From NCBI GenBank assembly GCA_002719815.1, contig PBET01000024.1, positions 3,393 to 67,392 of the forward strand: a DNA stretch of 64,000 nt, read 5' to 3'. Numbering within the stretch: the first letter of the stretch is position 1; each line of letters opens with the position of its first letter. The notes beneath the pieces were generated by a model. The model ran no database searches. It worked only from the letters and a program-made list of their open reading frames with translations, and was not told where the DNA came from. The position numbers and the translations under genes were made by a program. Shown here piece after piece: positions 1 to 64,000 of the stretch. The stretch is from Methanobacteriota archaeon (GTDB lineage: Archaea > Thermoplasmatota > Poseidoniia > Poseidoniales > Poseidoniaceae).

Positions 1-667
1 TATTGCTCGATTGAAAGAACATGCAACGAAACTGAGAATTGATCATTCACTCATCGATGAACGTTCGATTGTTAAGCACTTGGAACTGAGCCCCCCAGAA
101 TTGAATGAAGGTCTCGTTCGAGTTGATGTTTCAGATTCATCGCACATCACCATCACGTATCGTCCATTCTCAGTTCAAAACGAATGCATAGATGCGATCA
201 CACATCCCAGCCCACGTTGGCCAAAGCGTGTTGCTGGAACAAAGCACGGTGCTTGGTCAGCATACATTGAAGCAAGAAAGGAAGCAGAAAGGAAAGGGGC
301 TGATGTAGCACTACTCGTACATGAATATTCAATTATTGATGGAGATCGATGCTCCCCGATTGTTCTCGATGAAGATGGTGTCGTTTGGATCAGTAATTCA
401 CCACTTGCTGTTGATTCAATCACAATTGAATTGATTCGCCCATTTCTCATCGCTTCAGGTTATCACATCCAAACTGGCCAACTCAACGAACGTCTGGTTG
501 CACGATGTGCCGAATTGGTTGCTGTCGGAACGGGTGTAGGTGTTGTAGGCATTGAGTCAATTGATGATGAACCTGTTGGCGACGATCGATTACGTCTCTT
601 TGAAGCCTGTACTTTAGCGCTCAAACAACTCTACGACATTACAGAACATTGGACCGAGGTGTGGTGA
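1..667 (+). CDS. Aminotransferase class IV / aminodeoxychorismate lyase-like (PabC-like), 5' partial at window edge
   Basis: Open frame runs to position 1 with no upstream stop; C-terminal half resembles class IV (BCAT/ADCL) fold motifs; 19-nt overlap with downstream pabAB-like gene. Confidence 0.5.
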   Translation, partial: IARLKEHATKLRIDHSLIDERSIVKHLELSPPELNEGLVRVDVSDSSHITITYRPFSVQNECIDAITHPSPRWPKRVAGTKHGAWSAYIEARKEAERKGADVALLVHEYSIIDGDRCSPIVLDEDGVVWISNSPLAVDSITIELIRPFLIASGYHIQTGQLNERLVARCAELVAVGTGVGVVGIESIDDEPVGDDRLRLFEACTLALKQLYDITEHWTEVW

Positions 668-2865
668 TGAATCCCCTAGACGCTGTTCGGCATTGTCTCA
701 TGGAACATGAACTCTTAGGGGAAGATGCTGCTAATTTTGGTTCACCAGATGAAATCATGCTGGTTTCTGCAGGACCTGTCAGCCATCTCTCTCGCTTCTC
801 ATTACTCTGTGGGCCTTCAACAAAAAGGGTCATCGTCCGACAACCGTCGAGAGAACAAGTACCTGTAGCAAATCCTCATTCACCTTTGGCTGGAGAAATT
901 GATTTGGCCACCAAGTTGCCATTTACATTTGATCGAGAGACGTGGGATGGTTCGTCCTGGAAACCTGATGTGTCGTACACAAGTGCATCGCTTTCAACTG
1001 GATTGAGGAAAATATGTACATGTTCCAACGGGCAATTCAAACCGGATGATTCGACAGATGTCCCCTTCCATGGTCCATTTTGGACGGGCGCATTATCGTA
1101 CAATTTGGTACAAATGACGCAACCATTACGATTACAATATCCTCCAAATGAAGGCGAACTACTCTGCGTATTGTGGGAAATCGAACACTGTATTGTTCAT
1201 GATAAGGAGCGTGATGCGTTGGTTGTTTTATCGACAGATGTTCATTGGAAGGAGAGAGCGAACGAGTGTCTATCCAATGCTCCACTGGAAACAGTTCCTT
1301 TCGATGTTTTGATTGGCGAGAAACCATCTTCAAATTGCACCGATGCCGAACACGAAGAAATTGTCAAAACTGTTCAATCATCAATCGTTGATGGTCAACT
1401 CTACCAACTTAATTACGGTCGTTCATGGGAAGGAGCGGTTTTGACAGAACCATGGGATGTCTTCTGTCATTCAATTGCATCAAATCCTGCCCCATATTCT
1501 GGTTTTTTGCACATGAAAGATGAATCGTTTGCACTCATTTCTGCTTCACCAGAATCACTTCTTGCAACTGAGAAAGGCATCATCACAACAGCTCCGATCA
1601 AAGGGACTGCACCAAGGGGCGCATCAGAGGCCGAGGAGATACTTCTTCGTGAAGATATGATTTCTGATCGTAAGGAACGAGCTGAACATCGAATGCTGGT
1701 TGACCTTATGCGAAACGATGTCGGACGCATCTCAAAGCCAAATCAAGTCTGGGTGGAACGATTTGATGTTGAAGCCTATGCTGAAGTTCAGCATCTCGTT
1801 TCACGAATCAAAGGTCGATTGAACGATGGTATCGATGTTTTTGACGCGATTGAAAACGTATTTCCTGGAGGTTCGATTACAGGATGTCCGAGGACCGTTG
1901 TCTGTGCAGCAATCGATGAATTGGAGCAATACCCTCGCTCGTTTTGGACTGGATCGATGGGTTGGTTCGACCCTTCAACTGGTGATTCATCTTGGAATAT
2001 TTTGATACGAACGGCTGAACTTCACAAAAGGGACGACGGTTGGACATCTAGAGTTACAGCAGGAGGAGGGATTACCATTGAATCAAATCCAAAATCGGAG
2101 GTTGCTGAAGCCAAGTGGAAAGCAAATGGACTCCTACGATCATGTGGTTGGATTGACGACACTGTTCTCGCTTCCCCTGTCAAACATCTTGCCATTCATT
2201 CTCTACCACTCGAAAGCCAGCAATCGAATCACGAAGTTTCATTCTCAATTCATACCGATGAACTTGTGAAGAATGCGGTCTTGTTAATCGATAATTTGGA
2301 CTCATTTACCTACAACATCGCTCACGATATTTGTGGACTTGGCCATCATGTGAACATTGTTTCTGGAAGGGATCATTCACATCACTCCGCTCAGGAACTT
2401 CTCGAAGAATTACAACCATCCCATGTCGTTCTAGGACCGGGGCCAGGATGGCCACAAGACAGTCCCTTGACGATGGATTTCGCAAAGCAAGCACTTGAAG
2501 GCAATACCCCTCCACTTCTCGGGATTTGTCTTGGTCATCAAGCAATAGGTCTTGCATCTGGTCTCGACGTCGCCCCTAGTCCGATTGGACCCGTTCATGG
2601 CACACCCGTCAAGTGTTTACACGAAGGAAATGGTTTGTTTGAAGGCTTAGATGAACTATCGGTGACCCGTTACAATTCCTTAACATTGTTGACAGTTGAA
2701 TGTCAAGGACATGATAGCATTGTTATTGATGCAACCGATGACACGAAGTCGCTTGTTCTTGGCCTTCGCTCAACACAAGCATCCGTCTTTGGCGTACAAT
2801 TCCATCCAGAATCGGTTGGCAGTCAATCAGGTGTACAAATCCTGTCAAGATTTCTTGAATATTGA
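649..2865 (+). CDS. pabAB: Fused aminodeoxychorismate (or anthranilate) synthase component I + glutamine amidotransferase component II
   Basis: 738 aa; chorismate-binding enzyme signature FPGGSITGCPR, C-terminal class I GATase (LIDNLDSFTYNIAHDI, GICLGHQA, FHPES); adjacent class IV aminotransferase favours Pab over Trp. Confidence 0.8.
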   Translation: MDRGVVMNPLDAVRHCLMEHELLGEDAANFGSPDEIMLVSAGPVSHLSRFSLLCGPSTKRVIVRQPSREQVPVANPHSPLAGEIDLATKLPFTFDRETWDGSSWKPDVSYTSASLSTGLRKICTCSNGQFKPDDSTDVPFHGPFWTGALSYNLVQMTQPLRLQYPPNEGELLCVLWEIEHCIVHDKERDALVVLSTDVHWKERANECLSNAPLETVPFDVLIGEKPSSNCTDAEHEEIVKTVQSSIVDGQLYQLNYGRSWEGAVLTEPWDVFCHSIASNPAPYSGFLHMKDESFALISASPESLLATEKGIITTAPIKGTAPRGASEAEEILLREDMISDRKERAEHRMLVDLMRNDVGRISKPNQVWVERFDVEAYAEVQHLVSRIKGRLNDGIDVFDAIENVFPGGSITGCPRTVVCAAIDELEQYPRSFWTGSMGWFDPSTGDSSWNILIRTAELHKRDDGWTSRVTAGGGITIESNPKSEVAEAKWKANGLLRSCGWIDDTVLASPVKHLAIHSLPLESQQSNHEVSFSIHTDELVKNAVLLIDNLDSFTYNIAHDICGLGHHVNIVSGRDHSHHSAQELLEELQPSHVVLGPGPGWPQDSPLTMDFAKQALEGNTPPLLGICLGHQAIGLASGLDVAPSPIGPVHGTPVKCLHEGNGLFEGLDELSVTRYNSLTLLTVECQGHDSIVIDATDDTKSLVLGLRSTQASVFGVQFHPESVGSQSGVQILSRFLEY

Positions 2866-2914
2866 GCGCATGGTTGAAATGACGGCAGTATTTGGGTAGG
2901 AATGAGGGAAGAAG

Positions 2915-3301
2915 ATGCCAGTCTGTCGACTCTGTTCTGGAACCTATCCACGCGAATTCTTCATTCATGGGAATGGACCAAAAACACAGGTCTGTGCACG
3001 ATGTGGTGTTGAGCACGGTTATATCAGTAAAGATGAGGCAACAAATCTCTACGATGATACACTGAAGTCTTCACGTCTCAGCACTGTTACTCGCCGATAT
3101 CGGCCCTTCCTCTACCTCACAGTTCTGTGGACGATTTACATCACAACAGTTCGAAGTATTGACCCATGGGGCTGGTACATGCTGATTATGCTCGCAATTC
3201 TAACACTCGCTTCAATTGTGCTCTTTTTCACCAGTGCTGCAAAGTTTTCCAGCACACTTGCTCGGCTAACGCCTGATTTTGAGCGCCCAAAAGGCCATTG
3301 A
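2915..3301 (+). CDS. Small membrane protein with N-terminal Cys4 zinc ribbon (CRLC...CARC) and 2 TM helices
   Basis: ATG start with upstream purine-rich SD-like GGGAAGAAG; no recognisable family. Confidence 0.45.
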   Translation: MPVCRLCSGTYPREFFIHGNGPKTQVCARCGVEHGYISKDEATNLYDDTLKSSRLSTVTRRYRPFLYLTVLWTIYITTVRSIDPWGWYMLIMLAILTLASIVLFFTSAAKFSSTLARLTPDFERPKGH

Positions 3302-3304
3302 GAT

Positions 3305-4600
3305 TCACTTTGAATGAATCCTTAGAACGTCTCCATCGGAGAGTTCATGTTCAGCCCCAACGATTCGTCGTGTACGTCCATCAACACCTTTGATGAAACC
3401 ATCTCCGAGATCGGAGTGCACTTTGTATGCCACTTGTTTGGCTTGGATACCATTCTGAACCACAAAAGCATCAGGCAATACGTTACCATCCCCATCGGTC
3501 CAATGGGTTTCATCTTGGACAGGATAAACAACAATACGATCGAGTTCCTCAAAAAGAACCTGATCAAGAAGATTGGTCAATCCAGTTCCTTGTAATTTAT
3601 TCAAACGTTCACCAAGAACCGACATGCCTTTCATTTGCGCATCGTTCATCGGCTGATTTTGATTTAATTCAAATGAAGTTGAACCGGGTGTATAGGAAAT
3701 AAATCCTGCCTTGCTCGCTTGACGGAGCGCTAATTCTGTTTCTGCCGAGCACGGTGTAAATTGATCGAGTGTGGCTTGAAGGTGGTCGAGTACACCATCA
3801 GGGGCCATGTCCGCTTTGTTCCCTGCAATAAAGATAGGAAACAACTGCTTCCTCAATGAAGAGGCAAGGAGAATCAGTACATCATCGGACCAATCCCATG
3901 GAGATGTCATGTCGCTATGGAGTTGGGTGAATGCATCAAAGGCGCGTTGACACGTGGAATCTGTTGCTCCCAATCCGGATAGGCGCTCTTGCAGGAATTG
4001 AGTGAATCCCTTCACACCTTCGGCTTGAATTCGACGAGCGCCGCGAGACCAGCCCTCTTTGACAAGCCCTAGAATCCATGCATCAAGTTCCTCTGTAAGG
4101 AAGGTGATTTCTGCAAGTGCTTGTTCAATCGCTTGTTCTTTTGTTGCTTTCAATCCTGTTGGATTTCCTTCAGCATCGGTTGTTCCTGCAACATCAATGA
4201 CCTGAATCAATGCATCGCATTCTGCTAAATCGGACAAGAAAGCATTCCCTCGGCCTCGTCCTTCACTTGCTCCAGGAACCAAGCCTGCAACATCGACCAA
4301 CATGCAAGGAACGTATCGCCTGTGCCCTTCACAAGAGCCTGTGCGTGGTGTGCAGATACTGCCTCCACGATCATCACTGAGTTGGCTACGACCGTCTTGT
4401 TCAAGTCGCTCTCGTAGGGACATACAGGGGCAAGGTTCTCGACTTGGAACAAAGGAAAATCCAACGTTTGGTTCAATCGTACAAAACGGATAATTTGCAA
4501 TATCGACTGGAATCAATGTCGATGCTGCAAAGAAAGTCGATTTGCCGACGTTTGGTTTACCAACCAATCCAATTCGCACGGTTTGACCGCCTCGCTTCAC
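3305..4600 (-). CDS. ychF: Obg-like ATPase/GTPase of the YchF/OLA1 family with C-terminal TGS domain
   Basis: G1 motif GLVGKPNVGKSTFF and YchF hallmark ANYPFCTIEPNVG; TGS-like C-terminus; Cys-rich ~50 aa insertion; start overlaps stop of upstream gene (4597-4600). Confidence 0.8.
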   Translation of the reverse strand: MKRGGQTVRIGLVGKPNVGKSTFFAASTLIPVDIANYPFCTIEPNVGFSFVPSREPCPCMSLRERLEQDGRSQLSDDRGGSICTPRTGSCEGHRRYVPCMLVDVAGLVPGASEGRGRGNAFLSDLAECDALIQVIDVAGTTDAEGNPTGLKATKEQAIEQALAEITFLTEELDAWILGLVKEGWSRGARRIQAEGVKGFTQFLQERLSGLGATDSTCQRAFDAFTQLHSDMTSPWDWSDDVLILLASSLRKQLFPIFIAGNKADMAPDGVLDHLQATLDQFTPCSAETELALRQASKAGFISYTPGSTSFELNQNQPMNDAQMKGMSVLGERLNKLQGTGLTNLLDQVLFEELDRIVVYPVQDETHWTDGDGNVLPDAFVVQNGIQAKQVAYKVHSDLGDGFIKGVDGRTRRIVGAEHELSDGDVLRIHSK

Positions 4601-6558
4601 TCTTCTTCGACGACACCAGAGCGTACTCGTGCAATGGCGATGTCAAGTTCTGGGAGGTTGACTCGACCGTCTCCGTCAAGATCGATGAATTCCATGAGAC
4701 GTGCGATATCCCATGGAGGCAAATCTGCAATGTCTGTACTTCGTAGTGCCTGCTGGAGTTCATAGCCATCGATAAGGCCAGAGTCATCCAAATCGATTGA
4801 ACGGAAGAATTCAAAGATGCTCATGTCCTTCTTTGCGAGATAGTCTGACAGCATCTCAAGTTCATTCTTTTCAACTGGGAATTCATCAACTTCATCGTTG
4901 TGGAGGGTTGATGAAACTTCGATAATGGTCATTCCGCCATCGTCTTCAACATCGGCTCCAACGACCAAAACGGTATCGACACCAACGCCGCGTTGCAAGA
5001 GCTTTCGAATCGAAGATTCACCACGTTGCATGGAATAACGACTGATGTCCGAGGTTGTCGAAACGGTTGTATCGACTTTCATTCCTCCAATGGATGTTCG
5101 AATGAGATTCAAGAACAAGAGAATGACACCAATCGAAGCGAAGTAGAAGAGAACGGATGCGGTTAAACTGAATCCACCATCTGTCATGACCACGTCTTCA
5201 CTACCGGAATCGAGAAGTGCTTTTTCGGTGAAGTCACCCATCAACTTCGCAACTGTCGAAGTGACGGCACCAAAGGCGATGAGCATGGTTGACAGGGATG
5301 CAGATGATGAGGATGCGAGTTTACGGCCGCCTGCTAATGGATAGGATTCTGCGACACAGGCGACGGCCATAAGTCCGCCAACAGTCCACATGAAACCAAC
5401 ATCAACGGTTGTGGCCATGTCATTCAGTGCGCCAAGGCCAATGAACACGTCAAGTGAAGTGAAGTATCCTCCAATTGCATACAGTGGGAAGAAGACCATT
5501 GCAAGCGTTGCCGCTAATGCGCCTGGTCGAGATACAACACCTGTTGCATTGCCAAGCGAGGTCATGATGATGTTCACCGAACCTGCCATAATTGGCAAGA
5601 GGGCAAGCGTCATGAGGATGGCCCCGAGATTCTCGAGGAGTGTCCCAGCATCAGCCGATGATAGCATGAATGGAGGCAAGGTGAAGAAGAGAAGAAGAAG
5701 GCTTGCCTTCGTCATTGAATCGGACCAAATCGGGCGACTTGCTGCTCGAGGAACTACGTGATATGCAACCGAGAAGATAAGGGCGATAAGCGCCCAAGAT
5801 TGTGTCATTCGCTCTCCGAGCCAAACTGTTTGGGTTGAGTCAGCCAGTTCCCCAAAGAATCGGAATTGTGAACCGAAGATGAACGATGCAAGAGCCATGA
5901 ACATGAACCAGTTGCTTGCTGAGATGATGTCGCCCTTTCGTTGTGCCACTGTTAGGAGAACGTTGATCATCACTGCAATGATGATAAATGAGCGCAATGC
6001 ATGCATGAAGAGGTCTTGAATAAGGGCTTCATTTGCGGCTGTTAAATCGATAACAAGGCCAAGGATTGTTGGTAGAAGCATCGATGAAATGGTGAGGACT
6101 GAAAACAACAATCCAGTCAAACTGGCATTGGCTTCGCTTGCGAGACGGCCTGCTCCTGCTCGTGCTGCAGCAACCAAGCCACCGCCGACGAGAATCGAAA
6201 TTAGACCAGTCATCAAGGTCACATCAACGAATGTAGCCAACGCGCTTCCATCGTCATATTCCCATCCAATGCTTGCGAGCGAATCGAGGGCTGTAGCATC
6301 ATAATCGTGCCATAGTGCGAGGAATGTGCCGATTGCTGCAAAAGTTAGCCAGATCATTCCAAGGTTCATCCACGTCTTCGATCCACTTCCTTTGTCATCG
6401 TTGAAGAGATCAACAATTCCAGCTGGTGCTTTGTTGAGCAGAAAAAGGCCAAATTGACGCATCGGTTCGGCCATGTTTCCAATCCCACGTTGAAGATAGA
6501 ACGTAGCAAAACCAACCACCGTGAAGAAGAAGAAAAGTGCGATAAATACTGCATCCAT
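4597..6558 (-). CDS. Polytopic (~13 TM) membrane protein with cytoplasmic C-terminal EF-hand pair
   Basis: 653 aa; hydrophobic core; C-terminal DLDDSGLIDGYEL and DLDGDGRVNLPEL canonical EF-hand loops; translationally coupled to ychF-like gene. Confidence 0.75.
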   Translation of the reverse strand: MDAVFIALFFFFTVVGFATFYLQRGIGNMAEPMRQFGLFLLNKAPAGIVDLFNDDKGSGSKTWMNLGMIWLTFAAIGTFLALWHDYDATALDSLASIGWEYDDGSALATFVDVTLMTGLISILVGGGLVAAARAGAGRLASEANASLTGLLFSVLTISSMLLPTILGLVIDLTAANEALIQDLFMHALRSFIIIAVMINVLLTVAQRKGDIISASNWFMFMALASFIFGSQFRFFGELADSTQTVWLGERMTQSWALIALIFSVAYHVVPRAASRPIWSDSMTKASLLLLFFTLPPFMLSSADAGTLLENLGAILMTLALLPIMAGSVNIIMTSLGNATGVVSRPGALAATLAMVFFPLYAIGGYFTSLDVFIGLGALNDMATTVDVGFMWTVGGLMAVACVAESYPLAGGRKLASSSSASLSTMLIAFGAVTSTVAKLMGDFTEKALLDSGSEDVVMTDGGFSLTASVLFYFASIGVILLFLNLIRTSIGGMKVDTTVSTTSDISRYSMQRGESSIRKLLQRGVGVDTVLVVGADVEDDGGMTIIEVSSTLHNDEVDEFPVEKNELEMLSDYLAKKDMSIFEFFRSIDLDDSGLIDGYELQQALRSTDIADLPPWDIARLMEFIDLDGDGRVNLPELDIAIARVRSGVVEEE

Positions 6559-6568
6559 TCATATCACC

Positions 6569-6841
6569 TCAATCTGCTAGGACCTCGCCTGCCAGTGTCG
6601 ATACAATCGCTCCAAGTCCAATGATGAAACCAAGCAGGTAGTACCAAATTCCTGAACCTCCAAGATTGGACATCAGTGGCACGATGTCGCCGATAACCGG
6701 GATGTTATCCCAGCCGAAGATGGTGCTGAAAAGACCAAACATTCCGATGGTTACAACCGAAAGCAAAACAAGAATAATTCGGCTTGATGATGGTTCTGCA
6801 GTTCCGATGACTGCATCAGGGAGTTCTGTGCTATTCGACAT
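6569..6841 (-). CDS. Small 2-TM membrane protein, first gene of the EF-hand membrane protein/YchF operon
   Basis: 90 aa hydrophobic ORF 10 nt upstream of the 653-aa membrane protein on same strand. Confidence 0.45.
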   Translation of the reverse strand: MSNSTELPDAVIGTAEPSSSRIILVLLSVVTIGMFGLFSTIFGWDNIPVIGDIVPLMSNLGGSGIWYYLLGFIIGLGAIVSTLAGEVLAD

Positions 6842-6941
6842 ACCTTGACCTCATGCGTCCAAGATGGACATGCCTGCGACTCAAAGCGCGGTGATAAACA
6901 TTCACCAAGAGCATCATTGAACCGCTCAATAACTCGGCTAT

Positions 6942-8108
6942 TCACGGCGAGCGAAGAATGTTGGTAAGAGAACCACGTCTTGGCATTGAAGTTCCAAGTG
7001 GGACCGGAATGGTTCTGTCATTCATTAACTCCTGATTCCATTGATTTTTGCAGACACAATCCAATCCTTGAAACTCATCCAGTGAACCAGAAACAGCATA
7101 ACGCTCGATCGCTGCAACAACTTCAGCATCGCATTCTCCACAATTGTGAGAGCCACGTATCTTTCCACCGGCAGTTGGATGGATAATCAAACGAGAAATT
7201 TGATCATCATCTCCATTCATTCCGCCATTTGGATGGACGATGTGGTGACTCTGTTGAATGAGTTCGACCAAGGACCAAAGCCAGGGAGGGCGATATTCAC
7301 GATGGCGATGAAGTCGATCGATAACAGTCCCTCGCTGGATGTTCATTGGATTGATGGAAATCTCATCGCTCTGTTCTGCAACAGCTTCAATCCACTTTAC
7401 ACAATGATCGAGTGCATCAGCTTCGCTCATAAACGGGGGTTTGAACATCAAATAGGTCTTGACTCGGAGATTGAATTTCTTGAGGCGTTCGACTGCTCGA
7501 TCCCACGATGCTGCAGAAAATCCTTTGTTCACGTGAAATCGTAGGACTTCATCATCGTAGGCTTCCAAGCCAATCGCTACCGTAAAATTTGGATTGATTG
7601 ATGTGGCCCAAGCCAATTTCTCTTCAGTTAGTTGTTCGGTTCGACTCTCGACAATGAGTTCCTTTCCAAGTTCGAAACAATCTCGTAAGACCGTTTCTTG
7701 GAAATCAACCGGGATTTCTCGATCTTCAAGCAACGAACCAGATGTGTAAACCTTGACCATCGATTGGCCTTCAAAATTAGAAAATTTATCCTTCGCGTGT
7801 TGCCATTGCGCATGAAGATCTTCGCTTGTGACATCATCGCGTGTATCGTTAAAATAGCCACAAAATGTACAACCTGAGGACCACCACCAATGGCAACCTT
7901 TGGTCCGAAGAATAACCGTAACCGCTGAGCAGGGTTCACCTTCAGTCGTCATCTCTGGTGTGGAATACACCGTTGCAGGAAACGATGCATCCCATGATTG
8001 TTGACGTTCTTTTGCCCATGGCGTATTTGCAGGGGCTTTGACGAGATCGTGGATTTTGAGGCTCTTTGAGGAATCCCCTAACATCGTAAGAGGTTTCTTC
8101 GATGACAA
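6942..8108 (-). CDS. Radical SAM protein, TIGR01210/RaSEA-like (archaeosine-pathway type), atypical Cys spacing
   Basis: VILRTKGCHWWWSSGCTFCGY cluster (C-x7-C-x2-C) in position of RaSEA CxnCxxC; ~60 aa N-terminal extension. Confidence 0.55.
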   Translation of the reverse strand: MSSKKPLTMLGDSSKSLKIHDLVKAPANTPWAKERQQSWDASFPATVYSTPEMTTEGEPCSAVTVILRTKGCHWWWSSGCTFCGYFNDTRDDVTSEDLHAQWQHAKDKFSNFEGQSMVKVYTSGSLLEDREIPVDFQETVLRDCFELGKELIVESRTEQLTEEKLAWATSINPNFTVAIGLEAYDDEVLRFHVNKGFSAASWDRAVERLKKFNLRVKTYLMFKPPFMSEADALDHCVKWIEAVAEQSDEISINPMNIQRGTVIDRLHRHREYRPPWLWSLVELIQQSHHIVHPNGGMNGDDDQISRLIIHPTAGGKIRGSHNCGECDAEVVAAIERYAVSGSLDEFQGLDCVCKNQWNQELMNDRTIPVPLGTSMPRRGSLTNILRSP

Positions 8109-8120
8109 TCTAGCAACCCC

Positions 8121-8975
8121 TTATTCTTCTTCGGAAATTCTTCGAAAGAGAATATCCGAACCCGCTTTAACAAACTGGCCTTTTGGATGCTGAGGATGGT
8201 TGTCTTCTGCAGAGATGACTTGAGGCTCATAGAGTGCTGCAGGAACTCGAACATCGACTCGGCTGCCGAGACGGATCATTCCGTAACGCTCGCCTCTTCG
8301 AAGTGTATCTCCAATCCCTTTCCAAGGAACAATCGTTCGAGCAAGCGCACCCGATATTTGCATGACTTCAGTGCGCTCTCCATCCTCTGCTTCGAAAACA
8401 GTACGGACACGTTCATTGTATTCGCTTTCTTTGCGATAGGCAGGCGCAAAGGGGCCGCGACGACGTCCTTTGCCCGTTCGATGTTCCATTGCAATAATCC
8501 TCGCTGAACGTGGCGCTCGGTTGACGTGAACGTCAAGAGGTGACATGAAGATGGCAACACGCCAAACATCTGAGTCATGAAGCGTTCCTTCCACGGGCTC
8601 GAATCGCTGTTCGGTTTCAAAGGTTAGAGGATTGTCACATGCTTGAGGATACCAGTCGCCCGTATGCTCATCGGTCTCAATGCTCTGCTCATCTCGCTCA
8701 GTTTGCGATGGTCGACGACCATTGGCTCGCTCACGACGAACAAACATCACGTGTCCATCTGCAGGTGAGACCAAAATGCCTGAATCTTGAGGAATTGGGC
8801 GATCAGGATCTCGCCAGAAATTAGCAAAGAAAACTGCAACCATCAAACAAAGAACGCCTAGGAGCGGTAACAGTCCATTCAATGAGTCAAGATAGATGCC
8901 GCCAACAAGAATTGCAACACCTGCAAGAGCGAAGGTTGCTACTGGAGCATGACCTCCCTGAGCAAGGCCTGCCAA
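8121..8975 (-). CDS. psd: Archaeal-type phosphatidyl(archaetidyl)serine decarboxylase proenzyme
   Basis: N-terminal TM helices, PSD core, LGSRVDV pyruvoyl-forming GS motif. Confidence 0.75.
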   Translation of the reverse strand: MAGLAQGGHAPVATFALAGVAILVGGIYLDSLNGLLPLLGVLCLMVAVFFANFWRDPDRPIPQDSGILVSPADGHVMFVRRERANGRRPSQTERDEQSIETDEHTGDWYPQACDNPLTFETEQRFEPVEGTLHDSDVWRVAIFMSPLDVHVNRAPRSARIIAMEHRTGKGRRRGPFAPAYRKESEYNERVRTVFEAEDGERTEVMQISGALARTIVPWKGIGDTLRRGERYGMIRLGSRVDVRVPAALYEPQVISAEDNHPQHPKGQFVKAGSDILFRRISEEE

Positions 8976-8986
8976 GATGGTTCACC

Positions 8987-9787
8987 TCAGTTGTCAGCCC
9001 ATGGGTCGACATCGGAGTTCCAGGTTGCATCTGCTTCAGCGGGTTCTTCCGCTTCTTCAGCAGGTTCCTCTGCTTCTTCTGCGACCTCTTCTGAATCCTC
9101 TGATGTTTCTTCTGGGGCTTCTTCTTCGGCTGGCTCTTCGACAGCTTCTTCTTCCGAAGGTGCTTCTTCAACAACGCCTTCTTCAATGAGTGCTTCAGCT
9201 TCCTCGACGGTCATTTCAGCAGCACGTGCTTCGACCATCTCATCCATACGTTCTGTGAACGCTCGAGACATGTGTTGAGATTCTCGTTCGGCTTCAACCG
9301 CACGCTCGATCATCTCATAACGTTCCTTAATGGCCTTGTTGAGGTCTTCAAAGAGTGTCATGTGAGCAACATACCAATCATCACGAGCCTTCATTTCAGT
9401 AACTGCGAGTTTCAAATCATTGTCAAGTTCTTCCGCAATTCCAAACACTTTCCCAAGACGATCTTTCTCTCGAGAATACTTCTCTTCCATTGTTTGGAGA
9501 GCAGGTTCCAAATGCTCAACACGCTTGTCTGCTTTTGTAGCCTTCATCTCAAGTTCACGAATACGGAAATCTTTCTCCGCGATAAGTGATTCTTGCGCTT
9601 CACGCTCAATCTCTTTGTCGATAATTTCTTTTTCGAGAACTTCGATCTCTGCTCGTGCATCAACAAGTTCCTTTTCTTGTGTTTCATACGCTGCAAAGAG
9701 TTTCTTCAGACGGTCTGTTTCAGTGGCGAGTGCCTCTTCAAGCTGGCCGATTCGAACTTCGGGAGTGATGGTTCCTTCTTCACTCAT
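8987..9787 (-). CDS. Coiled-coil protein with acidic (E/P/A-rich) C-terminal tail
   Basis: 266 aa, heptad-rich KELVDARAEIEVLEKEI etc., tail EEPAEEAEEPAEADATW; no family recognised. Confidence 0.7.
   Translation of the reverse strand: MSEEGTITPEVRIGQLEEALATETDRLKKLFAAYETQEKELVDARAEIEVLEKEIIDKEIEREAQESLIAEKDFRIRELEMKATKADKRVEHLEPALQTMEEKYSREKDRLGKVFGIAEELDNDLKLAVTEMKARDDWYVAHMTLFEDLNKAIKERYEMIERAVEAERESQHMSRAFTERMDEMVEARAAEMTVEEAEALIEEGVVEEAPSEEEAVEEPAEEEAPEETSEDSEEVAEEAEEPAEEAEEPAEADATWNSDVDPWADN
9040..9175. repeat. Imperfect short tandem repeats (CTTCTTC/GCTTCTTC units) encoding the acidic tail; low complexity
   Basis: Visible repetition of cttcttc.gc(a/t)g units on + strand; antisense frame gives Lys-rich shadow ORF 8887..9186. 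Confidence 0.5.
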
Positions 9788-9897
9788 TTTTTCACCCGGA
9801 GGTATGCCTCCACATCAACCCAGCCGCCTTTACCCTATGAAGCCGACGCCTCGTTGAGAACGATTGCACACTTCTCGGTCCTATGTTCTATGCACGA

Positions 9898-11778
9898 CTA
9901 GAATTTCTTTTTAGGACCACCAGGGAATAACCAGCGACTGGATTTTTCAGACGTTGCTTTGTCTTCGCTCTTCTCATATTTTTCCCTTCTAAAGAATATG
10001 AGCGATAGGAGGGCAATGATTGCTATTGCTGCAATCATGAGGTACATTGTGTTGGCATCGAGAGAGGATGCTTCTTCTGAGCGCGTGCCATCATTCGGGT
10101 ATGCATCCGTGTTATCCCCAACGCCATCGCCATCGGTATCGGTTGTTTCAGATGCATCATTTGGAAACGCATCAAGAGAATCCACTGTTCCATCGCCATC
10201 GGAATCTCTTTCGATTATTTCAATCGCATTCTCAACAACAATTGTTTCTCGGATACCGCCAATTTTCAGCAACGTTATTTGGAGATCGTACATCGACATT
10301 TCTGCGAATTCTGGTGCCTGAATCTCAACCTTCCATACACTATTTTCCGAGGCAGTGACTCTACCGCGTAAGTCTGATTCATCTTCCCAATCGCCTTGAG
10401 GTGCTGGACCCGCCACTGAGGCGAATGGAGCGATGTTGTAATCGATTGGTTGAGGCGTGTTTTTGTCGCTTCCTGAACCAATTCCTAATGGTCCATATTT
10501 ACCGCGACCCCAGCACGATACCGACCCGTTTTCATACAGACCACAGACATGGTCATAATTCACGCTCAAATCAACGATGTTTGTTGGCCCTTCAACGAAC
10601 ATTGGTGTAAGATAAATACCGCCAGTGACACCAATCCCAAGGCGGCCAAAGTGATTGTGCCCCCAACAGTATAGACTACTGTTTTCTAAGATAGCACACG
10701 AACTATGTGGGCCTACTGAAACCGATACTGCTGATGAACTGTCTGGCAATTGAGCATAGACTGGAATGAGTCGATTGGTGGTAGTATTCTCTCCAAGTTG
10801 ACCATAATTGTTCAAACCCCAGCAAGTGATTGAGCCGTTGTCAAGTAGAGCACATGAATGATGGTCTCCAACAGAAAGATCTGTCGCAGCGCGCCCTTCA
10901 GGTAACTCGACATTTGAAGACGGGGTATGAATCGTATCGCTCGTATCGCCATTTCCAAGTTGACCCACATTGTCACGGCCCCAGCACATAACGCCTCCAT
11001 CGTCAAGAAGTATACAGGTGTGTGTTGCTCCAGGCTCGACTTTCACAACTTTCCGATCCGATGGAGTCGTAATTGTTTGAGGCGTGTATTTGTCGCTTGT
11101 ATCCAAATTTCCGTTTCCTAAAGCTCCATATGAGTCAAGACCCCAGCAGGTCAAGTTGTCATCTTCTAAGATTGCACACGTGTGCTTAAGTCCCATACCG
11201 ATTGATTTCACACCCTTACCATCTGGAAATTGTACCTTCACGCTGGGAGATTTGTAGGTATTGGTTGAGTCATCACCGGCCTGCCCGTCTTCATTGAATC
11301 CCCAACAACTTGCAGAGTTGTCATCGAAAATGATGCACGTTCGCAATTGTCTCGCATAAATCTGGTCTACGCTTTGACCTTCAGCAATTGAAACGAACGA
11401 AGTAGGCTTATTCAAATTCGTTGCATCGCCACCATCGCCAAGTTGACCATAATTATCGAGCCCCCAACACATAGCTGAGCCATTTTCAAGGATTGCACAA
11501 CTATGCGAGTTTCCAGTGGCAAGTACAGATGAATGTGCTTTAGAAGCCATCGTATCCACTGAGACGAATTCATAACGAATTGTCGAGATACCAACATAAT
11601 CACTGAGATCAATGCTACATTCCATTGACTCGGCTTGGTTTACGTTAGCCTTCGGGCAATCTAATTCGAGTGATGTGCTTTCTTCAGCAATTGTTTGAAT
11701 AGGAACTAGAAGCAGAATTACAAGACAAATTCCTGCCTGAAGGTGAAGCAACCTGCCTCTCGACGGGGTTTTGACCAT
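9898..11778 (-). CDS. Secreted/anchored RCC1-repeat seven-bladed beta-propeller protein with C-terminal Asp-rich Ca-binding (TSP3-like) repeats and TM anchor
   Basis: Signal peptide; 7 repeats CWG.(D/N)..GQLG(D/N)G; DTDGDGVGDNTDAYPNDG; C-terminal hydrophobic helix + basic tail. Confidence 0.8.
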   Translation of the reverse strand: MVKTPSRGRLLHLQAGICLVILLLVPIQTIAEESTSLELDCPKANVNQAESMECSIDLSDYVGISTIRYEFVSVDTMASKAHSSVLATGNSHSCAILENGSAMCWGLDNYGQLGDGGDATNLNKPTSFVSIAEGQSVDQIYARQLRTCIIFDDNSASCWGFNEDGQAGDDSTNTYKSPSVKVQFPDGKGVKSIGMGLKHTCAILEDDNLTCWGLDSYGALGNGNLDTSDKYTPQTITTPSDRKVVKVEPGATHTCILLDDGGVMCWGRDNVGQLGNGDTSDTIHTPSSNVELPEGRAATDLSVGDHHSCALLDNGSITCWGLNNYGQLGENTTTNRLIPVYAQLPDSSSAVSVSVGPHSSCAILENSSLYCWGHNHFGRLGIGVTGGIYLTPMFVEGPTNIVDLSVNYDHVCGLYENGSVSCWGRGKYGPLGIGSGSDKNTPQPIDYNIAPFASVAGPAPQGDWEDESDLRGRVTASENSVWKVEIQAPEFAEMSMYDLQITLLKIGGIRETIVVENAIEIIERDSDGDGTVDSLDAFPNDASETTDTDGDGVGDNTDAYPNDGTRSEEASSLDANTMYLMIAAIAIIALLSLIFFRREKYEKSEDKATSEKSSRWLFPGGPKKKF

Positions 11779-11842
11779 GGTACTACGTCACCCTTCTCCT
11801 TTATTGACTGATTTATTCTACTCAGTATCCATGACGTGCTTT

Positions 11843-12802
11843 TTACACTGAATCGGTAGCCTCAACCAATGCTTTTGCAATCGGAACTTCACCCATTGAA
11901 TGGCCTGCATCAGGAATCATATGAAGCGTCGATTTGGGAAGTTGTTTATGCAATTCCCATGCGCTTTTCGCAGGACAGACCATGTCATAGCGACCTTGTA
12001 CAATGATTGCAGGAATGTTTTCTATTGCCTCTGCATTGTTGAGAATGTAGGAATCTTCTACGAAAATTCCATTGATGAAATAATGGCATTCAATGCGAGC
12101 AAACGCTACTGCAAAATCAAGATCTTCCGCCTTTTCAAGGTATTCTGGGTCGGGGAACAGTCGACTTGTCGCCATCTCCCAACGCGTCCATTCCTTCGCC
12201 GCAGCACGGCGAACTTCAACGTCTTCACTCGTTAGGCGCTTGTAATAGGCAGGAATGAGCGCCGATTGCTCATCTACTGGAATGTGTTGCTGATACGGCT
12301 CAAAGGCATCTGGGAAAACATGACTTGCTCCTTCTTGGTAGAACCAGTGCAATTCAGATGTTCTGCACATGAAGATGCCTCGAAGAATGAACGATCGGAC
12401 GCGGCTAGGGTGAGTAATTCCGTAAATGAGCGAAAGCGTTGAACCCCATGAGCCTCCAAAGACATGCCACGTATCGATACCGAAGTGCATTCGTAATGCC
12501 TCGATATCGGAAACGAGGTGCATGGTTGTATTTTCTTCAAGATCTGCATAAGGCGTTGATTTTCCACAACCTCGTTGGTCGAACTGGATGATGTTCCACT
12601 TTTGTGGATCGAAATATTGTCGATACGATGGTTGGCTTCCTCCACCTGGGCCACCGTGGATGACAATGACTGGGGTGCCGTCAGGATTGCCTGCACATTC
12701 CCAAGCAATTGTGTGGCGATCTGATACTGCAAGCATGCCTGTTGAATACGGTTCAATTTTCGGGTAGAGTACGTCGTCAATCGATTGAGAGGTTAGGCTC
12801 AT
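11843..12802 (-). CDS. pip: Proline iminopeptidase (prolyl aminopeptidase, S33 alpha/beta hydrolase)
   Basis: LYPKIEPYSTGML..., VIVIHGGPGGGS, FDQRGCGKSTP; start set at internal ATG (12800-12802), longer ORF-track start would overlap divergent gene. Confidence 0.85.
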   Translation of the reverse strand: MSLTSQSIDDVLYPKIEPYSTGMLAVSDRHTIAWECAGNPDGTPVIVIHGGPGGGSQPSYRQYFDPQKWNIIQFDQRGCGKSTPYADLEENTTMHLVSDIEALRMHFGIDTWHVFGGSWGSTLSLIYGITHPSRVRSFILRGIFMCRTSELHWFYQEGASHVFPDAFEPYQQHIPVDEQSALIPAYYKRLTSEDVEVRRAAAKEWTRWEMATSRLFPDPEYLEKAEDLDFAVAFARIECHYFINGIFVEDSYILNNAEAIENIPAIIVQGRYDMVCPAKSAWELHKQLPKSTLHMIPDAGHSMGEVPIAKALVEATDSV

Positions 12803-12872
12803 ACTACATCCGATACGAATGGGGATGATGTTGCTTTCGATGCCTTTTTTCGACGGATGCCATCGTCGATAC

Positions 12873-13499
12873 ATGAAGCAGGCAACAGACGTCTTCAACG
12901 ATTGGGCACACCGAGGCAAAGACGAGGGTATGGAACGTGGACACAGTCCTGCTGTCAATGAAATGTTGGAGGTTGCTTTCCAACGAGTCAATCAAGGAAA
13001 TCAACCCTTTTCATTCGCTGATTTAGGATGTGGAAATGGCTGGGTTGTACGATTGGTTGGTGGGCATGAGAACTGCATGCGAGCTGATGGTTTTGATGGT
13101 GCACCGCACATGATTGAGAAGGCAAACAACATTGATTCGAAACATGGTTATCATCTTGCTCTGTTTCCTGATACACAACCTCCTCAACAATACGATTTCA
13201 TTCATTCAATGGAATTCATTTACTACCTTCATGAACCTCAACAGATGCTACAATCAATTCACGACGATTGGTTGGCCGATGGAGGTTGGGCTGTAATTGG
13301 AATCGATCATTATGCGGAACATGAGGAAAGTCTTGGTTGGCCAGAAGCCCTCGATGTACATATGTCGACATTTACAGAGCAGGAATGGATTGCAATGTGG
13401 AATGACGTTGGATTTACTGAAATTCATGCGTGGAGAGCAAACCAATCCGAAGGAAAACCAGGAACACTCGCCATCATTGGGAAGAAAAATCAGAATTGA
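12873..13499 (+). CDS. Class I SAM-dependent methyltransferase
   Basis: Motif I FADLGCGNGWVV; start chosen at ATG 12873 (MKQATDVF); 3' end overlaps convergent AddA-like gene by 26 nt. Confidence 0.7.
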   Translation: MKQATDVFNDWAHRGKDEGMERGHSPAVNEMLEVAFQRVNQGNQPFSFADLGCGNGWVVRLVGGHENCMRADGFDGAPHMIEKANNIDSKHGYHLALFPDTQPPQQYDFIHSMEFIYYLHEPQQMLQSIHDDWLADGGWAVIGIDHYAEHEESLGWPEALDVHMSTFTEQEWIAMWNDVGFTEIHAWRANQSEGKPGTLAIIGKKNQN

Positions 13500-16400
13500 T
13501 CCCCAACTCAAGGCCCTGTGGTGCACACATTCGTACATCGCCATTGAAAAATGGACACTTTTTGCAGATATCAATCGCTTCCATTGGTAAGCGCTTCGGT
13601 TCGGTAACACCGTTTGAATCTGCAGTAAGGGTTGCCATCCAATGCAGGAGATTCATCAGTTCTTCTTCTGCTTCTTTGCACATCTTATCCGGCATTTGAA
13701 CAAGACGTCCCGTCGTGGCGATCAAGAGTGCTGGTGGCCGAATATCTCGTCTCTTTTCAATGGGTTTTCGTTCTTCTTGCTCACGCAAAACCAATGAATA
13801 AAGCATCAGTTGCAAACGATGATTTCGTAGCATCTGAACCTCCGCTTGGTTTTGTGGTTCAAACGAGAGCGGTTCATTCAGCGTCTCGTACAACGGGTGC
13901 AGTTCGAGTTCTTCCTCTCGCGCACCTGTTGTTTTCAAATCAATAACCTGCAACCAAGCCTGTTGATCTTCACATCCTGCAACCACAAGATCTGCCTGCC
14001 CTTCAAAGAGAACATTGACCGCATCAATCACTGTTCGAAATGACTGGTCAAGTTCTGTGAGTGGTGTTCTCAAACGACCTTTCAGGTCGATTTGTTGATT
14101 GAAAGAAAACGACAACTCCGTTCGCAACCCTTCGATTTCATGGCCATGAATCGCTTGACCTTCGACCATTTTTCCTAAAGCTCCATTTGATAGTCGTTTG
14201 GCCAAATCAATGATTCGTTGCCTCGTTTGCTTCTGTTCATCGCTGGACAATCGATGCCACTCGGGTTGTGATTGCGTTGCATCATCGATTTCCTTATCCG
14301 ATAACAGGTGGTTTTGTTGAGCATTCAACCAAACTTGTCCTAATTCAAAGCCTGTTGTCTTCATTTCTGCTGGATTTGCAATTCCAATTTCAACGAGTCT
14401 GTGGAACATCGATCCAAAGGCAGTTGCCGATGGCCAGCCGACAGAATTAGCCGTTACATCTTCCCCATCGGACCGATCTTTAGTATCCTCCTCACTCGAT
14501 TCGAACTTCGTTTCTTGATGGAGTTTGAAAGGCTCAGATTGCCAGCCTCGTACATGCGACAACCAATAGCGTCGTCGGCAGGAATGGGCCGTATCTAAGC
14601 CATGGGCTGTCATCTTTAACGTCGGGGTTTGATAAACAACGGCTTGTTCAATCTCACTGTCATCTGTCGCTTGTTCAACGAGTTGTTCCATGTTCAGCCA
14701 GTTGGAAAGTACGGAAGTTGGTGATTGTTCGGCAAAGCAATCAGGATGGTGATACATACGCAAGCTCTGTAGCGAATCTTGCATAAATCCACTCGACGTA
14801 TACAACGCATAGGGATCAAACTTCAACGTCTGCTCGCCATATTCTGCTAAACGTTCTCCTTGAACATCGTTGGTAAGACTCCAAGGCTGTTCATCGCCTG
14901 ATGCCAATCCCATGTATCGGAAACCTTCAAGCATCAAATCGCCCATGTTGTTCCCTTTTGCATTCACCTTCATCTCAACCATTGCATCATCACTCAACAA
15001 GCAAGGAGCATTTGGCGAGCCAACGAAGATCAAGCGATCTTTCACCCTGGTAAGTGCAACATAGAATTGACGACGCAATTCAGCTTGATTTTGTGCCTTG
15101 TTCATTTGTTCAGCCAACATCCACAAGGCATCTTCAGGCTTCTCTTTCGACTTCCATGGCTGAATACGGCCTGCAATTACATCTGGTGTAATCAAGACAT
15201 TGTTCTGAGCTTCAATGCTTGAACTGCGACGTCCTGCTTCAAACAATCCTGTGACGATCACAACCGGCGCTTGGAGACCTTTTGCCCCATGAATTGTCAT
15301 GATCTGAATCGCGCCACTTGTTGGTAAAGAACGGGCTTGGGGACCTTTGTTCCCAAGTGTTCCGAACGCCTTCATCTGATCAAGGATCGAGGCGGGTTCG
15401 TGTCCTGATTCACCACCTAATTTTTGCAACATTGCGTACCATGTTTCAGCAACTTGTCGTTCAGATTCATCTGGGAATGCGATGAGGAGATCGCTGTAAT
15501 CCAAGACAGCATCAAAGATTTCGTACATGGCGCCAGAATGTACCAAACGAGCGCATGCTTCCATGAGTGGCCCTTGAGGTTCGCCATCAAAATAGTCGGA
15601 AAAGAAGTGCCAATAATTGTCCACATCCTTCGTTTGGAAAATCTCCTCAATCTGTATGGATGATGCCCCAATAATTGAGGAACGAAGGACGGAATGGGCG
15701 GCATGTCTTGACCCTGGTCGTGCGAGAAGTTCCAACATAGCCATCAACGGTTGAACGACGGGTTGCTTGAGCAACTCACCTTGTTTATCAGCCATAACCG
15801 GCAATCCACGAGCTTGGAGTCGTGCGATTAAGTCGGGAATGTGCTTTCGTGAGTGGACGAGAATCATCACATCTTCAGGCAGAATTGGCTCTTCTGGTTC
15901 TACTTCAACAAAATCTTCCGCTTCTGTTGACCATATCCGAGTTGGTGAGCCTCGAACCAAGGCATCCAATCGAGAAGCGATAAGTTCATGTTCCAAATGA
16001 CGGAGATTTGCATTTCCTGCATCGAACAAGTTGTACCCTTGTGTAAGGCCAAGTGGTAGTTCCTCGGTATCGTTTTGAGTCGGAAGAAGCCACTCGATTG
16101 TCCCTATGCGTTCCGTATCTCGTCCAGATTCTAAGGGCTGAGCAGTTGCATGGAAATCGCCTGGGAATTGGTGATGCCGATGATTAAACGTGTCATCAAA
16201 CATATTGTTGAGCGTTTGAAGTAGGCCAGGTGCTGTTCGGAAATTCGTTCTCAGTTGAATATGGCCTTCGGCTCGTTCAACGATTGTATCATCATCGATG
16301 GCGAGACCTGCGTCGTCAATTCCATAGGAAACGTAGTCGTACGGAGCTGATTTCTCATCTCGGGAATAATCAGCGGCGGAGATGAATGAACCAGATTCAC

Positions 16401-18447
16401 CACCTGCGCCGACGGGCCGAGGATCTCGGCCGTGCCCTTCTTGAGTAAAAGTCTCCATCCGTTTCTCATTAGCCTCGATCTGGTTCGCTACACGAATGGA
16501 TGCAACCATTCGACGCATAACCGTAACCTCAGCCTGACGGAATCGGTAGATGCTTTGCTTCATATCACCAACAATGCAGATGGTTGGGTCCCAGGGACCT
16601 GCTGGTTCAGGGTGTTCTTCGGAAATGCCCTCTCTTCGCCCCCAAAGTCGCGAAAGGAGACGAGCATGTTCTGGATTCGTATCCTGATACTCGTCGATAA
16701 TGAAGGCTCGATATCGTGCACGAATTTGCTTTAATAGCGCAAATCTTCGTTGAAGATCAACGTATTTCTCTTCATCACGTTGCATAATGGTCAGTGCTCT
16801 TCGAATATGTTCATCCGACCATGGCTCATCACCAAGGTCATCCAATGCCTGGACAGCCTCGGGCGGATACCAATGACGAACGATGGCTGGACAGCGAACA
16901 AGGAGTAAATCGCCGACCATGACTTGAACATCGTCAAAATCATGCGCTTCTTCTTGTGCCTTCAAGTGACGAAGTAAATCCTGACAGCCTGAATGAACTG
17001 TATACAAATCGTTCAGAACTTCAACCTGAAGGTCACTAGAAACCCTCTGCATACCAGATGGTGGTTCGGTACCCAACGAAACGCCCAGTGGATGGCGGTC
17101 GTATTTTTCATTCGCATCTCGATGGACAAAAGGCCGTACAGGATTGAGGCAGTAGGCAACTTTTGCAAGCATCAACACCAGACGCCCATCACTTGGGTCA
17201 TGAATCCGGTTTTGCAAACGAGTTGCAGCCTTGGAAGCATCTTTCATGAGTTGTTCCTTGGTTGCCTCCTCAGATTTACGCTTGAAGACTGATGACCACG
17301 TCATCAAGCCTGAAGGCCAGTCTGCTAGCGTATTTGCTCGGGGGAAGTGCCCGTCCTTGAGAATGGTTGGTGCTGGCTCCTTCAACTGTGCATGCGATGC
17401 GGCCGCTGCAACCACCTGGTACAACCACTGAAGTTGTTCTATCGGAGTTGTAGGCAGTGCTTCCCGTGCCAAATGAGCGAGTTGATTGAAACGAGTATTT
17501 GTTGTAGCAACTTGCGCTGGAGCGACAATCACAGAATGATGTTCGAGGAAAACATCAACCCATTCGTTAAGGAATGCATGTACATCTTGAACGACCGGAG
17601 TGATAAGGTGGTGACACTCCTGTAAAATCATGTCCTCAATAAGTCGGTAATCTGGAGGTGTGTCACCATCCCATGGTAAACCAGTTCGAATCGAACGTGA
17701 GCGAAGCCGTCGCTTAGATTCCTCGACAAATAGCGACGATTCTAGCAATCCTTCCAATGCCGTTTGTGCACTTGCTTGACCTCCAAGCCGGATTGCGAGA
17801 CGATTGCGGGCAGCGATGAAAGCATCAGCTGATTGAAGCATGCCCGCTTCGATTGCATCGCGAGCATTTCGTATACGCCAAGCCGCATTCAATGCTTGAC
17901 TTCTCAAAAGAGGGGCTTTTTCTTCAGGAAGTTGTTCTCGACTGACGTGGATTGCTACGAGATCGATATGCGGTGAGAGAATTTCCGACAGGAACGCATC
18001 GATGGTCGATATTGGTGATGATTCAAGCAACGACATCAGCATCGAAACATCGCCTTGGTGACGCAGACGTGGGTCATGCATCCCCATTCGGTCATCGTCT
18101 TTTACAGGATGAGCACGAAGCGATTGAATCCTTTGTCGAATTCTTGACCGCAGTTCAGATGCCGCCTTTCGAGTGAAGGTAATCGCGACGATTTCTTGTG
18201 GCAACAGTCCTTTCCATTCATTCAATGGAGTGCGATCTTTCTTTGCTGCGAGAACGTGGCCTGCACCATACTGTTCCAACCGAATTGGTGGCGGCAAAAC
18301 ATGCGTAGCTCGTTGCTCTGCTGAAAGAAGATGCTGAACATATCGTTCAGCCATAACGGTGGTTTTACCTGTTCCAGCACCAGCATCCAATGCGATGTGT
18401 TGATCGAGATTAAGACCCAGTCGCTGACTTCTGTTGAAGGAAATCAC
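13474..18447 (-). CDS. AddA/AdnB-like SF1 (UvrD-family) helicase fused to C-terminal RecB-family PD-(D/E)XK nuclease with 4-Cys cluster
   Basis: 1657 aa; motifs I AGAGTGKT, II FIIDEYQDT, III VGDMKQSIYRFRQA, IV LRTNFRT, V IMTIHGAKGLQAPVV, VI FYVALTRVKDRL; nuclease VIDLKTTG, QLMLYSLVL; CKKCPFFNGDVRMC. Confidence 0.85.
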   Translation of the reverse strand: MISFNRSQRLGLNLDQHIALDAGAGTGKTTVMAERYVQHLLSAEQRATHVLPPPIRLEQYGAGHVLAAKKDRTPLNEWKGLLPQEIVAITFTRKAASELRSRIRQRIQSLRAHPVKDDDRMGMHDPRLRHQGDVSMLMSLLESSPISTIDAFLSEILSPHIDLVAIHVSREQLPEEKAPLLRSQALNAAWRIRNARDAIEAGMLQSADAFIAARNRLAIRLGGQASAQTALEGLLESSLFVEESKRRLRSRSIRTGLPWDGDTPPDYRLIEDMILQECHHLITPVVQDVHAFLNEWVDVFLEHHSVIVAPAQVATTNTRFNQLAHLAREALPTTPIEQLQWLYQVVAAAASHAQLKEPAPTILKDGHFPRANTLADWPSGLMTWSSVFKRKSEEATKEQLMKDASKAATRLQNRIHDPSDGRLVLMLAKVAYCLNPVRPFVHRDANEKYDRHPLGVSLGTEPPSGMQRVSSDLQVEVLNDLYTVHSGCQDLLRHLKAQEEAHDFDDVQVMVGDLLLVRCPAIVRHWYPPEAVQALDDLGDEPWSDEHIRRALTIMQRDEEKYVDLQRRFALLKQIRARYRAFIIDEYQDTNPEHARLLSRLWGRREGISEEHPEPAGPWDPTICIVGDMKQSIYRFRQAEVTVMRRMVASIRVANQIEANEKRMETFTQEGHGRDPRPVGAGGESGSFISAADYSRDEKSAPYDYVSYGIDDAGLAIDDDTIVERAEGHIQLRTNFRTAPGLLQTLNNMFDDTFNHRHHQFPGDFHATAQPLESGRDTERIGTIEWLLPTQNDTEELPLGLTQGYNLFDAGNANLRHLEHELIASRLDALVRGSPTRIWSTEAEDFVEVEPEEPILPEDVMILVHSRKHIPDLIARLQARGLPVMADKQGELLKQPVVQPLMAMLELLARPGSRHAAHSVLRSSIIGASSIQIEEIFQTKDVDNYWHFFSDYFDGEPQGPLMEACARLVHSGAMYEIFDAVLDYSDLLIAFPDESERQVAETWYAMLQKLGGESGHEPASILDQMKAFGTLGNKGPQARSLPTSGAIQIMTIHGAKGLQAPVVIVTGLFEAGRRSSSIEAQNNVLITPDVIAGRIQPWKSKEKPEDALWMLAEQMNKAQNQAELRRQFYVALTRVKDRLIFVGSPNAPCLLSDDAMVEMKVNAKGNNMGDLMLEGFRYMGLASGDEQPWSLTNDVQGERLAEYGEQTLKFDPYALYTSSGFMQDSLQSLRMYHHPDCFAEQSPTSVLSNWLNMEQLVEQATDDSEIEQAVVYQTPTLKMTAHGLDTAHSCRRRYWLSHVRGWQSEPFKLHQETKFESSEEDTKDRSDGEDVTANSVGWPSATAFGSMFHRLVEIGIANPAEMKTTGFELGQVWLNAQQNHLLSDKEIDDATQSQPEWHRLSSDEQKQTRQRIIDLAKRLSNGALGKMVEGQAIHGHEIEGLRTELSFSFNQQIDLKGRLRTPLTELDQSFRTVIDAVNVLFEGQADLVVAGCEDQQAWLQVIDLKTTGAREEELELHPLYETLNEPLSFEPQNQAEVQMLRNHRLQLMLYSLVLREQEERKPIEKRRDIRPPALLIATTGRLVQMPDKMCKEAEEELMNLLHWMATLTADSNGVTEPKRLPMEAIDICKKCPFFNGDVRMCAPQGLELGINSDFSSQ

Positions 18448-21400
18448 TTTGTTTCACCTCCAATGGATGCAGAAGAGCACGCACTTGCGAGTGAACAATA
18501 CTTGCAGTGATCTCCTGGTGCAGGATGATTCCAGCCGAGTTCACTTGCATCCTGTGCCCGGATTGCGGCAGTAATTCTTGAACTCATCCACGCCCGGAAA
18601 CTGTTACTCTCCGGTGTTGTTCCTTCAGTTGGTATACGGAAATGATTTCCAGAGTAAAACGTTCGAGTTCCGATGGTTCGGCTTTCCTCAAGAAAAGCAA
18701 AACTCGGATCGAGTTCAAGGAGATGTTCCGTATCATCGCCCACTTCTGAGATACCAACGCCAATGACGCGATCGCCTGGATGTGCTAATTCCCAAGCACG
18801 AGCATAGAGTGCTAATTGAATCTCCTTGAAGAGGCCCGCGACATGTCGAATGCCATCTTCACCAGGTTTTGGTCCTTCGATGGTTTTGAGGTCTCGAATG
18901 ATGATGAAGCGCTTCGCAGGAGGTCCACTTCCATCAAAGAAAAGTGGCATCCCTTCTGCGCTCTCATCATAGAGCCCACGCTCGGTTAGTCGTTCAAGGA
19001 GCGATTCATCGAGAACAAGGTGATCAACGCGATCAATTCGCCCACGTAACTTGATGCATGAGGTTTCAAATTGATCATCAAACCCTTCGATTTCTACACT
19101 CAACTCCGTTCCATGTTGCAACGCCCATTCACTGGCAATTGGTGCTGCTGAGGTCAGGTTGAGATCTGCTAAAAGTAGACGTCCGAGTCGCCCTCCAATC
19201 GGAAGCGTTCCGTTGCCTTCAAGCCAATCGTTCCAATCTTCAGGCGAGCAGCCAATCAAATCATTGCAGCGATGAACGGAAACTGCATTTGTTCTCGATA
19301 ACCAGGGAGCGATTTCAGACAAATGCCAGAGCAAACTTTCCCATATTTCTTGGTTTGATAGTGAAGTTCCTTGATGCATTGGCGTACCTTCGGCCAGTGG
19401 CGTCCCTCCTACTTCAATTCCAAGAAGTGTCATGAGATGTTCCTCAATGGCATGAACCAACGTTCCTTTTGTGAGTGGCGCAATGTCTTCAGAGGGCTCG
19501 GGAGTGTTGTCCGTGGCATCGAGTGTCTGTTCAGACCATGCTTGTCGGGGGCAAGTCAGCCAAGGTGTTAATCGGCTTGTTGACCATGTCTTTGATTCCG
19601 TTTCGATCGGTTGACTGGAAAGAATTTCGTTCAGGCTTGGTGAACCATACGTAGGCGGAGGAAGCGGACGAGGGTCGAGTGAAGGCCCCCTCGAATTGCC
19701 ATTCTTCTTGTATCCGAGATGCGGATAGGATGCTGAGGTTCGACCACCACTCACCTCGGCTTGAGAGACCGTGGGTTCGATGACAAGGCCCGTTGTTGTG
19801 AGCAAGCTCTCCCGTATCTCCCATGGCAGAATGCTTCCATTTGCAAGTGGCTTGAATTTTGGTTGGCGACGATAGCGATCGAGATGCACATCGCGTTCAA
19901 ATCGATTCGCTATGGTATTCGCTGACTGAATCGTTCCACTCGGAGTCCGCAACGCTTTCAATTCAAGACCAGTCTGTTGTTGCAGATCTCGTTGCATGTT
20001 CTCTGCTCGTTCAAGTTCCACTTCACCACCGTTCACAGATAATGAAGAAGTTCGATATGTCAGCCAATTTCCTGTTTCTCGAGTCACAATTGACCATCCA
20101 GCACCATCAGAAACTTCTTCCTGCAGGAACGCTGGAATGGCCGCAAGATTCCGTAAATCACCTTGCAGTTCAACGCCTGAAAGGTACTCGACAACCGGTG
20201 TCGAATTACCCGCAGATTCATCATGTTCGGTATCGAAGAGGATCACTTGTTGGCTTGAATTTAGCACAGATTTGAAGAGATGACGCGCCTGACGAACGGG
20301 TAAGTCTCCATCATTCAAGCCTAATTCGACTCGAACAGAATCGTCAATCCAAGGCACTCGCTCAGGCTTCATCGACCATGACTCAGCATCAATTCCAACG
20401 AAGAGAGTGAGGTCCGATGCTACCCCAAACGCTTGCTTTGGTGTACAGATATGTACATCGAAATGACGAACTCGATTCATAGGTAGTTTGGTTTGATCGG
20501 CTGCTAACCGACAAAAATCAATGAATGGAAGACTCGACTGATATTGGAGCAAACCATCAACGGATCGGACCCATGATTGCACGGCACCTACGGAGGCATC
20601 GTAATGCCGTGTACGTTCAAACAACGCCTCCCAGTCACATGCATGTAAAATTGTGCTGAGTACGTCTCGTGGCGTTTTACTTGGCTCGGGCAAGGGTAGA
20701 GAAATGTTTGATGACGCGCCAACGAATGGATTCGCAAGGAAGTTTTTCTCGGTTTCATCGAGTAACGCAGTCCATGATGTTGCAAGGCATTGCAACCACC
20801 ACTGCGTCTCCTCAATCGCTCGCAATTCTTCCTCACGACGATAGGCTTCAACAGCATATGGTTTTGCAACAGCTAAAGAGCCAAGCCACCGTTGGAGCGC
20901 TCCTTTTCCGCCAAGAACGTGGAAACTGCGGCCGATGTTTTCAATCACGTCCAAGTGTGGCCTTGGCCGCCAATCCTTCTTTTCTGGATGGGTCAAATCG
21001 GAAAACAATTTGCCAATAATCGGGAACGCCTTTGACTGGGCGATATCGAACAGTTTAGCTGTTGACCATGCATCTTGGCCATTGGGAATTGACAGAAATC
21101 GAAGTATTGCTTGTATAGCAGAGGTACTTCCAACTGAATCTGCTTGAGTATCGCATGTAATTCCAATGCGCTGCAGACGGCGAATCCATTCCTTGTGGCG
21201 GCCCTTGTCGGCATCGATGAGAAGAATACGTCCTTGTTCATGCTTGTTGAAATGATTGATGACTGAAATTGCGGCATCTGGAATCTGCGAGGCTCGGTCG
21301 AAACTCAGTAAGTGGATTCCTTCTGTCGCGTAATCAGCGTTACCGGATGCTGGAGGCAGAACGGTATGACGTGGGACCCATTCTGGCAGTTGGTCATCGC

Positions 21401-22148
21401 GTTCCAAAAGCGGTAGTTCATCATCGATGTATGCTCCATGAAATCCGAGACGGAATGAGCCTGTGACACAAAGATGATGGATTGGGCTTCGCACTGATAA
21501 GGCCTTGAGAAACTGCTTCTCATCTTCATGAAAGTCAGGCGGATGGTTGAGAAGGAGGATACCACGAATTGCTCCAAGCGTGTAAGGCGTTGGAACATTC
21601 AAATCGGCGAGTGCTGAACAAATTCGGGCGATGACGTGGTGCTCATGCAGAAGATTTTCGTTTTCAAACGATGAAAGAATCCGATCTGCTTCAAATGCGC
21701 CGGGATCTTCTTCCCACGTCGAAAGGATACCATGTTTTGTTGCATACGCATGGAGAGAAAGCAAACGCTCTGATTTTGAAAGTGTCCATGGCCTGGTCAC
21801 GTCGGGATGGAGGCGAGGAAAACGATGATCTTGCGCTGCAGAGGCAAACTTTTCGTGAACTTGTACAAGACCAGTCGATGTTCTTGGCACAAGAACAGGT
21901 AGTCGGAGATCGATCGTTAAGGACTTCAAGAGTCGTTGAAGCGTTGTGTGTCTGCTTGAATCAACAGAGCCCGCTTTCTGAAGAATGGCCTGGATAGACG
22001 AGGACCGAGTGACTTCATTCGGATAGATGACCAATAAATCGTCCCGTCCTGTTGCAATTTCATCCACAACCCAGGACGGGACGGTCGTATCGAAAGGGCA
22101 TGACTCTACTGTGATGTTCTCAGCCATATCCTCCCCACCCATCTTCAT
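18444..22148 (-). CDS. AddB/RecC-like subunit: no Walker A, C-terminal RecB-family nuclease with AddB-type Fe-S Cys signature
   Basis: 1234 aa; GRIDRVDHLVL, FIIIRDLKTIEG, EIQLALYARA; Cys at TCPRQ plus CKYCSLASAC; 4-nt overlap with AddA-like gene. Confidence 0.8.
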   Translation of the reverse strand: MKMGGEDMAENITVESCPFDTTVPSWVVDEIATGRDDLLVIYPNEVTRSSSIQAILQKAGSVDSSRHTTLQRLLKSLTIDLRLPVLVPRTSTGLVQVHEKFASAAQDHRFPRLHPDVTRPWTLSKSERLLSLHAYATKHGILSTWEEDPGAFEADRILSSFENENLLHEHHVIARICSALADLNVPTPYTLGAIRGILLLNHPPDFHEDEKQFLKALSVRSPIHHLCVTGSFRLGFHGAYIDDELPLLERDDQLPEWVPRHTVLPPASGNADYATEGIHLLSFDRASQIPDAAISVINHFNKHEQGRILLIDADKGRHKEWIRRLQRIGITCDTQADSVGSTSAIQAILRFLSIPNGQDAWSTAKLFDIAQSKAFPIIGKLFSDLTHPEKKDWRPRPHLDVIENIGRSFHVLGGKGALQRWLGSLAVAKPYAVEAYRREEELRAIEETQWWLQCLATSWTALLDETEKNFLANPFVGASSNISLPLPEPSKTPRDVLSTILHACDWEALFERTRHYDASVGAVQSWVRSVDGLLQYQSSLPFIDFCRLAADQTKLPMNRVRHFDVHICTPKQAFGVASDLTLFVGIDAESWSMKPERVPWIDDSVRVELGLNDGDLPVRQARHLFKSVLNSSQQVILFDTEHDESAGNSTPVVEYLSGVELQGDLRNLAAIPAFLQEEVSDGAGWSIVTRETGNWLTYRTSSLSVNGGEVELERAENMQRDLQQQTGLELKALRTPSGTIQSANTIANRFERDVHLDRYRRQPKFKPLANGSILPWEIRESLLTTTGLVIEPTVSQAEVSGGRTSASYPHLGYKKNGNSRGPSLDPRPLPPPTYGSPSLNEILSSQPIETESKTWSTSRLTPWLTCPRQAWSEQTLDATDNTPEPSEDIAPLTKGTLVHAIEEHLMTLLGIEVGGTPLAEGTPMHQGTSLSNQEIWESLLWHLSEIAPWLSRTNAVSVHRCNDLIGCSPEDWNDWLEGNGTLPIGGRLGRLLLADLNLTSAAPIASEWALQHGTELSVEIEGFDDQFETSCIKLRGRIDRVDHLVLDESLLERLTERGLYDESAEGMPLFFDGSGPPAKRFIIIRDLKTIEGPKPGEDGIRHVAGLFKEIQLALYARAWELAHPGDRVIGVGISEVGDDTEHLLELDPSFAFLEESRTIGTRTFYSGNHFRIPTEGTTPESNSFRAWMSSRITAAIRAQDASELGWNHPAPGDHCKYCSLASACSSASIGGETK

Positions 22149-22160
22149 GCGTGGCGACAG

Positions 22161-22178
22161 TATAAAACTGAACGTTCA
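22161..22178. promoter_or_regulatory. TATAAAA element plus 10-bp palindrome TGAACGTTCA just upstream of the addB-like start (minus strand)
   Basis: Seen in sequence; spacing to ATG is short so assignment tentative. Confidence 0.3.
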
Positions 22179-22241
22179 AAATTTTGTTATTTTTTGTAGG
22201 GTGTTGGCATTTTTCATCGATTCTGAGGTGGATGTCGGATA

Positions 22242-22308
22242 ACATGAATTGTAACATGAATAATTCATGTTTTGTATAATTCAGAACATGAATCGTTGGA
22301 TTTAAATA
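22242..22308 (+). promoter_or_regulatory. Putative operator: four ACATGAAT half-sites (three direct, one inverted forming the perfect palindrome ACATGAATAATTCATGT) followed by TGTATAAT and TTTAAATA boxes upstream of the TFB gene
   Basis: Direct reading of 22242-22293 and TATA-like 22301-22308; SD-like GGAGGA precedes ATG at 22422. Confidence 0.45.
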
Positions 22309-22421
22309 GTACGGCGTCCATAAAGATACTCCAGCGCGTCGGTCCGAGCCCAATCCCACTTATTCCACCAACCCCTCGGACTTAATCATGTTGGAACAAA
22401 CAAGAACAAGGAGGACAAAAT

Positions 22422-23495
22422 ATGACGAAAAAGTGTGAAGAATGTGGCAGTTATGACTTGAAAGCGGACAACATCCGAGGCGAGGTGGTTTGCAACGATT
22501 GTGGACTTGTCATCGAGGATCAAGCCTCGGCGACCCAAAACGACAATGCAGGAACAATGTGGGGCGAAAATGCATCCAACACTCCGACCAAAGATGAAGC
22601 CAAGATTAAGACTGGCTCGAAGGGTAATGCGCTTGGTTCCTACATCGGTAAGCCAAATGAAGCGAAGGGCAAGTGGAAAATCCTACGACACCTGCACGCT
22701 CGAGATGTCAAGGACCTGCACCCAATGGCGCAAGCTACGATGGATGCTGCAAAGGAGTTGGCTGGCAAGGACAACGCCATGAAGGCGAAGAAAGTCATCA
22801 CCCTAGCGACCGTTCCACTCGATGATGAGAAAGCGAAGGCGTTGCGAGAAATCGCTGATGAGGAGGAAATCATCCTTCCAAAGAACTCTGTTTGCCGAAA
22901 GAAAACCCGAGGGGGAAGCACCCAGAACAACGAGAAGTTGCTTGCGCTGGGTTGTCTGCGAGCACATCAGGAGCGAACTGGCAAAATCAACATCGATTGG
23001 CCCCAGATGGTTGAAGGCACTGGTTTGACCATGGCTCAGGTTGTTGATGCTGCAAAAGTCATCATGAAGTACCTTAATCTATGCGAGAAAGCGCATCTTA
23101 TCGAAGAGCGAGCAGACCGAAGAACTGTTCATCTCGAGTTGCGAAACACCGAAATCGAGAACACTACGCTTCGACTGAAGCAACTTCTCGAAGATGTTGA
23201 TGAATCCGTGAAGACGCAAATCATGGACGATTACAAGCAACGACTCTTCACCTTGGGTGAGCCGACATTAGGCGGTTCACCGTTCTCAAGCGAGAACATT
23301 GAGGCCAAGGTCCTCTGCGCAATTCTCTTCCAAATCTCATGCGAGTCCTTTGGTGTTGAACAAGGACGGCTCGAGAACATCGCTCATGCGATTGGTCGAT
23401 GTCGAAACACCATCAAGAACCGCCTCAAGTCCCTTCGAAAGAAGGTGGCGTCTGGTGAGCTGGTTGACTTTGGTGTCTTGCAGAAGAAGCACTGA
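22422..23495 (+). CDS. tfb: Transcription initiation factor IIB (TFB), divergent paralog
   Basis: N-terminal Zn ribbon CEECGS..CNDCG, B-linker-like GSKGNALGSYIG...KWKILRHL, two degenerate cyclin folds (LALGCLRAHQERTGKINIDWPQM, KVLCAILFQISCESFG). Confidence 0.75.
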   Translation: MTKKCEECGSYDLKADNIRGEVVCNDCGLVIEDQASATQNDNAGTMWGENASNTPTKDEAKIKTGSKGNALGSYIGKPNEAKGKWKILRHLHARDVKDLHPMAQATMDAAKELAGKDNAMKAKKVITLATVPLDDEKAKALREIADEEEIILPKNSVCRKKTRGGSTQNNEKLLALGCLRAHQERTGKINIDWPQMVEGTGLTMAQVVDAAKVIMKYLNLCEKAHLIEERADRRTVHLELRNTEIENTTLRLKQLLEDVDESVKTQIMDDYKQRLFTLGEPTLGGSPFSSENIEAKVLCAILFQISCESFGVEQGRLENIAHAIGRCRNTIKNRLKSLRKKVASGELVDFGVLQKKH

Positions 23496-23542
23496 ATCGT
23501 GAGATGGATTATCTCATTAAGGAGAGGTTCGTCCAGCGATAC

Positions 23543-24442
23543 ATGACTCGATTGCTCGTTGTTGGAGTTTTAGTTGTCCTGATGGTTTCTGTTGTACCTG
23601 TAGCGCATGCTGCGGAGATTAAAGAACTTGAAACAGGCATGCTCTTTGGTGGACTTCATGGAATGGCGAATGAGACCATCGTCGTCAACAGTAGCCTAGA
23701 AGATCTTCCTGCAATTGCTGAAGATTACACAGCCACCTGGTGTGGAAATTGTGTTGAAGTCGGCAATGCGCTCGAGACTGTGGCGGAGAACATCAGCATG
23801 GAGATCTATGCTGTTCATCGGAACATCTACGAGACTCAGGATCCACTAGGCAACGAGAATGTCGACGCACGCTTTAGGGACCGATACGATATCTATGCGC
23901 CAGAATTCAAACCTCCTGTGGCCGGTATCAATGGCAAGTACTCCCTTCGTGGTAGCAACCCTGTTGGTGATTCTCTGGAATCTGACTTTGCAGACTTAGC
24001 ATCACAACCGCATAATCTTGGAGATGGTTCCGTCACAATGACATGGACACCAACGGGTGATAATTCAGGAACTGTCGCTTGGAGCATTGATCAATCAACC
24101 AGTGCAGTTTACAATGTAACCATATGGATGGTCGAGAAAGAAGCTTACTTCCCAGATGGTACAAACAACCAGATCTACTACCATCACATTGTTCGTGAAA
24201 TCATTGATGTGGGAACTGTTACTGAAACTGGACTGAGTACGGGAACTGAGCAGATTACCTATGCCGATGCATACGATGATGATGACCTTGAAGTCCATAT
24301 CATGTTCCATGAGTACATCGAACGTCCTGAAATACAAGACGAGACCCCAACAGAACCTACCTCAGAGGATACACCCTTCCTCTCCATGCCTTTGACGATA
24401 CTTGCCCTTCTTGCAGTAGCCCTACGGCGACAGGATCAGTAG
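23543..24442 (+). CDS. Secreted thioredoxin-fold (WCGNC) protein with Thr/Pro-rich linker and PGF-CTERM-like sorting tail (PFLS...TM...RRQDQ)
   Basis: Signal peptide after ATG 23543 (alt ATG 23504); CxxC motif TATWCGNCVEV; C-terminal hydrophobic helix + basic residues. Confidence 0.65.
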   Translation: MTRLLVVGVLVVLMVSVVPVAHAAEIKELETGMLFGGLHGMANETIVVNSSLEDLPAIAEDYTATWCGNCVEVGNALETVAENISMEIYAVHRNIYETQDPLGNENVDARFRDRYDIYAPEFKPPVAGINGKYSLRGSNPVGDSLESDFADLASQPHNLGDGSVTMTWTPTGDNSGTVAWSIDQSTSAVYNVTIWMVEKEAYFPDGTNNQIYYHHIVREIIDVGTVTETGLSTGTEQITYADAYDDDDLEVHIMFHEYIERPEIQDETPTEPTSEDTPFLSMPLTILALLAVALRRQDQ

Positions 24443-26709
24443 AAATCAACCATGTTTGCGTGAAGTCGAGCATCAACTTCTGGCATGCGATCAGGCGGAC
24501 GTCCCACCTCGATGAAACGAAGAACGTAATCATCGATGTTTGCAAATCCAAACTCTTCGGTCATCGGTTCCATGAGTTCTCGCAACGCCTGTCGAGGATC
24601 TGCAATTGGGAAATCTCGACGGATGAAGACTTGGTTTAATTGACGATAACGTGCATGTCTGTATCCCAAAATCTCAAGGATTCGGCGAAGTGCATCTTCT
24701 TCTTGGGCAGATCGGATGGTTAGTCGCAAACGACATCCTTGCATCCGGAACATTCCACGCACACCACCGAGTTCGACCTGATGGCCAATCGGTTGCAGCG
24801 AAAGTGCCTCCCACACCAGTGGCATCGTTCGATACCAGCGATAGAATTGATCATCTTGACGAGGCTCTCTGGGTTCTTCTTCATTCTGAAACGGGGGATT
24901 TACAACAAGATTCTCTCGGATTTGTTGCCATCGAGGGAAGATGACTTGTTGTTGCAACCTCTGACGATAAAAATCTCCTTCTAAGATTTGATCATCATCA
25001 AATTCGTAATCAAAATCTGGATTTAAGTGGCCAGGCATATCGAAACCAACTTCCCGACCGGGACGTTGTTTCCAGTCTGCAACAATTTCCTCATCAGTCA
25101 TCAATTTCAAAGAACGGAATGCGATTGGTTCTTCTTCTTCCCCATCACCAAGGAGAAGACGATGAAGATGAAATCTGTGTTGCTTCCCAGATCGCTTGTA
25201 GAAGTCTTCTGGGTCCGCCCCTGTGTCTTTTTGAGCTACCCCGATTGGTGGCTGGGTCAGCAAATGCATCTGCAAACTATTCACCCGTTTCGAAGTCGTG
25301 ACATCTGAGAGAAGCGAGAGTATGACAATTGCAATGGTATCCCCTATCGGGATATCTTTGTGGTAGTTTCCTGTATGAATGCAAATCGAATGCCGATGCG
25401 TCACAGTCTTACCAACACCATGAATTTTGAAAGGTGCATTGTGTGCACCACGACCAATTCGAACCTCGTAGAAATGGCCAAGCATCCCTCGAACGAGCAT
25501 GCGGTCTCGATGAACCCAGGTATCGTTCGGGAATTGTTGAAGAACGCCTCGCAAAAATTGCATTGAACGGCGGAAGGGGACATTCGCAGTCTCAGCATTT
25601 TCATATGCTGCCGTCCAATTCATCTGCGTAGCAATGAGCCATTCGCCTTCTTTGGAACCGTGTGGGGAAGATCCCCATGAAATCAATCCAGCCAAGAGGC
25701 CTGGCACGAAGGGAATTTTTGCTCGGCGTACACTTCCATTCTTCGCCAATGTTCTAAAACAGAGATTTCCCTTAGAATTGACCATAAATGGGAAACTAAC
25801 ATTTGCATGTTTCACGGATTCTGACAACTCAATCCAACGTTGAACCCAGGGCCATTGTGAAGGCGGAATCGCCCTATTTTCTTGGTTCCGAATAAAGCGC
25901 CGTGCAAATTTCATCCGTTGTCTTGGTCGACGACCTGCCATTCGTTCCATCAAGTGGGACGACCAATCAGACCCGTCAGAAAAGAGTGGTTTCTTTTTAC
26001 GGCGCTCGTTTTGATCTAAGAGAAACGATGTTTGGACAAATACATCAAAGGGAGAAAGGAGTTCACGTTCAAATTGTCCAAACAGTCGATGGTAACGCTG
26101 TAGGATTCGTCGAGGGCGTCCTTGAGGATCGAGTGTTTGGTACAACCCACTCAACGCTAAGAAGAGCTTGACGAGATCCCAACCTTTGCGTTCTTCAGGA
26201 TTCAGGAGAAGCAAGAGGTACTGCTCCATCGGAATTCGAGCCTCGTGAATCCGCCCGTCGATGGTCATTCGTCCATCGATAAATGCGAGAAGCGTTCCAT
26301 CCCACATCACGAAGCCTTCCTCAAGGCGTTCCTTTTCGTAACCAGAATAACCTGTTTGCTTTTCGAGTTTTTCAATAAAGATGGACTCTTCTTCTTCGGG
26401 AAATGGGGAGTGGCGGACGGGATCTTGATCCGCCTCATCAAGACGGGCCCAGTCAACATCGGGCGTATGATTCATGAAGCGTTCGAGATTTCCCCAGCGC
26501 TTTTTCAATGAACGAACTGGCCCGCCAAGGACCGATGCCATGCGTTGATGGACTTCAAGAGGCAACGATGGTGCCCATTTACTCTCTTCGGTCAATTCGA
26601 TGCAGCGTATGCAGATTGGACAATTCGTTTCAGTATTTTCATTTTGGCAGATGCCACAGGCTTCCCCAATCATGGGGATACTGAATGTCGAGGTGTTAAA
26701 AAGTTTCAA
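24436..26709 (-). CDS. Large uncharacterised protein with N-terminal Cys-rich zinc-ribbon (CGICQ...CPICIRC), His-rich core and acidic segments
   Basis: 757 aa single long ORF, translationally coupled (4-nt overlap) downstream of threonine aldolase; no family recognised by eye. Confidence 0.7.
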   Translation of the reverse strand: MKLFNTSTFSIPMIGEACGICQNENTETNCPICIRCIELTEESKWAPSLPLEVHQRMASVLGGPVRSLKKRWGNLERFMNHTPDVDWARLDEADQDPVRHSPFPEEEESIFIEKLEKQTGYSGYEKERLEEGFVMWDGTLLAFIDGRMTIDGRIHEARIPMEQYLLLLLNPEERKGWDLVKLFLALSGLYQTLDPQGRPRRILQRYHRLFGQFERELLSPFDVFVQTSFLLDQNERRKKKPLFSDGSDWSSHLMERMAGRRPRQRMKFARRFIRNQENRAIPPSQWPWVQRWIELSESVKHANVSFPFMVNSKGNLCFRTLAKNGSVRRAKIPFVPGLLAGLISWGSSPHGSKEGEWLIATQMNWTAAYENAETANVPFRRSMQFLRGVLQQFPNDTWVHRDRMLVRGMLGHFYEVRIGRGAHNAPFKIHGVGKTVTHRHSICIHTGNYHKDIPIGDTIAIVILSLLSDVTTSKRVNSLQMHLLTQPPIGVAQKDTGADPEDFYKRSGKQHRFHLHRLLLGDGEEEEPIAFRSLKLMTDEEIVADWKQRPGREVGFDMPGHLNPDFDYEFDDDQILEGDFYRQRLQQQVIFPRWQQIRENLVVNPPFQNEEEPREPRQDDQFYRWYRTMPLVWEALSLQPIGHQVELGGVRGMFRMQGCRLRLTIRSAQEEDALRRILEILGYRHARYRQLNQVFIRRDFPIADPRQALRELMEPMTEEFGFANIDDYVLRFIEVGRPPDRMPEVDARLHANMVDFY

Positions 26710-27752
26710 TGAAGAGATGACAACGCTTCAATGACGTTTTTTACATCTTCATCCGTGATATGAAGATGTGTTACAATTCGACAATGTGTTGGAGAAATAT
26801 CGAACATATCGATGCCTGCCTTTGCCATTCTTTCAGAAACTTCACTGGCCGAATGATCGTTCGCTGAGAAGTAGACCATGTTGGTTTGGACGGCGTTAAG
26901 GTCAACCGATACATGATCCATTTCATCGATTGCTTGTGCGATGGTTAATGCTCGACGATGATCTTCTTCCATCCGTTGAACGTTATTTTCAAGGGCATAA
27001 ATCCCTGCCGCAGCAAGAATTCCAGATTGACGCATACCTCCACCAAACATCTTTCGCCATCGATGCGCTTGTTCAATGAATTCAGTCGATCCGACAAGAA
27101 CAGAGCCTACAGGTGCTCCAAGGCCTTTGGAAAGACAAATGGATACTGAATCATAATCTCGAGTCATGCGAGGCAAAGGCGTCTTGGTGGCAACTGACGC
27201 ATTGAAAATTCGAGCACCATCGATGTGTGTTGAACAGTTCTTTTCCTTCGATACCTCTGCAATCGCATCGAGAACGTTTTGCTCATAACACGTCCCTCCT
27301 CCACGGTTCGCTGTGTTTTCAACACAGACAAGGCTTCCATCTGGATAATGCGATTGTGAACCACGTTGTTTTCGAATTGCCTGTTGAACAAGTTCAGGCG
27401 TAAGAAGACCATTGACTCCTTCCGGAAGAGCAACGCTTGAACCGCACAAAGCAGCGTATCCACCCCCCTCATAAAGATAGATGTGGCTGTAACGCTCGGT
27501 TACGATCTCATCACCAGGGACTGTGTGTGTCTTGAGTGCGACTGCATTCGACATCGTTCCTGATGGAACAAAGAGACCCGCTTCTTTTCCACACATTTCC
27601 GCAACCATTGCTTCAAGGCGCTGAACTGTTGGGTCGTCGCCTAAGACATCATCGCCTACTGCAGCATCTGCCATTGCTTGTCTCATCGGTGCAGTCGGTT
27701 GAGTGACTGTATCCGAACGCAAATCAATTCGGTTCGATTCAATGTCTCGCAT
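26706..27752 (-). CDS. ltaE: Low-specificity L-threonine aldolase (PLP, fold type I)
   Basis: DLRSDTVT, GTMSNAV, PLP-lysine region SICLSKGLGAPVGS; ~345 aa. Confidence 0.85.
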   Translation of the reverse strand: MRDIESNRIDLRSDTVTQPTAPMRQAMADAAVGDDVLGDDPTVQRLEAMVAEMCGKEAGLFVPSGTMSNAVALKTHTVPGDEIVTERYSHIYLYEGGGYAALCGSSVALPEGVNGLLTPELVQQAIRKQRGSQSHYPDGSLVCVENTANRGGGTCYEQNVLDAIAEVSKEKNCSTHIDGARIFNASVATKTPLPRMTRDYDSVSICLSKGLGAPVGSVLVGSTEFIEQAHRWRKMFGGGMRQSGILAAAGIYALENNVQRMEEDHRRALTIAQAIDEMDHVSVDLNAVQTNMVYFSANDHSASEVSERMAKAGIDMFDISPTHCRIVTHLHITDEDVKNVIEALSSLH

Positions 27753-27790
27753 GGTTGCTCCACATCGTTGCCCATGTTCAAGGAATCGAC

Positions 27791-28132
27791 TTAGAGCAAT
27801 TTCAATTCACCAGTCAACGCATCCAATTTTTCTTCTTCATCAGGCCCCAAGGCAAGAACTGTGTAAGACCCAGCAGGAATCTGTGTATGCCCTGCATCAT
27901 GAATCTTTGAAGTTAGAATCTGATGGTGTTTGGCTTGTTGTTCAATCTGCTCAAGTTGACGAACATCATTCGCTTTAACACAGACTTTTTTCTGTCCAGT
28001 AGAAAGCCATGCATCAAGCAGTTCTGGACGAAGTTCTCCTGATTGGAGCGTCGCTTTAACTGCAGCATGACCGACTTGGGCGCCAATTTTCCCCTTACCC
28101 ATTTTCAATGCGTGATTGATGACAAAGACCAT
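27791..28132 (-). CDS. pth: Peptidyl-tRNA hydrolase, PTH2 family
   Basis: MVFVINHALKMGKGKIGAQVGHAAV ... DAGHTQIPAGSYTVLALGP ... LTGELKLL; start at internal ATG 28132. Confidence 0.85.
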   Translation of the reverse strand: MVFVINHALKMGKGKIGAQVGHAAVKATLQSGELRPELLDAWLSTGQKKVCVKANDVRQLEQIEQQAKHHQILTSKIHDAGHTQIPAGSYTVLALGPDEEEKLDALTGELKLL

Positions 28133-28219
28133 TTTCAATGGTTGATCGTTTTTCACAAAGCGTTCAAATTTGGGTGCGGTGATTCGGTGCAGAAACGAGC
28201 GGATCCCCATTCAATCACC

Positions 28220-28564
28220 TCATTCGTACGTCTTCAATTCTCCGAAAAGTGAATCCATGGTGTGACGAGGGGCGGGCCCCACACCAAGAACCGTTACCGT
28301 CCCAGGAGCGACTTCTGTCAGCCCAGCATCTTTGATGAGTGCAAATGGAAGTGATGCTTCTTCTACCAAATTGAGGAAATACTCGATCTCTTCTTCGTCA
28401 TCGACTGCAAGACAGATTTTTCGAGATGCAGATTCTTTCCAACGCTGAACCATTCTTGAATGCGTTTTCTTTGCACGCTGAAGTGATGCAACGGCAGCGT
28501 GAGCGCACTGAACTGCGAGTTTACCTGCTGAGAGATTGAGATCCGTGCGACATAGAAATGCCAT
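28220..28564 (-). CDS. Second, more divergent PTH2-family peptidyl-tRNA hydrolase paralog (tandem)
   Basis: MAFLCRTDLNLSAGKLAVQCAHAAV ... DAGLTEVAPGTVTVLGVGP ... LFGELK; start at ATG 28564. Confidence 0.8.
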   Translation of the reverse strand: MAFLCRTDLNLSAGKLAVQCAHAAVASLQRAKKTHSRMVQRWKESASRKICLAVDDEEEIEYFLNLVEEASLPFALIKDAGLTEVAPGTVTVLGVGPAPRHTMDSLFGELKTYE

Positions 28565-28574
28565 TGTGGGTGGA

Positions 28575-29234
28575 TCAGAAAGTGCTGACATGCTCACTCT
28601 CCTGCTGAATGAGTTCACTGTTTGACCGGTTCATTTGCAGGATGCGATCGAACCACTGGCCAAACCACATTGCGAAGAACAGGTTGCCAAGGAAGTGGAG
28701 TACATCGAACAACAGTCCATTGACAAGATAAAGACCAAACTCAAGTGCTGACATGCTTGAATCAATGATTGAAAGTGATACAATCAAACTGAATACAGGC
28801 ACACTCCACAATGCTGAGAAAGCGAGTTGCGTCATTGATAGGTTTCCATTTGCATCATGGACGCTGATTTGCGAGGCAACAAGGGCGACCGTTCCCCATC
28901 CTAAGATTTGGAACAAACTCCACCAACCATGACCAAGTACGGCATTGCTCGCAAGCGTCACAAGAACTGCGAATGCAAAACCTCGTTGTGCTCCGAATTT
29001 TGAACCGACCAGAACAGCGAGTATCGTTACCGGCATGACGTTTGGAATGAAGCTCATCGCAATACGGGAGACTGAAGCAATTGCAACGATCAGAAACAGT
29101 GGCCATAACCATGTATTTCCATCCTTTTGAGGTTTCACCAACAACCAGATGGCGATGAAGAAGAGTGTCGCATGAGCCAACAACAAGACTGTGGGAGATA
29201 CGGTAGGCCCGTGCGTACCTATCGCGCTCAGCAT
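28575..29234 (-). CDS. Integral membrane protein (6 TM; ECF S-component-like size), unknown function
   Basis: Hydrophobic ORF; start ambiguous (29234 ATG vs 29288). Confidence 0.55.
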   Translation of the reverse strand: MLSAIGTHGPTVSPTVLLLAHATLFFIAIWLLVKPQKDGNTWLWPLFLIVAIASVSRIAMSFIPNVMPVTILAVLVGSKFGAQRGFAFAVLVTLASNAVLGHGWWSLFQILGWGTVALVASQISVHDANGNLSMTQLAFSALWSVPVFSLIVSLSIIDSSMSALEFGLYLVNGLLFDVLHFLGNLFFAMWFGQWFDRILQMNRSNSELIQQESEHVSTF

Positions 29235-29272
29235 GCTCCTCCGAGCCGACGGACAGCCTTGAGTGTTACCGC

Positions 29273-30898
29273 TCAAACAGGTCGCCATTCGACGATTGAG
29301 GTTTCACCAAGTTGTGCTTCAGCCATACCGACAGGGCTTCGTTTTCCATCGATTGTGAATTCCCACCCATCCCCAGCTGACTCGTTGAATGCAACCATGT
29401 ATGCGCCCAGATATTGTTGCTCGACTTGCGTTTGAATGCCCAACTCTTGACAGGCAAGCATGGTCAATTCATACACGGTATCTTGTGGCTCTAAACCTCC
29501 TATGGCTCGCTCTTCACCATCGATTTCAAACACAATAACTTGGGTCTGTTTCCATTCATTCGGCCAGGAAGCGTCCCATTCTATTTCATTCGCAGGCGTG
29601 GTCTTTTCTGCCAATTTAACCGATAATTCTGGTACAACAGCAATAGCCAACACAAGGAAAAATGCGGACCCGATTTTCATCATTTGAGCCCAGTCAAGCA
29701 TAGAAAAAGAACGGCACAGAAGAAGAAACAAGCCGAGGATTGCAAAATAATGGATGGTTTGAATGAGACTGCTATTCTCTGAACGTACTTCTTCAGACGG
29801 TGATTCTTGATGCGTAACTTGGAGAATGCCGGCATCATTTCCAAGTGCAAGGATCCCTTCAGAAAAGCCCGGAGCTGCTGTTCCATAGGTATCAAAAGAC
29901 GTATGTTCCATGCGAATCAATGACGTTTGATTGAAGACGCCCCATCCTCCATCGGGTGTATTTGACGGAGCCCATATCTCCACGGATGAATTGGAGATCC
30001 TCAGACCCAATTCGCCATATGAGCGAAAGGGCACCGTTGATTCAATGGAACATGTTTGCGTGTCGCAAAGTATTGAAATCCATTCATCGATTGTTGATGC
30101 ATAAATTCGGTCTCCATGCATCAAAGGCATTGCTGGTGAACCTCCAGCACTTCCGATAAGTGATCCATTGAGATACATGGATGAACCTGTATTGGTTTGC
30201 ATATGCACAAACAAACCGTGACGTGTTTCAATGGGCGCATGACGAATCTTTCCTTCTCCCAAATACGTTGTCGAAACGGTTCCATTCCGAGCAATGGTAT
30301 GGAGGTGTCCTGATTCGTCTCCAATCACATAGCCATCCTCGGTTATCGAAACACCATTTCGCCACCCTACATTGCCAGTATCGGCATCAAGCAGTTGATC
30401 CCCATTTGCAAGACAGAAACTTGCTATACCTGTACGCGTCGGAACGATGATGCGATCATCTTCCAGAGCCATTTGCCCAGTGATGCCAAAAAGTTCGACC
30501 TCTGTCTGATTTTCCCATAGGATTGAACCATCGTGTGGCGAATGTGCCGTCACTTTACCATCAACCCAACCAACGATGAGAAGATCTTGCCAATCGCCAC
30601 AGTCTCCAGTTCCTGACTCAACAAAGAATAGCGGCGCCATATCGTGTTGAAGCGATGTCTGTGAAACATAGGTCCAGCGTTCTTCTCCAGTATGAACATC
30701 AAAGGCTGCTACAACGGGCCGGTCATCACTACCTGTCCAGAATCCCGAAGTTCTCACATACACTGTATCATCGATTATGAGCGGTTTGGTTGTAATGTAA
30801 CCCGCATCAAACTCATGTGTCCAAGTGGTTTCTGTCGATGCTTGAGCAAGCGGCACACAGAGAATGAGAATGAGAAGAATCGATGGCACTCGCATCAT
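29273..30898 (-). CDS. Secreted PQQ-like beta-propeller repeat protein with C-terminal TM segment and ~110 aa C-terminal domain
   Basis: Signal peptide MMRVPSILLILILCVPLAQA; repeated W/G-rich propeller blades (ERWTY, ILWEN); hydrophobic stretch near residue 390. Confidence 0.7.
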   Translation of the reverse strand: MMRVPSILLILILCVPLAQASTETTWTHEFDAGYITTKPLIIDDTVYVRTSGFWTGSDDRPVVAAFDVHTGEERWTYVSQTSLQHDMAPLFFVESGTGDCGDWQDLLIVGWVDGKVTAHSPHDGSILWENQTEVELFGITGQMALEDDRIIVPTRTGIASFCLANGDQLLDADTGNVGWRNGVSITEDGYVIGDESGHLHTIARNGTVSTTYLGEGKIRHAPIETRHGLFVHMQTNTGSSMYLNGSLIGSAGGSPAMPLMHGDRIYASTIDEWISILCDTQTCSIESTVPFRSYGELGLRISNSSVEIWAPSNTPDGGWGVFNQTSLIRMEHTSFDTYGTAAPGFSEGILALGNDAGILQVTHQESPSEEVRSENSSLIQTIHYFAILGLFLLLCRSFSMLDWAQMMKIGSAFFLVLAIAVVPELSVKLAEKTTPANEIEWDASWPNEWKQTQVIVFEIDGEERAIGGLEPQDTVYELTMLACQELGIQTQVEQQYLGAYMVAFNESAGDGWEFTIDGKRSPVGMAEAQLGETSIVEWRPV

Positions 30899-32922
30899 GA
30901 ATGCCTCTGGATGATTGCCCGTAAGACTGCACTGACTTGCTTTCCATCAACACCCGGACATGCTCCCATCACCACGCCCATCAGAGGACCCATTGCACCC
31001 ATACCGCGTTCTTTCACGAAATCGATACGTTCGAGAACAATGCCCTCGACGATTGATTCAAGATCGCCAATCTCGGCTGGAACGAGATCATTCTCCTGAG
31101 CGAATGCCTCGACCTCCCCCCTCGTAATGTGCTTGCTTTGAGCAAAATGTTCCACAACTTGTTCAATACCTTCCCGGGTGAGACCATCGTTTTCTCGTAC
31201 GGAGAGAATACAAGATAGGACCGTAGGAACGACTGTTTCGTGTTCAAGAAGAAGTGTAGCCCATGCCTTACTTTTTGTTTGGTGATGATCAAAGAAATCA
31301 TCATCCAATTCTCTTGAAAGAAGTTGTTTGCATTGGTCTTCAGATAACTCAGTTTGCTTGAGTCGTTCCATTCTCTCATCTTGACGCATCGGAAGATTAT
31401 CGATGACGTGTTGCCAGTGGGATTTGGTGATTTGGATTGTCGGTATATCCGTTTCAGGGTACATTCGTGCGCCCCCTGGTAACGGTCGCATCGGTGTTGT
31501 GGTACCATCTTCAGGCGCTCCCTTCTTGACAACGACATTACGAACCTCTTGAGGAAGTCGGTGGTAGGCCAATCTGGCACGTAATCCGACCGATTCAAGC
31601 GCCAATTGTGCTTGCCATTCTGGAGCGAGACAGAGAACAAATGCATCACTGGATGATAAGTTCAATTCATCCCGTACGGATTGAACATGCTCATCTTCGA
31701 TACCATAAGCAGGAAGTTCGTCAGAATGGAAAACACCGCGTACACCTGCAAGTTTTGCAGCGCCTGCCAATTCTCTCCCCAATCGAGGTAGTTGTGAACC
31801 TTCTGAATCCAATACCTTTGAACCAATCTTTCCTGCAAATCCAGGAAGTGGTAAGGCGAGCATGATGTATCCTGATTCGAGACCTTGCTTCACCATACGG
31901 CTGTCGCAAGATGAAAACGAGGTTGTAACATCACTGCATTCCAATGGAATGTGTGATTCGACCACTTCCATAACATTCGATTCAACGTCCGCATCATCAA
32001 GACGTCTGTCCTGTGGAAGTGGTGGCAGGGATTGTTCGGAACGCAATTCATTCGCCAGTCGATACATGTGCACTTGACGAACCATCTCCAAGCGAACGAT
32101 GCGTGGTATCCAAGCAAGATCTTGACATCCCTTGATCTCGACTCGATCGCCACATGCGACACTCACGTTCAGATCCTGACGAATCGAGCCTAGACCTCGA
32201 CGAACACGCCGTGTATCTCTCAATGTTCGACCCAAGGCTTGAGCCGTTTCTTTTGCATGTTCTGGAGACTGGATGTCCGGAGATGTTGCAATTTCAATGA
32301 GTGGAACGCCGAGACGGTCAAGATTGTAGATGACTTGTTCTCCATGATCTGTGGAAAGACTGTCCAATTTGCGAGCACTGTCTTCTTCCAAACAAAGTAC
32401 ATCGATACCAACATCTCCCGTTTGGGTTTTGAGAACACCATCCGAAGAAATGAGTGTTGTTCGCTGAAATCCGCTTGTATTTGATCCATCAACGACCGTT
32501 TTACGCATCGTTTGTAAAGCGCCGAGAGGTTTTGCTTGAAGCATAGCAGAAACCGTCAATGCAACATCAAGAGCATCTTCATCATGGGATAATGGTGGGC
32601 TTTCATCCAATTCAATCAAGCCAGAATTTGGTGATTGGATATAGACGAATGAACGGTTACGTCGCTTCTCAAATCGTGCAGCAACGTCGACTTTTCCACC
32701 TTCTCCGCTCGCAAGACGGAGTTTGCGTGCGTATCGAGGCCAATCGTTTGGCACGGTATCGATGGTCACATCGTAAAGCATGGATGGTTGACGCGAATGG
32801 AGTTTACCTGTTGCAAGTTGCTGGTGGACTTCGATACCACACATGAATCCCAATTGTGCTGTATCAAAGGTCGATGCATCCGTCACATCACCTACCGGTT
32901 CTCCTTGGACGACATCTGCCAT
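30895..32922 (-). CDS. gatE: Glutamyl-tRNA(Gln) amidotransferase subunit E
   Basis: N-terminal LGFMCGIEVHQQL, GatB/E core and C-terminal YqeY-like domain; start uncertain (32922 vs 32964); 4-nt overlap with downstream gene. Confidence 0.9.
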   Translation of the reverse strand: MADVVQGEPVGDVTDASTFDTAQLGFMCGIEVHQQLATGKLHSRQPSMLYDVTIDTVPNDWPRYARKLRLASGEGGKVDVAARFEKRRNRSFVYIQSPNSGLIELDESPPLSHDEDALDVALTVSAMLQAKPLGALQTMRKTVVDGSNTSGFQRTTLISSDGVLKTQTGDVGIDVLCLEEDSARKLDSLSTDHGEQVIYNLDRLGVPLIEIATSPDIQSPEHAKETAQALGRTLRDTRRVRRGLGSIRQDLNVSVACGDRVEIKGCQDLAWIPRIVRLEMVRQVHMYRLANELRSEQSLPPLPQDRRLDDADVESNVMEVVESHIPLECSDVTTSFSSCDSRMVKQGLESGYIMLALPLPGFAGKIGSKVLDSEGSQLPRLGRELAGAAKLAGVRGVFHSDELPAYGIEDEHVQSVRDELNLSSSDAFVLCLAPEWQAQLALESVGLRARLAYHRLPQEVRNVVVKKGAPEDGTTTPMRPLPGGARMYPETDIPTIQITKSHWQHVIDNLPMRQDERMERLKQTELSEDQCKQLLSRELDDDFFDHHQTKSKAWATLLLEHETVVPTVLSCILSVRENDGLTREGIEQVVEHFAQSKHITRGEVEAFAQENDLVPAEIGDLESIVEGIVLERIDFVKERGMGAMGPLMGVVMGACPGVDGKQVSAVLRAIIQRHS

Positions 32923-32966
32923 GAACATTCCAAGCATCTCCACTTCATGAGATGATTGCTTCACAT

Positions 32967-35081
32967 CTAGACAATTTGCAAGGTATCGTAACCCGTTGGG
33001 CGCATAAGACGACCGTTTTGGTTGAGTTTATCGATGACTTCCTCGGCTTTTTCTCTTGGAATATCGAGGCGTTCTGCTTCATTGAGGACGTCAATCAGTT
33101 GGGCGTAGCCATCACCATTGGCGGACAGACGTTCAACAATGTCGAGAATGGTTCGTTCAGCATGGCGAGCCTTTCCTTTTTGATTGGAAGCGATCGCTGT
33201 TTCATCGAAATTCTCACCCATCAGATCGTATCTCCATGTCTTTGTCAGACGTACAGCTCGCTCAGCATCTTCGATGGTTGCCGTTTCCGACAGTCGAATG
33301 CGGGCACTCGCTTCGGCCAATCGTGCGAGAGCTTCCAATGCACGCGCAGTGATGGCGACTGAGTCCTGATATTCACCGGACTGTTTACGTGTTGAAACAT
33401 AGTAATCGATGATGTGCTTTTTGGCTTCCTCATCCAAATTTGGATGGACTGTTCGCTTCGCGTATGCAACGTACTTGCGGATAAATTCTCGATGAAGGTG
33501 CCCATCCGTATGACTTGGTTTGGTCATGACTGAGCTCAGTTTACGTGGGTCGGGTCTTGATCCCTCATTAACCAATAATTCACTTGTACCGGAGAGTCTG
33601 TTGTCAACAATGTGCCCTGCAATCTTCGCGTCCTTGTCTTCTGAAGGCTCATCTGTCAGCAACCAAATGACATCAAAACGAGAGATAAGTGGTGGAGCGA
33701 GGTTGATTTGCCCGGTAAAGGGAACTTCTGAAACAGGTTGGAAACGGCCTGCCTTTGGGTTCGCAGCGGCCAATACGGCGCAACGTGTGCGAAGGCTTGC
33801 ATTGATTCCAGCTTTTGAAATTGAAATTGTTTGTTGTTCCATCGCTTCGTGCATACTGGATCGATCGGCTTGATTCATTTTGTCGAATTCGTCGATTGCA
33901 GCCAATCCCTGATCGGCGAGAACGAGGGCGCCCGCTTCCAATGTCCAGCGTCCGTCAGCGCTCGCATCTTGAACTGCAGCTGCAGTCAAACCAGCGGCTG
34001 ATGCGGACATACCGGAGGTAAATCGACCGCGAGGAGAAATGTTGCCCATGTAGGCAAGAAGTTGCGACTTTGCAACACCAGGATCACCCATCAAAAGGAT
34101 GTGAATATCTCCACGGTTTCGTGTTCCATCTGGATTGAGTCGCGCAACACCCCCAAACAATTGCAACATGAGCGTTTCTTTGATCTTGTCCATTCCAAAA
34201 ATGGAAGGAGCAATCGACTCAGCGATTCGCTTGTAAACATCTTGATCGGCTGCAAATGTTTTGATTTCTGCTTCTTCCTCATCGGAGACAACTATTTCCT
34301 CCAATGCAAGGTTTTGACGTTCAAGCGATTGAACGCGCATGAAGATATCAAACACAGGGGTGTCCTTTCCAAACTTGCGTTGCGAACGAATGAACAAAAC
34401 GCCGTTGGCTTTGACTCGATCGCCTGGATTGACCTTTCCAGTGAGGTCATGTTCTGCTACACATGAAATGCGTTCAGGCTGGACGCCTCCGCGAACCTGT
34501 TCAGGTAGTTCCTGCAGTTCAATAAACTGTGAATTCGTTAGTGTTGAACGTTCTTGCAATAATTGGAAGCGTGTTTGGCGATTGGTCAAGCCACATCCAC
34601 CATCGATTTGTGAACACTCCATTGGCGTGATGAGTTCCTGTTCGTTGGGTTGCTGAATGATGGTCAAATGTTCGCACGCGACACATTTGAACGTTGCAGA
34701 ATACATTCGAGGACGAACACCAGAGATTTTTGTTACCACGGCATCAATGGAAATCATCAAACCGATATCATCCGAGCGAAGTTGGGAAACGGTGCGAACC
34801 TGGTCGCTTGGAAGGTGAACAATACGCACCCATGGATTGATTGTACCATGGCCCACATCAGCGAGTAACTCTCGAAGGGCTCTGTTTGATGCATCATCAT
34901 GCAAATCTGGTTGTTCAAGAATACTTTGAGCAAAAGTTGGATCAAATCCTTCGATGGTCCGATATGAAACCTCAAGACTCTGGACATCCGGCCAAAGTTG
35001 AGCGATGTTGTGGACATCCTCGGTAAAATGTGCATGCAGAAGTGTCGACCATCGCGCTGTCAAATCAAAGTCTTGAATCAT
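32967..35081 (-). CDS. mcm: MCM replicative helicase
   Basis: Walker A IHILLMGDPGVAKSQ, Walker B AIDEFDKM, arginine finger SRFD, Zn-finger CxxC pairs in N-terminal domain; start set at ATG 35081 (705 aa), no intein. Confidence 0.9.
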   Translation of the reverse strand: MIQDFDLTARWSTLLHAHFTEDVHNIAQLWPDVQSLEVSYRTIEGFDPTFAQSILEQPDLHDDASNRALRELLADVGHGTINPWVRIVHLPSDQVRTVSQLRSDDIGLMISIDAVVTKISGVRPRMYSATFKCVACEHLTIIQQPNEQELITPMECSQIDGGCGLTNRQTRFQLLQERSTLTNSQFIELQELPEQVRGGVQPERISCVAEHDLTGKVNPGDRVKANGVLFIRSQRKFGKDTPVFDIFMRVQSLERQNLALEEIVVSDEEEAEIKTFAADQDVYKRIAESIAPSIFGMDKIKETLMLQLFGGVARLNPDGTRNRGDIHILLMGDPGVAKSQLLAYMGNISPRGRFTSGMSASAAGLTAAAVQDASADGRWTLEAGALVLADQGLAAIDEFDKMNQADRSSMHEAMEQQTISISKAGINASLRTRCAVLAAANPKAGRFQPVSEVPFTGQINLAPPLISRFDVIWLLTDEPSEDKDAKIAGHIVDNRLSGTSELLVNEGSRPDPRKLSSVMTKPSHTDGHLHREFIRKYVAYAKRTVHPNLDEEAKKHIIDYYVSTRKQSGEYQDSVAITARALEALARLAEASARIRLSETATIEDAERAVRLTKTWRYDLMGENFDETAIASNQKGKARHAERTILDIVERLSANGDGYAQLIDVLNEAERLDIPREKAEEVIDKLNQNGRLMRPTGYDTLQIV

Positions 35082-35148
35082 GTTCGCACCACACTGAGGA
35101 ATTAGATATGGACGGCTACCGTTCTTAATGGTTCCATTGCAATTTATG

Positions 35149-35177
35149 CGCCCCTTCATTTCCACTGGAAAACGCCA
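35149..35177 (-). promoter_or_regulatory. Origin-recognition-box (ORB)-like element: TTCCAGTGGAAATGAAGGGGCG (mini-ORB core + G-string) upstream of mcm
   Basis: Read directly on minus strand; single copy found in window; ~70-95 bp upstream of mcm ATG. Confidence 0.4.
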
Positions 35178-35270
35178 TACATTCATACATGCTTTCTCAT
35201 CGAAAACATACAGAAAGTGGAACGGCGCCAAACTCAATAGATTCATATCAAATCAACACGACGGTTTGCC

Positions 35271-35783
35271 ATGATTATCTTCGCGCATGGACTGGAAGGG
35301 TCTCCGAACGGAAGTAAGATTCGTGCCTTACGCAATGCAGGTTTTGATGTTGTAGCGCCTGATTTTCAAGGGATGAATCTCGCTGAACGTGTGGACTTGC
35401 TGGAAGAAATTTGTTTGAAATATGCTTCGAAACGGCCTGTACTTGCTGGATCAAGCTATGGAGGATTGACTGCTGCAATCATCGCAATGAAGATGCCAGG
35501 TGCATTTCGCGGACTTCTCTTGTGCGCTCCTGCACTTCATTTGATTGAGCCTCCTGTGGATGAGAACACTGTTCTTGTTGCTCCAAATGGATTGAAGACG
35601 GTCATCATTCATGGCCTTGAAGACGATATTGTCCCCATTTCGTGCAGTATTGACTACGCAGCTCGCTCGGGGAATGATGTCGTTGCATTTCATCAGGTCA
35701 ATGATGGCCATCGCCTTGCTGAATCGCATCAAGAGATTATCGACGCTGCCCAGTTGTTGAGTGGCGAGACGATTGATTCATGA
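35271..35783 (+). CDS. Small alpha/beta-fold serine hydrolase/esterase
   Basis: IIFAHGLEGSP, nucleophile elbow GSSYGG, IIHGLEDDIVP, catalytic His near C-terminus. Confidence 0.7.
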   Translation: MIIFAHGLEGSPNGSKIRALRNAGFDVVAPDFQGMNLAERVDLLEEICLKYASKRPVLAGSSYGGLTAAIIAMKMPGAFRGLLLCAPALHLIEPPVDENTVLVAPNGLKTVIIHGLEDDIVPISCSIDYAARSGNDVVAFHQVNDGHRLAESHQEIIDAAQLLSGETIDS

Positions 35784-35805
35784 ATTGGCTCGTTTTGGAA
35801 AACGT

Positions 35806-36903
35806 ATGAGCGACCCTATGGACTACGCTTCAAGCGGTGTCGACATCGATCTTGAAGGAGCGGCTGTCGCTTCGCTCATCGGTTCGTTGCAACGTTCGAC
35901 ACGAAAGCCGGGAACGCCTGGTGCACCTGTTGATTTGCCTGGTGGATTTGGAGGCCTCATCGAATTCGGTAATCATCTCTTGGCCTTAGCAACAGATGGC
36001 GTAGGAAGTAAGTTGCAAATCGCTACTGAAGTCAAAGACTGGAGCAGTGTAGGGATTGACTGCATGGCCATGAATGTGAACGATTTACTGTGTGTCGGTG
36101 CTGAACCCATCGCTTTTGTCGATTATATTGCAGTTCCAAAGCCCGACCCTGAGGTGCATGCTGCGGTCGGCGCATCGCTCGCAAAAGCATGCGAATTAGC
36201 AAATGTTACACTCGCTGGCGGAGAGACTGCATCGCTTCCTGGAATCGTTACAGAACTCGACCTTTCTGGAACTGCTCTCGGCTTCCTTGACAAGGATTCT
36301 GCGATCACAGGCGAGCGTCTGCAGGCTGGCGATGTTCTCATCGGCTTACCATCATCAGGCATCCATTCAAACGGATTCTCGCTCGTTCGAAGCATCATCG
36401 GACGGGTAGGTCTTGGCTATACAGATCAATGCCCCTTCGATGCACATTTTGATGGACGATCGCTTCCAGAACAACCTGTTCTTTCCGATATTTTGTTGAT
36501 TCCGACCAAAATCTACTGCGAACCCATCGTCAAGTTGCTTCAACACCTCAAATCAACGCAAGGCTCAGTTCATGCCCTCCATGGTATTGCCCATATCACC
36601 GGAGGAGGTCTCTCAAACCTCTTGCGATTGCACGGCCACCTCGGATGGCACATCGATACGCCAATGCCGATTCCTCCTGAATTTACATGGCTTCAGCAAG
36701 CAGGAAACGTGACAGATTTGGAAATGCATCGTACCTTCAATATGGGGCTTGGGATGGTCCTTGCTGTTGAAAGAGAACAGGCAGATGCAATCCTTGAATT
36801 CATCAAAACATATGAGTCGAATGCAGCCATCATTGGCGCAGTTCATGACAATGGACACAAGGTAACACATCAGAATCCTGATGTTTTCTTCGAGCATTAT
36901 TGA
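35806..36903 (+). CDS. purM: Phosphoribosylformylglycinamidine cyclo-ligase (AIR synthetase)
   Basis: DYASSGVDID, GGFGGL, ATDGVGSKL, PurM N and C domains; start at ATG 35806 (ORF-track GTG 35761 would overlap upstream gene). Confidence 0.9.
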   Translation: MSDPMDYASSGVDIDLEGAAVASLIGSLQRSTRKPGTPGAPVDLPGGFGGLIEFGNHLLALATDGVGSKLQIATEVKDWSSVGIDCMAMNVNDLLCVGAEPIAFVDYIAVPKPDPEVHAAVGASLAKACELANVTLAGGETASLPGIVTELDLSGTALGFLDKDSAITGERLQAGDVLIGLPSSGIHSNGFSLVRSIIGRVGLGYTDQCPFDAHFDGRSLPEQPVLSDILLIPTKIYCEPIVKLLQHLKSTQGSVHALHGIAHITGGGLSNLLRLHGHLGWHIDTPMPIPPEFTWLQQAGNVTDLEMHRTFNMGLGMVLAVEREQADAILEFIKTYESNAAIIGAVHDNGHKVTHQNPDVFFEHY

Positions 36904-36941
36904 AGCGGTGCGGTCAAGAAGAGGAGCCATCTCGTCCAAGC

Positions 36942-38291
36942 ATGGGCGAGTCATTTTCAGGACAGGATGTTCCTGATGATTGGCCTGGCCATGTATGGTG
37001 TGAAGGACGTACATTTGTTCACTTGAAAACAAGTCAAGAGCGTCCAACCCATATGCCTCGAGGGCCTGCTGCAAAATCCGGAACGGGTTTCATGAATCCT
37101 GCAATGGCACCAGCGCGTACACGTTCGGTTCTCTTGTTGCAAGATGCGCTCGAACATGGTTGGATCAATGGAGATCGCCCAGTTCGGGCTTTGGATGCAC
37201 TCTGTGCTACAGGAATTCGCGTTCGACGATGGAGAAACGAAATCAAATCGGATTTGCAAGACTACTTGCACATAACTGCCAATGATCTTGACCGCAAAGC
37301 ACTCGATTGGGCTTTGAATTCAACCAATTCTGATCATGAAATACCAATTCCTCAATCGATTGATGATGAACAAGTTCAACCACACTTCATCGAAAAGAAT
37401 GGAATCAAGTTTCAAAATCAAGATGCGCGTTTAGCGATGATTCAAGGGTCGTTTCAATGGATTGACATCGATCCTTTCGGTTCACCAGTGACGTTCATCG
37501 ATGCTGCATTGCAGGCGCTCGGGCGAGTAGGTGTTCTCGAAGTGACGGCAACCGATACTGCTGCATTAACTGGTTCTTCTGCGACTTCAGGTATGCGTCG
37601 GTACGGTCACAAAGGCATCGTTGATTTGTATGCTCATGATGATGCTATTCGGGTTCTTCTTGGAACCATAGCAACACGTGCTGCACAACTTGACCGCGCT
37701 ATCGAGCCTATCCTTGCATTGTTCGATGGCCATCATGTTCGAGTTTCCGTACTCGTTCGGAAGAGCAAGCAGGGAGCAGATAAGACTCGAGAACAAATGG
37801 GCTGGAGAGTTCGTTGTGAAGACATTCCATACAAATTCACGAAACAACCGACAATCGAAGAAATGCCTCAATCGAGTGGCCCAATGTGGATTGGACCGTT
37901 ATGGAATGGTGATATCTGTTCTCGACTTACCGAAGAAAACGCGGTCAAGACATGTCTTGCTCAACCTTCTGATTTAGAACGAGGAATCCCAATCGGACTC
38001 GAATGGAGCGAGTCTGACCAACTGTATGCAGAACGTGAGATTCGACGTTCAGTGCGTCATATTGCGCAAGCAGCACCTTTGCTATCATCGGAACACCTGT
38101 TGCTCGCATTCGATCAACTACCTCGATTCGCTGGCGTGGGTTCATTACCATCGATGGAGCGACTTATCGATACTCTCAATGAAGCTGGTCATTTGTCAGC
38201 AAGAGTTCCCGATCTTCGGCCGTTTATCGCAACGCATGCACCATTCGAAACGGTTCTTGAGACCATACGAACTATTCTTTCAGCCGAATGA
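36942..38291 (+). CDS. trm1: tRNA (guanine26-N2)-dimethyltransferase
   Basis: FMNPAMAPARTRSVLLL...LDALCATGIRVRRW matches Trm1 FYNP...NRD...LDALSATGIRGIR block; start at ATG 36942 (alt TTG 36900 overlapping purM stop). Confidence 0.8.
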   Translation: MGESFSGQDVPDDWPGHVWCEGRTFVHLKTSQERPTHMPRGPAAKSGTGFMNPAMAPARTRSVLLLQDALEHGWINGDRPVRALDALCATGIRVRRWRNEIKSDLQDYLHITANDLDRKALDWALNSTNSDHEIPIPQSIDDEQVQPHFIEKNGIKFQNQDARLAMIQGSFQWIDIDPFGSPVTFIDAALQALGRVGVLEVTATDTAALTGSSATSGMRRYGHKGIVDLYAHDDAIRVLLGTIATRAAQLDRAIEPILALFDGHHVRVSVLVRKSKQGADKTREQMGWRVRCEDIPYKFTKQPTIEEMPQSSGPMWIGPLWNGDICSRLTEENAVKTCLAQPSDLERGIPIGLEWSESDQLYAEREIRRSVRHIAQAAPLLSSEHLLLAFDQLPRFAGVGSLPSMERLIDTLNEAGHLSARVPDLRPFIATHAPFETVLETIRTILSAE

Positions 38292-39035
38292 GGGATCATT
38301 GATTGCATCGTCATCATCGGGCGAAGGCAGCAACGGTGTAGCGCTCTCAATGATTTCTTGAACAGATTGCTCAATACTTCGAGCATTTTCAAGCATCGCC
38401 GATAATGGAATTTCTTTCCCGGTCATTTCTGTAATGGCTTCGATAGCAACAGCTGCAGCACGAACATCAGGATACATTGGACTCGCTTCAGAAAGCAAAG
38501 CAGTGATATCGAGATTGAGCCGATCACCTTCACTCAAGAGGAATCCAGTAATTCCAGATACAATACCACGTTGAATCGTCTGTAAATCAAGCGATTTCAA
38601 TCGATCTCTCGCTACAGCATTCGCCCCAACTGCGAACAAGCCCTCACCTTGAATTTGTTTTTCGGGCTTGAGAATTCCATCGATGATGATCAATTGATCA
38701 AAGCCTCCTACTCTGAACCACTCAAGAACCGTTGAACCAAAGGCAATATCTTGTTCCTTCTCAAATTGAATTTCAGCAGTAAAAACACCAATTCCATCGC
38801 CTTGGTAAACACGAACTGGGTGTCGAGGCACTTCATTTTGAATCAAAGCGACAGCTGGAAAGTTCTCATCCATAACCGTCCCTAGTTGTGTAAGATTGAG
38901 TGATTCAATGATGTGAGAAGCGGCAATAACGCCGACCATTCCTGCCGTAGTAAAGCCACAGATTGCGACGCCACCTGTGGTCGGGTCAACACCTGAACGA
39001 AGAACAAGGTCATACGTTCCGAACTGTTGTTTCAT
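38280..39035 (-). CDS. PAC2-family (proteasome assembly chaperone 2-like) protein
   Basis: ~250 aa, CGFTTAGMVGVIAASHII and PDVRAAAVAIE blocks; paralog of 53980..54777. Confidence 0.6.
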   Translation of the reverse strand: MKQQFGTYDLVLRSGVDPTTGGVAICGFTTAGMVGVIAASHIIESLNLTQLGTVMDENFPAVALIQNEVPRHPVRVYQGDGIGVFTAEIQFEKEQDIAFGSTVLEWFRVGGFDQLIIIDGILKPEKQIQGEGLFAVGANAVARDRLKSLDLQTIQRGIVSGITGFLLSEGDRLNLDITALLSEASPMYPDVRAAAVAIEAITEMTGKEIPLSAMLENARSIEQSVQEIIESATPLLPSPDDDDAINDPSFG

Positions 39036-39086
39036 ACTCAGGCCTCGTTTTGCCGGTCGCCTCGTGTTTGAAAAAATTCTCGGCGC

Positions 39087-42000
39087 TCATTCTTGATATT
39101 CGGACCAGTCTTCTGCGCCCTCTTCACGGTACCACCATGTTCCGACTTCATCTTCGTACCATTCTGTTCCATACTCATCGACGGAAATGCCATCGTCGTC
39201 CCCAGATGCTTCTTCAACAGCCACCTCGCTCTCTTCAGAAACTTCTTGTTCCACGACGTCGCCAGAATCGTCAACTTCCGAAATCAAGGCATCACCAGGA
39301 CGTTCGATGACTTCAGGCTCGTCTGCGATTGTCTTGTCCTCAAACTCGTCGAGAGGTTTTCCTTCAGGAATTTCGATTGGTTCTTCTTCCTCTTCAATAA
39401 AGTCGTCCTCTTCGTAGAACGACTCATCTTCAAATGCTGCAGATGCTCTTCGATTCAAAACAACGTAGCCAGCGATTGCAAGTAGGACGACAACTGCACC
39501 AATGCCACCGTAAAGAGCCGTGTTAGACGAACTCTTCTCTTCACCGTCCGTGGTTGGTTCTTCGACATACAATGAAGCTGTCCACGTTACAGTATCGTCG
39601 GTGTATTGGTCAACGAGATCATAATCAGGGGAGCTTGTTCGCAGTTGAATTGTAAATTCCTTTTCAACATCAACGTCTTTTTGTCGAGCCCAAAGCGGGT
39701 CCTCGTATTTTGGAACAAAGGCAACGGTTTCAGATTCATTGGCTGCAATGCTTATCGTTCCAGGCGTTTTGAACAACGAAGGAGATGAGGTCACTGAGAC
39801 AACAACGTTGACTGCAAACGGGTTTGGATTTGTGATAACACATTCAATCGAATCATCAGCATTTTGTTGATTGGTCAGAATGATTGAACTTTCACAGCCG
39901 ATAGTTGCCGATTCAATCGATGTCGGAGCCCAGACTTCTTCTGTTTGGTTGTCAGTTTCATTTTCCTGGATTGGAACGGAATAAGCGTTCAATTGCACAC
40001 CTATCATCGTCGTACCAAACATTTCTCGGTTACCAGAATCAACCATGAATTCAATTTTTGTCATGTTTACAAAAGTGGAAACGATACGAATCTTACCACT
40101 GGAAATCGTTTCGTTACCTTCCATAAGAGCATCCTGAGAACTGTCATCGAATGCTTGCCATTGGATCGTCGTACCTTCAAGTGATGCTTGATGTGCTGAA
40201 TTTTGTTCAACTGCACTCAATGTGACGTTGATGTCAATTGCACTGTTTGCATCCATATCGACCGAAGATGGTCCTGCAAGTTGGACTGTAATGCCCGTAC
40301 CCATGGAAGATTGGGCTGTTGCACTTGCGAAAGGTTGCGTGTTTGGAAGTTCAATGCTCTGCATTTCGACCTCGATATCCACTTGACCCTGACTTGTTGC
40401 GGAATAATCGAGTAGTGTTTGTGGGATGAGTACGTCATGCAAATCTTCAACATCGATAGGAGTCCATTGGCCGCTTGAATCTGTTTGTCCATTCAAGACA
40501 AATTCTTCATCCCCATAGGTCATCGTTAACTCGAGGTTAGCGTTTTCGATTGCAATTGGTTGCTGCGCTTCATCGAGATAGTACGCATCAACATGAATGC
40601 TCATTGGACTTGTTGATTCCAGTACCGGGCTTGTTGCTCCGGAAGGACCGGATTCCACAACCACATCCAATTGACTACTAATGTACGAATTGTTGAATGC
40701 TGTCGTTGGACCTGCAAATGGTAACGCTAGCGATGCGTTGTCATACTGATCAATTGCTGCTACAGCAACCCAGTATTGTTGCCCGTCTTGTATCTCCTCT
40801 GAACTGGTGCTTCCTGTAGCATCTGAATACGCACTGGTGTGCGTAATTTCAAGTTCGGTCGTTGATGAAGAGAGGGTCGAAACAGGTTGGTATGTTATCT
40901 CTCCGATAGTGTAGTCCTTCTCGCTGGTCAATTCAGTGGTAATGGCCGTGCCATCCAAATCGGATTGCGCGACATAGACTCTGTACTCTTCAACACCTGC
41001 ATGTGTACTTGCATCCCATGTTACCTTCATTGGTGCTGAGGCTGTCTCAATGTCCAAATCAATGAGTTGTACATTGGTTACTGCTGTAGGAGCTGCGGGG
41101 TATGGAATCGTCACTTCAAGTGATTGCGAAAGGTTGCTGACGACACCAAATGAATGGATAGAACGGACGATATAGCCATAGGTTGAGCCAATATCAACAT
41201 CGGAATCCGAATAGGAATTTTGTCCTATTACAGCATCATGCGGGGATGAGAAATCGTACGAAGAGGTTGATGACATTCGGAAGACTTGGAACTGTTGGAG
41301 ATCGGAACCAAACTCACTAAGAGCCTGCCACTCGATGGTAACGCCATTTTCAGTCAATGTCTGAACGGTTAGAATCGGTGTTGGAGGCAACGCAAGATTC
41401 GGCGCTCCAAGGGTGTAATTCATGCTCAACAAAGTTGCATCAAATTGACCCGCCTTTGTCGTCTCTACAGGTAGGGTAATCGTGAACGATCCCGATCCAG
41501 GGAGCATTTGTTGGTTGAGTGAATTGCTCAATGAACCGATAATCCCGGCACTTGTTTTTACTTGAAATTCAATATCATAAGCAATGTCAAGGTCTGTGAA
41601 ATTCGCTGTTCCATTTGAGTTGCTTGATAGTGACATCATGTTGGTCACCATTTCAATACCATAACCATCCGAGATTCCAGGGTAGGCAGGTAGGAATGGA
41701 GCAATTGTATCTCGGATGGTATTATCCGCATCGGTTATTTTCAGCACACCGAGATGCGAAAGCGTCGTGCTTGCGTAGCCCTCAGCCCACAAATCATCAT
41801 CACCATCAACATCGGTATCAAGTGAAAGATTGTGCCATGCTCCTATGAATACACCTTGAAGCGATTCACCAGCAAGCACGAATTGATCCATTAGGCCGTC
41901 GTGGTTGATATCTGAAAATTGGATGTCTCTCGGGACTGAATAAGGCGTCAATGGAGAATCACTGGGTGATCCAAGGCCGGTTGCAGATATTGAACGGAAT

Positions 42001-43385
42001 CCAATATCGCCTTCGATTGTTGATGGATTTCCGTCTCCAAATTGGGCATTGGGTGTAAAGAGCGATGGGTTTCCATCGTTGTTGTGATCAGCTACAGTAG
42101 CATTCATTGAATCGAGAACATCCAATATTGCTACCTGATTCCACGAGGATTGATTGTTGACAATAATGACCGATTCTGTTTCTTTTGTAGTCAAGAAATC
42201 GATGTCTCCATCGCCATCAAAATCGCCTGCAACCGAATCCAATGTAAGGTTACGGAACTTCTGGATGTTAGCATTCAGTTGCCGGGTTACAGAATCATAC
42301 GTGATCTCTGTAGCATCGTTCCATGCATCGGAGACAATGATGACGTTTTCACTTCGGTCGAAGAAATCCCCGACCCTTAGACTGCGCATGCTTGTTCGCC
42401 CCTGGCCGAAATTCCATCGAAAAACAGGAATGTCGTCATCTTGGCGAACGGCGTCAGTCGAACCATTAAACAACGTCAACGAAACAAGGCCTTGTCCTGA
42501 GTATCCATGAATGGTGATGAAATCTGGATAATTATCGCCGTTCATATCAGCGATTTGAACATCGATTGGACTGCTTGTAATATTGACGCTGAACGATGGA
42601 TCATACGTCATTGTTGTCGAATTGAAATAGTGAATGCACATCATTGCGCTCCCTAACGAAAATGTGACTACGTCATCGTGTGAATCGTTGTTCATGTCTG
42701 CAATTCGCATCTGATCTGAGTTGATACACGTGGATGTCCAGCCAGTCAGATTGTATTGCATTGTTGTTGCATTGCTTTCAACAACAGCAAAACCTGTGTT
42801 TACTCCTGTGGTTGCATTCTGGGTTGAGAAAACAAAAGCATCGGTCATACCATCTGCATTTGAATCTCCGAGCAACATTTGTCGCACAGCACCGACTGCA
42901 ATATACTGGCCATCTATTTCAGGCGTATATGTGATGTTTGCTTGACTGGATTGTAGAGTAGCGTTCTTCGGTAGCAAAATTGGAGAAGGCATGCCCGAAC
43001 TATTGTTCAACTGAATTGTATCATAGATTGAACCTGTTTGAAAGGAATTTTGATGCGCCAAGTCGCCATAACCAATCCCAGAATATGCCCATATCGTGTC
43101 TCCAGTACTGCTGTTTATCCAAACGTTACCGGGTGTATCTGCCGCAGATTGACCCTCAACAACAAAGGAGGCATCTTGGAATGTTACATTTCGTTCAAGA
43201 TCCAATTGCAGTATCGTTGATGTATTATTTCCATCGGATGTAACCGTAATGGATGCTGCTCCTCCTGTGAAGGAATTTACTTGCGTCGTACCACTCGCAA
43301 ATGACTGCGGAACAAAGAGAAGTGGAGCAACAAACAACACCACGAGAAAGAGGGCTTTTTTATTCAATCGAGATTCTTGCATCAT
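39087..43385 (-). CDS. Giant secreted surface protein with FG-GAP/VCBS-like repeats, beta-sandwich repeats, C-terminal TM anchor and acidic cytoplasmic tail
   Basis: Signal peptide; repeats IADMNNDSHDDVVTF, IADMNGDNYPDFIT, AGDFDGDGDIDFLT, SDINHDGLMDQFV; TM LYGGIGAVVVLLAIAGYVVL; tail EEDDFIEEEEEP. Confidence 0.8.
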   Translation of the reverse strand: MMQESRLNKKALFLVVLFVAPLLFVPQSFASGTTQVNSFTGGAASITVTSDGNNTSTILQLDLERNVTFQDASFVVEGQSAADTPGNVWINSSTGDTIWAYSGIGYGDLAHQNSFQTGSIYDTIQLNNSSGMPSPILLPKNATLQSSQANITYTPEIDGQYIAVGAVRQMLLGDSNADGMTDAFVFSTQNATTGVNTGFAVVESNATTMQYNLTGWTSTCINSDQMRIADMNNDSHDDVVTFSLGSAMMCIHYFNSTTMTYDPSFSVNITSSPIDVQIADMNGDNYPDFITIHGYSGQGLVSLTLFNGSTDAVRQDDDIPVFRWNFGQGRTSMRSLRVGDFFDRSENVIIVSDAWNDATEITYDSVTRQLNANIQKFRNLTLDSVAGDFDGDGDIDFLTTKETESVIIVNNQSSWNQVAILDVLDSMNATVADHNNDGNPSLFTPNAQFGDGNPSTIEGDIGFRSISATGLGSPSDSPLTPYSVPRDIQFSDINHDGLMDQFVLAGESLQGVFIGAWHNLSLDTDVDGDDDLWAEGYASTTLSHLGVLKITDADNTIRDTIAPFLPAYPGISDGYGIEMVTNMMSLSSNSNGTANFTDLDIAYDIEFQVKTSAGIIGSLSNSLNQQMLPGSGSFTITLPVETTKAGQFDATLLSMNYTLGAPNLALPPTPILTVQTLTENGVTIEWQALSEFGSDLQQFQVFRMSSTSSYDFSSPHDAVIGQNSYSDSDVDIGSTYGYIVRSIHSFGVVSNLSQSLEVTIPYPAAPTAVTNVQLIDLDIETASAPMKVTWDASTHAGVEEYRVYVAQSDLDGTAITTELTSEKDYTIGEITYQPVSTLSSSTTELEITHTSAYSDATGSTSSEEIQDGQQYWVAVAAIDQYDNASLALPFAGPTTAFNNSYISSQLDVVVESGPSGATSPVLESTSPMSIHVDAYYLDEAQQPIAIENANLELTMTYGDEEFVLNGQTDSSGQWTPIDVEDLHDVLIPQTLLDYSATSQGQVDIEVEMQSIELPNTQPFASATAQSSMGTGITVQLAGPSSVDMDANSAIDINVTLSAVEQNSAHQASLEGTTIQWQAFDDSSQDALMEGNETISSGKIRIVSTFVNMTKIEFMVDSGNREMFGTTMIGVQLNAYSVPIQENETDNQTEEVWAPTSIESATIGCESSIILTNQQNADDSIECVITNPNPFAVNVVVSVTSSPSLFKTPGTISIAANESETVAFVPKYEDPLWARQKDVDVEKEFTIQLRTSSPDYDLVDQYTDDTVTWTASLYVEEPTTDGEEKSSSNTALYGGIGAVVVLLAIAGYVVLNRRASAAFEDESFYEEDDFIEEEEEPIEIPEGKPLDEFEDKTIADEPEVIERPGDALISEVDDSGDVVEQEVSEESEVAVEEASGDDDGISVDEYGTEWYEDEVGTWWYREEGAEDWSEYQE

Positions 43386-43507
43386 GCCACCTTATCGCGG
43401 ACACGACAAACTTCTACTTCAAGTCGATGACTCAAATCGAGAAGATGGCCTCACTTGAAGCAGAGATGCACAAGACGGAATGTTAGGCGCTCATACAAAC
43501 ATTATCA

Positions 43508-44038
43508 ATGAGAGGAATTGTGGATGATACTGATACGATGGTAACACAAGCCAAAATTTTCATCTCTGCTGGTGACTTTGAAATCGACATCAGCGGAGCA
43601 ACTGTTGAAGTTGATGCTCGCTTGATTCAGATGCGCCATGACGATACCTGGTCAATTGTCCTGCAGCGTCTGAGAGACGCTCGGGATGCTGCTATCGACG
43701 CTGCAATTGATGCTGCACGAGAAGTTGGACTCCCAGAACGTGGGTTCGCTTTCCGTTCATTGGTTGACAACTGTTCCTTGGTCAAAAAACCAGATCAAGT
43801 CCTTGCGGCGATTCACTACCTGCGTGATGTAGAACGCATCAATGACAGTCCTCCACGGGTTGTCAATCAACTGTTTACCGATGCAGGAATTGAGCCACCT
43901 GGCAACCTCAGCTTGTACCTAAACAGGCTCAAAGAGCGCGGTCTATTGATGGTACCAATCGAATATGGGGATAAGAACAGATTTTCTCTCCTCACCGATG
44001 CTGGCAGGGCGCACCTTGACAAACAATCAACATCCTGA
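43508..44038 (+). CDS. Hypothetical protein (176 aa), possible C-terminal winged-helix
   Basis: ORF followed 8 nt later by pentapeptide-repeat gene; no family recognised. Confidence 0.5.
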   Translation: MRGIVDDTDTMVTQAKIFISAGDFEIDISGATVEVDARLIQMRHDDTWSIVLQRLRDARDAAIDAAIDAAREVGLPERGFAFRSLVDNCSLVKKPDQVLAAIHYLRDVERINDSPPRVVNQLFTDAGIEPPGNLSLYLNRLKERGLLMVPIEYGDKNRFSLLTDAGRAHLDKQSTS

Positions 44039-44045
44039 GTGAATT

Positions 44046-44504
44046 ATGGTAATGTCTGGAGGAGGGGAGGGCGACCCCCGAGACGACCCCGATGAGTCAA
44101 AGACAGAACTCATCGATTGTTCCTACCAAAACCATGCGAAAGCCATCTTCAGGAAAGGGCGCCATCGTGGGTCAACCTTTCGAAGAGCCATTCTGGATGG
44201 TGCCGATCTCACAGAAGGAGACTTTTCTGAGTGCGACTTTCGGAGAGCTTCGATGGTTGAAGCCGATTTAATGAAATCAGCATTCGATGGTGCTGATTTT
44301 CGAGGAGCTGACCTCAGAAAAGCCCGATGCAATCTCTCAAATTTTCGGAATTGCAAATTGGAAGGAGCTGATTTACGCGGCATTCGTGGGAAATATGCTA
44401 TTTGGCAAGGAAGCGATTGGTGGAATGCGATTCTAAACGACGACCTTGCCAAGGCTTTGGCGAAAAAATGGCCCCGTCCAACAGATCATTCAGACTCATC
44501 CTGA
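44046..44504 (+). CDS. Pentapeptide-repeat protein
   Basis: Runs of A(D/N)L..A.F... pentapeptides (ADLTEGDFSECDFRRASMVEADLMKSAFDGADFRGADLRKARCNLSNFRNCKLEGADLRG). Confidence 0.7.
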   Translation: MVMSGGGEGDPRDDPDESKTELIDCSYQNHAKAIFRKGRHRGSTFRRAILDGADLTEGDFSECDFRRASMVEADLMKSAFDGADFRGADLRKARCNLSNFRNCKLEGADLRGIRGKYAIWQGSDWWNAILNDDLAKALAKKWPRPTDHSDSS

Positions 44505-45055
44505 ACAAGAACAACCTTGTTCGCCTCTTGAAACGCCAAACGGGCACGAGCGTTGATGAGCGGAAGAAGCGCCAACGCTGCAAAAAAGAACGTGCAGATT
44601 CCGCAAGTATATCCAAAATACTCAGCAGTATCTTGTATCGTTCCATTCAGATGCTTCTGTGCCGCATCATGAAAGACCATATTTCCTACAATACCCCCAA
44701 AGAAAGAAATAAGCGCTCCAGAAAGTGCAATTTTACTTCCAACTGGTTTCATTCGAAAGAGAAGTATGCCGCCAACAAATCCAGCCGCACTACCAAGACC
44801 TAAGGACACGCCACGAATGAGGTAGCCATTGTTCTCGTTCACTTCCTTGTGATACGATTGATAGGCATCGAAGGATATGTTGTCACCTTGTTGGTTCGGA
44901 GTTTCAAGAATCTCGGCCATGAATTCATCTGAGACCTCTTCTTGATTTGCAAGATCGAGGTCAGCTTTTGCGACAAGTGCAAAGAAAACTGAACAAACGA
45001 TCAAGAGAATTGCAACTGTCTTTGGACCTTTGTGGTCGGGACGAATCGCAAACAT
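44486..45055 (-). CDS. Membrane protein (3-4 TM), unknown function
   Basis: Start trimmed to ATG 45055 to avoid overlap with thioesterase gene; low certainty. Confidence 0.45.
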   Translation of the reverse strand: MFAIRPDHKGPKTVAILLIVCSVFFALVAKADLDLANQEEVSDEFMAEILETPNQQGDNISFDAYQSYHKEVNENNGYLIRGVSLGLGSAAGFVGGILLFRMKPVGSKIALSGALISFFGGIVGNMVFHDAAQKHLNGTIQDTAEYFGYTCGICTFFFAALALLPLINARARLAFQEANKVVLVQDESE

Positions 45056-45071
45056 ATCGGCATCCGTTCCG

Positions 45072-45503
45072 TCATTCATTCGCTTCATCTCTCCCGCATG
45101 ATTCGAGTCCATCTCGTAGGTGGCCCGGTATTGGCATTCGTTGCATTGAATCCATATTGACACATACAGTGACGTGTGTTGATGTCCAAAGCAATTCGTC
45201 GCGTTGATTTCGGAATTCATAACGCCATGTGCACGAGGATCCTCCTACGTTCTCAATCCAAATGGTTGCAGTAATCGTATCTCCATAACGTAACGGCGCA
45301 TGGAAGTCTGCTTCAACGTGGACGACTGGAAACCCAATCTTTTGTTCAAGCAGTAGATCTGCATATCGAACACCGCATATACTAACCCAAGAATCCTCAA
45401 AAAAACGATGTGCAAGATCAAAGATTCGGGGATAATAGGCAATATTTGCAAGGTCGACCATTGGGAAATCAACCCCTCGCTCAAGGTGAACTGCCATATC
45501 CAT
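45072..45503 (-). CDS. Hotdog-fold acyl-CoA thioesterase (4HBT/YbgC-like)
   Basis: VDLANIAYYPRIFDLAHRFFED... typical 4HBT N-terminus and size. Confidence 0.7.
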   Translation of the reverse strand: MDMAVHLERGVDFPMVDLANIAYYPRIFDLAHRFFEDSWVSICGVRYADLLLEQKIGFPVVHVEADFHAPLRYGDTITATIWIENVGGSSCTWRYEFRNQRDELLWTSTHVTVCVNMDSMQRMPIPGHLRDGLESCGRDEANE

Positions 45504-45559
45504 TCCAAGGCTATCCGCATGATGAACTCTTGTACAGGCTTGCACATGAAGTTCCGTTG

Positions 45560-45571
45560 TGCTTATATCAA
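45560..45571 (+). promoter_or_regulatory. TATA-box-like CTTATATCA about 28-33 nt upstream of tRNA-Arg 5' end
   Basis: Read in sequence; spacing consistent with archaeal tRNA promoters. Confidence 0.4.
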
Positions 45572-45595
45572 GTCGTCAGGTGGAACGAATACCCC

Positions 45596-45672
45596 GGCCC
45601 CTTGGGGTAGTTTGGATATCCTTCGACCCTGCGGAGGTTGAGACCCGTGTTCGAATCGCGGAGGGGCCGCCA
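45596..45672 (+). tRNA. tRNA-Arg (anticodon GCG), 77 nt with encoded CCA
   Basis: Manual cloverleaf: acceptor GGCCCCT/AGGGGCC (7 bp), U8, D-loop AGTTTGGATA with GG, anticodon stem CGACC/GGTTG, loop C-T-GCG-G-A (U33, G37), 4-nt variable loop, T-arm CCGTG-TTCGAAT-CGCGG, discriminator G, CCA. Confidence 0.8.
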
Positions 45673-45674
45673 AC

Positions 45675-46571
45675 TCAAGATGTTGCTCGCTCTGCGGCGT
45701 CAGCCTCAAGTCGCTTTGCAACTGGTGCGTGGTGCTTGGCAACCTGTCGCATGAAGTATTCATCAGAAGCATACATCTCATCTTGGATAAGAACACGCGG
45801 GGAGTCTGAAAGCAATTCAACCAAGCTCAAGACATCGTCGTAATGGTAGCAATATTCGAACTGAGATGAATCTTGCACAACCTTCGTCCACTTTCGTTGA
45901 TTCTTTTTCTTGAAGTAAATGGTAAATCCATCAACCAATGGATTGGCGTCCGTTACTCGCCACTTCCATCCATCTGTTCCCTTGACTTCAACGGCGGCTT
46001 CTTCGGGCTTGAATTTAGCAGCGGTTGTGGATTCGATCCATGTCTTCATCGCTTTGGAAGCTGGACTTTCATTCAATCCATAGAGAAGGAGCATGGCTCT
46101 TCGCAGAGGACCATGTGCGGGGTGTTGGATAAATTTGTCATCGTTCAGCAGCATCAAGAAATACGAGTCGAGAATGTCACAGCCTGGCAGGTCTGCCACG
46201 TTCTTGTAGTCAGGTTGAATGCAAACAGATGTCTCTTTCCCCTTCGTTTCCCCTTTTCGGGTTGTTTTTGTTGTCTGTAGGCCACTTCCTCCTGCAAATG
46301 GGTTCTTCAATCGAGAAAGAATCGATTCAAGAGGAATGGTATACGTAGCAAGATTACCGAGAATAACGATGTTTTCCGCATCAAAGAGAATCCTATCTGG
46401 ATTTTTGTTGATGGTTTTCATCAGATAATCGAACGATGTGTGCATTGCTTCGAAACTATCGTTGATTTGTCCTTGAAATTGCTCAAGCTTCTTTGTTTGG
46501 TATTCTGCCGAGGGCGAGGGGTACTCGATTTCTTCTTCAGCCATTTGAAATGTCTCGTCGTCCATGAACAT
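45675..46571 (-). CDS. Hypothetical protein (298 aa), acidic N-terminus
   Basis: Long ORF abutting tRNA 3' end on opposite strand; no family recognised. Confidence 0.55.
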   Translation of the reverse strand: MFMDDETFQMAEEEIEYPSPSAEYQTKKLEQFQGQINDSFEAMHTSFDYLMKTINKNPDRILFDAENIVILGNLATYTIPLESILSRLKNPFAGGSGLQTTKTTRKGETKGKETSVCIQPDYKNVADLPGCDILDSYFLMLLNDDKFIQHPAHGPLRRAMLLLYGLNESPASKAMKTWIESTTAAKFKPEEAAVEVKGTDGWKWRVTDANPLVDGFTIYFKKKNQRKWTKVVQDSSQFEYCYHYDDVLSLVELLSDSPRVLIQDEMYASDEYFMRQVAKHHAPVAKRLEADAAERATS

Positions 46572-46595
46572 CTCTCAATTCGAGAGTATTTGAAC

Positions 46596-47267
46596 TCAAG
46601 ATGGCCAATGGACAATTTCCCACTCTTGTTCCTCTGCAAATTTTTGCAATGGTCCTTCTGGATTGACAGCAATCGCATGGCCACATATTCGCATAAACCA
46701 CGAGTCAGCAAGCGTGTTTCCATAGCCATAACACTTGGACAAATCATGCCTATTAATCTCAGCATCCTTTTCCACAACAGGCACCTTTCCTTTTCGCCGT
46801 GGAACAGACCATCCTCGTTCAGATCCTGACAACCAACCTGAACGTGTTTCAGGCCCACACCCATAGACAGCATCCATGCCAAGAACGCGTGCCATGGCCT
46901 CAGCCATTGGTGCGACCGTCGCCGTCACCAGCACCAAACGATGGTCTTGGTTTCGATGCCATTCCAATCGATCCCACGCTCCTTGAGAGATTTTTGCTTT
47001 GAGCATCGATGTTGCGATTTCATCCGAATATTGCTCAAGTATGCGCCAGGACGCAAGCGAAAGGTGGCCGCGGTTTCGTAGAGCATCGTAAGGTGCCTTT
47101 CCTGTGAGAAGGCCAAACGTAGCTCCAAGGACCCATGCAACTGTTGCATGCGGAATTCTCCACGGACGTCGCTTGGCGAGAACACCCGTCAGTGTCTTCT
47201 CACTGGAAGCGTTGAGCAATGTACCATCGAGGTCGAAATATGCGGCTACTTCACTACCCTCGCCCAT
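46596..47267 (-). CDS. HAD-superfamily hydrolase (subfamily IB-like)
   Basis: Motif I YFDLDGTLL near N-terminus; start at ATG 47267. Confidence 0.75.
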   Translation of the reverse strand: MGEGSEVAAYFDLDGTLLNASSEKTLTGVLAKRRPWRIPHATVAWVLGATFGLLTGKAPYDALRNRGHLSLASWRILEQYSDEIATSMLKAKISQGAWDRLEWHRNQDHRLVLVTATVAPMAEAMARVLGMDAVYGCGPETRSGWLSGSERGWSVPRRKGKVPVVEKDAEINRHDLSKCYGYGNTLADSWFMRICGHAIAVNPEGPLQKFAEEQEWEIVHWPS

Positions 47268-47351
47268 GGTTTGTGCACTTGAAATCAATTCAAGAGGTCG
47301 TCGGTTCAAATCCACCGAATCTTGAAAACAATCGGTACTAAGGGCTTAACC

Positions 47352-49454
47352 ATGCAGCGAATGATCGTCATGGTTCTTGCAACCATGCTTCTTGTTCCAT
47401 TCGCTGGATGTCTCGAACAAGATGGGGCAACAAGTGAGGCTGGAACGTTCTCCCTCAGTGTCGAATGGACAACAATACCGCTGGAATCAAAATCTGGATA
47501 TTATGAAGACGAACAGAGCATTTCATGGGACGTAGCATCCGAATCCATCAGTGATCAGATAGAAGATTCAGGTGGAATTGTTGTTGGCGTATTGATGAGT
47601 CTCGATTATCCAAACGAGGATGAATCTCCAAATCCTGGCTTCTGTACGGGGCTCGAGAATAACGTGCCAGACACTGTTTCTGGCACGGTGAGCAAAAACG
47701 AGTGGACGTTGACAGAGAGTGGTTCGAACCCAGGGTCTCACGTTGTGAATTTGACTTGGCATAATCAATCCCTTTTGGAAATGGAGACAATTTCTGGGAT
47801 GTCGAAGAGTGAGATTCTACAACAAATCGATTTTGGAATTGATGCGCTCGGTTCGTATAGTCTCACCATTCTTGTCGATGCTGAAGCCTACGACGGCGCA
47901 ACATGCTCTCACACAGATAACGGAGAAGATGTCACAAGCTCCATTTCTCTCCTTGTTGTGGATGTGCAGTTGGAGGGAGATGAGGATGCAAGTGTCCTCT
48001 CAGTTGGAGAAGGAGCGATTTCAATACTCCTTTTCTCTCCTTGGTTTATTGGAATGTTCCTCTTAGTTGGTTATCTCTTTTCAAAGAAAGAGCGATACCA
48101 TCTAACTGTTATTCTCGAAGAGGATGAAGCCATCGATGAATCTCGATCTTCGATCGAAGAAGGAAAGACATTGGTCGAAAGTTATCGGGCACGAGTGTTG
48201 ACCCTCTGTGCACTGTACGTCGCACAGGGAATTCCATGGGGATTCATTACCGTGACGTTCGTAACTTATCTGGCCGTTGAAGGCGTAGGAGCGGGCCAGC
48301 TTGCGTTCTTGCTTACACTCGGAACGCTTCCTTGGTCGGTTAAATTCCTCTGGGGGCCAATTATCGACCGTTATCAATTCCCAGAAATGGGCAAGCGAAG
48401 ACCTTGGATTTTGATCGCACAAACTGGAATGATCGTTGTTCTCAGTTCGATGTTGTTGATTCCAAATATGTCGTCGAATGTAACATTGGTTGGCATTATG
48501 TTCCTTGTCTACAACATCTTTACAGCGTTGCAAGACGTTAGTACGGATGCGCTTGCTGTCGATATTCTTGAACCGCACGAATTTGAAAAGGTCAACAGTT
48601 ACATGTTCACCTCAAAGGCTGTTGGGGGAATCATAGGTGGAGCCGGTTTGGGAACCATCATCGGATTTGTAGGCATCAAGGGTGCGATTGTTCTGCAAAT
48701 CCCGATCCTCGTTGCCATCATGCTCGTTCCTTTGTTCATGACCGAAAAGCCTGGAGAGAAGTTGTTTCCATGGAGTGAATCTTCTGAGAAGAAGGTTGAA
48801 CAACAAACGATTGAACAGAAGAATTTCAAAGAAATCTTTGAAAATATCAAGATTGCATTCTCATTCCGTTCAGCGCAACTCGGTATTTTGTTGAGTCTTA
48901 TCATTTCGCTCTCGTACTTCCTAATCCCCATTCTTCCACTTCTCTTTGTCCGCGAATTGGGATGGACTGAAGAACAATTCAATGCCACCAAAGGCGGTGT
49001 TATTCTTATCGTCACAATGCTGGGCTACATGGTTGGTGGCCAACTTGGTAAACAGTTCGGAGGCAAATCCATCATCATTGGTGCAGCATTTTCTACCGCG
49101 CTCATCACCATCGTTTGGGGAATGAATGAATCCTTATGGAGTAATGGAATCTTCATGATGACCGTTTGGAGTCTGCAAACATTTGTTTGGGCGATGGTTT
49201 CAATCAACATCTACTCGCTGATGATGCGAATCACATGGCCTGAAGTTGGTGGAACGCAGTTTACAGGCTACATGGCAATGATGAATCTTTCAGCGATCAT
49301 TGGCTATCAGTTGACTGCACCACTCGCAGCAAGGTTTGACTATTCAACACTGTTTTACATCGCAGCATTGCTCGAAACCGTTGTTGTTCTTGGTGCGATG
49401 TTTATTGATCCCGAAGAGACGAGACGTGCGATGGCAAAACGTAGGTCAGAATGA
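47352..49454 (+). CDS. Fusion of N-terminal lipoprotein-type extracytoplasmic domain (~230 aa) with an MFS transporter of the AmpG/PAT-like type
   Basis: Lipobox LLVPFAGC; MFS block YVAQGIPWGFITV...LGTLPWSVKFLWGPIIDRY...KRRPWILI; 12 TM in C-terminal half. Confidence 0.75.
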   Translation: MQRMIVMVLATMLLVPFAGCLEQDGATSEAGTFSLSVEWTTIPLESKSGYYEDEQSISWDVASESISDQIEDSGGIVVGVLMSLDYPNEDESPNPGFCTGLENNVPDTVSGTVSKNEWTLTESGSNPGSHVVNLTWHNQSLLEMETISGMSKSEILQQIDFGIDALGSYSLTILVDAEAYDGATCSHTDNGEDVTSSISLLVVDVQLEGDEDASVLSVGEGAISILLFSPWFIGMFLLVGYLFSKKERYHLTVILEEDEAIDESRSSIEEGKTLVESYRARVLTLCALYVAQGIPWGFITVTFVTYLAVEGVGAGQLAFLLTLGTLPWSVKFLWGPIIDRYQFPEMGKRRPWILIAQTGMIVVLSSMLLIPNMSSNVTLVGIMFLVYNIFTALQDVSTDALAVDILEPHEFEKVNSYMFTSKAVGGIIGGAGLGTIIGFVGIKGAIVLQIPILVAIMLVPLFMTEKPGEKLFPWSESSEKKVEQQTIEQKNFKEIFENIKIAFSFRSAQLGILLSLIISLSYFLIPILPLLFVRELGWTEEQFNATKGGVILIVTMLGYMVGGQLGKQFGGKSIIIGAAFSTALITIVWGMNESLWSNGIFMMTVWSLQTFVWAMVSINIYSLMMRITWPEVGGTQFTGYMAMMNLSAIIGYQLTAPLAARFDYSTLFYIAALLETVVVLGAMFIDPEETRRAMAKRRSE

Positions 49455-49500
49455 GGGTCTTACTTCTCGAATAATTGAAGGAAACCGAAGTCACTGAAGC

Positions 49501-49776
49501 CTAATTGTCATCCGAATCAAGACATCCATAGACACGGCGTCCAGCGCGATGGTCTTGCCACCATGTGAGTTTGTCTGCAAGATGTCTCGGAATGAAGAAA
49601 CCTACTTTACGTGGCGTTAGACCATGATTTCGCATGGTTCGATCATGAGATAGATTGGCCACAATCGATTGAGCTGAACAGCCCGGATTGGCTGTGACAA
49701 ATCGCATGATTTCTTCTTTCAGTCGTTCAAAGCGTGCTTTTTTCTGGGAACCCTTTCCCAATCTTCGGGGAGACAT
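49501..49776 (-). CDS. Small basic protein, possible winged-helix DNA-binding
   Basis: 91 aa ORF, Lys/Arg-rich N-terminus; weak. Confidence 0.4.
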   Translation of the reverse strand: MSPRRLGKGSQKKARFERLKEEIMRFVTANPGCSAQSIVANLSHDRTMRNHGLTPRKVGFFIPRHLADKLTWWQDHRAGRRVYGCLDSDDN

Positions 49777-49824
49777 AAACGCAAATGTTCACGTTTACAC
49801 TTATCAAACAAATGGGGGTTTTCC

Positions 49825-50178
49825 CTATTCCATTGTAACCGGTTGCGTGGTTTTCCAATTGGCCGTAGCAAGTTTCTTGGCCTTTCCATCAGCGATGATC
49901 GGAGCGATTTTATTGAGTCGGCCATGCATACCGTGAACTTGGAATTTAACTCGCAATTCAGCCGTCATGGATGCTTCGAGCGCCTGCATTTGTTCATCAT
50001 CCAATTCGATGCTTGCCAGTGCTTCTCCAGTCGTAATCGATGAAATTGTGAAGGTTTTATCCTTGCACGAAAGCGATGGTCTGAAGTCCATATCATCAGG
50101 ATGATTCATCCAAACAGAGATATCGAGCGAAAGGGTATCGCGAATGTTGACTCGACTGATTTCGACTGATTCAACCAT
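49825..50178 (-). CDS. Hypothetical protein (118 aa from ATG 50178; alternative GTG 50232 overlapping upstream stop)
   Basis: ORF immediately downstream of PKD lipoprotein gene on same strand. Confidence 0.4.
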   Translation of the reverse strand: MVESVEISRVNIRDTLSLDISVWMNHPDDMDFRPSLSCKDKTFTISSITTGEALASIELDDEQMQALEASMTAELRVKFQVHGMHGRLNKIAPIIADGKAKKLATANWKTTQPVTME

Positions 50179-50228
50179 GCGACTCAATCCTTCCAACCGT
50201 CGGCCATTCAAACCCTTTTCGTCCAATC

Positions 50229-51404
50229 TCACTCGAATGCAATTTCAGTAATGACTGGTTCATGAACAATAATTCGAATTGTTAGAGTCCAATCATTCCC
50301 TGGATCTGGATCTGGCAAAAACTCGACTGCTGGATCAGGATTGGTTTGCAATGCCTGCACAAACAGATTCCATGGATTTTGGCCAAAATCTTGGCCAGGG
50401 CGATTAAGAATCATCTGCAAAACCATGGCTTCTGAATCTGCTTCAATGATTTCATCAAGTCCCCTCGGGTTGAGTTCGTTTGCAGTAATCGTTGCCTTCG
50501 CATTCTCAGATTGTGTAATGTTTCCTCCCTCAGTTTCAGCTTCTTCTCTGAATCCATCACCTGGAACCTTAATCATAAGGGAGAAATTATCGTAGGGTTG
50601 AATGACATCGTTTTCCAACTCGAGGATTGCTTCAAACGAAAGGATACGCCCCTGTTGCCCAGGTAGGATTTCTTGTGTCCACTCTTCGCCTTCTGCAAGG
50701 TAATCTGACCATGAGAGGTCAATCGCCTTCTCTTTCCATTCAATGTTGAATTGGCGTGATGAAACGTTGATTTCAAACACTTCCGTAACGACGCCGCCTT
50801 GTCCATCATCGAGGGTCAGTGAACCAACGTAGAGGCCACTGCTGTTGGTTGGAAGCAACACTTGTGGCTCGGTTGAATCAATATCATTGCGTCCATCACC
50901 ATCACTGTCCGAATCAACACCCCAGTCCAAATCCCATTGATACATGAGGTCGCCAGATTCTGGGTCGACTGAACCAGATGCATCAAGGAGGACAGCATCT
51001 CCCGCTCTTGGATTTTCAGGATATTTCAGGTCAATCGTTGGGGCGCCATTGACGATGACAACAGCAAACGCTTCGTCAACACCTCCTTGATCGTTCTCGA
51101 CTTCAAGGGAAACGGTATAAGCGCCAAAGATGTTGTAGACATGGGATGTAAAGCCAGTGACGGTTTCTGAAGTCTCACCATCACCAAAATCCCAACGATA
51201 GGCGGTGATGATTCCTTCAATTGCATCGGATTCTCTTGCATCAAATGTGACCATTTCTCCTTCTTGAATCAAAAGAGGATAGGCTTCCAATGTTGCTCTT
51301 GGTTGCGTTGTTGAATCGAATGCCCCTAGACAACCTGTAAGTGAGAAGGTGAGCATCACGGTCACGAGAAACAAACCGCGAAAGCGTAATTGTTTCTCTT
51401 GCAT
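50229..51404 (-). CDS. Secreted lipoprotein with two PKD domains
   Basis: Signal peptide + lipobox SLTGC; PKD signatures YRWDFGDGETS...VYNIFGAYTVSLEVENDQGG and LDASGSVDPESGDLMYQWDLDWG. Confidence 0.8.
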   Translation of the reverse strand: MQEKQLRFRGLFLVTVMLTFSLTGCLGAFDSTTQPRATLEAYPLLIQEGEMVTFDARESDAIEGIITAYRWDFGDGETSETVTGFTSHVYNIFGAYTVSLEVENDQGGVDEAFAVVIVNGAPTIDLKYPENPRAGDAVLLDASGSVDPESGDLMYQWDLDWGVDSDSDGDGRNDIDSTEPQVLLPTNSSGLYVGSLTLDDGQGGVVTEVFEINVSSRQFNIEWKEKAIDLSWSDYLAEGEEWTQEILPGQQGRILSFEAILELENDVIQPYDNFSLMIKVPGDGFREEAETEGGNITQSENAKATITANELNPRGLDEIIEADSEAMVLQMILNRPGQDFGQNPWNLFVQALQTNPDPAVEFLPDPDPGNDWTLTIRIIVHEPVITEIAFE

Positions 51405-51476
51405 AGGTCCTGCTCAGTCTTGTCCTATATCTAACCATGTTGTTGTTCTGTACACATTTCTTCATTTTCTTGAACA

Positions 51477-51851
51477 TCATTCCTCATCCAAATCAAAGGA
51501 AACTTCAGTCGAAACATCACCGATGATTCCAGCATTCTCAAGGTGATTGCCAAGTTCTTCAATCGAGGTATGCTCAATCACGTTCCTTTCCGAGAAATCT
51601 TCCATTTCGTCATCATCAAGAACGTCATCGACGGACGCATCATGACGGTCATAATCGGGAGCTGGTTGAATCATTGTAGGTTCGAGTTCTTCGTCATCGT
51701 CTGCAAGGATGGATTCGATTGATGAGACATCTTCATCAACATCTCGCTCATACTGTTCCTGTAGAACTGAAAGCATTGGATCTTCCCCTATTTCTTCAGC
51801 GGAATCGAGTTCAGATTTTCTTTTTGAGAAAAAGCGTTTGAAGAAACCCAT
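51477..51851 (-). CDS. Highly acidic hypothetical protein (124 aa)
   Basis: ATG at 51849-51851; D/E-rich throughout. Confidence 0.5.
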   Translation of the reverse strand: MGFFKRFFSKRKSELDSAEEIGEDPMLSVLQEQYERDVDEDVSSIESILADDDEELEPTMIQPAPDYDRHDASVDDVLDDDEMEDFSERNVIEHTSIEELGNHLENAGIIGDVSTEVSFDLDEE

Positions 51852-51954
51852 AGTGAGTTGGTAGAGGGCGCTGACTTTAACCTAAGTGGAAGCAGGAATG
51901 TCAACAGCATGGTTCAAGCGATAGTTCTTCAATCATCCATGATTGGTTGTGAAT

Positions 51955-52770
51955 ATGGAACTTCTTGAAGGCGAACGGGTGCTCGCTTTCGACTTGGAAA
52001 CGACCGGTATTAGCACCTCAAGAGACCGTATTGTTCAGTTAGCGCTCATTGGCTCAGATGTTGATGGAGCTGAAATTTCATACGATCGATTGGTCAATCC
52101 ACGTCGACCGATTCCCTACGATTCGCAACGAATTCACGGTATTTCAGATGCAGACGTTCGAGGAGAGCCTGATTTTGCACAAATAGCTGACAAAGTATCA
52201 GAATTGATTGAAGGTTGCGTCCTTATCGGCCACAACGTTCGCCAATTCGACTTACCAATGCTAAGGAATGAATTTCTTCGTATTGGAGCGTTACCTCCAG
52301 AACCGAAGGCAGTACTCGATACGCTCGAGATGGTTCGTCGACTAAAATTACCCCGTCCGCATCGGTTGGGTGCACAATGCAATCGACATGGCATTTCGCT
52401 TGAAAATGCCCACACTGCATCTGCAGACGCTGCTGCATCATTGCTTCTACTTTGGAAATTGGGACTCGATCATCCAAGTTATTTTCGAAAATCACTGAAG
52501 GAAGTCGAACAGTGGTGTGCAACTGGTTCAACTGCAAAAGCCCAATCCGATCTTGGACCACAACTCGATGATTTGGAAGTCGTCGATTCGAACGGGATGG
52601 TACGCCGAGATGGAGAACATATGGTCCTCGCTGTAGGTCGCCATCGTGGACGTCATTTGGAAGAGTTGAATGATCTTGATCCTCGTTACTTGGACTGGTT
52701 GCTTTCACCGAATGGCATTGATGATTCTGAAGCCGTTGAGGCGATTAAGGCATACCTGAATCAGCAATAG
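51955..52770 (+). CDS. DnaQ-like DEDDh 3'-5' exonuclease fused to C-terminal DUF3820-like domain
   Basis: Exo I LAFDLETTG, Exo II IGHNVRQFDLPML, Exo III HTASADAAA; C-terminal GRHRGRHLEEL...DPRYLDWLL. Confidence 0.8.
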   Translation: MELLEGERVLAFDLETTGISTSRDRIVQLALIGSDVDGAEISYDRLVNPRRPIPYDSQRIHGISDADVRGEPDFAQIADKVSELIEGCVLIGHNVRQFDLPMLRNEFLRIGALPPEPKAVLDTLEMVRRLKLPRPHRLGAQCNRHGISLENAHTASADAAASLLLLWKLGLDHPSYFRKSLKEVEQWCATGSTAKAQSDLGPQLDDLEVVDSNGMVRRDGEHMVLAVGRHRGRHLEELNDLDPRYLDWLLSPNGIDDSEAVEAIKAYLNQQ

Positions 52771-53899
52771 GCGACCATGGCAAAACATCGCACCATGAAC
52801 CTACGCGCCAGACGTCTCGACTCATCATTGCACTGCCGAGGAAAATTGGACCTTGATGCCCAGCATCGAGAAGTTCCTCGAAGACCACTTTCCCTCGTCC
52901 ATCAAAGGTAACGTTACGCATCTGTCCGGTTGGCTCAACGTTACCGCTCTCGGTTGCAGGAATGCATTCCTCTACTGTTGCTATCGATTTCCCTTCATCG
53001 TATTGATGCAAGACAACGACGCCATCTGCGAAGTCACCCTTGTGGAGCGATTTATTTTGATGCCGCCAATTCCACCAGTGCGGACACCATGCTTTCCAAT
53101 CACAAAATCCGCCACAGGAGGCTTGTCCTGGCGTAGGTGGAAGAGGTGTCTCCGAAGGTTGCGTTGCTTTCCATGCTTCATAGGCTGCTTCGAGCACATT
53201 CTCTCCAATCGCATCCCACTTGGAGGATGTATCAGTGTACCATCCTTGAGCTTGCACAGGTGGAGCCTTTTCATTATTGGAAAGAAGAATATCACGATAC
53301 ATTCGCAGTTGTCGGTTGACTTCTGGTTTGAGTTTCCCTTGTGGAGGTTTTCCAGTCTTCAAATCTGCAACCAGCCAACCTTTGAGGTTGCCATCATCGC
53401 CAACGTCTGCAAGGAGAAGATCTAACCGGCCCATCAAATGACCATCTTTTGTCACCAATTCTCCTTCAACTGCAATCACAAGCGATTGTATCTTTTTCCA
53501 CAATGCGATGGTTATTCGTTCATGTGCAAGACCTTGAACACCAACATGATCCAGTAGCATGTTAATGGCACCTTTCTGCTGTTTTTGGGCCTCCTTGTAC
53601 TTCTCTTCCTTCCAGTTTGGATGACGTGGCGTTTCATGGAACAATCGTTTTTCTTCTTCCCAACGATTTCGCAACAATTGATCCGCTTTCTCAAACATCC
53701 AATTCGACTCAGCCGGCTCTCGCTGTGAGAGATCAATTTGCAACAAATCCTCAATTGATGCGTGGACGGCCGTCCCCAAGGAAGCGGCCATACCAGTCTT
53801 TTTTGGCAAACCTTGTCGACTCAGCCAATACATACGTGGGCACGTCTCATAACGATTCCACGCTGAAGGCGACAAACTGTGCTTCCGCTCTTCGACCAT
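52745..53899 (-). CDS. Cas4/RecB-family PD-(D/E)XK nuclease with 4-Cys Fe-S signature (DUF83-like) plus ~130 aa C-terminal extension
   Basis: N-terminal Cys ETCPRMYWL, GRLDLLLADV...LVADLKTGK, QLRMYRDIL, CGGFCDWKAWC; 3' end overlaps convergent exonuclease gene by 26 nt. Confidence 0.75.
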   Translation of the reverse strand: MVEERKHSLSPSAWNRYETCPRMYWLSRQGLPKKTGMAASLGTAVHASIEDLLQIDLSQREPAESNWMFEKADQLLRNRWEEEKRLFHETPRHPNWKEEKYKEAQKQQKGAINMLLDHVGVQGLAHERITIALWKKIQSLVIAVEGELVTKDGHLMGRLDLLLADVGDDGNLKGWLVADLKTGKPPQGKLKPEVNRQLRMYRDILLSNNEKAPPVQAQGWYTDTSSKWDAIGENVLEAAYEAWKATQPSETPLPPTPGQASCGGFCDWKAWCPHWWNWRHQNKSLHKGDFADGVVVLHQYDEGKSIATVEECIPATESGNVEPTGQMRNVTFDGRGKVVFEELLDAGHQGPIFLGSAMMSRDVWRVGSWCDVLPWSPIADSGMP

Positions 53900-53979
53900 G
53901 AACGAGGGCTGGCCTTGAAGAACATGAAACCTACGCTTGAAGCCGAAAGTGTTGAATGCCTCCTTGTTGAGTTTCACCT

Positions 53980-54777
53980 ATGGAAGGAACTCTCGTCAAG
54001 ATTCGAGCGGACGTCATCACCGAGGAAGCACTTGTCATCACCTGTTTTCCAAGCGTTGGAATGGTCTCAAGTATCGTAGGGCATTATTTGATTGATAATT
54101 TGGATCTCGAATTTGTTGGTGGCGTTGTCGACCCTCGACTTCCTCCACTGACCCTCGTTACCGATGGCAAACCAATGCCGATTATTCGAGCCTATGCGGG
54201 TAAGCCAGAATGTAGCATTGAGGGATGTGACAAAATTATTCTTCTCATGAGTGAACTCGTTATTCCAAGTCCGCTGGTCCATGATATCGTTTGGGCACTT
54301 TACGATTGGTCAAAAGGTTCCAAAATTCGCATGGGTATTTTGATTGATGCTTTCTCAAAGGAAGGTTTGGGAGGCAATTCAGGTATTGAAGAACCAACCA
54401 TCGAATACGACGATACAGAAGGAATCGATATGGTCGGAATCGGTGCAACCGATAACGTCTGTGAAATGCTCAAAGGATTGGATGTTCCTTTGCTTTCAAG
54501 TGGCGTCATCCGTGGTGTCAACGGCGTATTGTTGAGTGAGGCGCGACGAAGAGCAATCGATGTTCTTAGCGTCATGGTTGAAGCCGATCCTCGTTTCCCT
54601 GATGCGCGTGCTGCGGCTGAATTGGTTAAGAAACTCAACGCCATTCTTCCTACGATACATCTCGATGATCAACCATTGCTTGAAGAAGCGCAACTTCTCG
54701 AGGAGCAATTGAAATCATTGCTTAGCCAAGCCGCACCTTCGGAAGCGCCTTCACCATCATCGATGCTGTACGGTTGA
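53980..54777 (+). CDS. PAC2-family protein (second paralog)
   Basis: CFPSVGMVSSIVGHYLID, PDARAAAELVKKLNAIL; similar architecture to 38280..39035. Confidence 0.6.
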   Translation: MEGTLVKIRADVITEEALVITCFPSVGMVSSIVGHYLIDNLDLEFVGGVVDPRLPPLTLVTDGKPMPIIRAYAGKPECSIEGCDKIILLMSELVIPSPLVHDIVWALYDWSKGSKIRMGILIDAFSKEGLGGNSGIEEPTIEYDDTEGIDMVGIGATDNVCEMLKGLDVPLLSSGVIRGVNGVLLSEARRRAIDVLSVMVEADPRFPDARAAAELVKKLNAILPTIHLDDQPLLEEAQLLEEQLKSLLSQAAPSEAPSPSSMLYG

Positions 54778-55308
54778 AGATTGGCGCATCAACAAAGCCG
54801 CGAGAATCAGAGCAATCACAACGATGCTCAACCACGATGGGAGCAGGAGTGTATTCTCCTTCACAAATGGTAAGAATTCTGTCAAAGAGTCTGCCCTCGT
54901 ATAGGTTCCTCCAAGCGAAGCCGTGAGGAGCATGCATGCTGTTGAGAGGGAGCCAAACGCATTGTGAAGGTGATGGGGACGATCATCTTCATGCATCTTC
55001 CAACGCGTATACAAAACGCCGAGAGCGAGCCCCCCGCCCGCCGTTGAGAGAAGCATTTTGTTGGCAAGCAAGGGCGATGTGTGGGCTCCACTGGGCGATG
55101 ATTCGATTCCTGAAAGAATCGCAAATGGAAGTGAGAGGAGTCCAAACAACAACGCAACGTGTGCAGTTGTGTCCATCATTGGCATGAATTTGCTTTCTTT
55201 GTTAAGGAAAAGGAAGACAGAATGCAAGAAGAAACAGAGACCGGCAAGCGCAAAGGATCCAACAACGAGTTCCGTTGTCATAACGTGAAACGTAGCCGAT
55301 TCAATCAT
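54757..55308 (-). CDS. Membrane protein (4-5 TM), unknown function; last gene of surface-protein operon
   Basis: ATG 55306-55308 overlaps stop of upstream gene. Confidence 0.5.
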   Translation of the reverse strand: MIESATFHVMTTELVVGSFALAGLCFFLHSVFLFLNKESKFMPMMDTTAHVALLFGLLSLPFAILSGIESSPSGAHTSPLLANKMLLSTAGGGLALGVLYTRWKMHEDDRPHHLHNAFGSLSTACMLLTASLGGTYTRADSLTEFLPFVKENTLLLPSWLSIVVIALILAALLMRQSSTVQHR

Positions 55309-56267
55309 ATGCTCTCCTCCACATATTCCTTGAATTCATCATGCTTTCTCCTCGATGGTTGAAGCAAGAGAACCAATCCGAAGAAGAATGCAAGATGTGC
55401 AATTGATTGAAGCTGTAATGCCGTTTCGTCCGCTTCCCAACTTGGTTTAACACTCACTAAAGAGAACCAAGGTGTCGTTTGCTGAGGCCCTTCACCTTCA
55501 AGCACAGCCCGCCATTCAATGGTCGATTCTGTCAATGCTTCAGGCAATTCAGCCTTCCAGCACTGATCCTTTTGCGTTGTTTCAAGTTGATAGGTTTGAC
55601 CAGAAGGTTCTCGCCATTCGAGAACAACATTGCTTGCAGCAATTGTTTCAAGACAGATGTTGGTCGATTCACCAACGTCTCTCGAACGTGGTGGTTCGTA
55701 ATCTGGATCAATGCGTTGAAGATTCTCGGGTATTGGTTCAACGGTTATCGAAAAGGCCTGAGATACGCCAAAGAATGGGCTACCTGCATCGGTTCCTGAA
55801 TTATCTCCATGATGTACTGAAACGTAGAGATTTTTTTCACCAATTTCATCCGAACGGAGAATCCATGAGTGGGATAGAACCCCTGAATCGACGGATGAAT
55901 ATTCGATGTAATTGTTTGAACCCCCCATCCCATCGGAGAGTATACTCCAGCCGTCAGTGGTTGGGATGTCTCCATTTGCATTTGTGGATGAAAGAAGGAA
56001 GATGCCAATTTGGTCAATAGCATGCGATGATTGGAGGCCGGAGATTTGGACTGTTATTTCAGCTGGTTGACCAACCCAAACCGTTCCTGACGGTTGAAGG
56101 CTGAGTTGAAGATTGGAGGTTGCATTTTGGTTCGCATCACCATGGCAAGCACCACCGCATTGCATATTTTCCAAACTATTGCCAACACCTCCAGGATTAC
56201 CACTTACGTGAAGCGGAACAAGTAGCGAGAGCACGATAAGTAGAACCAGTTTTCGTTTCATAATCAA
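55305..56267 (-). CDS. Secreted protein with N-terminal C-x3-C-H motif (QCGGACHGD), beta-rich domains and C-terminal TM anchor
   Basis: Signal peptide MIMKRKLVLLIVLSLLVPLHVSG; TM HLAFFFGLVLLLQP + RRKHDEFKEY tail; 4-nt overlap with upstream gene. Confidence 0.7.
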   Translation of the reverse strand: MIMKRKLVLLIVLSLLVPLHVSGNPGGVGNSLENMQCGGACHGDANQNATSNLQLSLQPSGTVWVGQPAEITVQISGLQSSHAIDQIGIFLLSSTNANGDIPTTDGWSILSDGMGGSNNYIEYSSVDSGVLSHSWILRSDEIGEKNLYVSVHHGDNSGTDAGSPFFGVSQAFSITVEPIPENLQRIDPDYEPPRSRDVGESTNICLETIAASNVVLEWREPSGQTYQLETTQKDQCWKAELPEALTESTIEWRAVLEGEGPQQTTPWFSLVSVKPSWEADETALQLQSIAHLAFFFGLVLLLQPSRRKHDEFKEYVEESI

Positions 56268-58789
56268 TCACCCCTACGCAACATGCTTGACGTGAACAAG
56301 AGAATCCCAATGATGGCATACACGAGCCCCAAGCCCAATCCAGCAACAGAAGAAGGTCCTTGTTCGAGTTCAACGGACGAAGATTCGATGACCACTGCTA
56401 CCGAAGGTGATTGGCATGGCGCCTCCAAGATGCGATCATCAAGAATGGTTTGAAGTTGATAATCGGACGTTCCGATAAGATTCGGCGAATCCGTGAACGA
56501 TGTTGTATTTGTTTTACCAACAACAACACCATTTCGCGCAATCTCAAACGATGCTTGTACAGAAGACGTCCAAGTCCACTCAAGATTCACATCATTTCCA
56601 GATACTGTATGAACAAGGTTTGGGCATGCCAATGCCGGAATCGATTCAAGCGTCATCGACGTCGAATTAGTTGAGCCTGATTCATCGGTGACAACAAGCG
56701 ATACATCGAGCGATCCACTAAGAGGCATGAGGAGCGATGTTTCGAGTCCAGATGCGCCCCCGCTTGCCCAAGCCCATTTGTAATGGACGATTGCATTATC
56801 TGCATCGGTTGATGCACGTGCTGAGAGAACAACACGTTCACCAGCATACAGGGATTCTGTAAGCACCGTTATCTGTGCAATTGGAGGGGCGTTTTCAACG
56901 ATGATGGAAGACGTTGATACAACGGAACTTTCCCCATCACTGGCAACCACTTCAACACTCCATTCTTGGCCTGGACCGAGGTAGGATGAAGGCACAATTG
57001 TTGCATTATCAAGCGATCCTTCCCGAAACCCGTTTCGGAACCAAGTAATGGATGAAATTTCGGTCACATCTTCATCGAGGTCAGCCATGATCGCTTCAAG
57101 GGAGAGATCGTCTTGGGATGTAACGCCTTCATTCAGTACGATTGAAAGTTGAGGCTCTGTATTGATGATGGATACTGAAACCGTTTGACTTTGAGAACTC
57201 ACGTCTTCACCATCATCGGCTTGGAGAACAGCTGTCCATGTATCGCCCTTTTTTGTCGCAGAGAATGGCAGCGTTGCAAGATTGTTGTACGCTGGCTGTT
57301 CCGTCCCGTCAAGGTACCAAACGATGAGTGCCGTGAGCGTATCGCCATCAGCATCGCTCATGGTAGCATTAACTGTGATATCTTGATCTGTCGACGCTTC
57401 TGTAGCGCTTGTTGAAGCTGCATCTAGTTGCGGTCGTGTGTTCAAAATCTGGATTGTTGAAGAGGTGGCCCATGCTGACCAATCAGTTCCATCGTTGACT
57501 CGGATTTCGACAGACCACATGTCGTTTTTACTCGTAACAGATGCGTCGAGCATCGATGAGGAAAATGTTGTCAATAATCCGTTCTTCGACCAACGATACT
57601 CTGTTTGAACAATGGCGTCCATATCTGCATCAGAAGAAGTTGATGAGGCGGTGAGTGAATCGGATGTTGTTGGAGCCGATGGAGAAATGGTGATGCTATC
57701 AACTGTTGGGACTGTGTTTGACGTTTGATCGCTAATGGAAATTGAATTTGAACGAGCCCATGAGGAGTAATCTTCTCCATCGTATGCTCGGATCTCAACC
57801 TCCCAAGAGTCCCCGCTACGTGTCGTATAGGATGGGACGATGGTAAAATTGTCCAACCCATGTTGTAGCGAACCATCGAGATACCAACGATACTCGTAGG
57901 ATAATGCATCCCCGTCGTTGTCACTTGGACTTGTTACAGATGCTGATAGGTCATCATCATTGGTTGGTGTGGAAGGAGTCAATACCGCTGATGCAATCGT
58001 CGGTGGTGCATTGAACACCGTCACGATGTTGGATTGGGTTTCAGTTCCAACATCTTCGCCATCAGATGGTGTAACCTTTGCCCACCAGTCATCGTTCTTG
58101 GTCGTATGAGTTTTCGAAATCGTCAGCTGATCGTTAAACTGCGTTTGATGACCTCCATTCTTGAACCAATGAATGGATGTACCTGTCTCCAAATCGCCAT
58201 CTTGATCAGAATATGTGTATGCAAGCGTCAGATCATCAAGGGATGTTGCCATTGATGGTGTAATTTGAACGTTGGAAACTGAGGGCGGATTATTTGTAAC
58301 AACCACTGTTTCAGTAATGGTCAAACTCATGGTTGACCAAGCATCGCCGTTGTTCCCATAAGCTCCATTTGCAGTCATGCCTGCAATGTCGACGTTGACC
58401 GTTCCACTACCTGCAGATGGTGCTGTCCAATCGAAGGACCAAGCACGATTGACAGCATTTGAGTGGGTAATGGATTTGCCACTAACTTTGACAGAAGTAC
58501 TTCCTCCCGTAGCAAATGTTCCCTTGTCAACTTGGACATTGAATCCACCATATGTTCCAGATAGGCTGCTTGAAACTGATAGTTGGATAGAGTAGGTTTG
58601 GCCAGCAGTGTACGTGGACGGGAAATTCTCTGAAATTGTCACCGAAGAGCTGCTAGAATGACATCCGCATCCCCCTGAGGAGTAATGCCTCCCGTTGGAA
58701 TTTGCTTCGATGATAGGTGAAAGCATCACCATCGCAACAACGGCTGACAGGACTATCGCTTTTAGTTGCATAACAGAAAAGTATTCCAA
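56264..58789 (-). CDS. Large secreted surface protein: N-terminal C-x-C-H motif domain, five ~95-aa tandem repeat domains, C-terminal TM anchor
   Basis: Signal peptide; GGCGCHSS; repeats each with D.DGD...(Y/W)(R/F)W(Y/F).(D/N)G...W...DG.D(V/W)S; TM GLGLGLVYAIIGILLFTS + RRGD. Confidence 0.8.
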   Translation of the reverse strand: MEYFSVMQLKAIVLSAVVAMVMLSPIIEANSNGRHYSSGGCGCHSSSSSVTISENFPSTYTAGQTYSIQLSVSSSLSGTYGGFNVQVDKGTFATGGSTSVKVSGKSITHSNAVNRAWSFDWTAPSAGSGTVNVDIAGMTANGAYGNNGDAWSTMSLTITETVVVTNNPPSVSNVQITPSMATSLDDLTLAYTYSDQDGDLETGTSIHWFKNGGHQTQFNDQLTISKTHTTKNDDWWAKVTPSDGEDVGTETQSNIVTVFNAPPTIASAVLTPSTPTNDDDLSASVTSPSDNDGDALSYEYRWYLDGSLQHGLDNFTIVPSYTTRSGDSWEVEIRAYDGEDYSSWARSNSISISDQTSNTVPTVDSITISPSAPTTSDSLTASSTSSDADMDAIVQTEYRWSKNGLLTTFSSSMLDASVTSKNDMWSVEIRVNDGTDWSAWATSSTIQILNTRPQLDAASTSATEASTDQDITVNATMSDADGDTLTALIVWYLDGTEQPAYNNLATLPFSATKKGDTWTAVLQADDGEDVSSQSQTVSVSIINTEPQLSIVLNEGVTSQDDLSLEAIMADLDEDVTEISSITWFRNGFREGSLDNATIVPSSYLGPGQEWSVEVVASDGESSVVSTSSIIVENAPPIAQITVLTESLYAGERVVLSARASTDADNAIVHYKWAWASGGASGLETSLLMPLSGSLDVSLVVTDESGSTNSTSMTLESIPALACPNLVHTVSGNDVNLEWTWTSSVQASFEIARNGVVVGKTNTTSFTDSPNLIGTSDYQLQTILDDRILEAPCQSPSVAVVIESSSVELEQGPSSVAGLGLGLVYAIIGILLFTSSMLRRGD

Positions 58790-58828
58790 ACTCGTTAAGA
58801 ATGTTCGTTCCGAGCATCAGAAAATCTC

Positions 58829-60949
58829 TCAATAATCAAACAAGGTTGGTTGGGCCGTTGGAGAAGTTGATTTTTCTTCATCGAAATCGCCTGACAATTG
58901 TTCCATCAATGTCTTTTCATCCCATACTTGAACGTCGAATTTTTCTGCCTTTGCAAGCTTTGAACCAGCATTTTCTCCCGCTACGAGAATCGAAAGATTG
59001 CCCGATACGCTACTGACAACCTTTCCGCCGGCAGCCTTGATACGGGCCTGAATACTCTTTCTCGATTCAGAGAGTGTGCCCGTTACACAGAATGTCATTC
59101 CTTCGAACGGTCCTCCAGCAGCCACTTGGACTTCTTTTGTGATGGTCAATTGTGTGAGGAGATCAACGATGAAAGCTCTACGTAAATGAATGCCGTCTCT
59201 GAGTTGCAAAGCGACAATCTCTCCAACACCATCAATGGATGTTAATTCAGAGATTCGTGAAGAATCATCTTGGCTTTCATCAACCCATTGCAGAAGGTTC
59301 TCAGGTTGAACGAAATGATTCGATATTGCAGAAGCAAGTTCTGGACCAATACCTGGCAACCCAAGGGCGCTAAGGAACTTCGAAAAGGTCATTGAACGAC
59401 TTTTTTGGATCTCGTTCAGAACATTGTCAGCGGACTTTTGACCCATACGATCGAGAGAGAGCAACATCTGTTCATCCAACCGATACAAATCAGGTATGCT
59501 TGAGATGAGGCCTTCATCGATGAGTTGTTCGACAAGTTTCTCGCCAATCCCGTCCATTTCCAACGCTCTACAATAGTACAGGATGCTCCGACCAAGTCGA
59601 GCAGAACATTGAACATCCGTACATCGAATGAATGCGCCTTCAATCTCGATTGGTCCTTCACAAGCAGGGCATGCTTCTGGAGGAGTTATTGCTCGGCGTT
59701 GCGGTAGTTTTCCAGTAAATGGTTCACCATCTGCATGCACTCTACCTTCGATATCGTGTTGTGATGCAGCACCAAGGCTGGCTTCGATCTTTGGAATGAC
59801 ATCGCCTCGCCGAACGATACGAACTTTGTCACCGATTTGGATCTCAAGTCGTTCAATTTCACCAAGATTGTGAAGGGTTGTATTCTCGACGGTGACGCCT
59901 CCTACACGTTGAGGAGCGATACGTGCAACCGGCGTAATCGTTCCAGTTCGGCCCGTTTGCCAATCAACGTCGAGCAAGACAGATGTTGCTTCTTCAGGCG
60001 GAAATTTCCAGGCCAATGCCCAACGTGGATGATGGGCCGTCATGCCGAGTAAATCTCTCTTCTCGAGATCATCAACTTTGAACACAAGTCCATCGATTTC
60101 AAAACCATACGTCTCTCGATTTTTACTCCATTTTTGCGTTTCATGGCAAAGGGAATCGATTGATGCATCTTCTGTAGCCGAGTTGTGTACGACCCATGGT
60201 GCAGGCTTGACCCCTGCTATCGTAGTCAACCATTCGAGAATTTGGCTGTCAAATGCATCGCTTGGAGGTGCAATCGAATCGGGGTGACGCACATGTTCTG
60301 GAGGAAACTTCGCATCATAAGCAAGGAAGACCAAGTCGCTTGCATCCGCCTTTCCATCCGCGTTTTTCTGACGAAGCGCGCCAGCTGCAAGGTTTCTCGG
60401 ATTGGGGGAAATCTCCCGATATTTCGCTTCGAACACCGATTTTCTCATCACCACTTCGCCACGAATGTGAACATCGACTTCAACCCCAAGTCTGTTCGGA
60501 ACGTTTTCCACCTTGCGTGCATTTTTGGTAACATCTTCGCCCCTGTCTCCACTGCCTCGTGTTGCAGCTCGAACCAAACGGCCTTTTCTGTATTCGAGCG
60601 AGAGTGCTGAACCATCGAGTTTTGGTTGTGAAATAAACCGGGTTGATTCGAGTGATGATTCTTTGACAAAGTGAGCGATGTCTTCATCGTTTGTGCCTTT
60701 GTTCAGCGAGCGCATCGGGAACAAATGATCGACTTTGACTGTTCCAGGATCGATTTCAGCGCCGACGCGTTGCAATTGGGGATGTTGGGGGTCAAGTGCT
60801 TTCAATTCATCCCAGAGTGCATCAAATTCAGCATCTGATATCTCGGATTGTGCTTTGTTGTAATACAGATCGGAATGGTATGCAATCTGCTCAGATAGCC
60901 ATGCTACGCGGCTCTGGTTGGAAGTGGATTCCTTCGCATCCTGAGCCAT
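58829..60949 (-). CDS. ligA: NAD+-dependent DNA ligase
   Basis: Ia domain (SDAEFDALWDELKALDP), adenylation KLDG in SQPKLDGSALSLEY, OB, Zn-finger C..C...C..C, HhH, C-terminal BRCT. Confidence 0.9.
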   Translation of the reverse strand: MAQDAKESTSNQSRVAWLSEQIAYHSDLYYNKAQSEISDAEFDALWDELKALDPQHPQLQRVGAEIDPGTVKVDHLFPMRSLNKGTNDEDIAHFVKESSLESTRFISQPKLDGSALSLEYRKGRLVRAATRGSGDRGEDVTKNARKVENVPNRLGVEVDVHIRGEVVMRKSVFEAKYREISPNPRNLAAGALRQKNADGKADASDLVFLAYDAKFPPEHVRHPDSIAPPSDAFDSQILEWLTTIAGVKPAPWVVHNSATEDASIDSLCHETQKWSKNRETYGFEIDGLVFKVDDLEKRDLLGMTAHHPRWALAWKFPPEEATSVLLDVDWQTGRTGTITPVARIAPQRVGGVTVENTTLHNLGEIERLEIQIGDKVRIVRRGDVIPKIEASLGAASQHDIEGRVHADGEPFTGKLPQRRAITPPEACPACEGPIEIEGAFIRCTDVQCSARLGRSILYYCRALEMDGIGEKLVEQLIDEGLISSIPDLYRLDEQMLLSLDRMGQKSADNVLNEIQKSRSMTFSKFLSALGLPGIGPELASAISNHFVQPENLLQWVDESQDDSSRISELTSIDGVGEIVALQLRDGIHLRRAFIVDLLTQLTITKEVQVAAGGPFEGMTFCVTGTLSESRKSIQARIKAAGGKVVSSVSGNLSILVAGENAGSKLAKAEKFDVQVWDEKTLMEQLSGDFDEEKSTSPTAQPTLFDY

Positions 60950-60973
60950 ACTCTACCACCGTGTTGACCCCAT

Positions 60974-61414
60974 TTAAGGTTCATGATTTTGCAGTTTAAG
61001 TTCGACGAATTCTCCATCGATCATCGGACATCGTGACATAACAATGTTTGACATAATTCGCATGTGAATTTCGGCTACAACAAACACTGTCGCTTCAAAC
61101 ATATGTCCCGCGTGTGTTACAAAATCGTCGTCAGCAAAGGTGGCATGAAGGTGTGTGAATGCAGAACCATCCTCATGGCGGGCAAGATTTCCTTGTAAGG
61201 TGACGAGTTCAGCTGGTTGCTCAATTACACGCCGATGATAGGTGAATGTTTCATCCATGTATCCGAACGTTGAATTCATGGTACGACCGATTCCACTCGT
61301 AATCACAGCCCCATTGATGTCAAGTTCGTCTGCAAGTTTTCGAAGGGATGTGTGAATCTCTTCGCCCGGTTCCAGAACGATGACAACATCATCGCCACTA
61401 CGTGCCCATTCCAT
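60974..61414 (-). CDS. PPC/DUF296-domain protein (predicted PD1-like DNA-binding fold)
   Basis: MEWARSGDDVVIVLEPGEEIHTSL...AVITSGIG pattern typical of PF03479; start at ATG 61414. Confidence 0.6.
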   Translation of the reverse strand: MEWARSGDDVVIVLEPGEEIHTSLRKLADELDINGAVITSGIGRTMNSTFGYMDETFTYHRRVIEQPAELVTLQGNLARHEDGSAFTHLHATFADDDFVTHAGHMFEATVFVVAEIHMRIMSNIVMSRCPMIDGEFVELKLQNHEP

Positions 61415-61454
61415 GATTGAAACACACCAAGGAATCACTTAGCCATACCTCTCT

Positions 61455-61982
61455 TCATTCCTCTTCGTTTGGATGAAGGATGTCAACGATCTTCTGTGCT
61501 GCGACATCAAGGTCTGAGCGATCGCCTCCAAGCGGAAGAGGTCCGAATGGCCCCCAGCCTTTACGAAGCAACATAATTCGGTGCTTTGGTTGACGTTTTG
61601 GAAGACGAAGTCGTTGCCAGGCATAGCGTTGTCCATCGGCAAAAAGATGCGTTGAAGTAACTGCATATCGTTTTGGAACAAGAAGGGAAATGATATGCAA
61701 ACCAAGCAATACATCCCAAAGAATGACGTAGAAAATTGGTGTATTCGAAAAGGATGCGAATCCCCATGGTAGAGCCATCATTGCCGCCATTGAACCGAGA
61801 TTCGCCCATTGCCGGAACATCTCATGATTGCGCTCACTTTTCCAAGCAAATCCATTGTTTGGAAGATGTCCAAATTCGGGCACATCTCGATGTTGTCGAG
61901 TTAGCCACCAAGCATCCCAAGCCACAATCGCCCCTAAAATGAGAACCATCGCAATGGCAACGGATTCTGCACTCGGAAGCAT
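61455..61982 (-). CDS. Membrane protein (3-4 TM), unknown
   Basis: Hydrophobic ORF between PPC gene and beta-helix gene. Confidence 0.5.
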   Translation of the reverse strand: MLPSAESVAIAMVLILGAIVAWDAWWLTRQHRDVPEFGHLPNNGFAWKSERNHEMFRQWANLGSMAAMMALPWGFASFSNTPIFYVILWDVLLGLHIISLLVPKRYAVTSTHLFADGQRYAWQRLRLPKRQPKHRIMLLRKGWGPFGPLPLGGDRSDLDVAAQKIVDILHPNEEE

Positions 61983-61991
61983 AACAAACCC

Positions 61992-64000
61992 TCAAAGCAT
62001 TCGTTCATCGATTTCGCCCAATGATTTCGGGCCTCCACCACGAATTCGGATGAAGAAGATGATGAGAACCAAAATCAGAATCGCTCCAAGGAAGATAATC
62101 GGCGTAGAATTGTCTTCGGAATTGCCCATTGAACTTCCTTCGAGTTCATCGGGCGTTCCATCACCATCATCGTCCTGATCTTCAAACAGTGAAGTCGTAA
62201 ATCCAGGTGGACATTCGATTCGATCTGGTTGTCCATCTTCATCGGTATCCAACCAGGCACAGGGGTCTTTTGGCCAAACATCGTTTTCATCCAAACGGCC
62301 ATCATTATCATCATCCGGGTCGTATATGTCTGGGCCACATTGCAATCCGTTTACTGCATCAAACCATGTATCTGAACTACACGATGATGTCCAATCACCA
62401 TCTGTATCGAGTTGTGTTACTTCGATATCAACTTCGACCATGGATGTAAGCCCAAGATTGTCTGTTGCAGTAATTGAAACGACAAACAGGCCAGAATCAA
62501 GATTGCTAATGTTGAACATTGTTGATGTCGATTGCCCATCTTTGACCAGTTGGTTTTGAGCATCGAATACCTGCCAATTGATGGAAATGTTCTCGAATAC
62601 TGTCGTATCATCAGAAACGGAAATCGAGACTTCAACAGGCATCGTTTCCATATGACGTTGCCCAGAATATGGGCTTTGAATGGACAAATCGGGTGCTTGA
62701 TTGGCAAGAAGAACAATTTGAACACCCTTCGCAGCGTCTTGTCCGATTGGGAATGTGAGAAGCGTAGGCAAACTCATTGAAGATAAGGCCTCTACTGTAG
62801 CTTCATTCGTCGTTGAAGACCCTTCAAACGTGGTTTGTGTATGAAGCAATTCAACATCGATAAATGAGCCCGAATACGCAACTGCTGCCGTCAATAAATC
62901 GCTGTTGATCGAATACGTGGCTTCCACAACTTCTCCACCTAGTACGGCATGAAGGGAGTGGGTGCTCCATTCATTGAGCAACCCATCCGAATCAATTGAT
63001 TCAGATCCCGATCTTGTGGTATCGACTGCATCAACGCGACTGCTTGAAATCGAAATGTCCCCTTGAATCGTAGAAGACGACATTCGAAGGTCGAAGAATT
63101 CGACAGAAATGGCTTCCACAGATTGAATGGAAGCATTGGTCAGCAAGACTGGTGCTGGCTCTTCGAAATCATGTGCATGAAGTTTCAAGCCCACTGAGTA
63201 ATCCAAAATCTGTACTTCTTCCAAAACAACAGGCTCAGTAATGCCATGACGTATGGTTAATCCAACACCTGAATTCTCTCCATCCAACGTTAGATCGTAG
63301 AGGTTTCCAGAGGTTTCATCCAAATCGATTCCAGGTGCACCCCAAACGGAAAGATTGCGGAAATTGACGTCTTCACACATGAATGCAAATACACCACCAC
63401 TTTCACCAGCGTAGATATCCGAATCGCTAAGGTGGAAACCAGCATCAATGGACTGCATACGAACGACATACGCTCCGTCAAATGAAGAAGAGTCGATTCC
63501 TCGAACCTGGCCCGTCGTTCCAGTGAGATCGATACCATCCTCAAGTCCAGCGCCGAGGTTGAGGCCTTGAACATCAAGTGAGGAAAGACGGGCCCATAAC
63601 CCATCTCCATTGCAATCCGTTAGGGATACATCGTGCAATGTTAATGTTGCATCTTGACTTTGACTTTGAATGCACATTGAACCTGCATCTCGTAGGTCAG
63701 AATCAGTCATTGTCAGCGAGGATTGAGCGGTTGCTAGGATGCTGATCAGCGGGTCTCCTCCTGCAGAACGAGCGAAATGCGCCCCCTGTATACTTGCATC
63801 GCCAAGACCTGCCATTGTCAGCAAAGGAGAGCCTTCGGTTAGAACTGTACCAGAGAGATCGATACGTGAACCCACAATTCCATCGAGAAGGAGTCCTCCC
63901 CAACGAGCGCCGAAACCTGTCGATGATATCGTTGATGCTCCTGCTTCAAAGATGCCTTGTACATCGATAATTGCATTGGACGAAATGCGTAATTCAACAC
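61992..64000 (-). CDS. Surface protein with right-handed parallel beta-helix repeats, C-terminal Asp-rich Ca-binding (TSP3-like) repeats and TM anchor; 5' end lies beyond window
   Basis: Frame stays open from 63875 to 64000 with no start or stop; repeats of SxSDxxLxxxG type; DTDGDW, DPDDDNDGRLDENDVWPKDPCAWLDTDEDGQPD; TM IIFLGAILILVLIIFFI. Confidence 0.75.
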   Translation of the reverse strand, partial: VELRISSNAIIDVQGIFEAGASTISSTGFGARWGGLLLDGIVGSRIDLSGTVLTEGSPLLTMAGLGDASIQGAHFARSAGGDPLISILATAQSSLTMTDSDLRDAGSMCIQSQSQDATLTLHDVSLTDCNGDGLWARLSSLDVQGLNLGAGLEDGIDLTGTTGQVRGIDSSSFDGAYVVRMQSIDAGFHLSDSDIYAGESGGVFAFMCEDVNFRNLSVWGAPGIDLDETSGNLYDLTLDGENSGVGLTIRHGITEPVVLEEVQILDYSVGLKLHAHDFEEPAPVLLTNASIQSVEAISVEFFDLRMSSSTIQGDISISSSRVDAVDTTRSGSESIDSDGLLNEWSTHSLHAVLGGEVVEATYSINSDLLTAAVAYSGSFIDVELLHTQTTFEGSSTTNEATVEALSSMSLPTLLTFPIGQDAAKGVQIVLLANQAPDLSIQSPYSGQRHMETMPVEVSISVSDDTTVFENISINWQVFDAQNQLVKDGQSTSTMFNISNLDSGLFVVSITATDNLGLTSMVEVDIEVTQLDTDGDWTSSCSSDTWFDAVNGLQCGPDIYDPDDDNDGRLDENDVWPKDPCAWLDTDEDGQPDRIECPPGFTTSLFEDQDDDGDGTPDELEGSSMGNSEDNSTPIIFLGAILILVLIIFFIRIRGGGPKSLGEIDERML

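What the first reader, a model, noticed from the sequence alone, without database searches (positions are those of the whole stretch)
3305..6841. Operon coupling a YchF/OLA1 GTPase to a 13-TM membrane protein with a cytoplasmic EF-hand pair
Three same-strand genes are tightly linked, with a 10-nt gap then a 4-nt overlap. They are a 90-aa two-TM protein, a 653-aa polytopic membrane protein whose C-terminus carries two textbook EF-hand loops (DLDDSGLIDGYEL, DLDGDGRVNLPEL), and a YchF-family ATPase/GTPase with TGS domain and a Cys-rich insertion (CPCMSL...CTPRTGSCEGH). YchF is normally a stand-alone, ribosome-associated factor. Co-transcription with a putative Ca2+-sensing transporter-like membrane protein is not a described arrangement. 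It suggests a membrane-tethered or ion-regulated translational stress module.
Basis: partly seen in the sequence, partly recalled or inferred. Interest (0 to 1): 0.55.

Follow-up and report, generated by a model that had tools for sequence, protein, structure and literature searches.

The report
Cofactor-less oxidase relic with GTPase operon
In abundant marine archaea (Poseidoniales), a membrane protein descended from the catalytic subunit of a respiratory oxidase has lost all its metal-binding residues and gained a calcium-binding tail. It is always encoded in one tight unit with a tiny membrane protein and a GTPase, which suggests an undescribed non-respiratory membrane module.

Summary
In detail: three tightly packed minus-strand genes at 3305-6841.

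- **Membrane protein.** The "transporter-like" 653-aa protein is a heme-copper oxidase subunit I homologue, closest to cbb3 CcoN (Foldseek TM 0.78; profile vs 3mk7_A E 1.4e-18). None of the six histidine ligands nor the cross-linked tyrosine is conserved, so it cannot be an oxidase. Its EF-hand pair is canonical, cytoplasmic and invariant in Poseidoniaceae.
- **GTPase.** It is not YchF/OLA1 but belongs to the sister Ygr210/PRK09602 subfamily (NKAD G4, TGS domain). Its four cysteines are ancestral. Only a charged loop of roughly 17-23 residues between them is lineage-specific.
- **Linkage.** Gene order (small 2-TM protein, oxidase relic, GTPase) holds in about 90 Poseidoniales loci. It also holds in five distant contexts (21-30% identity) where the flanks are rearranged and the EF-hands may be missing. 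Four outgroup archaea show no such linkage. A conserved BRE/TATA-like box precedes the trio.

Function is inferred only. The most likely model is a non-redox membrane platform that docks or regulates the GTPase, with Ca2+ as an input in Poseidoniaceae. I found no description of it in the searchable literature.

The parts
6892..6902 (-). BRE/TATA-like promoter box AATGTTTATCA, 51-61 nt upstream of the small gene's ATG
   Evidence: The motif AA[TC]NYTTA[TA] is found 62-70 nt before the start codon in about 80 unique loci, including the distant L087-L095. Its function as a promoter is inferred from the archaeal BRE/TATA consensus, not shown.
6857..6869 (-). Inverted repeat GTCCA-TCT-TGGAC between the promoter box and the SD (possible 5'-terminal mRNA hairpin or operator); weak in this window
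   Evidence: The equivalent position holds a 7-8 bp GC-rich repeat in most Poseidoniaceae (z -2 to -3.6) and a different perfect repeat in L089 (z -4.1). The window's own stem scores only z -0.7. RNAalifold found no consensus.
6569..6841 (-). Gene 1: 90-aa protein with two TM helices (probably N-in/C-in), conserved external loop and GNLGGSGIWYYL motif; no known family
   Evidence: ORF. No Pfam, NCBIfam or PADLOC hit. Homologous 87-97-aa ORFs sit directly upstream of the oxidase-like gene in all loci, 30-42% identical in the distant ones. GAGGT lies 6 nt before the ATG.
6563..6570 (-). Shine-Dalgarno-like GAGGTGAT for gene 2, overlapping the stop codon of gene 1
   Evidence: Sequence. GGAGGTG is conserved at the same place in other loci.
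4597..6558 (-). Gene 2: 653-aa, 13-TM cofactor-less homologue of heme-copper oxidase subunit I (CcoN-like) with a cytoplasmic tail
   Evidence: AF2 model pTM 0.69. Foldseek top 50 hits are all HCO/NOR subunit I, best cbb3 CcoN at E 2.8e-10, TM 0.78. Family profile vs 3mk7_A gives E 1.4e-18. Ligand positions are replaced.
5086..6558 (-). Membrane domain (aa 1-491): extra N-terminal helix plus the 12-helix oxidase core. Former ligand positions are R250 (CuB His), F291 (Tyr), F297/M298 (CuB His-His), V385/V387 (heme His)
4972..5022 (-). Juxtamembrane cytoplasmic motif (aa 513-529, G-x4-IRKLLQRGVGVDT); R518, G524, D528, T529 invariant in the whole family, including tail-less members
   Evidence: No match to PDB or Pfam.
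4645..4821 (-). EF-hand pair (aa 580-638); Ca2+ loops at 4759-4794 (DLDDSGLIDGYE) and 4648-4683 (DLDGDGRVNLPE)
   Evidence: Pfam EF-hand_7/1/6. Calmodulin-like hits in PDB. Loop residues are invariant in A1.
3305..4600 (-). Gene 3: Ygr210/PRK09602-subfamily Obg-like GTPase with TGS domain. Longest ORF starts at GTG 4600; the conserved start is probably GTG 4579
   Evidence: NF007171 420.7 bits > 387; PF08438, PF01926, PF02824. 1wxq E 4.3e-87. G1 GKPNVGKS, G3 DVAG, G4 NKAD. Start analysis.
4358..4423 (-). Poseidoniales-specific charged loop (MSLRERLEQDGRSQLSDDRGGS) inserted between the ancestral Cys pairs C57/C59 and C83/C90 (431-aa numbering)
   Evidence: Alignment A4: the insertion is present in all GTPases linked to the oxidase-like gene and absent in Pyrococcus, Thermoplasmata, Methanothermococcus, Hadarchaeum and Undinarchaeota.

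Best explanation
This is a Poseidoniales-specific three-gene operon encoding a non-redox membrane module.

Shown. Gene 2 descends from the catalytic subunit of a C-family (cbb3 CcoN/NorB-like) heme-copper oxidase. It keeps the 12-helix fold and the TM6-TM7 loop motif. It has replaced every heme and CuB histidine and the active-site tyrosine with hydrophobic or basic residues, so it cannot bind the cofactors or reduce O2 or NO. It has gained an extra N-terminal helix and a cytoplasmic tail. The tail carries an invariant juxtamembrane motif plus variable modules: an EF-hand pair in Poseidoniaceae, often a SAP/HeH-like motif, and sometimes a coiled coil. Gene 1 (small 2-TM protein) and gene 3 (Ygr210-type GTPase with a lineage-specific loop) have been inherited with it as a unit, behind their own BRE/TATA-like box.

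Inferred. The small protein and the relic form a membrane platform whose conserved cytoplasmic face (loop 25-57, RLASE, PIWS, the juxtamembrane motif) docks the GTPase, possibly through the GTPase's inserted loop. The tail modules tune this docking or the GTPase cycle, with cytoplasmic Ca2+ as an input in Poseidoniaceae. Output would run through the GTPase's TGS domain (RNA or ribosome binding, as in other Obg-family members) and, where present, through nucleic-acid binding by SAP.
For: Fold and homology: Foldseek top 50 all HCO/NOR subunit I, CcoN TM 0.78, E 2.8e-10. Family profile vs 3mk7_A E 1.4e-18, with shared W...Y-x-x-P-K-x3-R-P-x-(Y/W)-S and N...T motifs. Family member P0151 passes Pfam COX1 (42 > 34.8).

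Loss of function: H207->R250, Y251->F291, H257/258->F297/M298, H345/347->V385/V387. At most 2 of the 5 securely mapped His-ligand positions (H60 excluded) hold His in any of 20 diverse members, and no His is invariant.

Unit inheritance: identical order in 86 loci. It is kept in L087, L089, L091, L093 and L095 at 21-30% identity with different flanks, and the small protein is homologous in all. Gaps are 4-14 nt and 9-63 nt across loci.

Own promoter box in about 80 unique loci.

Specificity: four outgroup lineages have unrelated neighbours around the orthologous GTPase and lack the loop insertion. The family has only 95 representatives among 1.84 billion proteins; every member whose organism is named or whose genomic context was examined is from Poseidoniales or marine group II/III archaea.

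Cytoplasmic tail: 13 vs 0 K/R. EF-hand residues are invariant in Poseidoniaceae.
Against: There is no direct evidence that the three proteins interact or are co-transcribed; everything beyond gene content is inferred from gene order. RaSEA also stays upstream in the distant loci, so some of the conserved adjacency could be neutral. The EF-hand pair is missing in many members, so Ca2+ cannot be the core signal. The juxtamembrane motif matches no known interaction domain. The function of Ygr210-type GTPases is itself unknown (PMC8629797 lists the subfamily without a role). The tail region 496-563 of the model has pLDDT < 50.
Confidence: 0.5

Rival explanations
1. GTPase-gated ion pathway. The relic keeps a polar pathway derived from the oxidase proton channel and conducts H+, Na+ or Ca2+. 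The GTPase and the EF-hand tail gate it, working like a split FeoB (G-protein plus polytopic permease) or an EF-hand-regulated carrier.
For: Polar residues are conserved inside helices: N329 is invariant, T333 is Thr in 17 of 20 family members, and both are shared with CcoN's N...T. T203, S279 and Y472 are also conserved, as are T384/D386/T392 in Poseidoniaceae. The G-domain has a weak FeoB_N resemblance. EF-hands sit on the cytoplasmic side, where they could report ion entry.
Against: Most invariant residues are W, G, P or F, which are structural. No acidic or basic intramembrane residue is invariant across the family. The FeoB_N hit covers only the P-loop and is below threshold (26.1 < 27). 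No transporter family matches the protein. D386 is not conserved outside Poseidoniaceae.
Confidence: 0.2
2. Conserved neighbours without functional coupling. The GTPase is the ordinary stand-alone ribosome-associated factor. The relic and the small protein do something unrelated, for example acting as a structural or assembly partner of the genuine respiratory chain. The order is frozen by compact genome organisation.
For: A much larger block (coiled-coil protein, ASD, RaSEA, trio, orf128, pabAB) is collinear across Poseidoniaceae. RaSEA, which has no obvious link, is also retained upstream in distant loci. MGII genomes encode real cytochrome c oxidases that a relic could associate with (PMC6336850).
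Against: The flanks on both sides changed in five distant contexts while the trio stayed contiguous with short gaps. The GTPase acquired a lineage-specific loop exactly in the clade that has the linkage. One promoter box precedes the trio, and the internal cistrons are SD-led with no room for promoters. No oxidase genes lie nearby in the window.
Confidence: 0.22
3. The protein is still a redox or gas-handling enzyme that uses unconventional ligands.
For: It keeps the full oxidase fold. A few members retain His at one or two canonical positions, for example P0147. New HCO families with altered active sites keep being found (PMC11214002).
Against: No His, Cys, Met, Asp or Glu in the membrane core is invariant across the family. 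All described HCO and NOR families keep the heme histidines (PMC11214002). No electron-donor subunit (CcoO/CcoP, subunit II or NorC) is encoded nearby.
Confidence: 0.04

Closest known systems
cbb3-type cytochrome c oxidase subunit CcoN (C-family heme-copper oxidase; PDB 3mk7, 9g83, 8smr) and the related NorB
   Same: Same 12-helix core fold (TM-score 0.73-0.78). Detectable sequence homology (E 1.4e-18). Shared TM6-TM7 loop motif Y-x-x-P-K/R-x3-R-P-x-Y/W-S and a TM8 N...T motif. Both termini of the core are cytoplasmic.
   Different: All six His ligands and the cross-linked Tyr are replaced. There are no CcoO, CcoP or CcoQ partner genes. It has an extra N-terminal helix and a 160-residue cytoplasmic tail with EF-hands (and SAP in relatives). 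It is encoded with a GTPase. The window protein itself does not reach Pfam COX1.
Ygr210 / PRK09602 'YchF-related' Obg-family GTPase (P. horikoshii structure 1wxq; yeast YGR210c)
   Same: The window GTPase passes the NCBIfam subfamily cutoff. It has the G domain, the YGR210-like G4 domain and a C-terminal TGS. It aligns end to end with 1wxq (E 4.3e-87).
   Different: It carries a charged insertion of roughly 17-23 residues between the two ancestral Cys pairs, plus a further 6-residue insertion in Poseidoniaceae. It is operonic with two membrane-protein genes, whereas outgroup orthologues have unrelated neighbours.
YchF / OLA1 (redox-regulated ribosome-binding ATPase)
   Same: Same Obg family; similar P-loop and switch regions. 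Public annotations often call the Poseidoniales protein 'YchF'.
   Different: It fails the YchF equivalog model (100 vs 279 bits). It lacks the YchF C-terminal domain (19 < 27 bits). Its G4 is NKAD (guanine-specific) instead of YchF's NxxE-type motif (the YchF motif is from general knowledge).
FeoB and EF-hand-regulated membrane proteins (for example mitochondrial Ca2+-regulated carriers, LETM1). These are functional analogies only.
   Same: A G protein or an EF-hand pair on the cytoplasmic side is coupled to a polytopic membrane domain.
   Different: No homology of the membrane domain. The coupling here is through separate genes. No transport function has been shown.

Membership tests
Heme-copper oxidase superfamily, subunit I | 12-TM subunit I fold | tested here: met
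   Foldseek: the top 50 PDB hits are all HCO/NOR subunit I, with TM up to 0.78. The model has pTM 0.69.
Heme-copper oxidase superfamily, subunit I | Sequence homology to subunit I | tested here: met
   Family profile vs CcoN 3mk7_A gives E 1.4e-18. Family member P0151 passes Pfam COX1 (42 > 34.8). The window protein alone gets only a faint NCBIfam hit (16.7 bits).
Heme-copper oxidase superfamily, subunit I | Six conserved histidines ligating low-spin heme, high-spin heme and CuB/FeB | tested here: not met
   H207->R, H257/258->F/M, H345/347->V/V. H60 aligns to a His-free helix. At most 2 of the 5 securely mapped positions hold His in any of 20 members.
Heme-copper oxidase superfamily, subunit I | Active-site tyrosine (oxygen reductases) or FeB glutamate (NORs) | tested here: not met
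   The Y251 equivalent is F291, and F/L/M/A/V/I in the family with a single Tyr. No invariant Glu in the core.
Heme-copper oxidase superfamily, subunit I | Adjacent electron-entry subunit (subunit II, CcoO/CcoP, NorC) | tested here: not met
   The neighbours are a 90-aa 2-TM protein with no family, a GTPase and RaSEA.
YchF/OLA1 | Passes the YchF equivalog model and has the YchF C-terminal domain | tested here: not met
   TIGR00092 100 bits vs cutoff 279.2. PF06071 19 bits vs 27.
Ygr210 / PRK09602 GTPase subfamily | Passes the subfamily model; G domain, YGR210-like G4 domain and TGS | tested here: met
   NF007171 420.7 > 387. PF08438 1.3e-25, PF01926, PF02824. Full-length alignment to 1wxq.
Ygr210 / PRK09602 GTPase subfamily | Intact G1, G3 and G4 motifs (GTP binding) | tested here: met
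   GKPNVGKS, DVAG and NKAD are conserved. Hydrolysis itself is not testable here.
EF-hand Ca2+-binding pair | Two canonical 12-residue loops with oxygen ligands at positions 1, 3, 5, 9 and 12, flanked by helices | tested here: met
   DLDDSGLIDGYE and DLDGDGRVNLPE. Pfam EF-hand_7 33.5 > 30. Flanking helices are present in the model. The residues are invariant in A1.
EF-hand Ca2+-binding pair | Actual Ca2+ binding | not testable with these tools
   Needs ITC, 45Ca overlay or a structure.
Operon (co-transcribed unit) | Same strand, short gaps, a single upstream promoter, order conserved beyond local collinearity | tested here: met
Operon (co-transcribed unit) | A single transcript covering all three genes | not testable with these tools
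   Needs metatranscriptome read mapping or RT-PCR.

The most novel reading that the evidence does not exclude
The oxidase catalytic-subunit scaffold has been repurposed in a whole order of abundant marine archaea. It would be the membrane receptor of an Obg-family GTPase, forming a new kind of membrane-to-ribosome or nucleic-acid signalling module. That module would read cytoplasmic Ca2+ through EF-hands, could tether nucleic acid through SAP/HeH, and would be the first functional context for the uncharacterised Ygr210 GTPase subfamily that archaea share with fungi.
Probability: 0.3. Interest if true: 0.8.

Novelty: new variant of a known kind. Interest (0 to 1): 0.62.

Why it matters
Heme-copper oxidases are among the best-studied membrane enzymes. 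Every described family (A, B and C oxygen reductases and the various NORs) keeps its heme and metal ligands. A conserved, ligand-free descendant would be a clear example of a respiratory catalytic subunit turned into a pseudoenzyme scaffold.

It is fixed in Poseidoniales, a globally abundant group of surface-ocean archaea. It is fused to eukaryote-style EF-hand and SAP modules. It is genetically locked to a GTPase of the Ygr210 subfamily, whose function is unknown in archaea and in yeast. The linkage therefore gives a concrete, testable handle on that GTPase, and on calcium signalling in archaea, which is barely documented.

Tried and rejected
- **Transporter assignment.** Pfam and NCBIfam scans of the membrane protein found no transporter family.
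- **Defence system.** No PADLOC hit for the trio or the convergent orf128. The housekeeping, syntenic context also argues against it.
- **Known RNA element.** The leader and intergenic regions of window 1-12000 gave no Rfam match at E <= 1.
- **Consensus RNA structure of the leader.** RNAalifold returned nothing because the stems sit in different registers. Per-sequence folding supports a hairpin in most clades but not in the window.
- **Juxtamembrane motif.** A profile against PDB and Pfam gave only insignificant matches; the best was a UBX domain at E 0.73.
- **Small protein as an oxidase subunit II hairpin.** I considered and dropped this. The single Arg before TM1 suggests N-in/C-in, opposite to subunit II, and there is no sequence similarity. 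The evidence is weak.
- **Four Cys as a lineage-specific insertion.** Rejected, because they are present in the outgroups.
- **Second structure prediction (GTPase).** Not run, because the tool returns no coordinates. Cys clustering or an interface could not have been read from it.
- **Literature.** Searches for a ligand-less oxidase homologue, for EF-hand/SAP proteins in archaea, and for a Ygr210 function found nothing specific. PMC9258230 mentions only that Poseidoniales-specific modules contain calcium-binding domains. It also reports a different, halobacterial family distantly related to HCO.


Full report
**1. The observation**

The window's minus strand carries three ORFs: 6569-6841 (90 aa), 4597-6558 (653 aa) and 3305-4600 (431 aa). 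A 10-nt gap separates the first two. All three are real genes, with homologues in the same order in about 90 independent loci.

The organism is a Poseidoniales (Marine Group II) archaeon. This follows from the source names of near-identical proteins and from archaeal neighbours: the archaeosine enzyme RaSEA (TIGR01210, 289.8 bits) and archaetidylserine decarboxylase.

The 4-nt overlap between genes 2 and 3 relies on the longest ORF. Across loci, the only GTPase start present everywhere lies 13-28 nt after the upstream stop, and the -4 start occurs in a subset. In the window that conserved start corresponds to GTG 4579 (17-nt gap). It is preceded by AGGCGGT and matches the N-terminus of the crystallised homologue. 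Either way the cistrons are tightly packed, with SD-like sequences in the gaps.

**2. The membrane protein**

It has no transporter signature. An AlphaFold2 model built from 16 homologues (pTM 0.69, TM helices mostly pLDDT 75-95) was searched against the PDB. Its 50 best matches are all catalytic subunits of heme-copper oxidases or NO reductases. The best are cbb3 CcoN chains (E 2.8e-10 to 4e-9, TM-score normalised to target 0.73-0.78).

Sequence supports the fold. A profile of 20 diverse family members hits CcoN 3mk7_A at E 1.4e-18 over 335 profile positions. The TM6-TM7 loop motif and other anchors are shared. One distant member, P0151, passes Pfam COX1's own threshold (42 > 34.8).

Using the CcoN alignment, I mapped the residues that define the enzyme:

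| CcoN residue | Role | Window protein |
|---|---|---|
| H207 | CuB ligand | R250 |
| Y251 | cross-linked Tyr | F291 |
| H257 / H258 | CuB ligands | F297 / M298 |
| H345 | heme b3 ligand | V385 |
| H347 | heme b ligand | V387 |
| H60 | heme b ligand | aligns to a His-free helix |

Across 20 members spanning 21-53% identity, no histidine is invariant. No member keeps His at more than two of the five securely mapped ligand positions. The protein therefore belongs to the superfamily by descent but fails its defining catalytic features. It is a cofactor-less relic.

MGII archaea have genuine low-affinity cytochrome c oxidases elsewhere in the genome (PMC6336850). None is in this window.

**3. Topology and tail**

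The modelled helices give an extra N-terminal helix plus the 12-helix core. The loops carry 13 Lys/Arg on one side and none on the other. That gives N-out/C-in, consistent with CcoN's cytoplasmic C-terminus. It has two parts in the window protein:

- **A juxtamembrane motif** (aa 513-529). R518, G524, D528 and T529 are invariant in every family member. It matches no known domain.
- **A canonical EF-hand pair** (Pfam EF-hand_7, 33.5 > 30). Its Ca2+-coordinating residues are invariant in 16 Poseidoniaceae-type homologues.

Relatives add a C-terminal SAP/HeH-like motif, a second EF-hand pair or a long coiled coil. Many Thalassarchaeaceae-type members have no EF-hands at all. Ca2+ sensing is thus an accessory of the module, not its core.

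**4. The GTPase**

It belongs to the Obg family but not to YchF/OLA1. It scores 420.7 bits on NF007171 'YchF-related putative GTPase' (cutoff 387) and only 100 on the YchF equivalog (cutoff 279). It carries the YGR210-like G4 domain and a TGS domain, and it aligns end to end with the P. horikoshii structure 1wxq (E 4.3e-87). The G1, G3 and G4 motifs are intact, with NKAD at G4.

The Ygr210 subfamily is one of five in the Obg family and has no assigned function (PMC8629797).

The four cysteines (C-P-C ... C-x-P-x-x-S-x-C) also occur in Thermoplasmata, Methanococcales, Hadarchaeota and Undinarchaeota orthologues. What is specific to Poseidoniales is a charged loop of roughly 17-23 residues inserted between the two Cys pairs.

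**5. Is the linkage meaningful?**

Within Poseidoniaceae the whole eight-gene block is collinear: coiled-coil protein, ASD, RaSEA, trio, convergent orf128, pabAB. That conservation alone does not show coupling.

The informative cases are five distant contexts: L087, L089, L091, L093 and L095. There the relic is 21-30% identical, and the loci are named Thalassarchaeaceae or marine group II/III. Three things hold in those loci:

- The downstream flank is different: phosphoglucomutase, two Band_7 genes, or the ribosomal L12/L10/L1/L11 cluster.
- ASD has moved away.
- The order small protein, relic, GTPase is intact, with gaps of 4-12 nt and 9-63 nt. The small ORF is homologous throughout (30-42% identity).

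RaSEA also stays upstream, but it is separated by 75-113 nt. That spacer contains a BRE/TATA-like box (AATGYTTAWSR) at a fixed 62-70 nt from the small gene's start in about 80 unique loci. The trio therefore appears to have its own promoter.

In four outgroup lineages the orthologous GTPase has unrelated neighbours and lacks the loop insertion: Pyrococcus, a Thermoplasmata MAG, Methanothermococcus and Hadarchaeum.

An exhaustive HMMER scan of 1.84 billion representative proteins found only 95 relatives of the relic's membrane domain. The family, and hence the linkage, is lineage-restricted.

**6. Mechanism**

Shown: gene content, descent from an oxidase, loss of all cofactor ligands, cytoplasmic EF-hand tail, unit inheritance with the GTPase, and a lineage-specific change in the GTPase.

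Inferred: the relic and the small protein form a non-redox membrane platform that docks or regulates the GTPase. The candidate contact surfaces are the relic's conserved cytoplasmic elements and the GTPase's inserted loop. Tail modules supply inputs (Ca2+) or extra outputs (nucleic-acid binding by SAP). I put about 0.5 on this general model and much less on any specific output, such as translation control.

Rivals:

| Rival | Confidence |
|---|---|
| GTPase- or Ca2+-gated ion pathway that reuses the old proton channel | 0.2 |
| Conserved but functionally unrelated neighbours | 0.22 |
| Residual redox chemistry with unconventional ligands | 0.04 |

**7. Comparison and novelty**

The closest known entities are CcoN/NorB for the fold and 1wxq/Ygr210 for the GTPase. 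FeoB and EF-hand-regulated carriers are analogies only.

Surveys of HCO diversity that I could read describe only families that keep the heme ligands (PMC11214002). A survey of archaeal hypothetical proteins notes calcium-binding domains in Poseidoniales-specific modules, and a different halobacterial family distantly related to HCO, but not this protein or operon (PMC9258230). Other searches found nothing. Public annotations call the relic 'hypothetical protein', or at most 'EF-hand/SAP domain-containing'. A few fragments were auto-labelled as oxidase subunit 1.

I rate it a new variant of a known kind: an oxidase-superfamily pseudoenzyme in a new genetic partnership. There is a real chance that the three-gene module is a new kind of system.

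**8. Verdict**

The finding is real and more interesting than first described, but for a different reason. The key fact is not 'YchF plus a Ca2+-sensing transporter'. It is 'a ligand-less respiratory oxidase subunit, with an EF-hand tail, locked to a Ygr210-type GTPase across an entire archaeal order'. Function remains inferred. Interest: 0.62.

Noticed in passing
window 6857-6869 (minus) and equivalent positions in L001-L095: An inverted repeat lies between the promoter-like box and the SD of the small gene. It is TGACCCC-TAY-GGGGTCA in most Poseidoniaceae (z -2 to -3.6), with different perfect repeats in L089 and L095. It is weak in the window (z -0.7) and absent in L091 and L093. It could be a 5'-terminal mRNA hairpin or a palindromic operator at the transcription start.
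   Followed up: partly
window 2915-3301 (+): A 128-aa ORF with an N-terminal CxxC...CxxC zinc-ribbon-like motif and two TM helices converges on the GTPase gene, with only 3 nt between the two stop codons. It is conserved in Poseidoniaceae (47-93% identity) but replaced by other genes in the distant loci. No Pfam or PADLOC hit.
   Followed up: partly
window 6942-8108 (-) and L091, L095: The archaeosine radical-SAM gene RaSEA stays immediately upstream of the trio even in the distant loci, behind a separate ~100-nt spacer. Outgroup archaea do not have RaSEA next to the GTPase. Whether this reflects a tRNA-related link to the TGS-domain GTPase is open.
   Followed up: partly
window 8987-9787 (-): A 266-aa coiled-coil protein with an extremely acidic C-terminal tail (EE/AEE repeats) sits directly upstream of the archaetidylserine decarboxylase gene. 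It is conserved there in Poseidoniales and has no Pfam family.
   Followed up: no
window 9898-11778 (-): A 626-aa secreted or anchored protein with RCC1-like beta-propeller repeats. It has a C-terminal stretch of D-x-D-G-D-G calcium-binding-type repeats (thrombospondin type 3-like) and a C-terminal TM anchor.
   Followed up: no
window 58829-60949 (-): A bacterial-type NAD-dependent DNA ligase (LigA: adenylation, OB, HhH and BRCT domains) is encoded in this archaeal genome.
   Followed up: no
window 13474-22148 (-): Two very large adjacent genes (1657 aa UvrD-type helicase with a PD-(D/E)XK nuclease domain, and 1234 aa with PD-(D/E)XK) resemble a bacterial AddAB/RecBCD-like helicase-nuclease pair.
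   Followed up: no
window 24436-26709 (-), 61992-63875 (-), 23504-24442 (+): Large ORFs (757, 627 and 312 aa) with no Pfam match at E <= 1e-5.
   Followed up: no
L095 1264-1944; tails of P0045, P0058, P0137, P0148, P0151, P0166: SAP/HeH-like motifs, typical of eukaryotic chromatin-tethering proteins, recur in Poseidoniales. They appear both as the C-terminus of the oxidase relic and in a separate 226-aa protein near the locus.
   Followed up: no
P0147 (L091), P0161, P0125, P0127, P0137: A few family members retain His at one or two of the canonical ligand positions (H207 and/or H347 equivalents). Many Thalassarchaeaceae-type members share a His near the cytoplasmic end of TM II (L-H-I-x-x-R). 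These may be intermediates of active-site decay.
   Followed up: partly

What the first reader, a model, noticed from the sequence alone, without database searches (positions are those of the whole stretch)
13474..22148. Bacterial-type AddAB/AdnAB-like helicase-nuclease operon inside an archaeal gene neighbourhood
Two giant genes are translationally coupled: the upstream stop and downstream start overlap at 18444-18447. The 1657-aa product carries all SF1/UvrD motifs in canonical order (AGAGTGKT, FIIDEYQDT, VGDMKQSIYRFRQA, LRTNFRT, IMTIHGAKGLQAPVV, FYVALTRVKDRL). It has an unusually long ~500 aa insertion between motifs Ia and II. Its C-terminus is a RecB-family nuclease (VIDLKTTG, QLMLYSLVL) bracketed by four Cys (..HSCRRRYW.. 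and CKKCPFFNGDVRMC). The 1234-aa partner lacks a Walker A but ends in a second RecB nuclease (GRIDRVDHLVL, IIIRDLKT, QLALYARA) with the AddB-type Fe-S signature (CPRQ ... CKYCSLASAC). This matches the AddB(inactive helicase + Fe-S nuclease) / AddA(helicase + nuclease) architecture. Both subunits carrying Cys clusters, and the huge insertion, are atypical of classical AddAB. Archaea are thought to resect DNA ends with Mre11-Rad50-HerA-NurA and to lack RecBCD/AddAB. Flanking genes (TFB, MCM, GatE, Pth2) are archaeal and composition looks native. This is therefore either an ancient horizontal acquisition or an undescribed archaeal AddAB-like lineage; an anti-phage role is also possible.
Basis: partly seen in the sequence, partly recalled or inferred. 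Interest (0 to 1): 0.75.

Follow-up and report, generated by a model that had tools for sequence, protein, structure and literature searches.

The report
Archaeal AddAB-type helicase-nuclease operon
Two overlapping giant genes in a Marine Group II (Poseidoniales) archaeon encode a very divergent version of the bacterial AddAB DNA-end-processing machine, kept as a core gene pair across this abundant ocean order and carrying iron-sulfur cysteine motifs on both nucleases.

Summary

The host is a Marine Group II archaeon. 353 GTDB species representatives encode the partner, and the best 80 are nearly all labelled Poseidoniales or euryarchaeal. The helicase gene lies directly downstream in 79 of those 80 loci. 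Flanking synteny is conserved and codon usage is native, so this is neither a chimera nor a recent transfer.

Best reading: a single-motor, dual-nuclease AddAB-type enzyme that processes double-strand ends, acquired anciently. Caveats:
- Scores lie far below the curated AddA/AddB cut-offs.
- The "~500 aa insertion" is mostly the normal 1B domain, about 137 aa larger than in AddA.
- Archaeal addAB genes were reportedly noted in 2009.
- Activity and the presence of Mre11/Rad50/HerA/NurA are untested.

Verdict: a new variant of a known kind, of moderate interest.

The parts
18444..22148 (-). AddB-like subunit gene. The ORF is 1234 aa; the likely true start is Met8 at 22127, giving 1227 aa.
19599..22148 (-). 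AddB-like N-terminal ~850 aa: inactivated helicase-like region with no Walker A. In AddB this region scans the 3' strand for Chi.
   Evidence: No UvrD Pfam hit. No N-terminal [AG]x4GK[ST] in 59/59 family members. Its profile hits a bona fide alpha-type AddB (P0337) at E 3.6e-10 in 1.84e9 proteins. hhalign 86.8%, 352 columns.
20364..20462 (-). Most conserved helicase-relic block of the partner: FDVHICTPKQAFGVASDLTLFVGIDAESWSMKP.
   Evidence: Aligns to AddB of Rhizobium (607-701) and to P0337. Coordinates checked.
18447..19587 (-). AddB-like C-terminal RecB-family nuclease domain. It holds GRIDRVD 19023-19043, RDLK 18882-18905 and QLALY 18804-18818.
   Evidence: PDDEXK_1. D1039, D1042, D1086, K1088, Q1111 and Y1115 are invariant. 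Coordinates checked.
19551..19553 (-). Partner Cys866, the first ligand of the predicted Fe-S staple (WLTCPRQ).
   Evidence: Invariant in 23 and in 59 sequences. Present in the deepest relative, L081.
18477..18506 (-). Partner CxxCx5C (CKYCSLASAC), the AddB/Cas4/Dna2-type Fe-S ligands.
   Evidence: Present in 54/59 family members and in all distant members checked.
18444..18447 (-). GTGA stop/start overlap between the two genes (translational coupling).
   Evidence: The AddA-like match begins at the last base of the partner match in most of the closer loci, L001-L025. The genes abut or overlap in L081, L083 and L084.
13474..18447 (-). AddA-like subunit gene (1657 aa): SF1A UvrD-type helicase plus C-terminal nuclease.
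18361..18381 (-). Walker A motif GAGTGKT (motif I).
   Evidence: Present in 70/70 homologues. Coordinates checked.
16720..17946 (-). Expanded, mostly helical 1B domain (residues ~168-576) between motifs Ia and II.
   Evidence: Anchors to AddA give 410 aa here against 273 aa in AddA. pLDDT is mostly 77-95 over residues ~180-500. Many invariant residues.
16681..16695 (-). Motif II, DEYQD (Walker B).
   Evidence: D585, E586, Q588 and D589 are invariant; Y587 is at least 90% conserved. Coordinates checked.
15031..15066 (-). Motif VI, FYVALTRVKDRL.
13477..14601 (-). AddA-like C-terminal RecB-family nuclease. It holds GQADLV 13984-14001, DLK 13933-13941 and QLMLY 13798-13812.
   Evidence: PDDEXK_1 5.7e-8 over residues 1283-1633. 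D1486, D1503, K1505, Q1546 and Y1550 are invariant.
14578..14580 (-). AddA-like Cys1290, the first ligand of a predicted second Fe-S staple.
   Evidence: Invariant. Conserved in L081 as GCRRRHW.
13525..13566 (-). AddA-like CxxCx9C (CKKCPFFNGDVRMC).
   Evidence: Present in 65/70 homologues, always with 9-residue spacing. Conserved in L081. Absent from Rhizobium AddA.
22149..22421 (.). Divergent intergenic (promoter) region shared with the TFB-like gene. It holds TATA-like boxes and repeated AACATGAAT / ATTCATGTT motifs (22241-22296 and 22379-22392).
   Evidence: The motif is about 9-fold enriched in the 400 nt upstream of the partner gene across orthologous loci.

Best explanation
The two genes encode the subunits of a divergent AddAB-type helicase-nuclease that is native to Marine Group II archaea (Poseidoniales).

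Shown here:
- The genes form a conserved, often overlapping B-then-A pair.
- The A subunit has an intact SF1A (UvrD/AddA-like) ATPase motor and an intact RecB-family nuclease.
- The B subunit has an AddB-like fold with a dead motor (no Walker A) and an intact RecB-family nuclease.
- Both nucleases are bracketed by four conserved cysteines, as in Fe-S 'iron staple' nucleases.

Inferred from the B. subtilis AddAB paradigm:
- The heterodimer binds a double-strand DNA end.
- The A motor pulls the 3'-ended strand 3'->5' and unwinds the duplex.
- That strand passes over the B helicase-like domain to the A nuclease, while the 5' strand is fed to the B nuclease.
- Both strands are degraded until a regulatory (Chi-like) sequence is captured, which leaves a 3' tail.
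- In this host the 3' tail would go to the archaeal recombinase RadA.

The pair was most likely acquired from bacteria before Poseidoniales diversified and has been inherited vertically since. The partner is nearest the Walker-A-less 'alpha-type' AddB class.
For: Architecture:
- Pfam and NCBIfam domain hits.
- Family profile vs PDB: AddA 4e-33, against AdnB 5e-16 and RecB 2e-13.
- hhalign vs Rhizobium AddA: 99.2%, E 1e-19.
- The B N-terminal profile reaches a protein that passes the addB_alphas cut-off (498 vs 486.5 bits) at E 3.6e-10.
- 17/23 B-family members hit addB_alphas and none hit addB_Gpos.

Active sites and Cys motifs are invariant or nearly so and persist in a relative only 26-28% identical. 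No Walker A is found in 59/59 partners.

Native, core and vertical:
- 353 species representatives encode the partner.
- The A gene is adjacent in 79/80 loci.
- Synteny runs beta-eliminating lyase ... TFB-like - B - A - methyltransferase - hydrolase, and identities fall in step with those of the flanking genes.
- The pair occurs in both families of the order and in a deeper 71% GC lineage.
- GC3 is 0.42 for both genes and codon-usage distance is among the lowest in the window.

The pair is not on viral contigs, and the partner has no PADLOC defence model hit.
Against: - No biochemical or genetic data exist.
- Heterodimer formation was not modelled.
- Scores are far below the curated equivalog cut-offs: 139 vs 696 bits for recB, 137 vs 708 for addA_Gpos, 11.7 vs 486.5 for addB_alphas. 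By NCBI's rules neither protein is an AddA or AddB equivalog.
- The A model is poor in the 1A core (pLDDT below 50 for residues 1-99 and 576-650).
- The A nuclease carries a Cys cluster that B. subtilis AddA lacks (literature) and that Rhizobium AddA also lacks. This resembles the defence-linked UvrD-Cas4 fusions.
- No Chi-like sequence was sought.
- Whether these genomes also hold Mre11/Rad50/HerA/NurA is unknown, so the physiological role could be repair, degradation of foreign linear DNA, or both, as for RecBCD.
Confidence: 0.75

Rival explanations
1. The pair is mainly an anti-virus or anti-plasmid helicase-nuclease. It would be related to the UvrD-Cas4 fusion proteins or to Gabija-type UvrD helicases, degrading invading linear DNA rather than serving recombinational repair.
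For: The A subunit joins a UvrD-type helicase to a Cys-cluster PDDEXK_1 nuclease. That is the make-up of the UvrD-Cas4 fusions of bacteria and mesophilic archaea, which sit in defence contexts. Generic GajB helicase models hit the A subunit. RecBCD and AddAB themselves destroy phage DNA (established knowledge).
Against: GajB scores (68 bits or less) are half those of the RecB/AddA models (139 bits) and cover only helicase motifs. The partner has no PADLOC hit. The pair is found in 353 species representatives at one conserved chromosomal position among housekeeping genes, not patchily in defence islands. No restriction-modification, Dcm or Vsr genes lie beside it. No viral contig carries a relative. 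UvrD-Cas4 fusions are reported as stand-alone, without an AddB-like partner.
Confidence: 0.12
2. It is an AdnAB-type enzyme, as in mycobacteria: two subunits that each carry a motor domain with ATPase motifs plus a nuclease.
Against: The partner has no Walker A in 59/59 sequences and no UvrD-helicase Pfam hit. AddB aligns over 810 residues against 534 for AdnA. The A-family profile scores AddA 117 bits against AdnB 60 bits.
Confidence: 0.04
3. The two proteins do not work together. One is a stand-alone UvrD/RecB-like repair helicase-nuclease and the other an unrelated large PD-(D/E)XK nuclease that merely shares an operon.
For: Complex formation was not tested. The partner shows no single-sequence similarity to any PDB chain.
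Against: Strict B-then-A adjacency, often with overlapping stop and start, holds over sequence divergence down to 26% identity. The reciprocal best structural matches are the two chains of one crystal complex, 3u44_A and 3u44_B.
Confidence: 0.05
4. The segment is a mis-assembled or contaminating bacterial fragment, or a very recent transfer.
For: The domain families are typically bacterial. Three of the 80 related loci come from bins labelled as bacteria (L012, L022, L070).
Against: The same gene order, with archaeal neighbours, recurs in dozens of independent assemblies. These include the 2.06 Mb MG-II chromosome CM001443.1 and a 3.0 Mb contig. GC, GC3 and codon usage match the flanks. Two of the loci labelled bacterial (L012, L070) carry the flanking genes seen in the archaeal loci, which points to mis-binning.
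Confidence: 0.01

Closest known systems
AddAB of Bacillus subtilis (PDB 3U44/3U4Q/4CEH), the Firmicute-type single-motor, dual-nuclease end-resection enzyme
   Different: Identity is 13-17% and scores are far below the TIGR02785 cut-off. The partner lacks the Walker A that I recall B. subtilis AddB retaining; the literature read here shows only that some AddB classes have one, and no partner member hits addB_Gpos. The A nuclease here also has a 4-Cys motif (CxxCx9C). The A subunit is 425 aa longer, with a 1B domain +137 aa and other inserts. The host is an archaeon whose recombinase would be RadA rather than RecA.
Alpha-proteobacterial-type AddAB (TIGR02784/TIGR02786), e.g. Rhizobium sp. NLR16a addB-addA (L082)
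   Same: An overlapping addB-addA operon, and an AddB without Walker A. It is the only AddB model that the partner family hits: 17/23 members, best E 6.8e-14. The N-terminal profile reaches such an AddB at 3.6e-10. hhalign of the A family against Rhizobium AddA gives 99.2%.
   Different: Rhizobium AddB and AddA, and the AddB P0337, have no Cys cluster at all, whereas the archaeal pair has one on each subunit. The archaeal proteins are 170-480 aa longer.
AdnAB of mycobacteria (PDB 6PPJ/6PPU/9NP6)
   Same: A heterodimeric helicase-nuclease. The lagging, motor-like subunit AdnA carries the Fe-S nuclease. AdnA is the second-best fold match of the partner.
   Different: AdnA keeps a nucleotide-binding motor-like domain, while the partner has no Walker A. 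AdnB matches the A profile much less well than AddA does.
RecBCD (PDB 1W36)
   Different: No RecD-like SF1B helicase gene was found among the flanking ORFs scanned. RecC has no active nuclease, whereas the partner keeps an invariant active site. RecB scores lower than AddA with the family profile.
UvrD-Cas4 fusion proteins (Hudaiberdiev et al. 2017, PMC5704561)
   Same: A UvrD-type SF1 helicase fused to a pfam12705 nuclease. They are found in bacteria and mesophilic archaea.
   Different: They are described as stand-alone or linked to type III restriction-modification or Dcm/Vsr genes, and no AddB-like partner is reported. Whether the Poseidoniales A subunit falls inside that clade was not tested.

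Membership tests
AddAB-type helicase-nuclease | Two adjacent, co-oriented genes, addB then addA, forming one operon | tested here: met
   GTGA overlap in the window. B-then-A adjacency in 79/80 loci and in L081, L083 and L084. The same order and overlap are seen in Rhizobium addB-addA.
AddAB-type helicase-nuclease | AddA: complete SF1A (UvrD-like) helicase motifs followed by a C-terminal RecB-family nuclease with catalytic D...D-x-K...QxxxY | tested here: met
AddAB-type helicase-nuclease | AddB: N-terminal helicase-like fold without motor activity, plus a C-terminal active RecB-family nuclease | tested here: met
AddAB-type helicase-nuclease | Fe-S 'iron staple' in the AddB nuclease (Cys ... 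CxxCx5C), as in the B. subtilis class | tested here: met
   C866 plus C1215/C1218/C1224 are conserved. Only the sequence motif was tested; metal binding cannot be tested here. The alpha-type AddB lacks this feature, so it defines a subclass, not the whole family.
AddAB-type helicase-nuclease | Scores above the curated equivalog cut-offs of the AddA/AddB models (TIGR02785, TIGR02784, TIGR02786) | tested here: not met
   addA_Gpos 137 vs 707.65 bits. addA_alphas 113.6 vs 860.75 bits. addB_alphas 11.7 vs 486.5 bits. Best family member E 6.8e-14, still far below the cut-off. The pair is therefore a distant sister group, not an equivalog of the modelled bacterial clades.
AddAB-type helicase-nuclease | Stable AddA-AddB heterodimer | not tested
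   No multimer prediction tool was available. Supported only indirectly, by strict gene coupling.
AddAB-type helicase-nuclease | ATP-dependent unwinding and dual-strand degradation from dsDNA ends, modulated by a Chi sequence | not testable with these tools
   Needs biochemistry. No search for a Chi-like motif was attempted, because 64 kb gives too little statistical power.
AdnAB | Both subunits carry a UvrD-like motor domain with nucleotide-binding motifs | tested here: not met
   The partner has no Walker A in 59/59 sequences and no UvrD Pfam domain.
RecBCD | A third subunit, RecD (SF1B helicase), and a RecC without an active nuclease | tested here: not met
   No RecD-like or other helicase family was found in the flanking ORFs scanned. 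The partner keeps an invariant nuclease active site. A recD elsewhere in the genome cannot be excluded.
UvrD-Cas4 fusion (defence-associated) | A single polypeptide acting alone, in restriction-modification or Dcm/Vsr or variable contexts; monophyletic helicase clade | tested here: inconclusive
   Domain make-up matches. The context does not: there is a conserved AddB-like partner and housekeeping synteny. No phylogeny against that clade was made.

The most novel reading that the evidence does not exclude
Marine Group II archaea and their relatives may use an AddAB-type machine as their main double-strand-end resection system, feeding 3' tails to the archaeal/eukaryotic-type recombinase RadA. 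It could stand in place of, or alongside, Mre11-Rad50-HerA-NurA, and could have its own Chi-like control sequence. The double Fe-S form, with an iron staple on both nucleases, would be a distinct and possibly ancestral-like class linking AddAB, AdnAB and Cas4/Dna2-type nucleases.
Probability: 0.2. Interest if true: 0.7.

Novelty: new variant of a known kind. Interest (0 to 1): 0.5.

Why it matters
Textbook accounts give bacteria RecBCD/AddAB/AdnAB and give archaea Mre11-Rad50-HerA-NurA. Here one of the most abundant archaeal groups in the surface ocean carries an AddAB-type enzyme as a conserved, vertically inherited core gene pair. That implies a bacterial-style end-processing machine has worked for a long time beside archaeal replication and recombination proteins (MCM, presumably RadA).

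It raises questions that can be tested:
- How is a 3' tail handed to RadA?
- Is there an archaeal Chi?
- What does a second iron-sulfur staple on the motor subunit do?

It also matters for annotation. The partner is currently labelled only 'PD-(D/E)XK nuclease family protein' or 'hypothetical', and the helicase 'UvrD-helicase domain-containing protein'.

The find is limited by the fact that bacterial genes in Marine Group II are common and archaeal addAB genes were reportedly noted in 2009.

Tried and rejected
- Single-sequence and family-profile HMM searches of the partner against PDB sequences found nothing useful, only Cas4 at E 0.15. Fold comparison was needed.
- The first representative-library jobs failed on length limits. 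A trimmed N-terminal profile then worked.
- tblastn of the A nuclease domain against plasmids gave no match.
- A homologue search with the deepest relative, P0229, found only itself.
- The viral contig scan found no relatives.
- The afdb50 fold library was unavailable.
- Cromie 2009 and Yeeles 2009 are not held in the library. The 2009 report of archaeal addAB is therefore cited only through PMC2887965 and my own recollection of the abstract.
- Literature searches pairing MGII/Poseidoniales with AddAB, RecB, RecBCD, Mre11, Rad50 or NurA turned up no paper that discusses the topic.
- Rejected: chimera or contamination, recent transfer, AdnAB-type, RecBCD-type. Reasons are given under the rival explanations and the membership test.
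- Not attempted: a search for a Chi-like skewed oligomer, for lack of power in 64 kb; a multimer model; and a helicase phylogeny, for lack of a bacterial sequence set.

Full report
**1. Observation.**
The window holds two long minus-strand ORFs, 18444-22148 (1234 aa, ATG) and 13474-18447 (1657 aa, GTG). The stop of the first and the start of the second overlap in GTGA, preceded by GGAGGTG. The partner probably starts at Met8 (ATG at 22127, GGAGGA just upstream), because homologues of 1227 aa begin MTVNITVE.

**2. Host and context.**
The closest homologues of both proteins are full-length proteins named by NCBI as Candidatus Poseidoniaceae, Poseidoniales or Thalassarchaeaceae archaeon. The window is therefore from a Marine Group II archaeon. 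Neighbouring genes include MCM, GatE, a TFIIB zinc-ribbon protein, Trm1, two PAC2 proteins and two tandem PTH2 genes. GC is flat at 0.45-0.49. Both genes have GC3 of 0.42 and among the smallest codon-usage distances to the rest of the window.

**3. The large protein.**
- Pfam finds UvrD-helicase (1.5e-33), UvrD_C, AAA_19 and a C-terminal PDDEXK_1 domain at residues 1283-1633.
- NCBIfam finds recB (1.7e-40), addA_Gpos (5.5e-40) and addA_alphas (1e-32). All are far below the curated cut-offs.
- A 23-sequence family profile separates the candidates in the PDB: AddA 4e-33 (117 bits), AdnB 5e-16, UvrD1 9e-16, RecB 2e-13.
- hhalign against a bona fide Rhizobium AddA gives 99.2% probability, E 1e-19, over 504 columns.
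- Walker A K28, D585/E586/Q588/D589 of the DEYQD motif, nuclease residues D1486, D1503-x-K1505 and Q1546...Y1550, and Cys1290, 1628 and 1631 are invariant. Y587 and Cys1641 are at least 90% conserved.
- CxxCx9C is present in 65/70 homologues.

**4. The 'insertion'.**
HMM anchors to B. subtilis AddA are: query 88-167 = AddA 62-127, query 577-639 = AddA 400-450, and query 730-1150 = AddA 471-887. The interval that holds domain 1B is therefore 410 aa here against 273 aa in AddA, an excess of about 137 aa and not 500. Further extra length lies after the Walker A helix (about 34 aa), after motif III (about 70 aa) and in the C-terminal linker and nuclease (about 160 aa). The expanded 1B region is predicted as a confident helical domain and contains many invariant residues. 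It has no Pfam match.

**5. The partner.**
- Pfam finds only PDDEXK_1. Single-sequence and profile searches of PDB sequences find nothing useful.
- An AlphaFold model of residues 35-1234, built on 59 homologues, is good (pLDDT 84.8, pTM 0.65).
- Sequence evidence agrees. A profile of the N-terminal 850 aa, searched exhaustively in 1.84 billion representatives, finds 317 proteins. About 35 of these are full-length family clusters. One is a 968-aa protein (P0337, E 3.6e-10) that itself passes the addB_alphas cut-off at 498 vs 486.5 bits.
- hhalign of the family against that AddB gives 86.8% over 352 columns. Against Rhizobium AddB it gives 73% over the most conserved block.
- Of 23 family members, 17 hit addB_alphas (best 6.8e-14), 9 hit TIGR03623, and none hit addB_Gpos.
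- No member has an N-terminal Walker A.
- D1039, D1042, D1086, K1088, Q1111, Y1115, C866, C1215 and C1218 are invariant, and C1224 is nearly so. CxxCx5C occurs in 54/59 members.

**6. Distribution and inheritance.**
- A scan of one genome per GTDB species finds relatives of the partner in 353 species representatives.
- The best 80 are nearly all labelled Poseidoniales, Poseidoniaceae, Poseidonia or generic euryarchaeal MAGs. They include the 2.06 Mb MG-II chromosome CM001443.1. Three are labelled as bacteria and are probably mis-binned, since two of them (L012, L070) carry the same flanking genes as the archaeal loci.
- In 79 of the 80 loci the AddA-like gene lies directly downstream on the same strand. 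The one exception is cut at the contig end.
- The wider order, beta-eliminating lyase - orf757 - orf312 - TFB-like - B - A - methyltransferase - hydrolase, is conserved. Identity of the pair falls in step with that of the flanking genes.
- The pair is also adjacent in Thalassarchaeaceae (L083, L084).
- It is adjacent too in a deep, 71% GC lineage on a 3.0 Mb contig. There GatE is 48% identical to the window's, the pair is only 26-28% identical, and both Cys motifs are kept.
- No relative occurs in IMG/VR viral contigs.

These results exclude chimerism, contamination and recent transfer.

**7. How it most likely works.**
By analogy with B. subtilis AddAB, the heterodimer should bind a DNA end. 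The A motor translocates 3'->5' on the 3' strand. The B helicase-like domain receives that strand, and in AddB this is where Chi is read. The A nuclease cuts the 3' strand and the B nuclease cuts the 5' strand. The literature describes the Fe-S staple of AddB as needed for end binding.

What is shown here is the presence and conservation of the parts. Their assembly, strand polarities, any Chi control and hand-off to RadA are inferred.

**8. Differences from known systems.**
- B. subtilis AddAB has the Fe-S cluster only in AddB.
- AdnAB has it only in AdnA.
- The alpha-type Rhizobium AddB and AddA, and the AddB P0337, have no Cys cluster at all.
- The archaeal pair has a 4-Cys motif on both nucleases, conserved across the whole family.

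It thus combines a Walker-A-less, alpha-type-like AddB scaffold with iron-staple nucleases on both subunits, and it is much larger. A helicase fused to a Cys-cluster pfam12705 nuclease is also the make-up of the UvrD-Cas4 fusions of bacteria and mesophilic archaea. Those sit in defence contexts and have no reported AddB-like partner. I did not test whether the A subunit belongs to that clade. PADLOC gives only generic GajB helicase hits for A and none for B.

**9. Prior knowledge.**
A 2010 paper cites Cromie (2009) for transfer of addAB 'even into the archaea'. The Cromie paper is not in the library, and I recall its abstract mentioning unexpected archaeal addAB genes. No paper in the library links Marine Group II or Poseidoniales with AddAB, RecB or RecBCD. 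Current database names for the two proteins are generic. So the kind is known, and archaeal occurrence as such is not new. What appears undescribed is this order-wide, highly divergent, double-Cys-cluster clade.

**10. Limits.**
- There is no multimer model, no phylogeny against bacterial sets, no Chi search, and no survey of Mre11/Rad50/HerA/NurA/RadA in these genomes.
- The A model is weak in its core.
- Fe-S binding is inferred from motifs only.

**11. Verdict.**
The pair is a new variant of the AddAB kind, native to an archaeal order. Interest is moderate (0.5). It rises if these archaea prove to rely on this machine for resection, or if the second Fe-S staple has a distinct role.

Noticed in passing
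window 58829-60949 (-): A 706-aa NAD-dependent (LigA-type) DNA ligase with adenylation, OB, HhH and BRCT domains. This is another typically bacterial DNA-metabolism enzyme in this archaeal genome.
   Followed up: no
window 52745-53977 (-) and 51943-52770 (+): A stand-alone 410-aa PDDEXK_1 (Cas4/RecB-like) nuclease (2.5e-21, with weak DruK and Cas4 PADLOC hits). It overlaps convergently with a 275-aa RNase_T/DEDDh (DnaQ-like) exonuclease.
   Followed up: partly
window 22149-22421, especially 22241-22296 and 22379-22392: The divergent intergenic region between the AddB-like gene and the TFB-like gene holds several direct and inverted copies of AACATGAAT, plus TATA-like boxes. Allowing one mismatch, the motif is about 9-fold enriched upstream of the partner gene in orthologous loci. 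It is a candidate operator.
   Followed up: partly
window 22422-23495 (+): The 357-aa 'TFB' neighbour has only the TFIIB zinc ribbon. No cyclin-fold TFIIB repeats are detected even at E up to 1. It is syntenic with the operon in 51 of the 80 loci and may be a divergent or truncated TFB paralogue.
   Followed up: partly
window 27791-28210 (-) and 28220-28618 (-): Two tandem PTH2 (archaeal/eukaryotic peptidyl-tRNA hydrolase) paralogues, at 1.8e-38 and 4.1e-35.
   Followed up: yes
window 38280-39035 (-) and 53980-54777 (+): Two PAC2-family (proteasome assembly chaperone-like) paralogues within 16 kb.
   Followed up: no
window 39087-43385 (-), 9898-11778 (-), 4597-6558 (-), 56264-58789 (-): Several large proteins with domains more typical of eukaryotes or of secreted proteins. 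They are a 1432-aa FG-GAP/fn3 protein, a 626-aa RCC1-repeat protein, a 653-aa EF-hand protein and an 841-aa Reeler/PKD protein.
   Followed up: no
L012, L022, L070 (genome-contig loci): Contigs carrying the archaeal gene pair sit in MAGs labelled Salipiger bermudensis, Rhodobiaceae bacterium and Verrucomicrobiales bacterium. L012 and L070 also carry the flanking genes seen in the archaeal loci, so these look like binning contamination in public genomes.
   Followed up: partly
L081 (ENA ERZ26167216, 3.0 Mb contig), 10001-18168: A 71% GC archaeal lineage on a single 3.0 Mb contig carries the most divergent copy of the pair (1164 + 1558 aa), near MCM, GatE and PTH2. Its partner protein has no close relative in 5.8 billion clusters. 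The lineage was not identified.
   Followed up: partly
L082 12033-12353 and window 23504-24442: In Rhizobium, trxA (thioredoxin) directly follows addA. In the window, the conserved 312-aa ORF two genes upstream of the pair has a weak thioredoxin hit (E 0.0023). This may be coincidence.
   Followed up: no

Follow-up and report, generated by a model that had tools for sequence, protein, structure and literature searches.

The canonical archaeal TFB, known from Pyrococcus (1AIS/1D3U for the core, 1PFT for the ribbon; PF08271 followed by two copies of PF00382; NF001658), has been supplemented in several lineages by additional family members. TfbA-G in Halobacteria and TFB2 in Thermococcales are additional TFBs confined to their lineages and presumed to direct transcription from particular sets of promoters or to modulate it; they are clearly PF00382-positive and close relatives of the housekeeping TFB. 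TFB3 of the Sulfolobales is short, has no cyclin core and works together with TFB1. It is a DNA-damage-inducible TFB paralog (PMC6101594, PMC6101591). Among operators, the three 15-bp boxes of Ss-LrpB and the palindromes of the SurR/TrmBL1 type consist of inverted half-sites about one helical turn apart, with an additional site a whole number of turns away, near the BRE/TATA, an arrangement that implies cooperative dimers.

Few planktonic archaea are as abundant as those of Marine Group II (MGII), which are still uncultured. We found no published account of gene regulation in this group in the literature, and an mdRNA-Seq study of Red Sea MGII contained nothing usable on the TFB or the promoter at the locus described here. 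This locus comes from an uncultured marine archaeon of the group (Poseidoniaceae; local GC content 47%) and was analysed within a stretch of 64 kb, hereafter the window. It encodes a TFB-family protein from a previously uncharacterised divergent lineage, an illustration of how much drift the TFB fold tolerates. Its best joint explanation is probably a fast-evolving, lineage-specific TFB paralog whose promoter carries a rigid operator/TATA module, a separate protein that binds this module and a structured leader on the transcript. With its rigid conserved half-sites and structured leader, the divergent TFB thus has the look of an initiation factor with a specialised role and under tight control.

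Profile-profile comparison and structure retrieval with an AlphaFold model indicate that the 357-aa protein is a true yet highly divergent member of the TFB family. Pfam (hmmscan) recognises it through the zinc ribbon only, which had been read from the sequence and scores above the cut-off; this ribbon matches 1pft (phmmer), and relatives with as little as 20% identity retain all four of its cysteines, C5, C8, C24 and C27. No PF00382 match was obtained at E<=1, either in this protein or in eight divergent relatives scanned, and NF001658 scored 27.7 bits against a cut-off of 384. When a 27-sequence family profile was compared with 8 canonical TFBs, hhalign nevertheless aligned the two over their full length (Prob 99.2, E 8.7e-20, columns 5-350 vs 7-301), and the core alone, without the ribbon, was still aligned (Prob 91.6, E 8e-7). 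In these alignments RGGS..LLALGCLRA faces RGRSI..AA.LYAACR of the canonical TFBs and the HTH GRCRNTIKNRLKSL faces GVTEVTIRNRYKEL, so that the motifs RG.S...A..L.A(C)R of repeat 1 and T(I/V)(K/R)NR.K.L of the HTH are shared, in the same domain order. The A2 profile also matched the TFB core of 1ais/1d3u (residues 129-193, E 0.008). The AlphaFold model has a 12-helix core with a pLDDT of about 80-90 (69.8 overall, a moderate confidence), and its best 14 Foldseek matches are all TFIIB, Brf2 or TFB chains, with cyclins ranking next; the low TM-scores (0.3-0.45) reflect a different arrangement of the domains. Failure to align to the TFB cyclin core, which the original prediction had named as an outcome that would count against it, was therefore seen in the Pfam search but not in the profile-profile or fold comparisons. 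Two family members are named TFIIIB Brf1/TFIIB in the IMG annotation, the others being 'hypothetical' or 'zinc ribbon-containing'.

The long lysine-rich linker and the degenerate cyclin repeats that had been read from the sequence were borne out by hhalign and Foldseek, and the block read as B-linker-like may correspond to the B-reader/linker. Within the family this putative B-reader/linker-like region is strongly conserved; it is predicted to be disordered (pLDDT <50 at residues 31-99), and hhalign pairs its MWGE, NTPT, GNALGSYI and KGKWK with the TFB blocks EWR, G.P, GL.T.I and RL..W in this predicted-disordered segment. Compared with the canonical TFBs, the protein is only about 14-21% identical, has no PF00382 match, a longer lysine-rich linker and inserted segments both ahead of repeat 1 and between the two repeats, and its family evolves far faster. 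Unlike TfbA-G and TFB2, it falls below Pfam detection for PF00382 and has a conserved operator and leader of its own. As a probable non-canonical TFB paralog beside a housekeeping factor it would resemble TFB3 but, in contrast to TFB3, it keeps a full-length core and the HTH, and it belongs to a different phylum.

All 64 homologues of the divergent TFB are of the marine Poseidoniaceae type, and a tblastn search of a phage collection found no viral relatives. The gene is single-copy and syntenic across Poseidoniaceae, with 52-55% identity within the family, and a very diverged form occurs in other marine Poseidoniales-type archaea. Its start codon is ATG at 22422, where many orthologues carry TTG. 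Wherever a lineage offers sufficient flanking DNA, the gene is found back to back with an AddB/AddA-like helicase-nuclease operon that is transcribed in the opposite direction; distant orthologues at 20-27% identity retain the pairing with the AddB-like gene in a conserved block, AddB-like(-) / TFB-like(+) / ~300 aa / ~750 aa / Beta_elim_lyase.

Table 1. Features of the divergent TFB locus (window coordinates) and the evidence on which each is based.
Feature	Position	Strand	Basis
Gene for divergent TFB-family protein, 357 aa	22422..23495	+	ORF; 64 homologues
TFIIB-type zinc ribbon, residues 4-34, CxxC...CxxC	22431..22523	+	PF08271, 36 bits (cut-off 29)
Extended lysine-rich B-reader/B-linker-like region, residues 35-100	22524..22721	+	family alignment, hhalign
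Helical core: pair of cyclin-like repeats, degenerate and with insertions	22722..23450	+	AF2, Foldseek, hhalign
C-terminal HTH, residues 314-343, predicted BRE-type	23361-23450	+	TIKNRLKSL aligned to TFB TIRNRYKEL
Operator palindrome AACATGAATAATTCATGTT, 19 bp, perfect (AACATGAAT-A-ATTCATGTT; half-sites P1 and P2)	22253..22271	.	conservation
Third half-site P3, AACATGAAT (family AWCAWGAAT)	22285..22293	+	information content, fixed spacing
Extra AACATGAAT copy, lineage-specific, outside the conserved module	22241..22249	+	variable in close strains
TATA box TTTAAATAG of the TFB-like gene (TTTAAATA = 22301-22308)	22301..22309	+	fixed spacing, conservation
Structured 5' leader, two helices, within a leader of roughly 90 nt	22331..22394	+	RNAalifold, covariation
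Helix H1	22331-22338 with 22387-22394	+	RNAalifold
Helix H2	22341-22348 with 22375-22382	+	RNAalifold
P4, motif-like copy AATCATGTT, in the 3' strand of H1	22384-22392	+	sequence
Shine-Dalgarno-like GGAGGA, 6 nt upstream of the start codon	22410..22415	+	conserved in clade A
Divergent addB-like gene, TATA box (minus-strand TTTTATA; TATAAAA 22161-22167)	22159..22168	-	GGTATAAAAG in all loci
Conserved TTTTGTTATTTTTT between the two promoters	22182..22195	.	TGTTATTTTT core in all Poseidoniaceae loci

Upstream of the gene, four copies of the 9-mer AACATGAAT lie within 53 bp (at 22241, 22253 and 22285, and at 22263 on the minus strand), with a single copy elsewhere in the 64 kb and 1.69 expected for the whole window; this clustering is far beyond chance. 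The shorter repeat ACATGAAT was found where it had been reported (22242, 22254 and 22286, and inverted at 22263). Two of these copies do form a perfect palindrome, which measures 19 bp rather than the 17 bp first given, and three of the four make up a deeply conserved cis-element. The fourth, at 22241, does not belong to this element: it reads AATATGAAT in L194 (99% protein identity) and TTAAATATC in L009 (96%), and the corresponding offsets -12 to -4 have low information content. The family consensus of the palindrome is AACAWGAA-N3-TTCWTGTT. With up to 2 mismatches allowed, it has no further copy in the window, and related loci likewise carry one (35/42 loci).

Conservation and spacing were assessed in 32 species-level Poseidoniaceae loci anchored on the palindrome pattern. 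The palindrome lies 168-173 bp upstream of the start codon (168-170 bp in 31/32), and the palindrome, the third half-site and the TATA box keep an invariant spacing with zero indels, the TATA box beginning exactly 29 bp past the palindrome end in 32/32 loci. P3 is found 13 bp downstream of the palindrome, two helical turns on, and ends 7 bp before the TATA box; it therefore adjoins the BRE position (22294-22300), which is variable, not A-rich and non-consensus. Palindrome positions outside the anchoring pattern are also near-invariant, and the A, G, A core of P3, likewise left out of the anchoring, is invariant in all 32 loci (offsets 32-40, 1.05-2.0 bits). Peaks of information content coincide exactly with P1, P2, P3 and the TATA box, and the spacers between these elements diverge freely even between strains at 99% protein identity. 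As the original prediction proposed, the geometry fits a dimeric DNA-binding protein, the centres of P1 and P2 being 10 bp apart and the third site two turns on. Offsets 42-50, where a partner half for a second dimer at P3 would lie, are not conserved; in contrast to the characterised archaeal arrays, the third site is an orphan half-site, and only one target promoter is known. We know of no archaeal regulator motif that the consensus matches. Against viral contigs, the palindrome pattern gave at least 120 matches, which are chance-like.

Of the core promoter boxes originally proposed, TTTAAATA (22301-22308) is present, conserved (1.1-2.0 bits per position across the TATA box) and corresponds to the TATA box, while TGTATAAT (22273-22280) is present but not conserved, and it is a box of bacterial type although the organism is an archaeon. 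Transcription probably starts at about 22328-22334, judging from the usual archaeal TATA-to-start distance. The GGAGGA noted ahead of the ATG is likewise conserved in clade A, where GGAGG is invariant in 21 loci; clade B has the purine tract GGAAGAAGAAGG instead. Between start site and Shine-Dalgarno sequence, an RNAalifold alignment of 21 clade-A species points to a structured RNA supported by covariation within that clade. In it, 89% of the leader cells are paired, versus 28-50% in slid controls, and covariation is 0.34, versus <=0.20 in the controls, with 0/500 shuffles reaching it; compensatory changes affect 7/8 pairs of H2. The loop is rich in C and A and poor in G. Folded by itself, the window sequence has an MFE structure of the same form, with a z of only -1.06. 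Searches of the leader and intergenic region against Rfam returned no family, only noise. Clade-B leaders fold as an analogous rod, and the clade-A covariance model, with filters on or off, had no match at the homologous positions, whether in clade B or in more distant lineages. The covarying two-helix leader is a new observation.

We propose that a separate conserved, dimeric and probably higher-order sequence-specific protein would occupy the operator, with binding extending cooperatively from the palindrome to the third half-site, and that the occupied operator would gate the access of TBP/TFB to the promoter, repression being the most likely outcome. The structured leader, about 65 nt long, would add a further layer after initiation, at the level of mRNA stability or of translation. 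Small ORFs upstream of the orthologues L173 and L191 were considered as regulators and rejected, their translations looking spurious.

Could the repeats instead be elements of nucleic-acid structure, forming a hairpin, a terminator or a cruciform, or pairing from the upstream copies with P4? The palindrome followed by TTTT does resemble a small hairpin with a U-tract, a terminator-like stem is scored for the right arm together with P3, the motif pair in the leader of L178 could form a 9-bp stem, and P4 belongs to the covarying RNA helix. We consider this very improbable, since the W positions of the two arms show no correlation (16 complementary vs 16 non-complementary): pairing is therefore not selected, and a protein-binding site fits better than a hairpin. 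What is conserved is the sequence and not its complementarity, at a distance from the conserved TATA box that is fixed to the base pair, and P1-P3 lie upstream of this box and would be outside the transcript. The operator repeats thus fit a candidate protein-binding DNA site; P4 is transcribed and inside an RNA helix, and part of the motif conservation could therefore act at the RNA level. If the sites are read by a protein, it might be the TFB-like protein itself, acting through its HTH or in complex with TBP on the AACAWGAAT half-sites to control its own promoter, the autoregulation considered in the original prediction. No other regulator gene was found linked to the locus, motif and gene co-occur over very distant lineages, and P3 adjoins the BRE position, where the HTH of a TFB would sit. 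Such direct autoregulation is nonetheless rather unlikely. The same motif is found near the promoters of the distant orthologues L173, L178, L191 and L193, whose TFB-like HTH helices read RNTIKNR, GAGVKSR, AQGLANF and PLAVMKL; a constant motif facing a putative recognition helix that changes so strongly disfavours it. Moreover, an inverted repeat at 10-bp spacing implies a symmetric dimer, TFB binding DNA as a monomer beside TBP (1D3U/1AIS), and the position of the palindrome relative to the TATA box varies by lineage.

The sign of the regulation can be argued from position. In Poseidoniaceae all three conserved sites are upstream of the BRE/TATA, which in characterised archaeal systems is more typical of activators, and the palindrome and P3 might form an upstream activating site from which the regulator recruits TBP/TFB to a weak BRE; TFB-RF1, Ptr2, SurR or TrmBL1 act by such recruitment at upstream sites. 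The location of P3 directly upstream of a BRE position that is variable and not A-rich would suit this mode of action. Activation is possible but doubtful: in L191 the palindrome is 6 bp downstream of TTTATATATA, over the expected start site, and in L178 it is within the leader, both repressor-type positions, and to assume that orthologues differ in the sign of their regulation would not be parsimonious. The L191 position counts for repression, the outcome we favour. Another question is whether the divergent protein might simply be the housekeeping TFB of Poseidoniaceae, much diverged and with no specialised role. The B-reader/linker-like segment is highly conserved within the family, and when 8 canonical TFBs were compared with the window by tblastn, they matched only the zinc ribbon of the divergent gene; searches with the TFB profile and a marine TFB gave canonical TFBs of other or unassigned taxa, none tied to a Poseidoniaceae genome. 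One marine canonical TFB was examined as the possible Poseidoniaceae copy and rejected, its source DNA having 34% GC, versus 47% here, and its named relatives being Hydrothermarchaeales; the divergent gene lies outside the Gar1-TFB context seen for a marine canonical TFB. A Poseidoniales (MGIIb) MAG, however, carries a 326-aa TFIIB annotated K03124/arCOG01981, with MG2_1391 of a Poseidoniales reference genome as its best eggNOG match, and transcription initiation factor IIB is listed among the Thalassarchaeaceae genes with high transcription (PMC9723583). This published canonical TFB supports the paralog status of the divergent gene. Canonical TFBs are about 77-81% identical between euryarchaeal orders, in contrast to a divergent family that falls to ~20% within one order, and a dedicated operator with a structured leader would be unusual for a general factor. 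We therefore hold the housekeeping reading to be quite improbable, and favour a paralog whose role would be that of an alternative factor for initiation.

The fixed pairing with the AddA/AddB-like break-processing operon recalls TFB3 and hints, from gene order only, at a link with DNA damage. It is tempting, if unlikely, to imagine the paralog as a dedicated initiation factor for the response to DNA double-strand breaks, silenced by an SOS-box-like operator and its repressor, released on damage and then driving the AddAB-like operon and other targets, with translational control added by the leader. The invariant pairing makes this circuit testable; if true, it would parallel, in a euryarchaeon and with a full-length TFB, the crenarchaeal circuit of TFB3. 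The operator, clean and rigid to the base pair, can be synthesised and used directly as bait for an MGII transcription regulator. A defence-system neighbourhood was also considered and discarded, PADLOC returning only generic UvrD-helicase matches, to the AddA-like protein.

On the addB-like side, the 273 bp first assigned to the intergenic region hold for the longest addB-like ORF; the starts of orthologues (MQNVTVE in L001 and MIVNITVE in L007, matching MAENITVE) place the start codon more probably at 22127, giving 294 bp. The second palindrome noted there, TGAACGTTCA (22169-22178), does abut TATAAAA but is not conserved, whereas TATAAAA is conserved and corresponds to the TATA box of the addB-like gene.

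The TFB-like protein is a genuine yet very divergent member of the TFB family. Its sole Pfam match is the PF08271 zinc ribbon (36 bits, cut-off 29), Pfam recognises no TFIIB repeat in it, and with the NCBIfam TFB model it reaches just 27.7 bits, where 384 are required. A whole-library profile search retrieved full-length relatives at 20-27% identity. Membership follows from profile and structure comparisons: (i) a 27-member family profile aligned with eight canonical TFBs over nearly the full length (Prob 99.2%, E 8.7e-20), the canonical B-reader/linker blocks lying opposite MWGE, NTPT, GNALGSYI and KGKWK, the repeat-1 motif RGRSI..AA.LYAACR opposite RGGS..LLALGCLRA and the BRE-recognition helix TIRNRYKEL opposite TIKNRLKSL; (ii) the family profile matched the Pyrococcus TFB core in the PDB (E 0.008); and (iii) the AlphaFold model (mean pLDDT 69.8; ~80-90 in core residues 100-357, residues 31-99 disordered) retrieved, in order, TFIIB chains of Pol II pre-initiation complexes, Brf2, the P. 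woesei TFB core and cyclins. Ribbon, profiles, fold and HTH thus agree, and only the Pfam/NCBIfam sequence thresholds were missed. The divergent TFB with a Zn ribbon and an extended lysine-rich linker of the original prediction is borne out, and additional helices precede repeat 1 and separate it from repeat 2; its cyclin core escapes Pfam but aligns with canonical cores in profile-profile comparison even without ribbon and linker (Prob 91.6%, E 8e-7).

Searches detected 64 homologues of the protein, two of them named ('TFIIB-type zinc ribbon-containing protein [Candidatus Poseidoniaceae archaeon]' and the IMG label 'TFIIIB Brf1/TFIIB'). A scan of species-representative genomes gave 34 loci at 52-96% identity, mostly from Poseidoniaceae, Poseidoniales or generic Thermoplasmatota/euryarchaeal MAGs; two stand under bacterial names, seemingly mis-assigned. 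The loci share a conserved arrangement in which minus-strand AddA-like and AddB-like genes are followed by two plus-strand genes, the TFB-like one and one for a membrane-anchored thioredoxin-like protein, and these by a minus-strand gene of ~750 aa. The divergent AddB-like pairing is kept in very distant members where flanks exist (loci L173 and L178). Many orthologues (L010-L023 and other loci of clade A, one of the two clades compared) have TTG at the conserved start position, and 386-aa database versions arise because gene callers extend 29 codons upstream.

Could this be the organism's housekeeping TFB? No canonical TFB was found in the 64-kb window, and those reached by database searches belong to other taxa or have no assigned taxon. 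We nevertheless consider the idea improbable and favour a specialised paralog, because a 326-aa TFIIB (K03124/arCOG01981) is annotated in a Poseidoniales (MGIIb) MAG, its best eggNOG match being MG2_1391 of a Poseidoniales reference genome (PMC9723583), and because canonical TFBs share ~77-81% identity across euryarchaeal orders whereas this family falls to ~20% between lineages with identical synteny. A canonical 308-aa TFB (L043-L052, L181-L190) comes from an abundant marine archaeon of low GC (34-36%) and not from the window's organism; it lies in the order Sec61beta-HEM4-PHP-Gar1-TFB-FtsJ.

Features of the TFB-like locus and its flanks (window positions)
Feature	Position	Strand	Remarks
TATA box TTTTATA of AddB-like gene	22167..22161	-	conserved
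Third half-site AWCAWGAAT	22285-22293		begins exactly 13 bp past palindrome (32 loci)
TATA box TTTAAATAG	22301-22309		begins exactly 7 bp past third half-site (32 loci)
TFB-like ORF	22422-23495	+	357 aa
Downstream gene	23504-24442	+	membrane-anchored protein, weak thioredoxin-like match
757-aa protein gene	24436-26709	-	N-terminal Cys cluster CGICQ...CPICIRC

The ORF and all sequence features listed in the original prediction were found in the window, including four copies of the 9-mer AACATGAAT (22241, 22253 and 22285, and inverted at 22263), of which that at 22241 proved lineage-specific. One further copy occurs in the remaining sequence (1.69 expected for the whole window). The two central copies do form a perfect palindrome, of 19 bp (22253-22271) rather than 17, which is unique in the window even when two mismatches are tolerated. 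In a comparison of 32 species-level loci, AACAWGAA-N3-TTCWTGTT always precedes the start codon by 168-173 bp (by 168-170 in 31 of them), and no locus has an indel between palindrome, third half-site and TATA box. The three elements carry 1-2 bits and the spacers mostly <0.5 bits; near-invariance extends beyond the alignment anchor, and spacers differ heavily while half-sites are kept, even in strains at 99% and 96% protein identity. The TATA box is fixed in spacing; TGTATAAT and TGAACGTTCA show no conservation among the compared loci. The 7-bp BRE position (22294-22300) is variable and not A-rich. Half-site centres at 0, 10 and 32 bp place all three on the same helix side. At the W position A and T swap freely in each arm (complementary vs non-complementary, 16 vs 16). 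Such independence excludes hairpin formation as the selected property and indicates that each half-site is read by a protein. Just 5' of the palindrome, GGATGTCGGATAA (22230-22242) is conserved in clade A; the L173 leader (2872-2945) has the similar GATGGCGGATAATC as a perfect 14-bp inverted repeat, 46 nt apart.

The motif persists in distant lineages: ATCATGAA-GGT-TTCATGTT 5' of TTAATATAT in L173, AACAAGATT-A-ATTCATGTT 6 bp 3' of TTTATATATA and across the expected start site in L191, AACATGAAT-AGA-AATCATGTT within the leader in L178, and an AACATG half-site 11 bp 5' of TTTAAATAG in L193. Across these same lineages the TFB-like protein varies greatly in its putative recognition helix, which makes a separate conserved protein the more likely binder and tells against the autoregulation originally suggested as possible. 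Activation would fit the upstream position of the sites in Poseidoniaceae, but the L191 palindrome spans the expected start site, and for that reason we favour repression.

Judging from the TATA position, transcription should start near 22328-22334, giving a leader of ~90 nt. RNAalifold predicted, for 21 clade-A species, two nested helices (22331-22338/22387-22394 and 22341-22348/22375-22382), with pairing in 89% of cells vs 28-50% with slid partners, a covariation score of 0.34 (<=0.20 in slid controls; reached by 0/500 shuffles) and compensatory changes in seven of eight inner-helix pairs. The structure (22331-22394) has a G-poor loop, and the purine-rich SD region is single-stranded in the predicted folds. 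AATCATGTT at 22384-22392, resembling a fourth, inverted half-site, lies in the 3' strand of the outer helix, so its conservation may act on RNA, DNA or both. Clade-B leaders adopt an analogous rod fold that the clade-A covariance model does not recognise, and Rfam holds nothing comparable.

We propose that a conserved dimeric regulator would occupy the operator, reach on to the orphan half-site abutting the BRE, and gate TBP/TFB assembly at a promoter whose TATA box matches the consensus and in which no BRE can be recognised. The gene product would be an alternative TFB-family factor, and leader structure may add a second layer of control; the gene's invariant neighbour is a DNA-end-processing operon. 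This putative role resembles that of haloarchaeal Tfb paralogs, Thermococcales TFB2 and Sulfolobales TFB3 (PMC6101594, PMC6101591); family, operator and leader appear undescribed within the literature searched.

The AddA/RecB-like (1657 aa) and AddB-like (~1227 aa) genes (13474-22127, minus strand) are very large and conserved across Poseidoniales-type archaea, and their products score far under the equivalog cut-offs of bacterial AddA/RecB models. The AddB-like start is most likely 22127 (MAENITVE), preceded by the SD GGGGAGGAT, and not 22148. Between the divergent promoters, TTTTGTTATTTTTT (22182-22195; core TGTTATTTTT) is conserved in all Poseidoniaceae loci. The downstream gene, which may share a transcript with the TFB-like one, probably starts at 23543 (MTRLLVVG...), after AAGGAGAGG, leaving a 45-47 nt gap as in homologous loci L001 and L007. 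The 757-aa protein has no significant match in Pfam, NCBIfam or PADLOC; its gene accompanies the TFB-like one in conserved synteny throughout the order (the L178 version has 756 aa).

Follow-up and report, generated by a model that had tools for sequence, protein, structure and literature searches.

What is the role of a single origin-recognition box (ORB) that lies upstream of mcm, the gene of the replicative helicase, in a Marine Group II archaeon (Ca. Poseidoniaceae)? In a typical archaeal replication origin, several ORBs are combined with an AT-rich unwinding element and a neighbouring initiator gene, and dependence on such a neighbouring gene holds for every characterised archaeal origin (PMC4010727). 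An earlier reading made from the letters of the DNA (the sequence-only reading) had noticed an ORB-like element in the mcm upstream region and supposed that it may serve an Orc1-responsive mcm promoter rather than a full origin. Here, we have analysed this element in the window, that is, the whole 64-kb stretch of DNA, as well as in related loci and metagenomic contigs. In the literature, we found no description of an mcm-linked ORB or of any Poseidoniales origin.

The mcm locus and its gene neighbourhood

In the window, mcm occupies positions 32967-35081 on the minus strand and encodes a protein of 704 aa with the Pfam domains MCM_OB, MCM and MCM_lid, homologues of which are 85-98% identical in many Poseidoniaceae MAGs. 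The gene is followed on the same strand by gatE, and on its other side a 189-bp intergenic region is common to mcm and a small divergent alpha/beta-hydrolase gene (35271-35783, plus strand; Abhydrolase hits). The gene upstream of mcm varies by clade and may be the divergent hydrolase, a divergent 340-aa gene or, in Thalassarchaeaceae, a co-directional response regulator, although the ORB-type box keeps with mcm throughout. A putative Shine-Dalgarno-like GGTG is located at 35087-35090 (minus strand), 6-9 nt before the mcm ATG, and GGTG or GGAGG is present at a Shine-Dalgarno-like position in most clades.

Two other readings of the same letters were considered and discarded. A 759-aa ORF that extends to 35246 and covers the box is a spurious extension of mcm, since the alignments with homologues begin at residue 1-2 of the 704-aa protein, public gene calls are of 704 aa, and in-frame stops occur between the box and the ATG in several clades. 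A structured RNA at the box gave no Rfam match, and an RNA hairpin is impossible because the dyad would leave a loop of 1 nt.

Elsewhere in the window, a NAD-dependent, bacterial-type DNA ligase with LigA domains and BRCT is encoded in this archaeal genome (58829-60949, minus strand), with genes for a PD-(D/E)XK nuclease and an RNase T-like exonuclease nearby. In addition, two adjoining ORFs at 13474-22148 (minus strand) are very large (1657 aa and 1234 aa), and an identical 1657-aa product on related contigs contains UvrD helicase and PD-(D/E)XK nuclease domains.

Sequence and identity of the ORB-type box

The full box, TTTTCCAGTGGAAATGAAGGGG, is located at 35151-35172 on the minus strand (36.6 bits with the weight matrix described below) and consists of a dyad mini-ORB core, a 4-nt spacer and a G-string that points towards mcm. 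The TTCCA-N-TGGAA dyad core, TTCCAGTGGAA, is exact at 35160-35170 (minus strand), and the 12-mer around it, TTCCAGTGGAAA (35159-35170, minus strand), whose frequency the sequence-only reading had proposed to check, is an exact match that occurs once in the 64-kb window. The G-string GGGG (35151-35154, minus strand), which is invariant in all 67 Poseidoniales loci, begins 4 nt after ...GGAAA, so that the arrangement of core and G-string described earlier is exact and its spacing is that of the published ORB consensus. As to the 29-mer GGCGTTTTCCAGTGGAAATGAAGGGGCGC reported on the minus strand, its sequence was right and its coordinates were off by one (35176-35148 instead of 35177-35149); it spans -95 to -67 relative to the mcm ATG, in agreement with the approximately 70-95 bp given for it. 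In alignment A1, which comprises 19 lineages, the core columns are invariant over the loci except for the centre base and one flank base. From the domain assignments in PMC9738581, the winged-helix domain is the expected Orc1 contact on the mini-ORB dyad, and the initiator-specific motif of the AAA+ domain is the expected contact on the G-string.

The box has no equal within the window. The pattern TCCAGTGGAAAYNNNGGGG has a single match, which is perfect (35151-35169, minus strand), even if up to 3 mismatches are allowed, and the number of perfect matches expected in 64 kb is about 6e-5 by simple arithmetic. With the 24-nt matrix, no site in the window other than the box scores 8 bits or more, which bears out the earlier remark that a single good ORB is present.

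The pan-archaeal ORB consensus is CTTCCAGTGGAAACGAAAGGGGT (PMC4153887, Table 2), and that of Methanomassiliicoccales, the sister lineage of Marine Group II, is GTTCCAGTGGAAATGG-AGGGGTA (PMC4153887). The box fits both over the dyad core, the spacer and the G-string. Moreover, the stretch TTCCAGTGGAAATGAAGGGG of the window is identical in 20 of 20 nt to ORB3 of 'Ca. Methanomassiliicoccus intestinalis', GTTCCAGTGGAAATGA-AGGGGT (PMC4153887). A 24-nt weight matrix (31.6 bits) was built from mcm-linked sites only, and on metagenomic contigs of other archaea (L174, L220, L151, L215, L234 and L180) it assigns scores of 24-36 bits to clusters of 2-4 ORBs adjoining orc1/cdc6 genes. At the sequence level the element is a member of the ORB family, as had been proposed: its consensus match is essentially perfect, and the matrix derived from its relatives finds multi-ORB clusters beside orc1.

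Conservation of the box among relatives

One copy of TCCAGTGGAAAYNNNGGGG per locus, in mcm sense, was found in 67 of the 67 Poseidoniales loci for which upstream sequence was available, with at most one substitution per copy (TCCAATGG or TGCAGTGG). The MCM proteins of these loci have identities down to approximately 58%, and more distant MCM representatives were sampled afterwards. Among the latter, the box, with C at the dyad centre, recurs in three more lineages, the MCM of which has no more than 43-47% identity, namely the Thalassarchaeaceae contig L256 (47%) and the clusters P0212 (44%) and P0220 (43%), the box of both clusters lying in the same place and orientation. P0212 bears a Poseidoniales name; members of P0220 are named only Euryarchaeota/Thermoplasmatota, and their placement with these lineages is based on a Thalassarchaeaceae-like gene neighbourhood. 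No box was detected in P0213, P0215 and P0217, the three next-nearest lineages, which are non-syntenic and taxonomically unassigned.

Outside the box, flanks and spacers diverge freely among the loci. The box lies 80-106 nt from the ATG, most clades having a distance of 88-89 nt. Over 855 kb of related loci, nothing besides the box scored 10 bits or more apart from its own opposite strand, the adjacent mini-ORB and one weak unrelated site (10.3 bits). Given this conservation across relatives, the occurrence of the motif is far beyond chance.

A separate observation concerns the clade of L039-L056, L067, L068 and L075, in which approximately 75 nt upstream of the ORB (e.g., L040:5830-5905), between a divergent 'MPAHSFEP' gene and the ORB, are almost invariant. 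This exceeds what a mini-ORB needs, and the stretch may extend a coding sequence at its N-terminus, form a leader or contain extra protein sites.

Promoter geometry and flanking mini-ORB-like elements

In alignment A1, the order of elements is an upstream mini-ORB-like element, the ORB core with GGGG, an A/T block and a Shine-Dalgarno-like motif before the start codon. The A/T block is found 21-24 nt after GGGG, ungapped, in 17 of the 19 lineages and occurs as ATTAAGAA, TATAAAC, TTATATG, ATATACC or GATAAAC. In the window, the putative TATA-like box of the mcm promoter (ATTAAGAA, 35122-35129, minus strand) follows the G-string at 21 nt and precedes the ATG by 41-48 nt. We infer both the TATA box and the transcription start solely from conservation. 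Across divergent relatives, the box thus keeps a constant polarity and a constant spacing to the putative core promoter of mcm.

All clades share a second mini-ORB-like element, TTCCAnTGGAAG, which occupies the same place in each of them and precedes the main box by 40-55 nt. It is best preserved in the L039 clade (TTCCAATGGAAGC, 14.8 bits) and reaches 10-13 bits in the L015, L016, L024 and L025 clades, the 95th percentile of the background being 5.0 bits, while the window clade has only a half-site, AGTGGAA(A/C), of at most 1 bit. In the window this half-site is the inverted AGTGGAAC at 35216-35223 (plus strand), about 45-55 nt upstream of the main box, present exactly as the sequence-only reading had described its weaker fragment; judged by its letters and those of its relatives, it is a decayed remnant of the conserved second mini-ORB. 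The window clade has in addition a mini-ORB-like sequence, GCAATGGAACC (35130-35140, minus strand), that abuts the TATA-like box and is kept in this clade only; the corresponding 'ttgcaatggaaccattaagaac' block is conserved there and missing from other clades. A candidate third ORB within the hydrolase gene, the inverted-repeat partner at 35288-35300, was rejected: it encodes a conserved HGLEG motif, and its likeness to an ORB is coincidental.

Is the mcm upstream region a replication origin?

The paired arrangement of box and mini-ORB raises the question of whether the mcm upstream region is a Poseidoniales replication origin, sole or secondary, that adjoins the gene of the helicase and not that of the initiator. 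Such an origin would consist of a compact inverted pair of ORB and mini-ORB that loads MCM beside the gene of the helicase. The main box is a full-consensus ORB, the second element is kept in all clades (10-15 bits in some), and the two, inverted and with outward G-strings, mirror the orc1-adjacent pairs of L174, L220 and L151; the predicted origins of Methanomassiliicoccales, furthermore, use ORB pairs that are only 39-47 nt apart (PMC4153887).

The hallmarks of an origin are otherwise missing. There is one full ORB at the locus and no second one; its partner attains at most 15 bits and has decayed in the window clade to the half-site mentioned above, whereas in Sulfolobus oriC1 neither of the two flanking ORBs is dispensable (PMC12141716). 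The sequence-only reading had pointed to AT-rich stretches in the region and had proposed a search for an AT-rich unwinding element between inverted ORBs. Neither expectation was borne out: the AT content around the box does not exceed that of the rest of the loci, the spacer has an AT fraction of 0.546 as compared with 0.535 in the loci, and the 30-nt segment richest in AT (0.72 versus a background mean of 0.685) is within background. The GC-skew analysis that had been suggested likewise revealed no switch at 35.1 kb; left of the box the skew amounts to -0.017 and right of it to -0.008, a weak test insofar as the skew of this lineage may be small, and it tracks the transcribed strand equally on both sides. 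Gene orientation does not switch at 35.1 kb either, minus-strand genes being dominant on both sides.

An initiator gene, which the earlier reading had advised to locate, was found neither in the window nor in related loci nor beyond the ends of the window. By tblastn and an Orc1 HMM, with an Orc1 query that was checked against PDB 2QBY_A, no orc1/cdc6 gene was detected within about 70 kb of the box, be it in the window or in the 6-8 kb past either of its ends, nor was one found in the 6-10 kb around mcm in any of over 80 loci. The same two methods detected no Orc1/Cdc6 over 76 related loci, and Pfam scans of 40 window ORFs returned no Orc1 domains. The protein homologue search with Sulfolobus Orc1-1 as a query retrieved crenarchaeal proteins only; for Marine Group II, Orc1/Cdc6.1 and.2 are reported in the literature. 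A metagenome scan for pairs of perfect mini-ORB cores yielded no recognisable Marine Group II orc1 locus among the matches listed, which came from other archaeal origins, from mobile elements and from two additional sites upstream of mcm (L256 and L261), and a protein search with the ORF beside the ORB pair of L192 matched that ORF alone. The distance from any initiator gene sets the locus apart from every characterised archaeal origin (PMC4010727). On the other hand, these searches of the window, related loci and metagenomic contigs did not reveal a canonical orc1-linked origin of the lineage, and there is no other ORB in the 64-kb window or the 855 kb of related loci, as would be expected if the origin were at mcm.

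The strict spacing of the box to the TATA-like box and the ATG suits a promoter element and not an origin. Taken together, we consider it unlikely that replication starts at this locus, which may also be a domesticated remnant of an ancestral origin.

A predicted Orc1/Cdc6-binding element of the mcm promoter

The explanation that we favour, with moderate confidence, is that the box is a predicted Orc1/Cdc6-binding element of the mcm promoter. The preference of the sequence-only reading for an Orc1-responsive promoter over a full origin agrees with the sequence evidence, as the hallmarks of an origin are missing and the spacing to the TATA-like box and the ATG is fixed. It is the fixed polarity, together with a spacing of two helical turns to the TATA-like block, that points to a promoter-bound factor.

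One Orc1/Cdc6 monomer could occupy the box, with its winged-helix domain at the TTCCAGTGGAA dyad and the AAA+ initiator-specific motif at the G-string, such that the ATPase side would lie about two helical turns upstream of the mcm TATA/BRE. This AAA+ side would then be located at roughly -50 to -65 from the likely transcription start and would face the mcm BRE/TATA at a distance of approximately 15-20 bp. The weaker mini-ORB 40-55 nt upstream and, in the window clade, the third mini-ORB that touches the TATA box might allow for cooperative or dose-dependent occupancy, and mcm transcription could in this way respond to how much initiator is present or to its nucleotide state. As to the sign of the effect, we infer that activation, via recruitment of TBP/TFB, would be favoured, because the box lies just upstream of BRE/TATA and not over the core promoter. 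Both the binding of Orc1 to the box and any resulting effect on transcription are predictions here.

Several studies have reported properties of initiator proteins that set a precedent for such a role. In vitro, Pyrococcus Cdc6 binds a single long ORB with high affinity and a single mini-ORB weakly (PMC1904270). Numerous ChIP-seq sites of Sulfolobus Orc1 proteins lie outside origins, and transcript profiles are altered in mutants of these proteins (PMC3607249), while the Orc1 paralogue Orc1-2 is a bona fide global transcription regulator (PMC9738581). The ORB nearest the gene in orc1-adjacent origins, moreover, often has a geometry like that of the mcm box: its G-string is turned towards orc1, and it lies approximately 90-140 nt upstream of that gene (-94 in L220 and -137 in L151). 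The use of ORBs outside origins is not universal, however, since oriC is practically the sole in vivo Cdc6 site in Pyrococcus (PMC1904270).

Binding of Orc1/Cdc6 need not imply regulation of mcm. The box could serve for titration or sequestration of the initiator in the manner of datA, for chromosome organisation, or persist as a conserved relic of an ancestral origin. Isolated ORBs to which no role has been assigned are indeed known in 'Ca. M. intestinalis' (ORB3 and ORB4; PMC4153887), as are the non-origin Orc1 sites of Sulfolobus (PMC3607249). But neither titration nor a relic has any need for a fixed polarity and for distances of 80-106 nt to the ATG and 21-24 nt to the TATA-like box that are kept between MCM proteins 43-60% identical, nor for a box that follows mcm when the neighbouring gene changes, and we regard this possibility as rather improbable. 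Least credible of all is a role of the motif as an operator for some unrelated transcription factor that binds as a dimer, its ORB likeness being accidental: a TTCCA-N-TGGAA palindrome is of the type bound by many winged-helix dimers, but the conserved part is asymmetric, with AAAY and GGGG invariant on one side at exact ORB spacing and no mirror-image C-string, it matches the ORB consensus of the sister order over 20 consecutive bases, and its matrix picks out the ORB clusters adjoining orc1.

ORB-like sites on other contigs

Searches with the ORB pattern also brought up sites in quite different settings. Thirty-six IMG/VR viral contigs (L077-L112) have the full pattern (e.g., L086:1292-1315, L094:730-753 and L091:4236-4259), and the free positions and flanks of these sites look ORB-like and not random. 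Three of them are located 0.5-1.8 kb from a terminase large-subunit gene, on the basis of which some tailed, presumably archaeal, viruses seem to carry an ORB of the host type. On two small viral contigs (L093:1722-2092 and L095:3213-3583), two full inverted ORBs of 30 and 35 bits lie approximately 330 bp apart in an origin-like layout; neither of these contigs encodes Orc1 or MCM.

Two Thermoprotei contigs contain two to three ORBs each (L191:4153-4344 and L207:1240-1360), L207 having two, one of them of only 18 bits. The ORBs of L191 flank a 62-nt spacer that is 81% AT, and their neighbours are rpS19e and a gene for a small protein of 125 aa (MPKVKIEDILPSGEKI...). No orc1 was found on L191 (12 kb) or L207 (5 kb), which suggests an ORB origin that does not adjoin its initiator gene.

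Other matches represent different types of element. Dense tandem arrays of the 11-nt unit TCCAGTGGAA(G/A)T, satellite-like in appearance, were observed at L243:3314-4138 and L204:32-767 and have the mini-ORB core in common. On a small contig resembling a mobile element (L259:1262-2709), an Orc1/Cdc6 gene is preceded by three perfect mini-ORB cores without G-strings, an ORB flavour other than that of the mcm box.

Implications and comparison with known systems

ORBs as origin elements were already known, as were regulators of the Orc1 family that act via other motifs or at non-origin sites whose sequence and targets are unpublished. What is new here is a canonical ORB as a putative promoter-proximal element of the replicative helicase gene, in an arrangement that spans a whole order of globally abundant, uncultured marine archaea. 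The linkage between ORB and mcm appears to be specific to Poseidoniales, since no ORB at mcm was reported for Methanomassiliicoccales by Borrel et al. (PMC4153887) and oriC is practically the only Cdc6 site in Pyrococcus. The arrangement suggests that the initiator may control expression of the helicase through a direct transcriptional link, which would be the archaeal counterpart of replication genes controlled by DnaA boxes. There is also a small chance that the Poseidoniales origin has moved to the helicase gene, or that a second one has been kept beside it, as a minimal pair of ORB and mini-ORB. If so, it would be the first conserved archaeal origin that does not adjoin its initiator gene, an exception to the adjacency of replicator and initiator in every characterised archaeal origin, and a marker for coverage-based estimates of growth rate in Marine Group II populations.

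The mcm box shares the TTCCA-N-TGGAA dyad, AAAY, the 3-nt spacer and the G-string with the ORBs of oriC1-type origins (Sulfolobus ORB1-3, Pyrococcus ORB1-3, Aeropyrum ORB and Methanomassiliicoccales ORB1-4). Unlike these, it is solitary and not part of a cluster of at least two full ORBs, has neither an AT-rich unwinding element nor an adjacent initiator gene, and lies at a fixed distance to the mcm start and the TATA-like box. In this respect it resembles the isolated ORBs of 'Ca. M. intestinalis', ORB3 downstream of ftsZ and ORB4 downstream of nifH/nifE (PMC4153887), each of which is likewise a single full-consensus ORB distant from orc1 and from other ORBs. However, those are observations in a single genome and are not beside mcm, whereas the mcm box is found order-wide and is tied to the promoter of one gene.

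Regulation by a protein of the Orc1/Cdc6 family at promoters, including its own, has a precedent in Orc1-2 and the DDRE damage-response regulon of Sulfolobales (PMC9738581). The recognition sequence of Orc1-2 is the hexamer ANTTTC, and the winged-helix domain of this protein no longer has the arginines that contact an ORB (PMC9738581); the mcm site, in contrast, is a canonical ORB, which implies an Orc1 of the initiator type. ORBs at a replication gene other than orc1 are also known from the intragenic cluster in dp1, the gene of the PolD small subunit, of Pyrococcus/Thermococcus, which is conserved at the order level and bound by Cdc6 in vivo (PMC1904270). That cluster lies inside a coding sequence within the 5-kb oriC region by cdc6, while the mcm box is promoter-proximal and distant from any orc1.

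In bacteria, DnaA boxes in promoters, as in the autoregulation of dnaA and in nrdAB, are cases in which the origin sequence of the initiator is reused as an operator. The analogy with DnaA boxes has also been drawn in PMC3607249. The mcm box differs from them in the protein family and the domain of life concerned, and in that its predicted target is the helicase gene itself.
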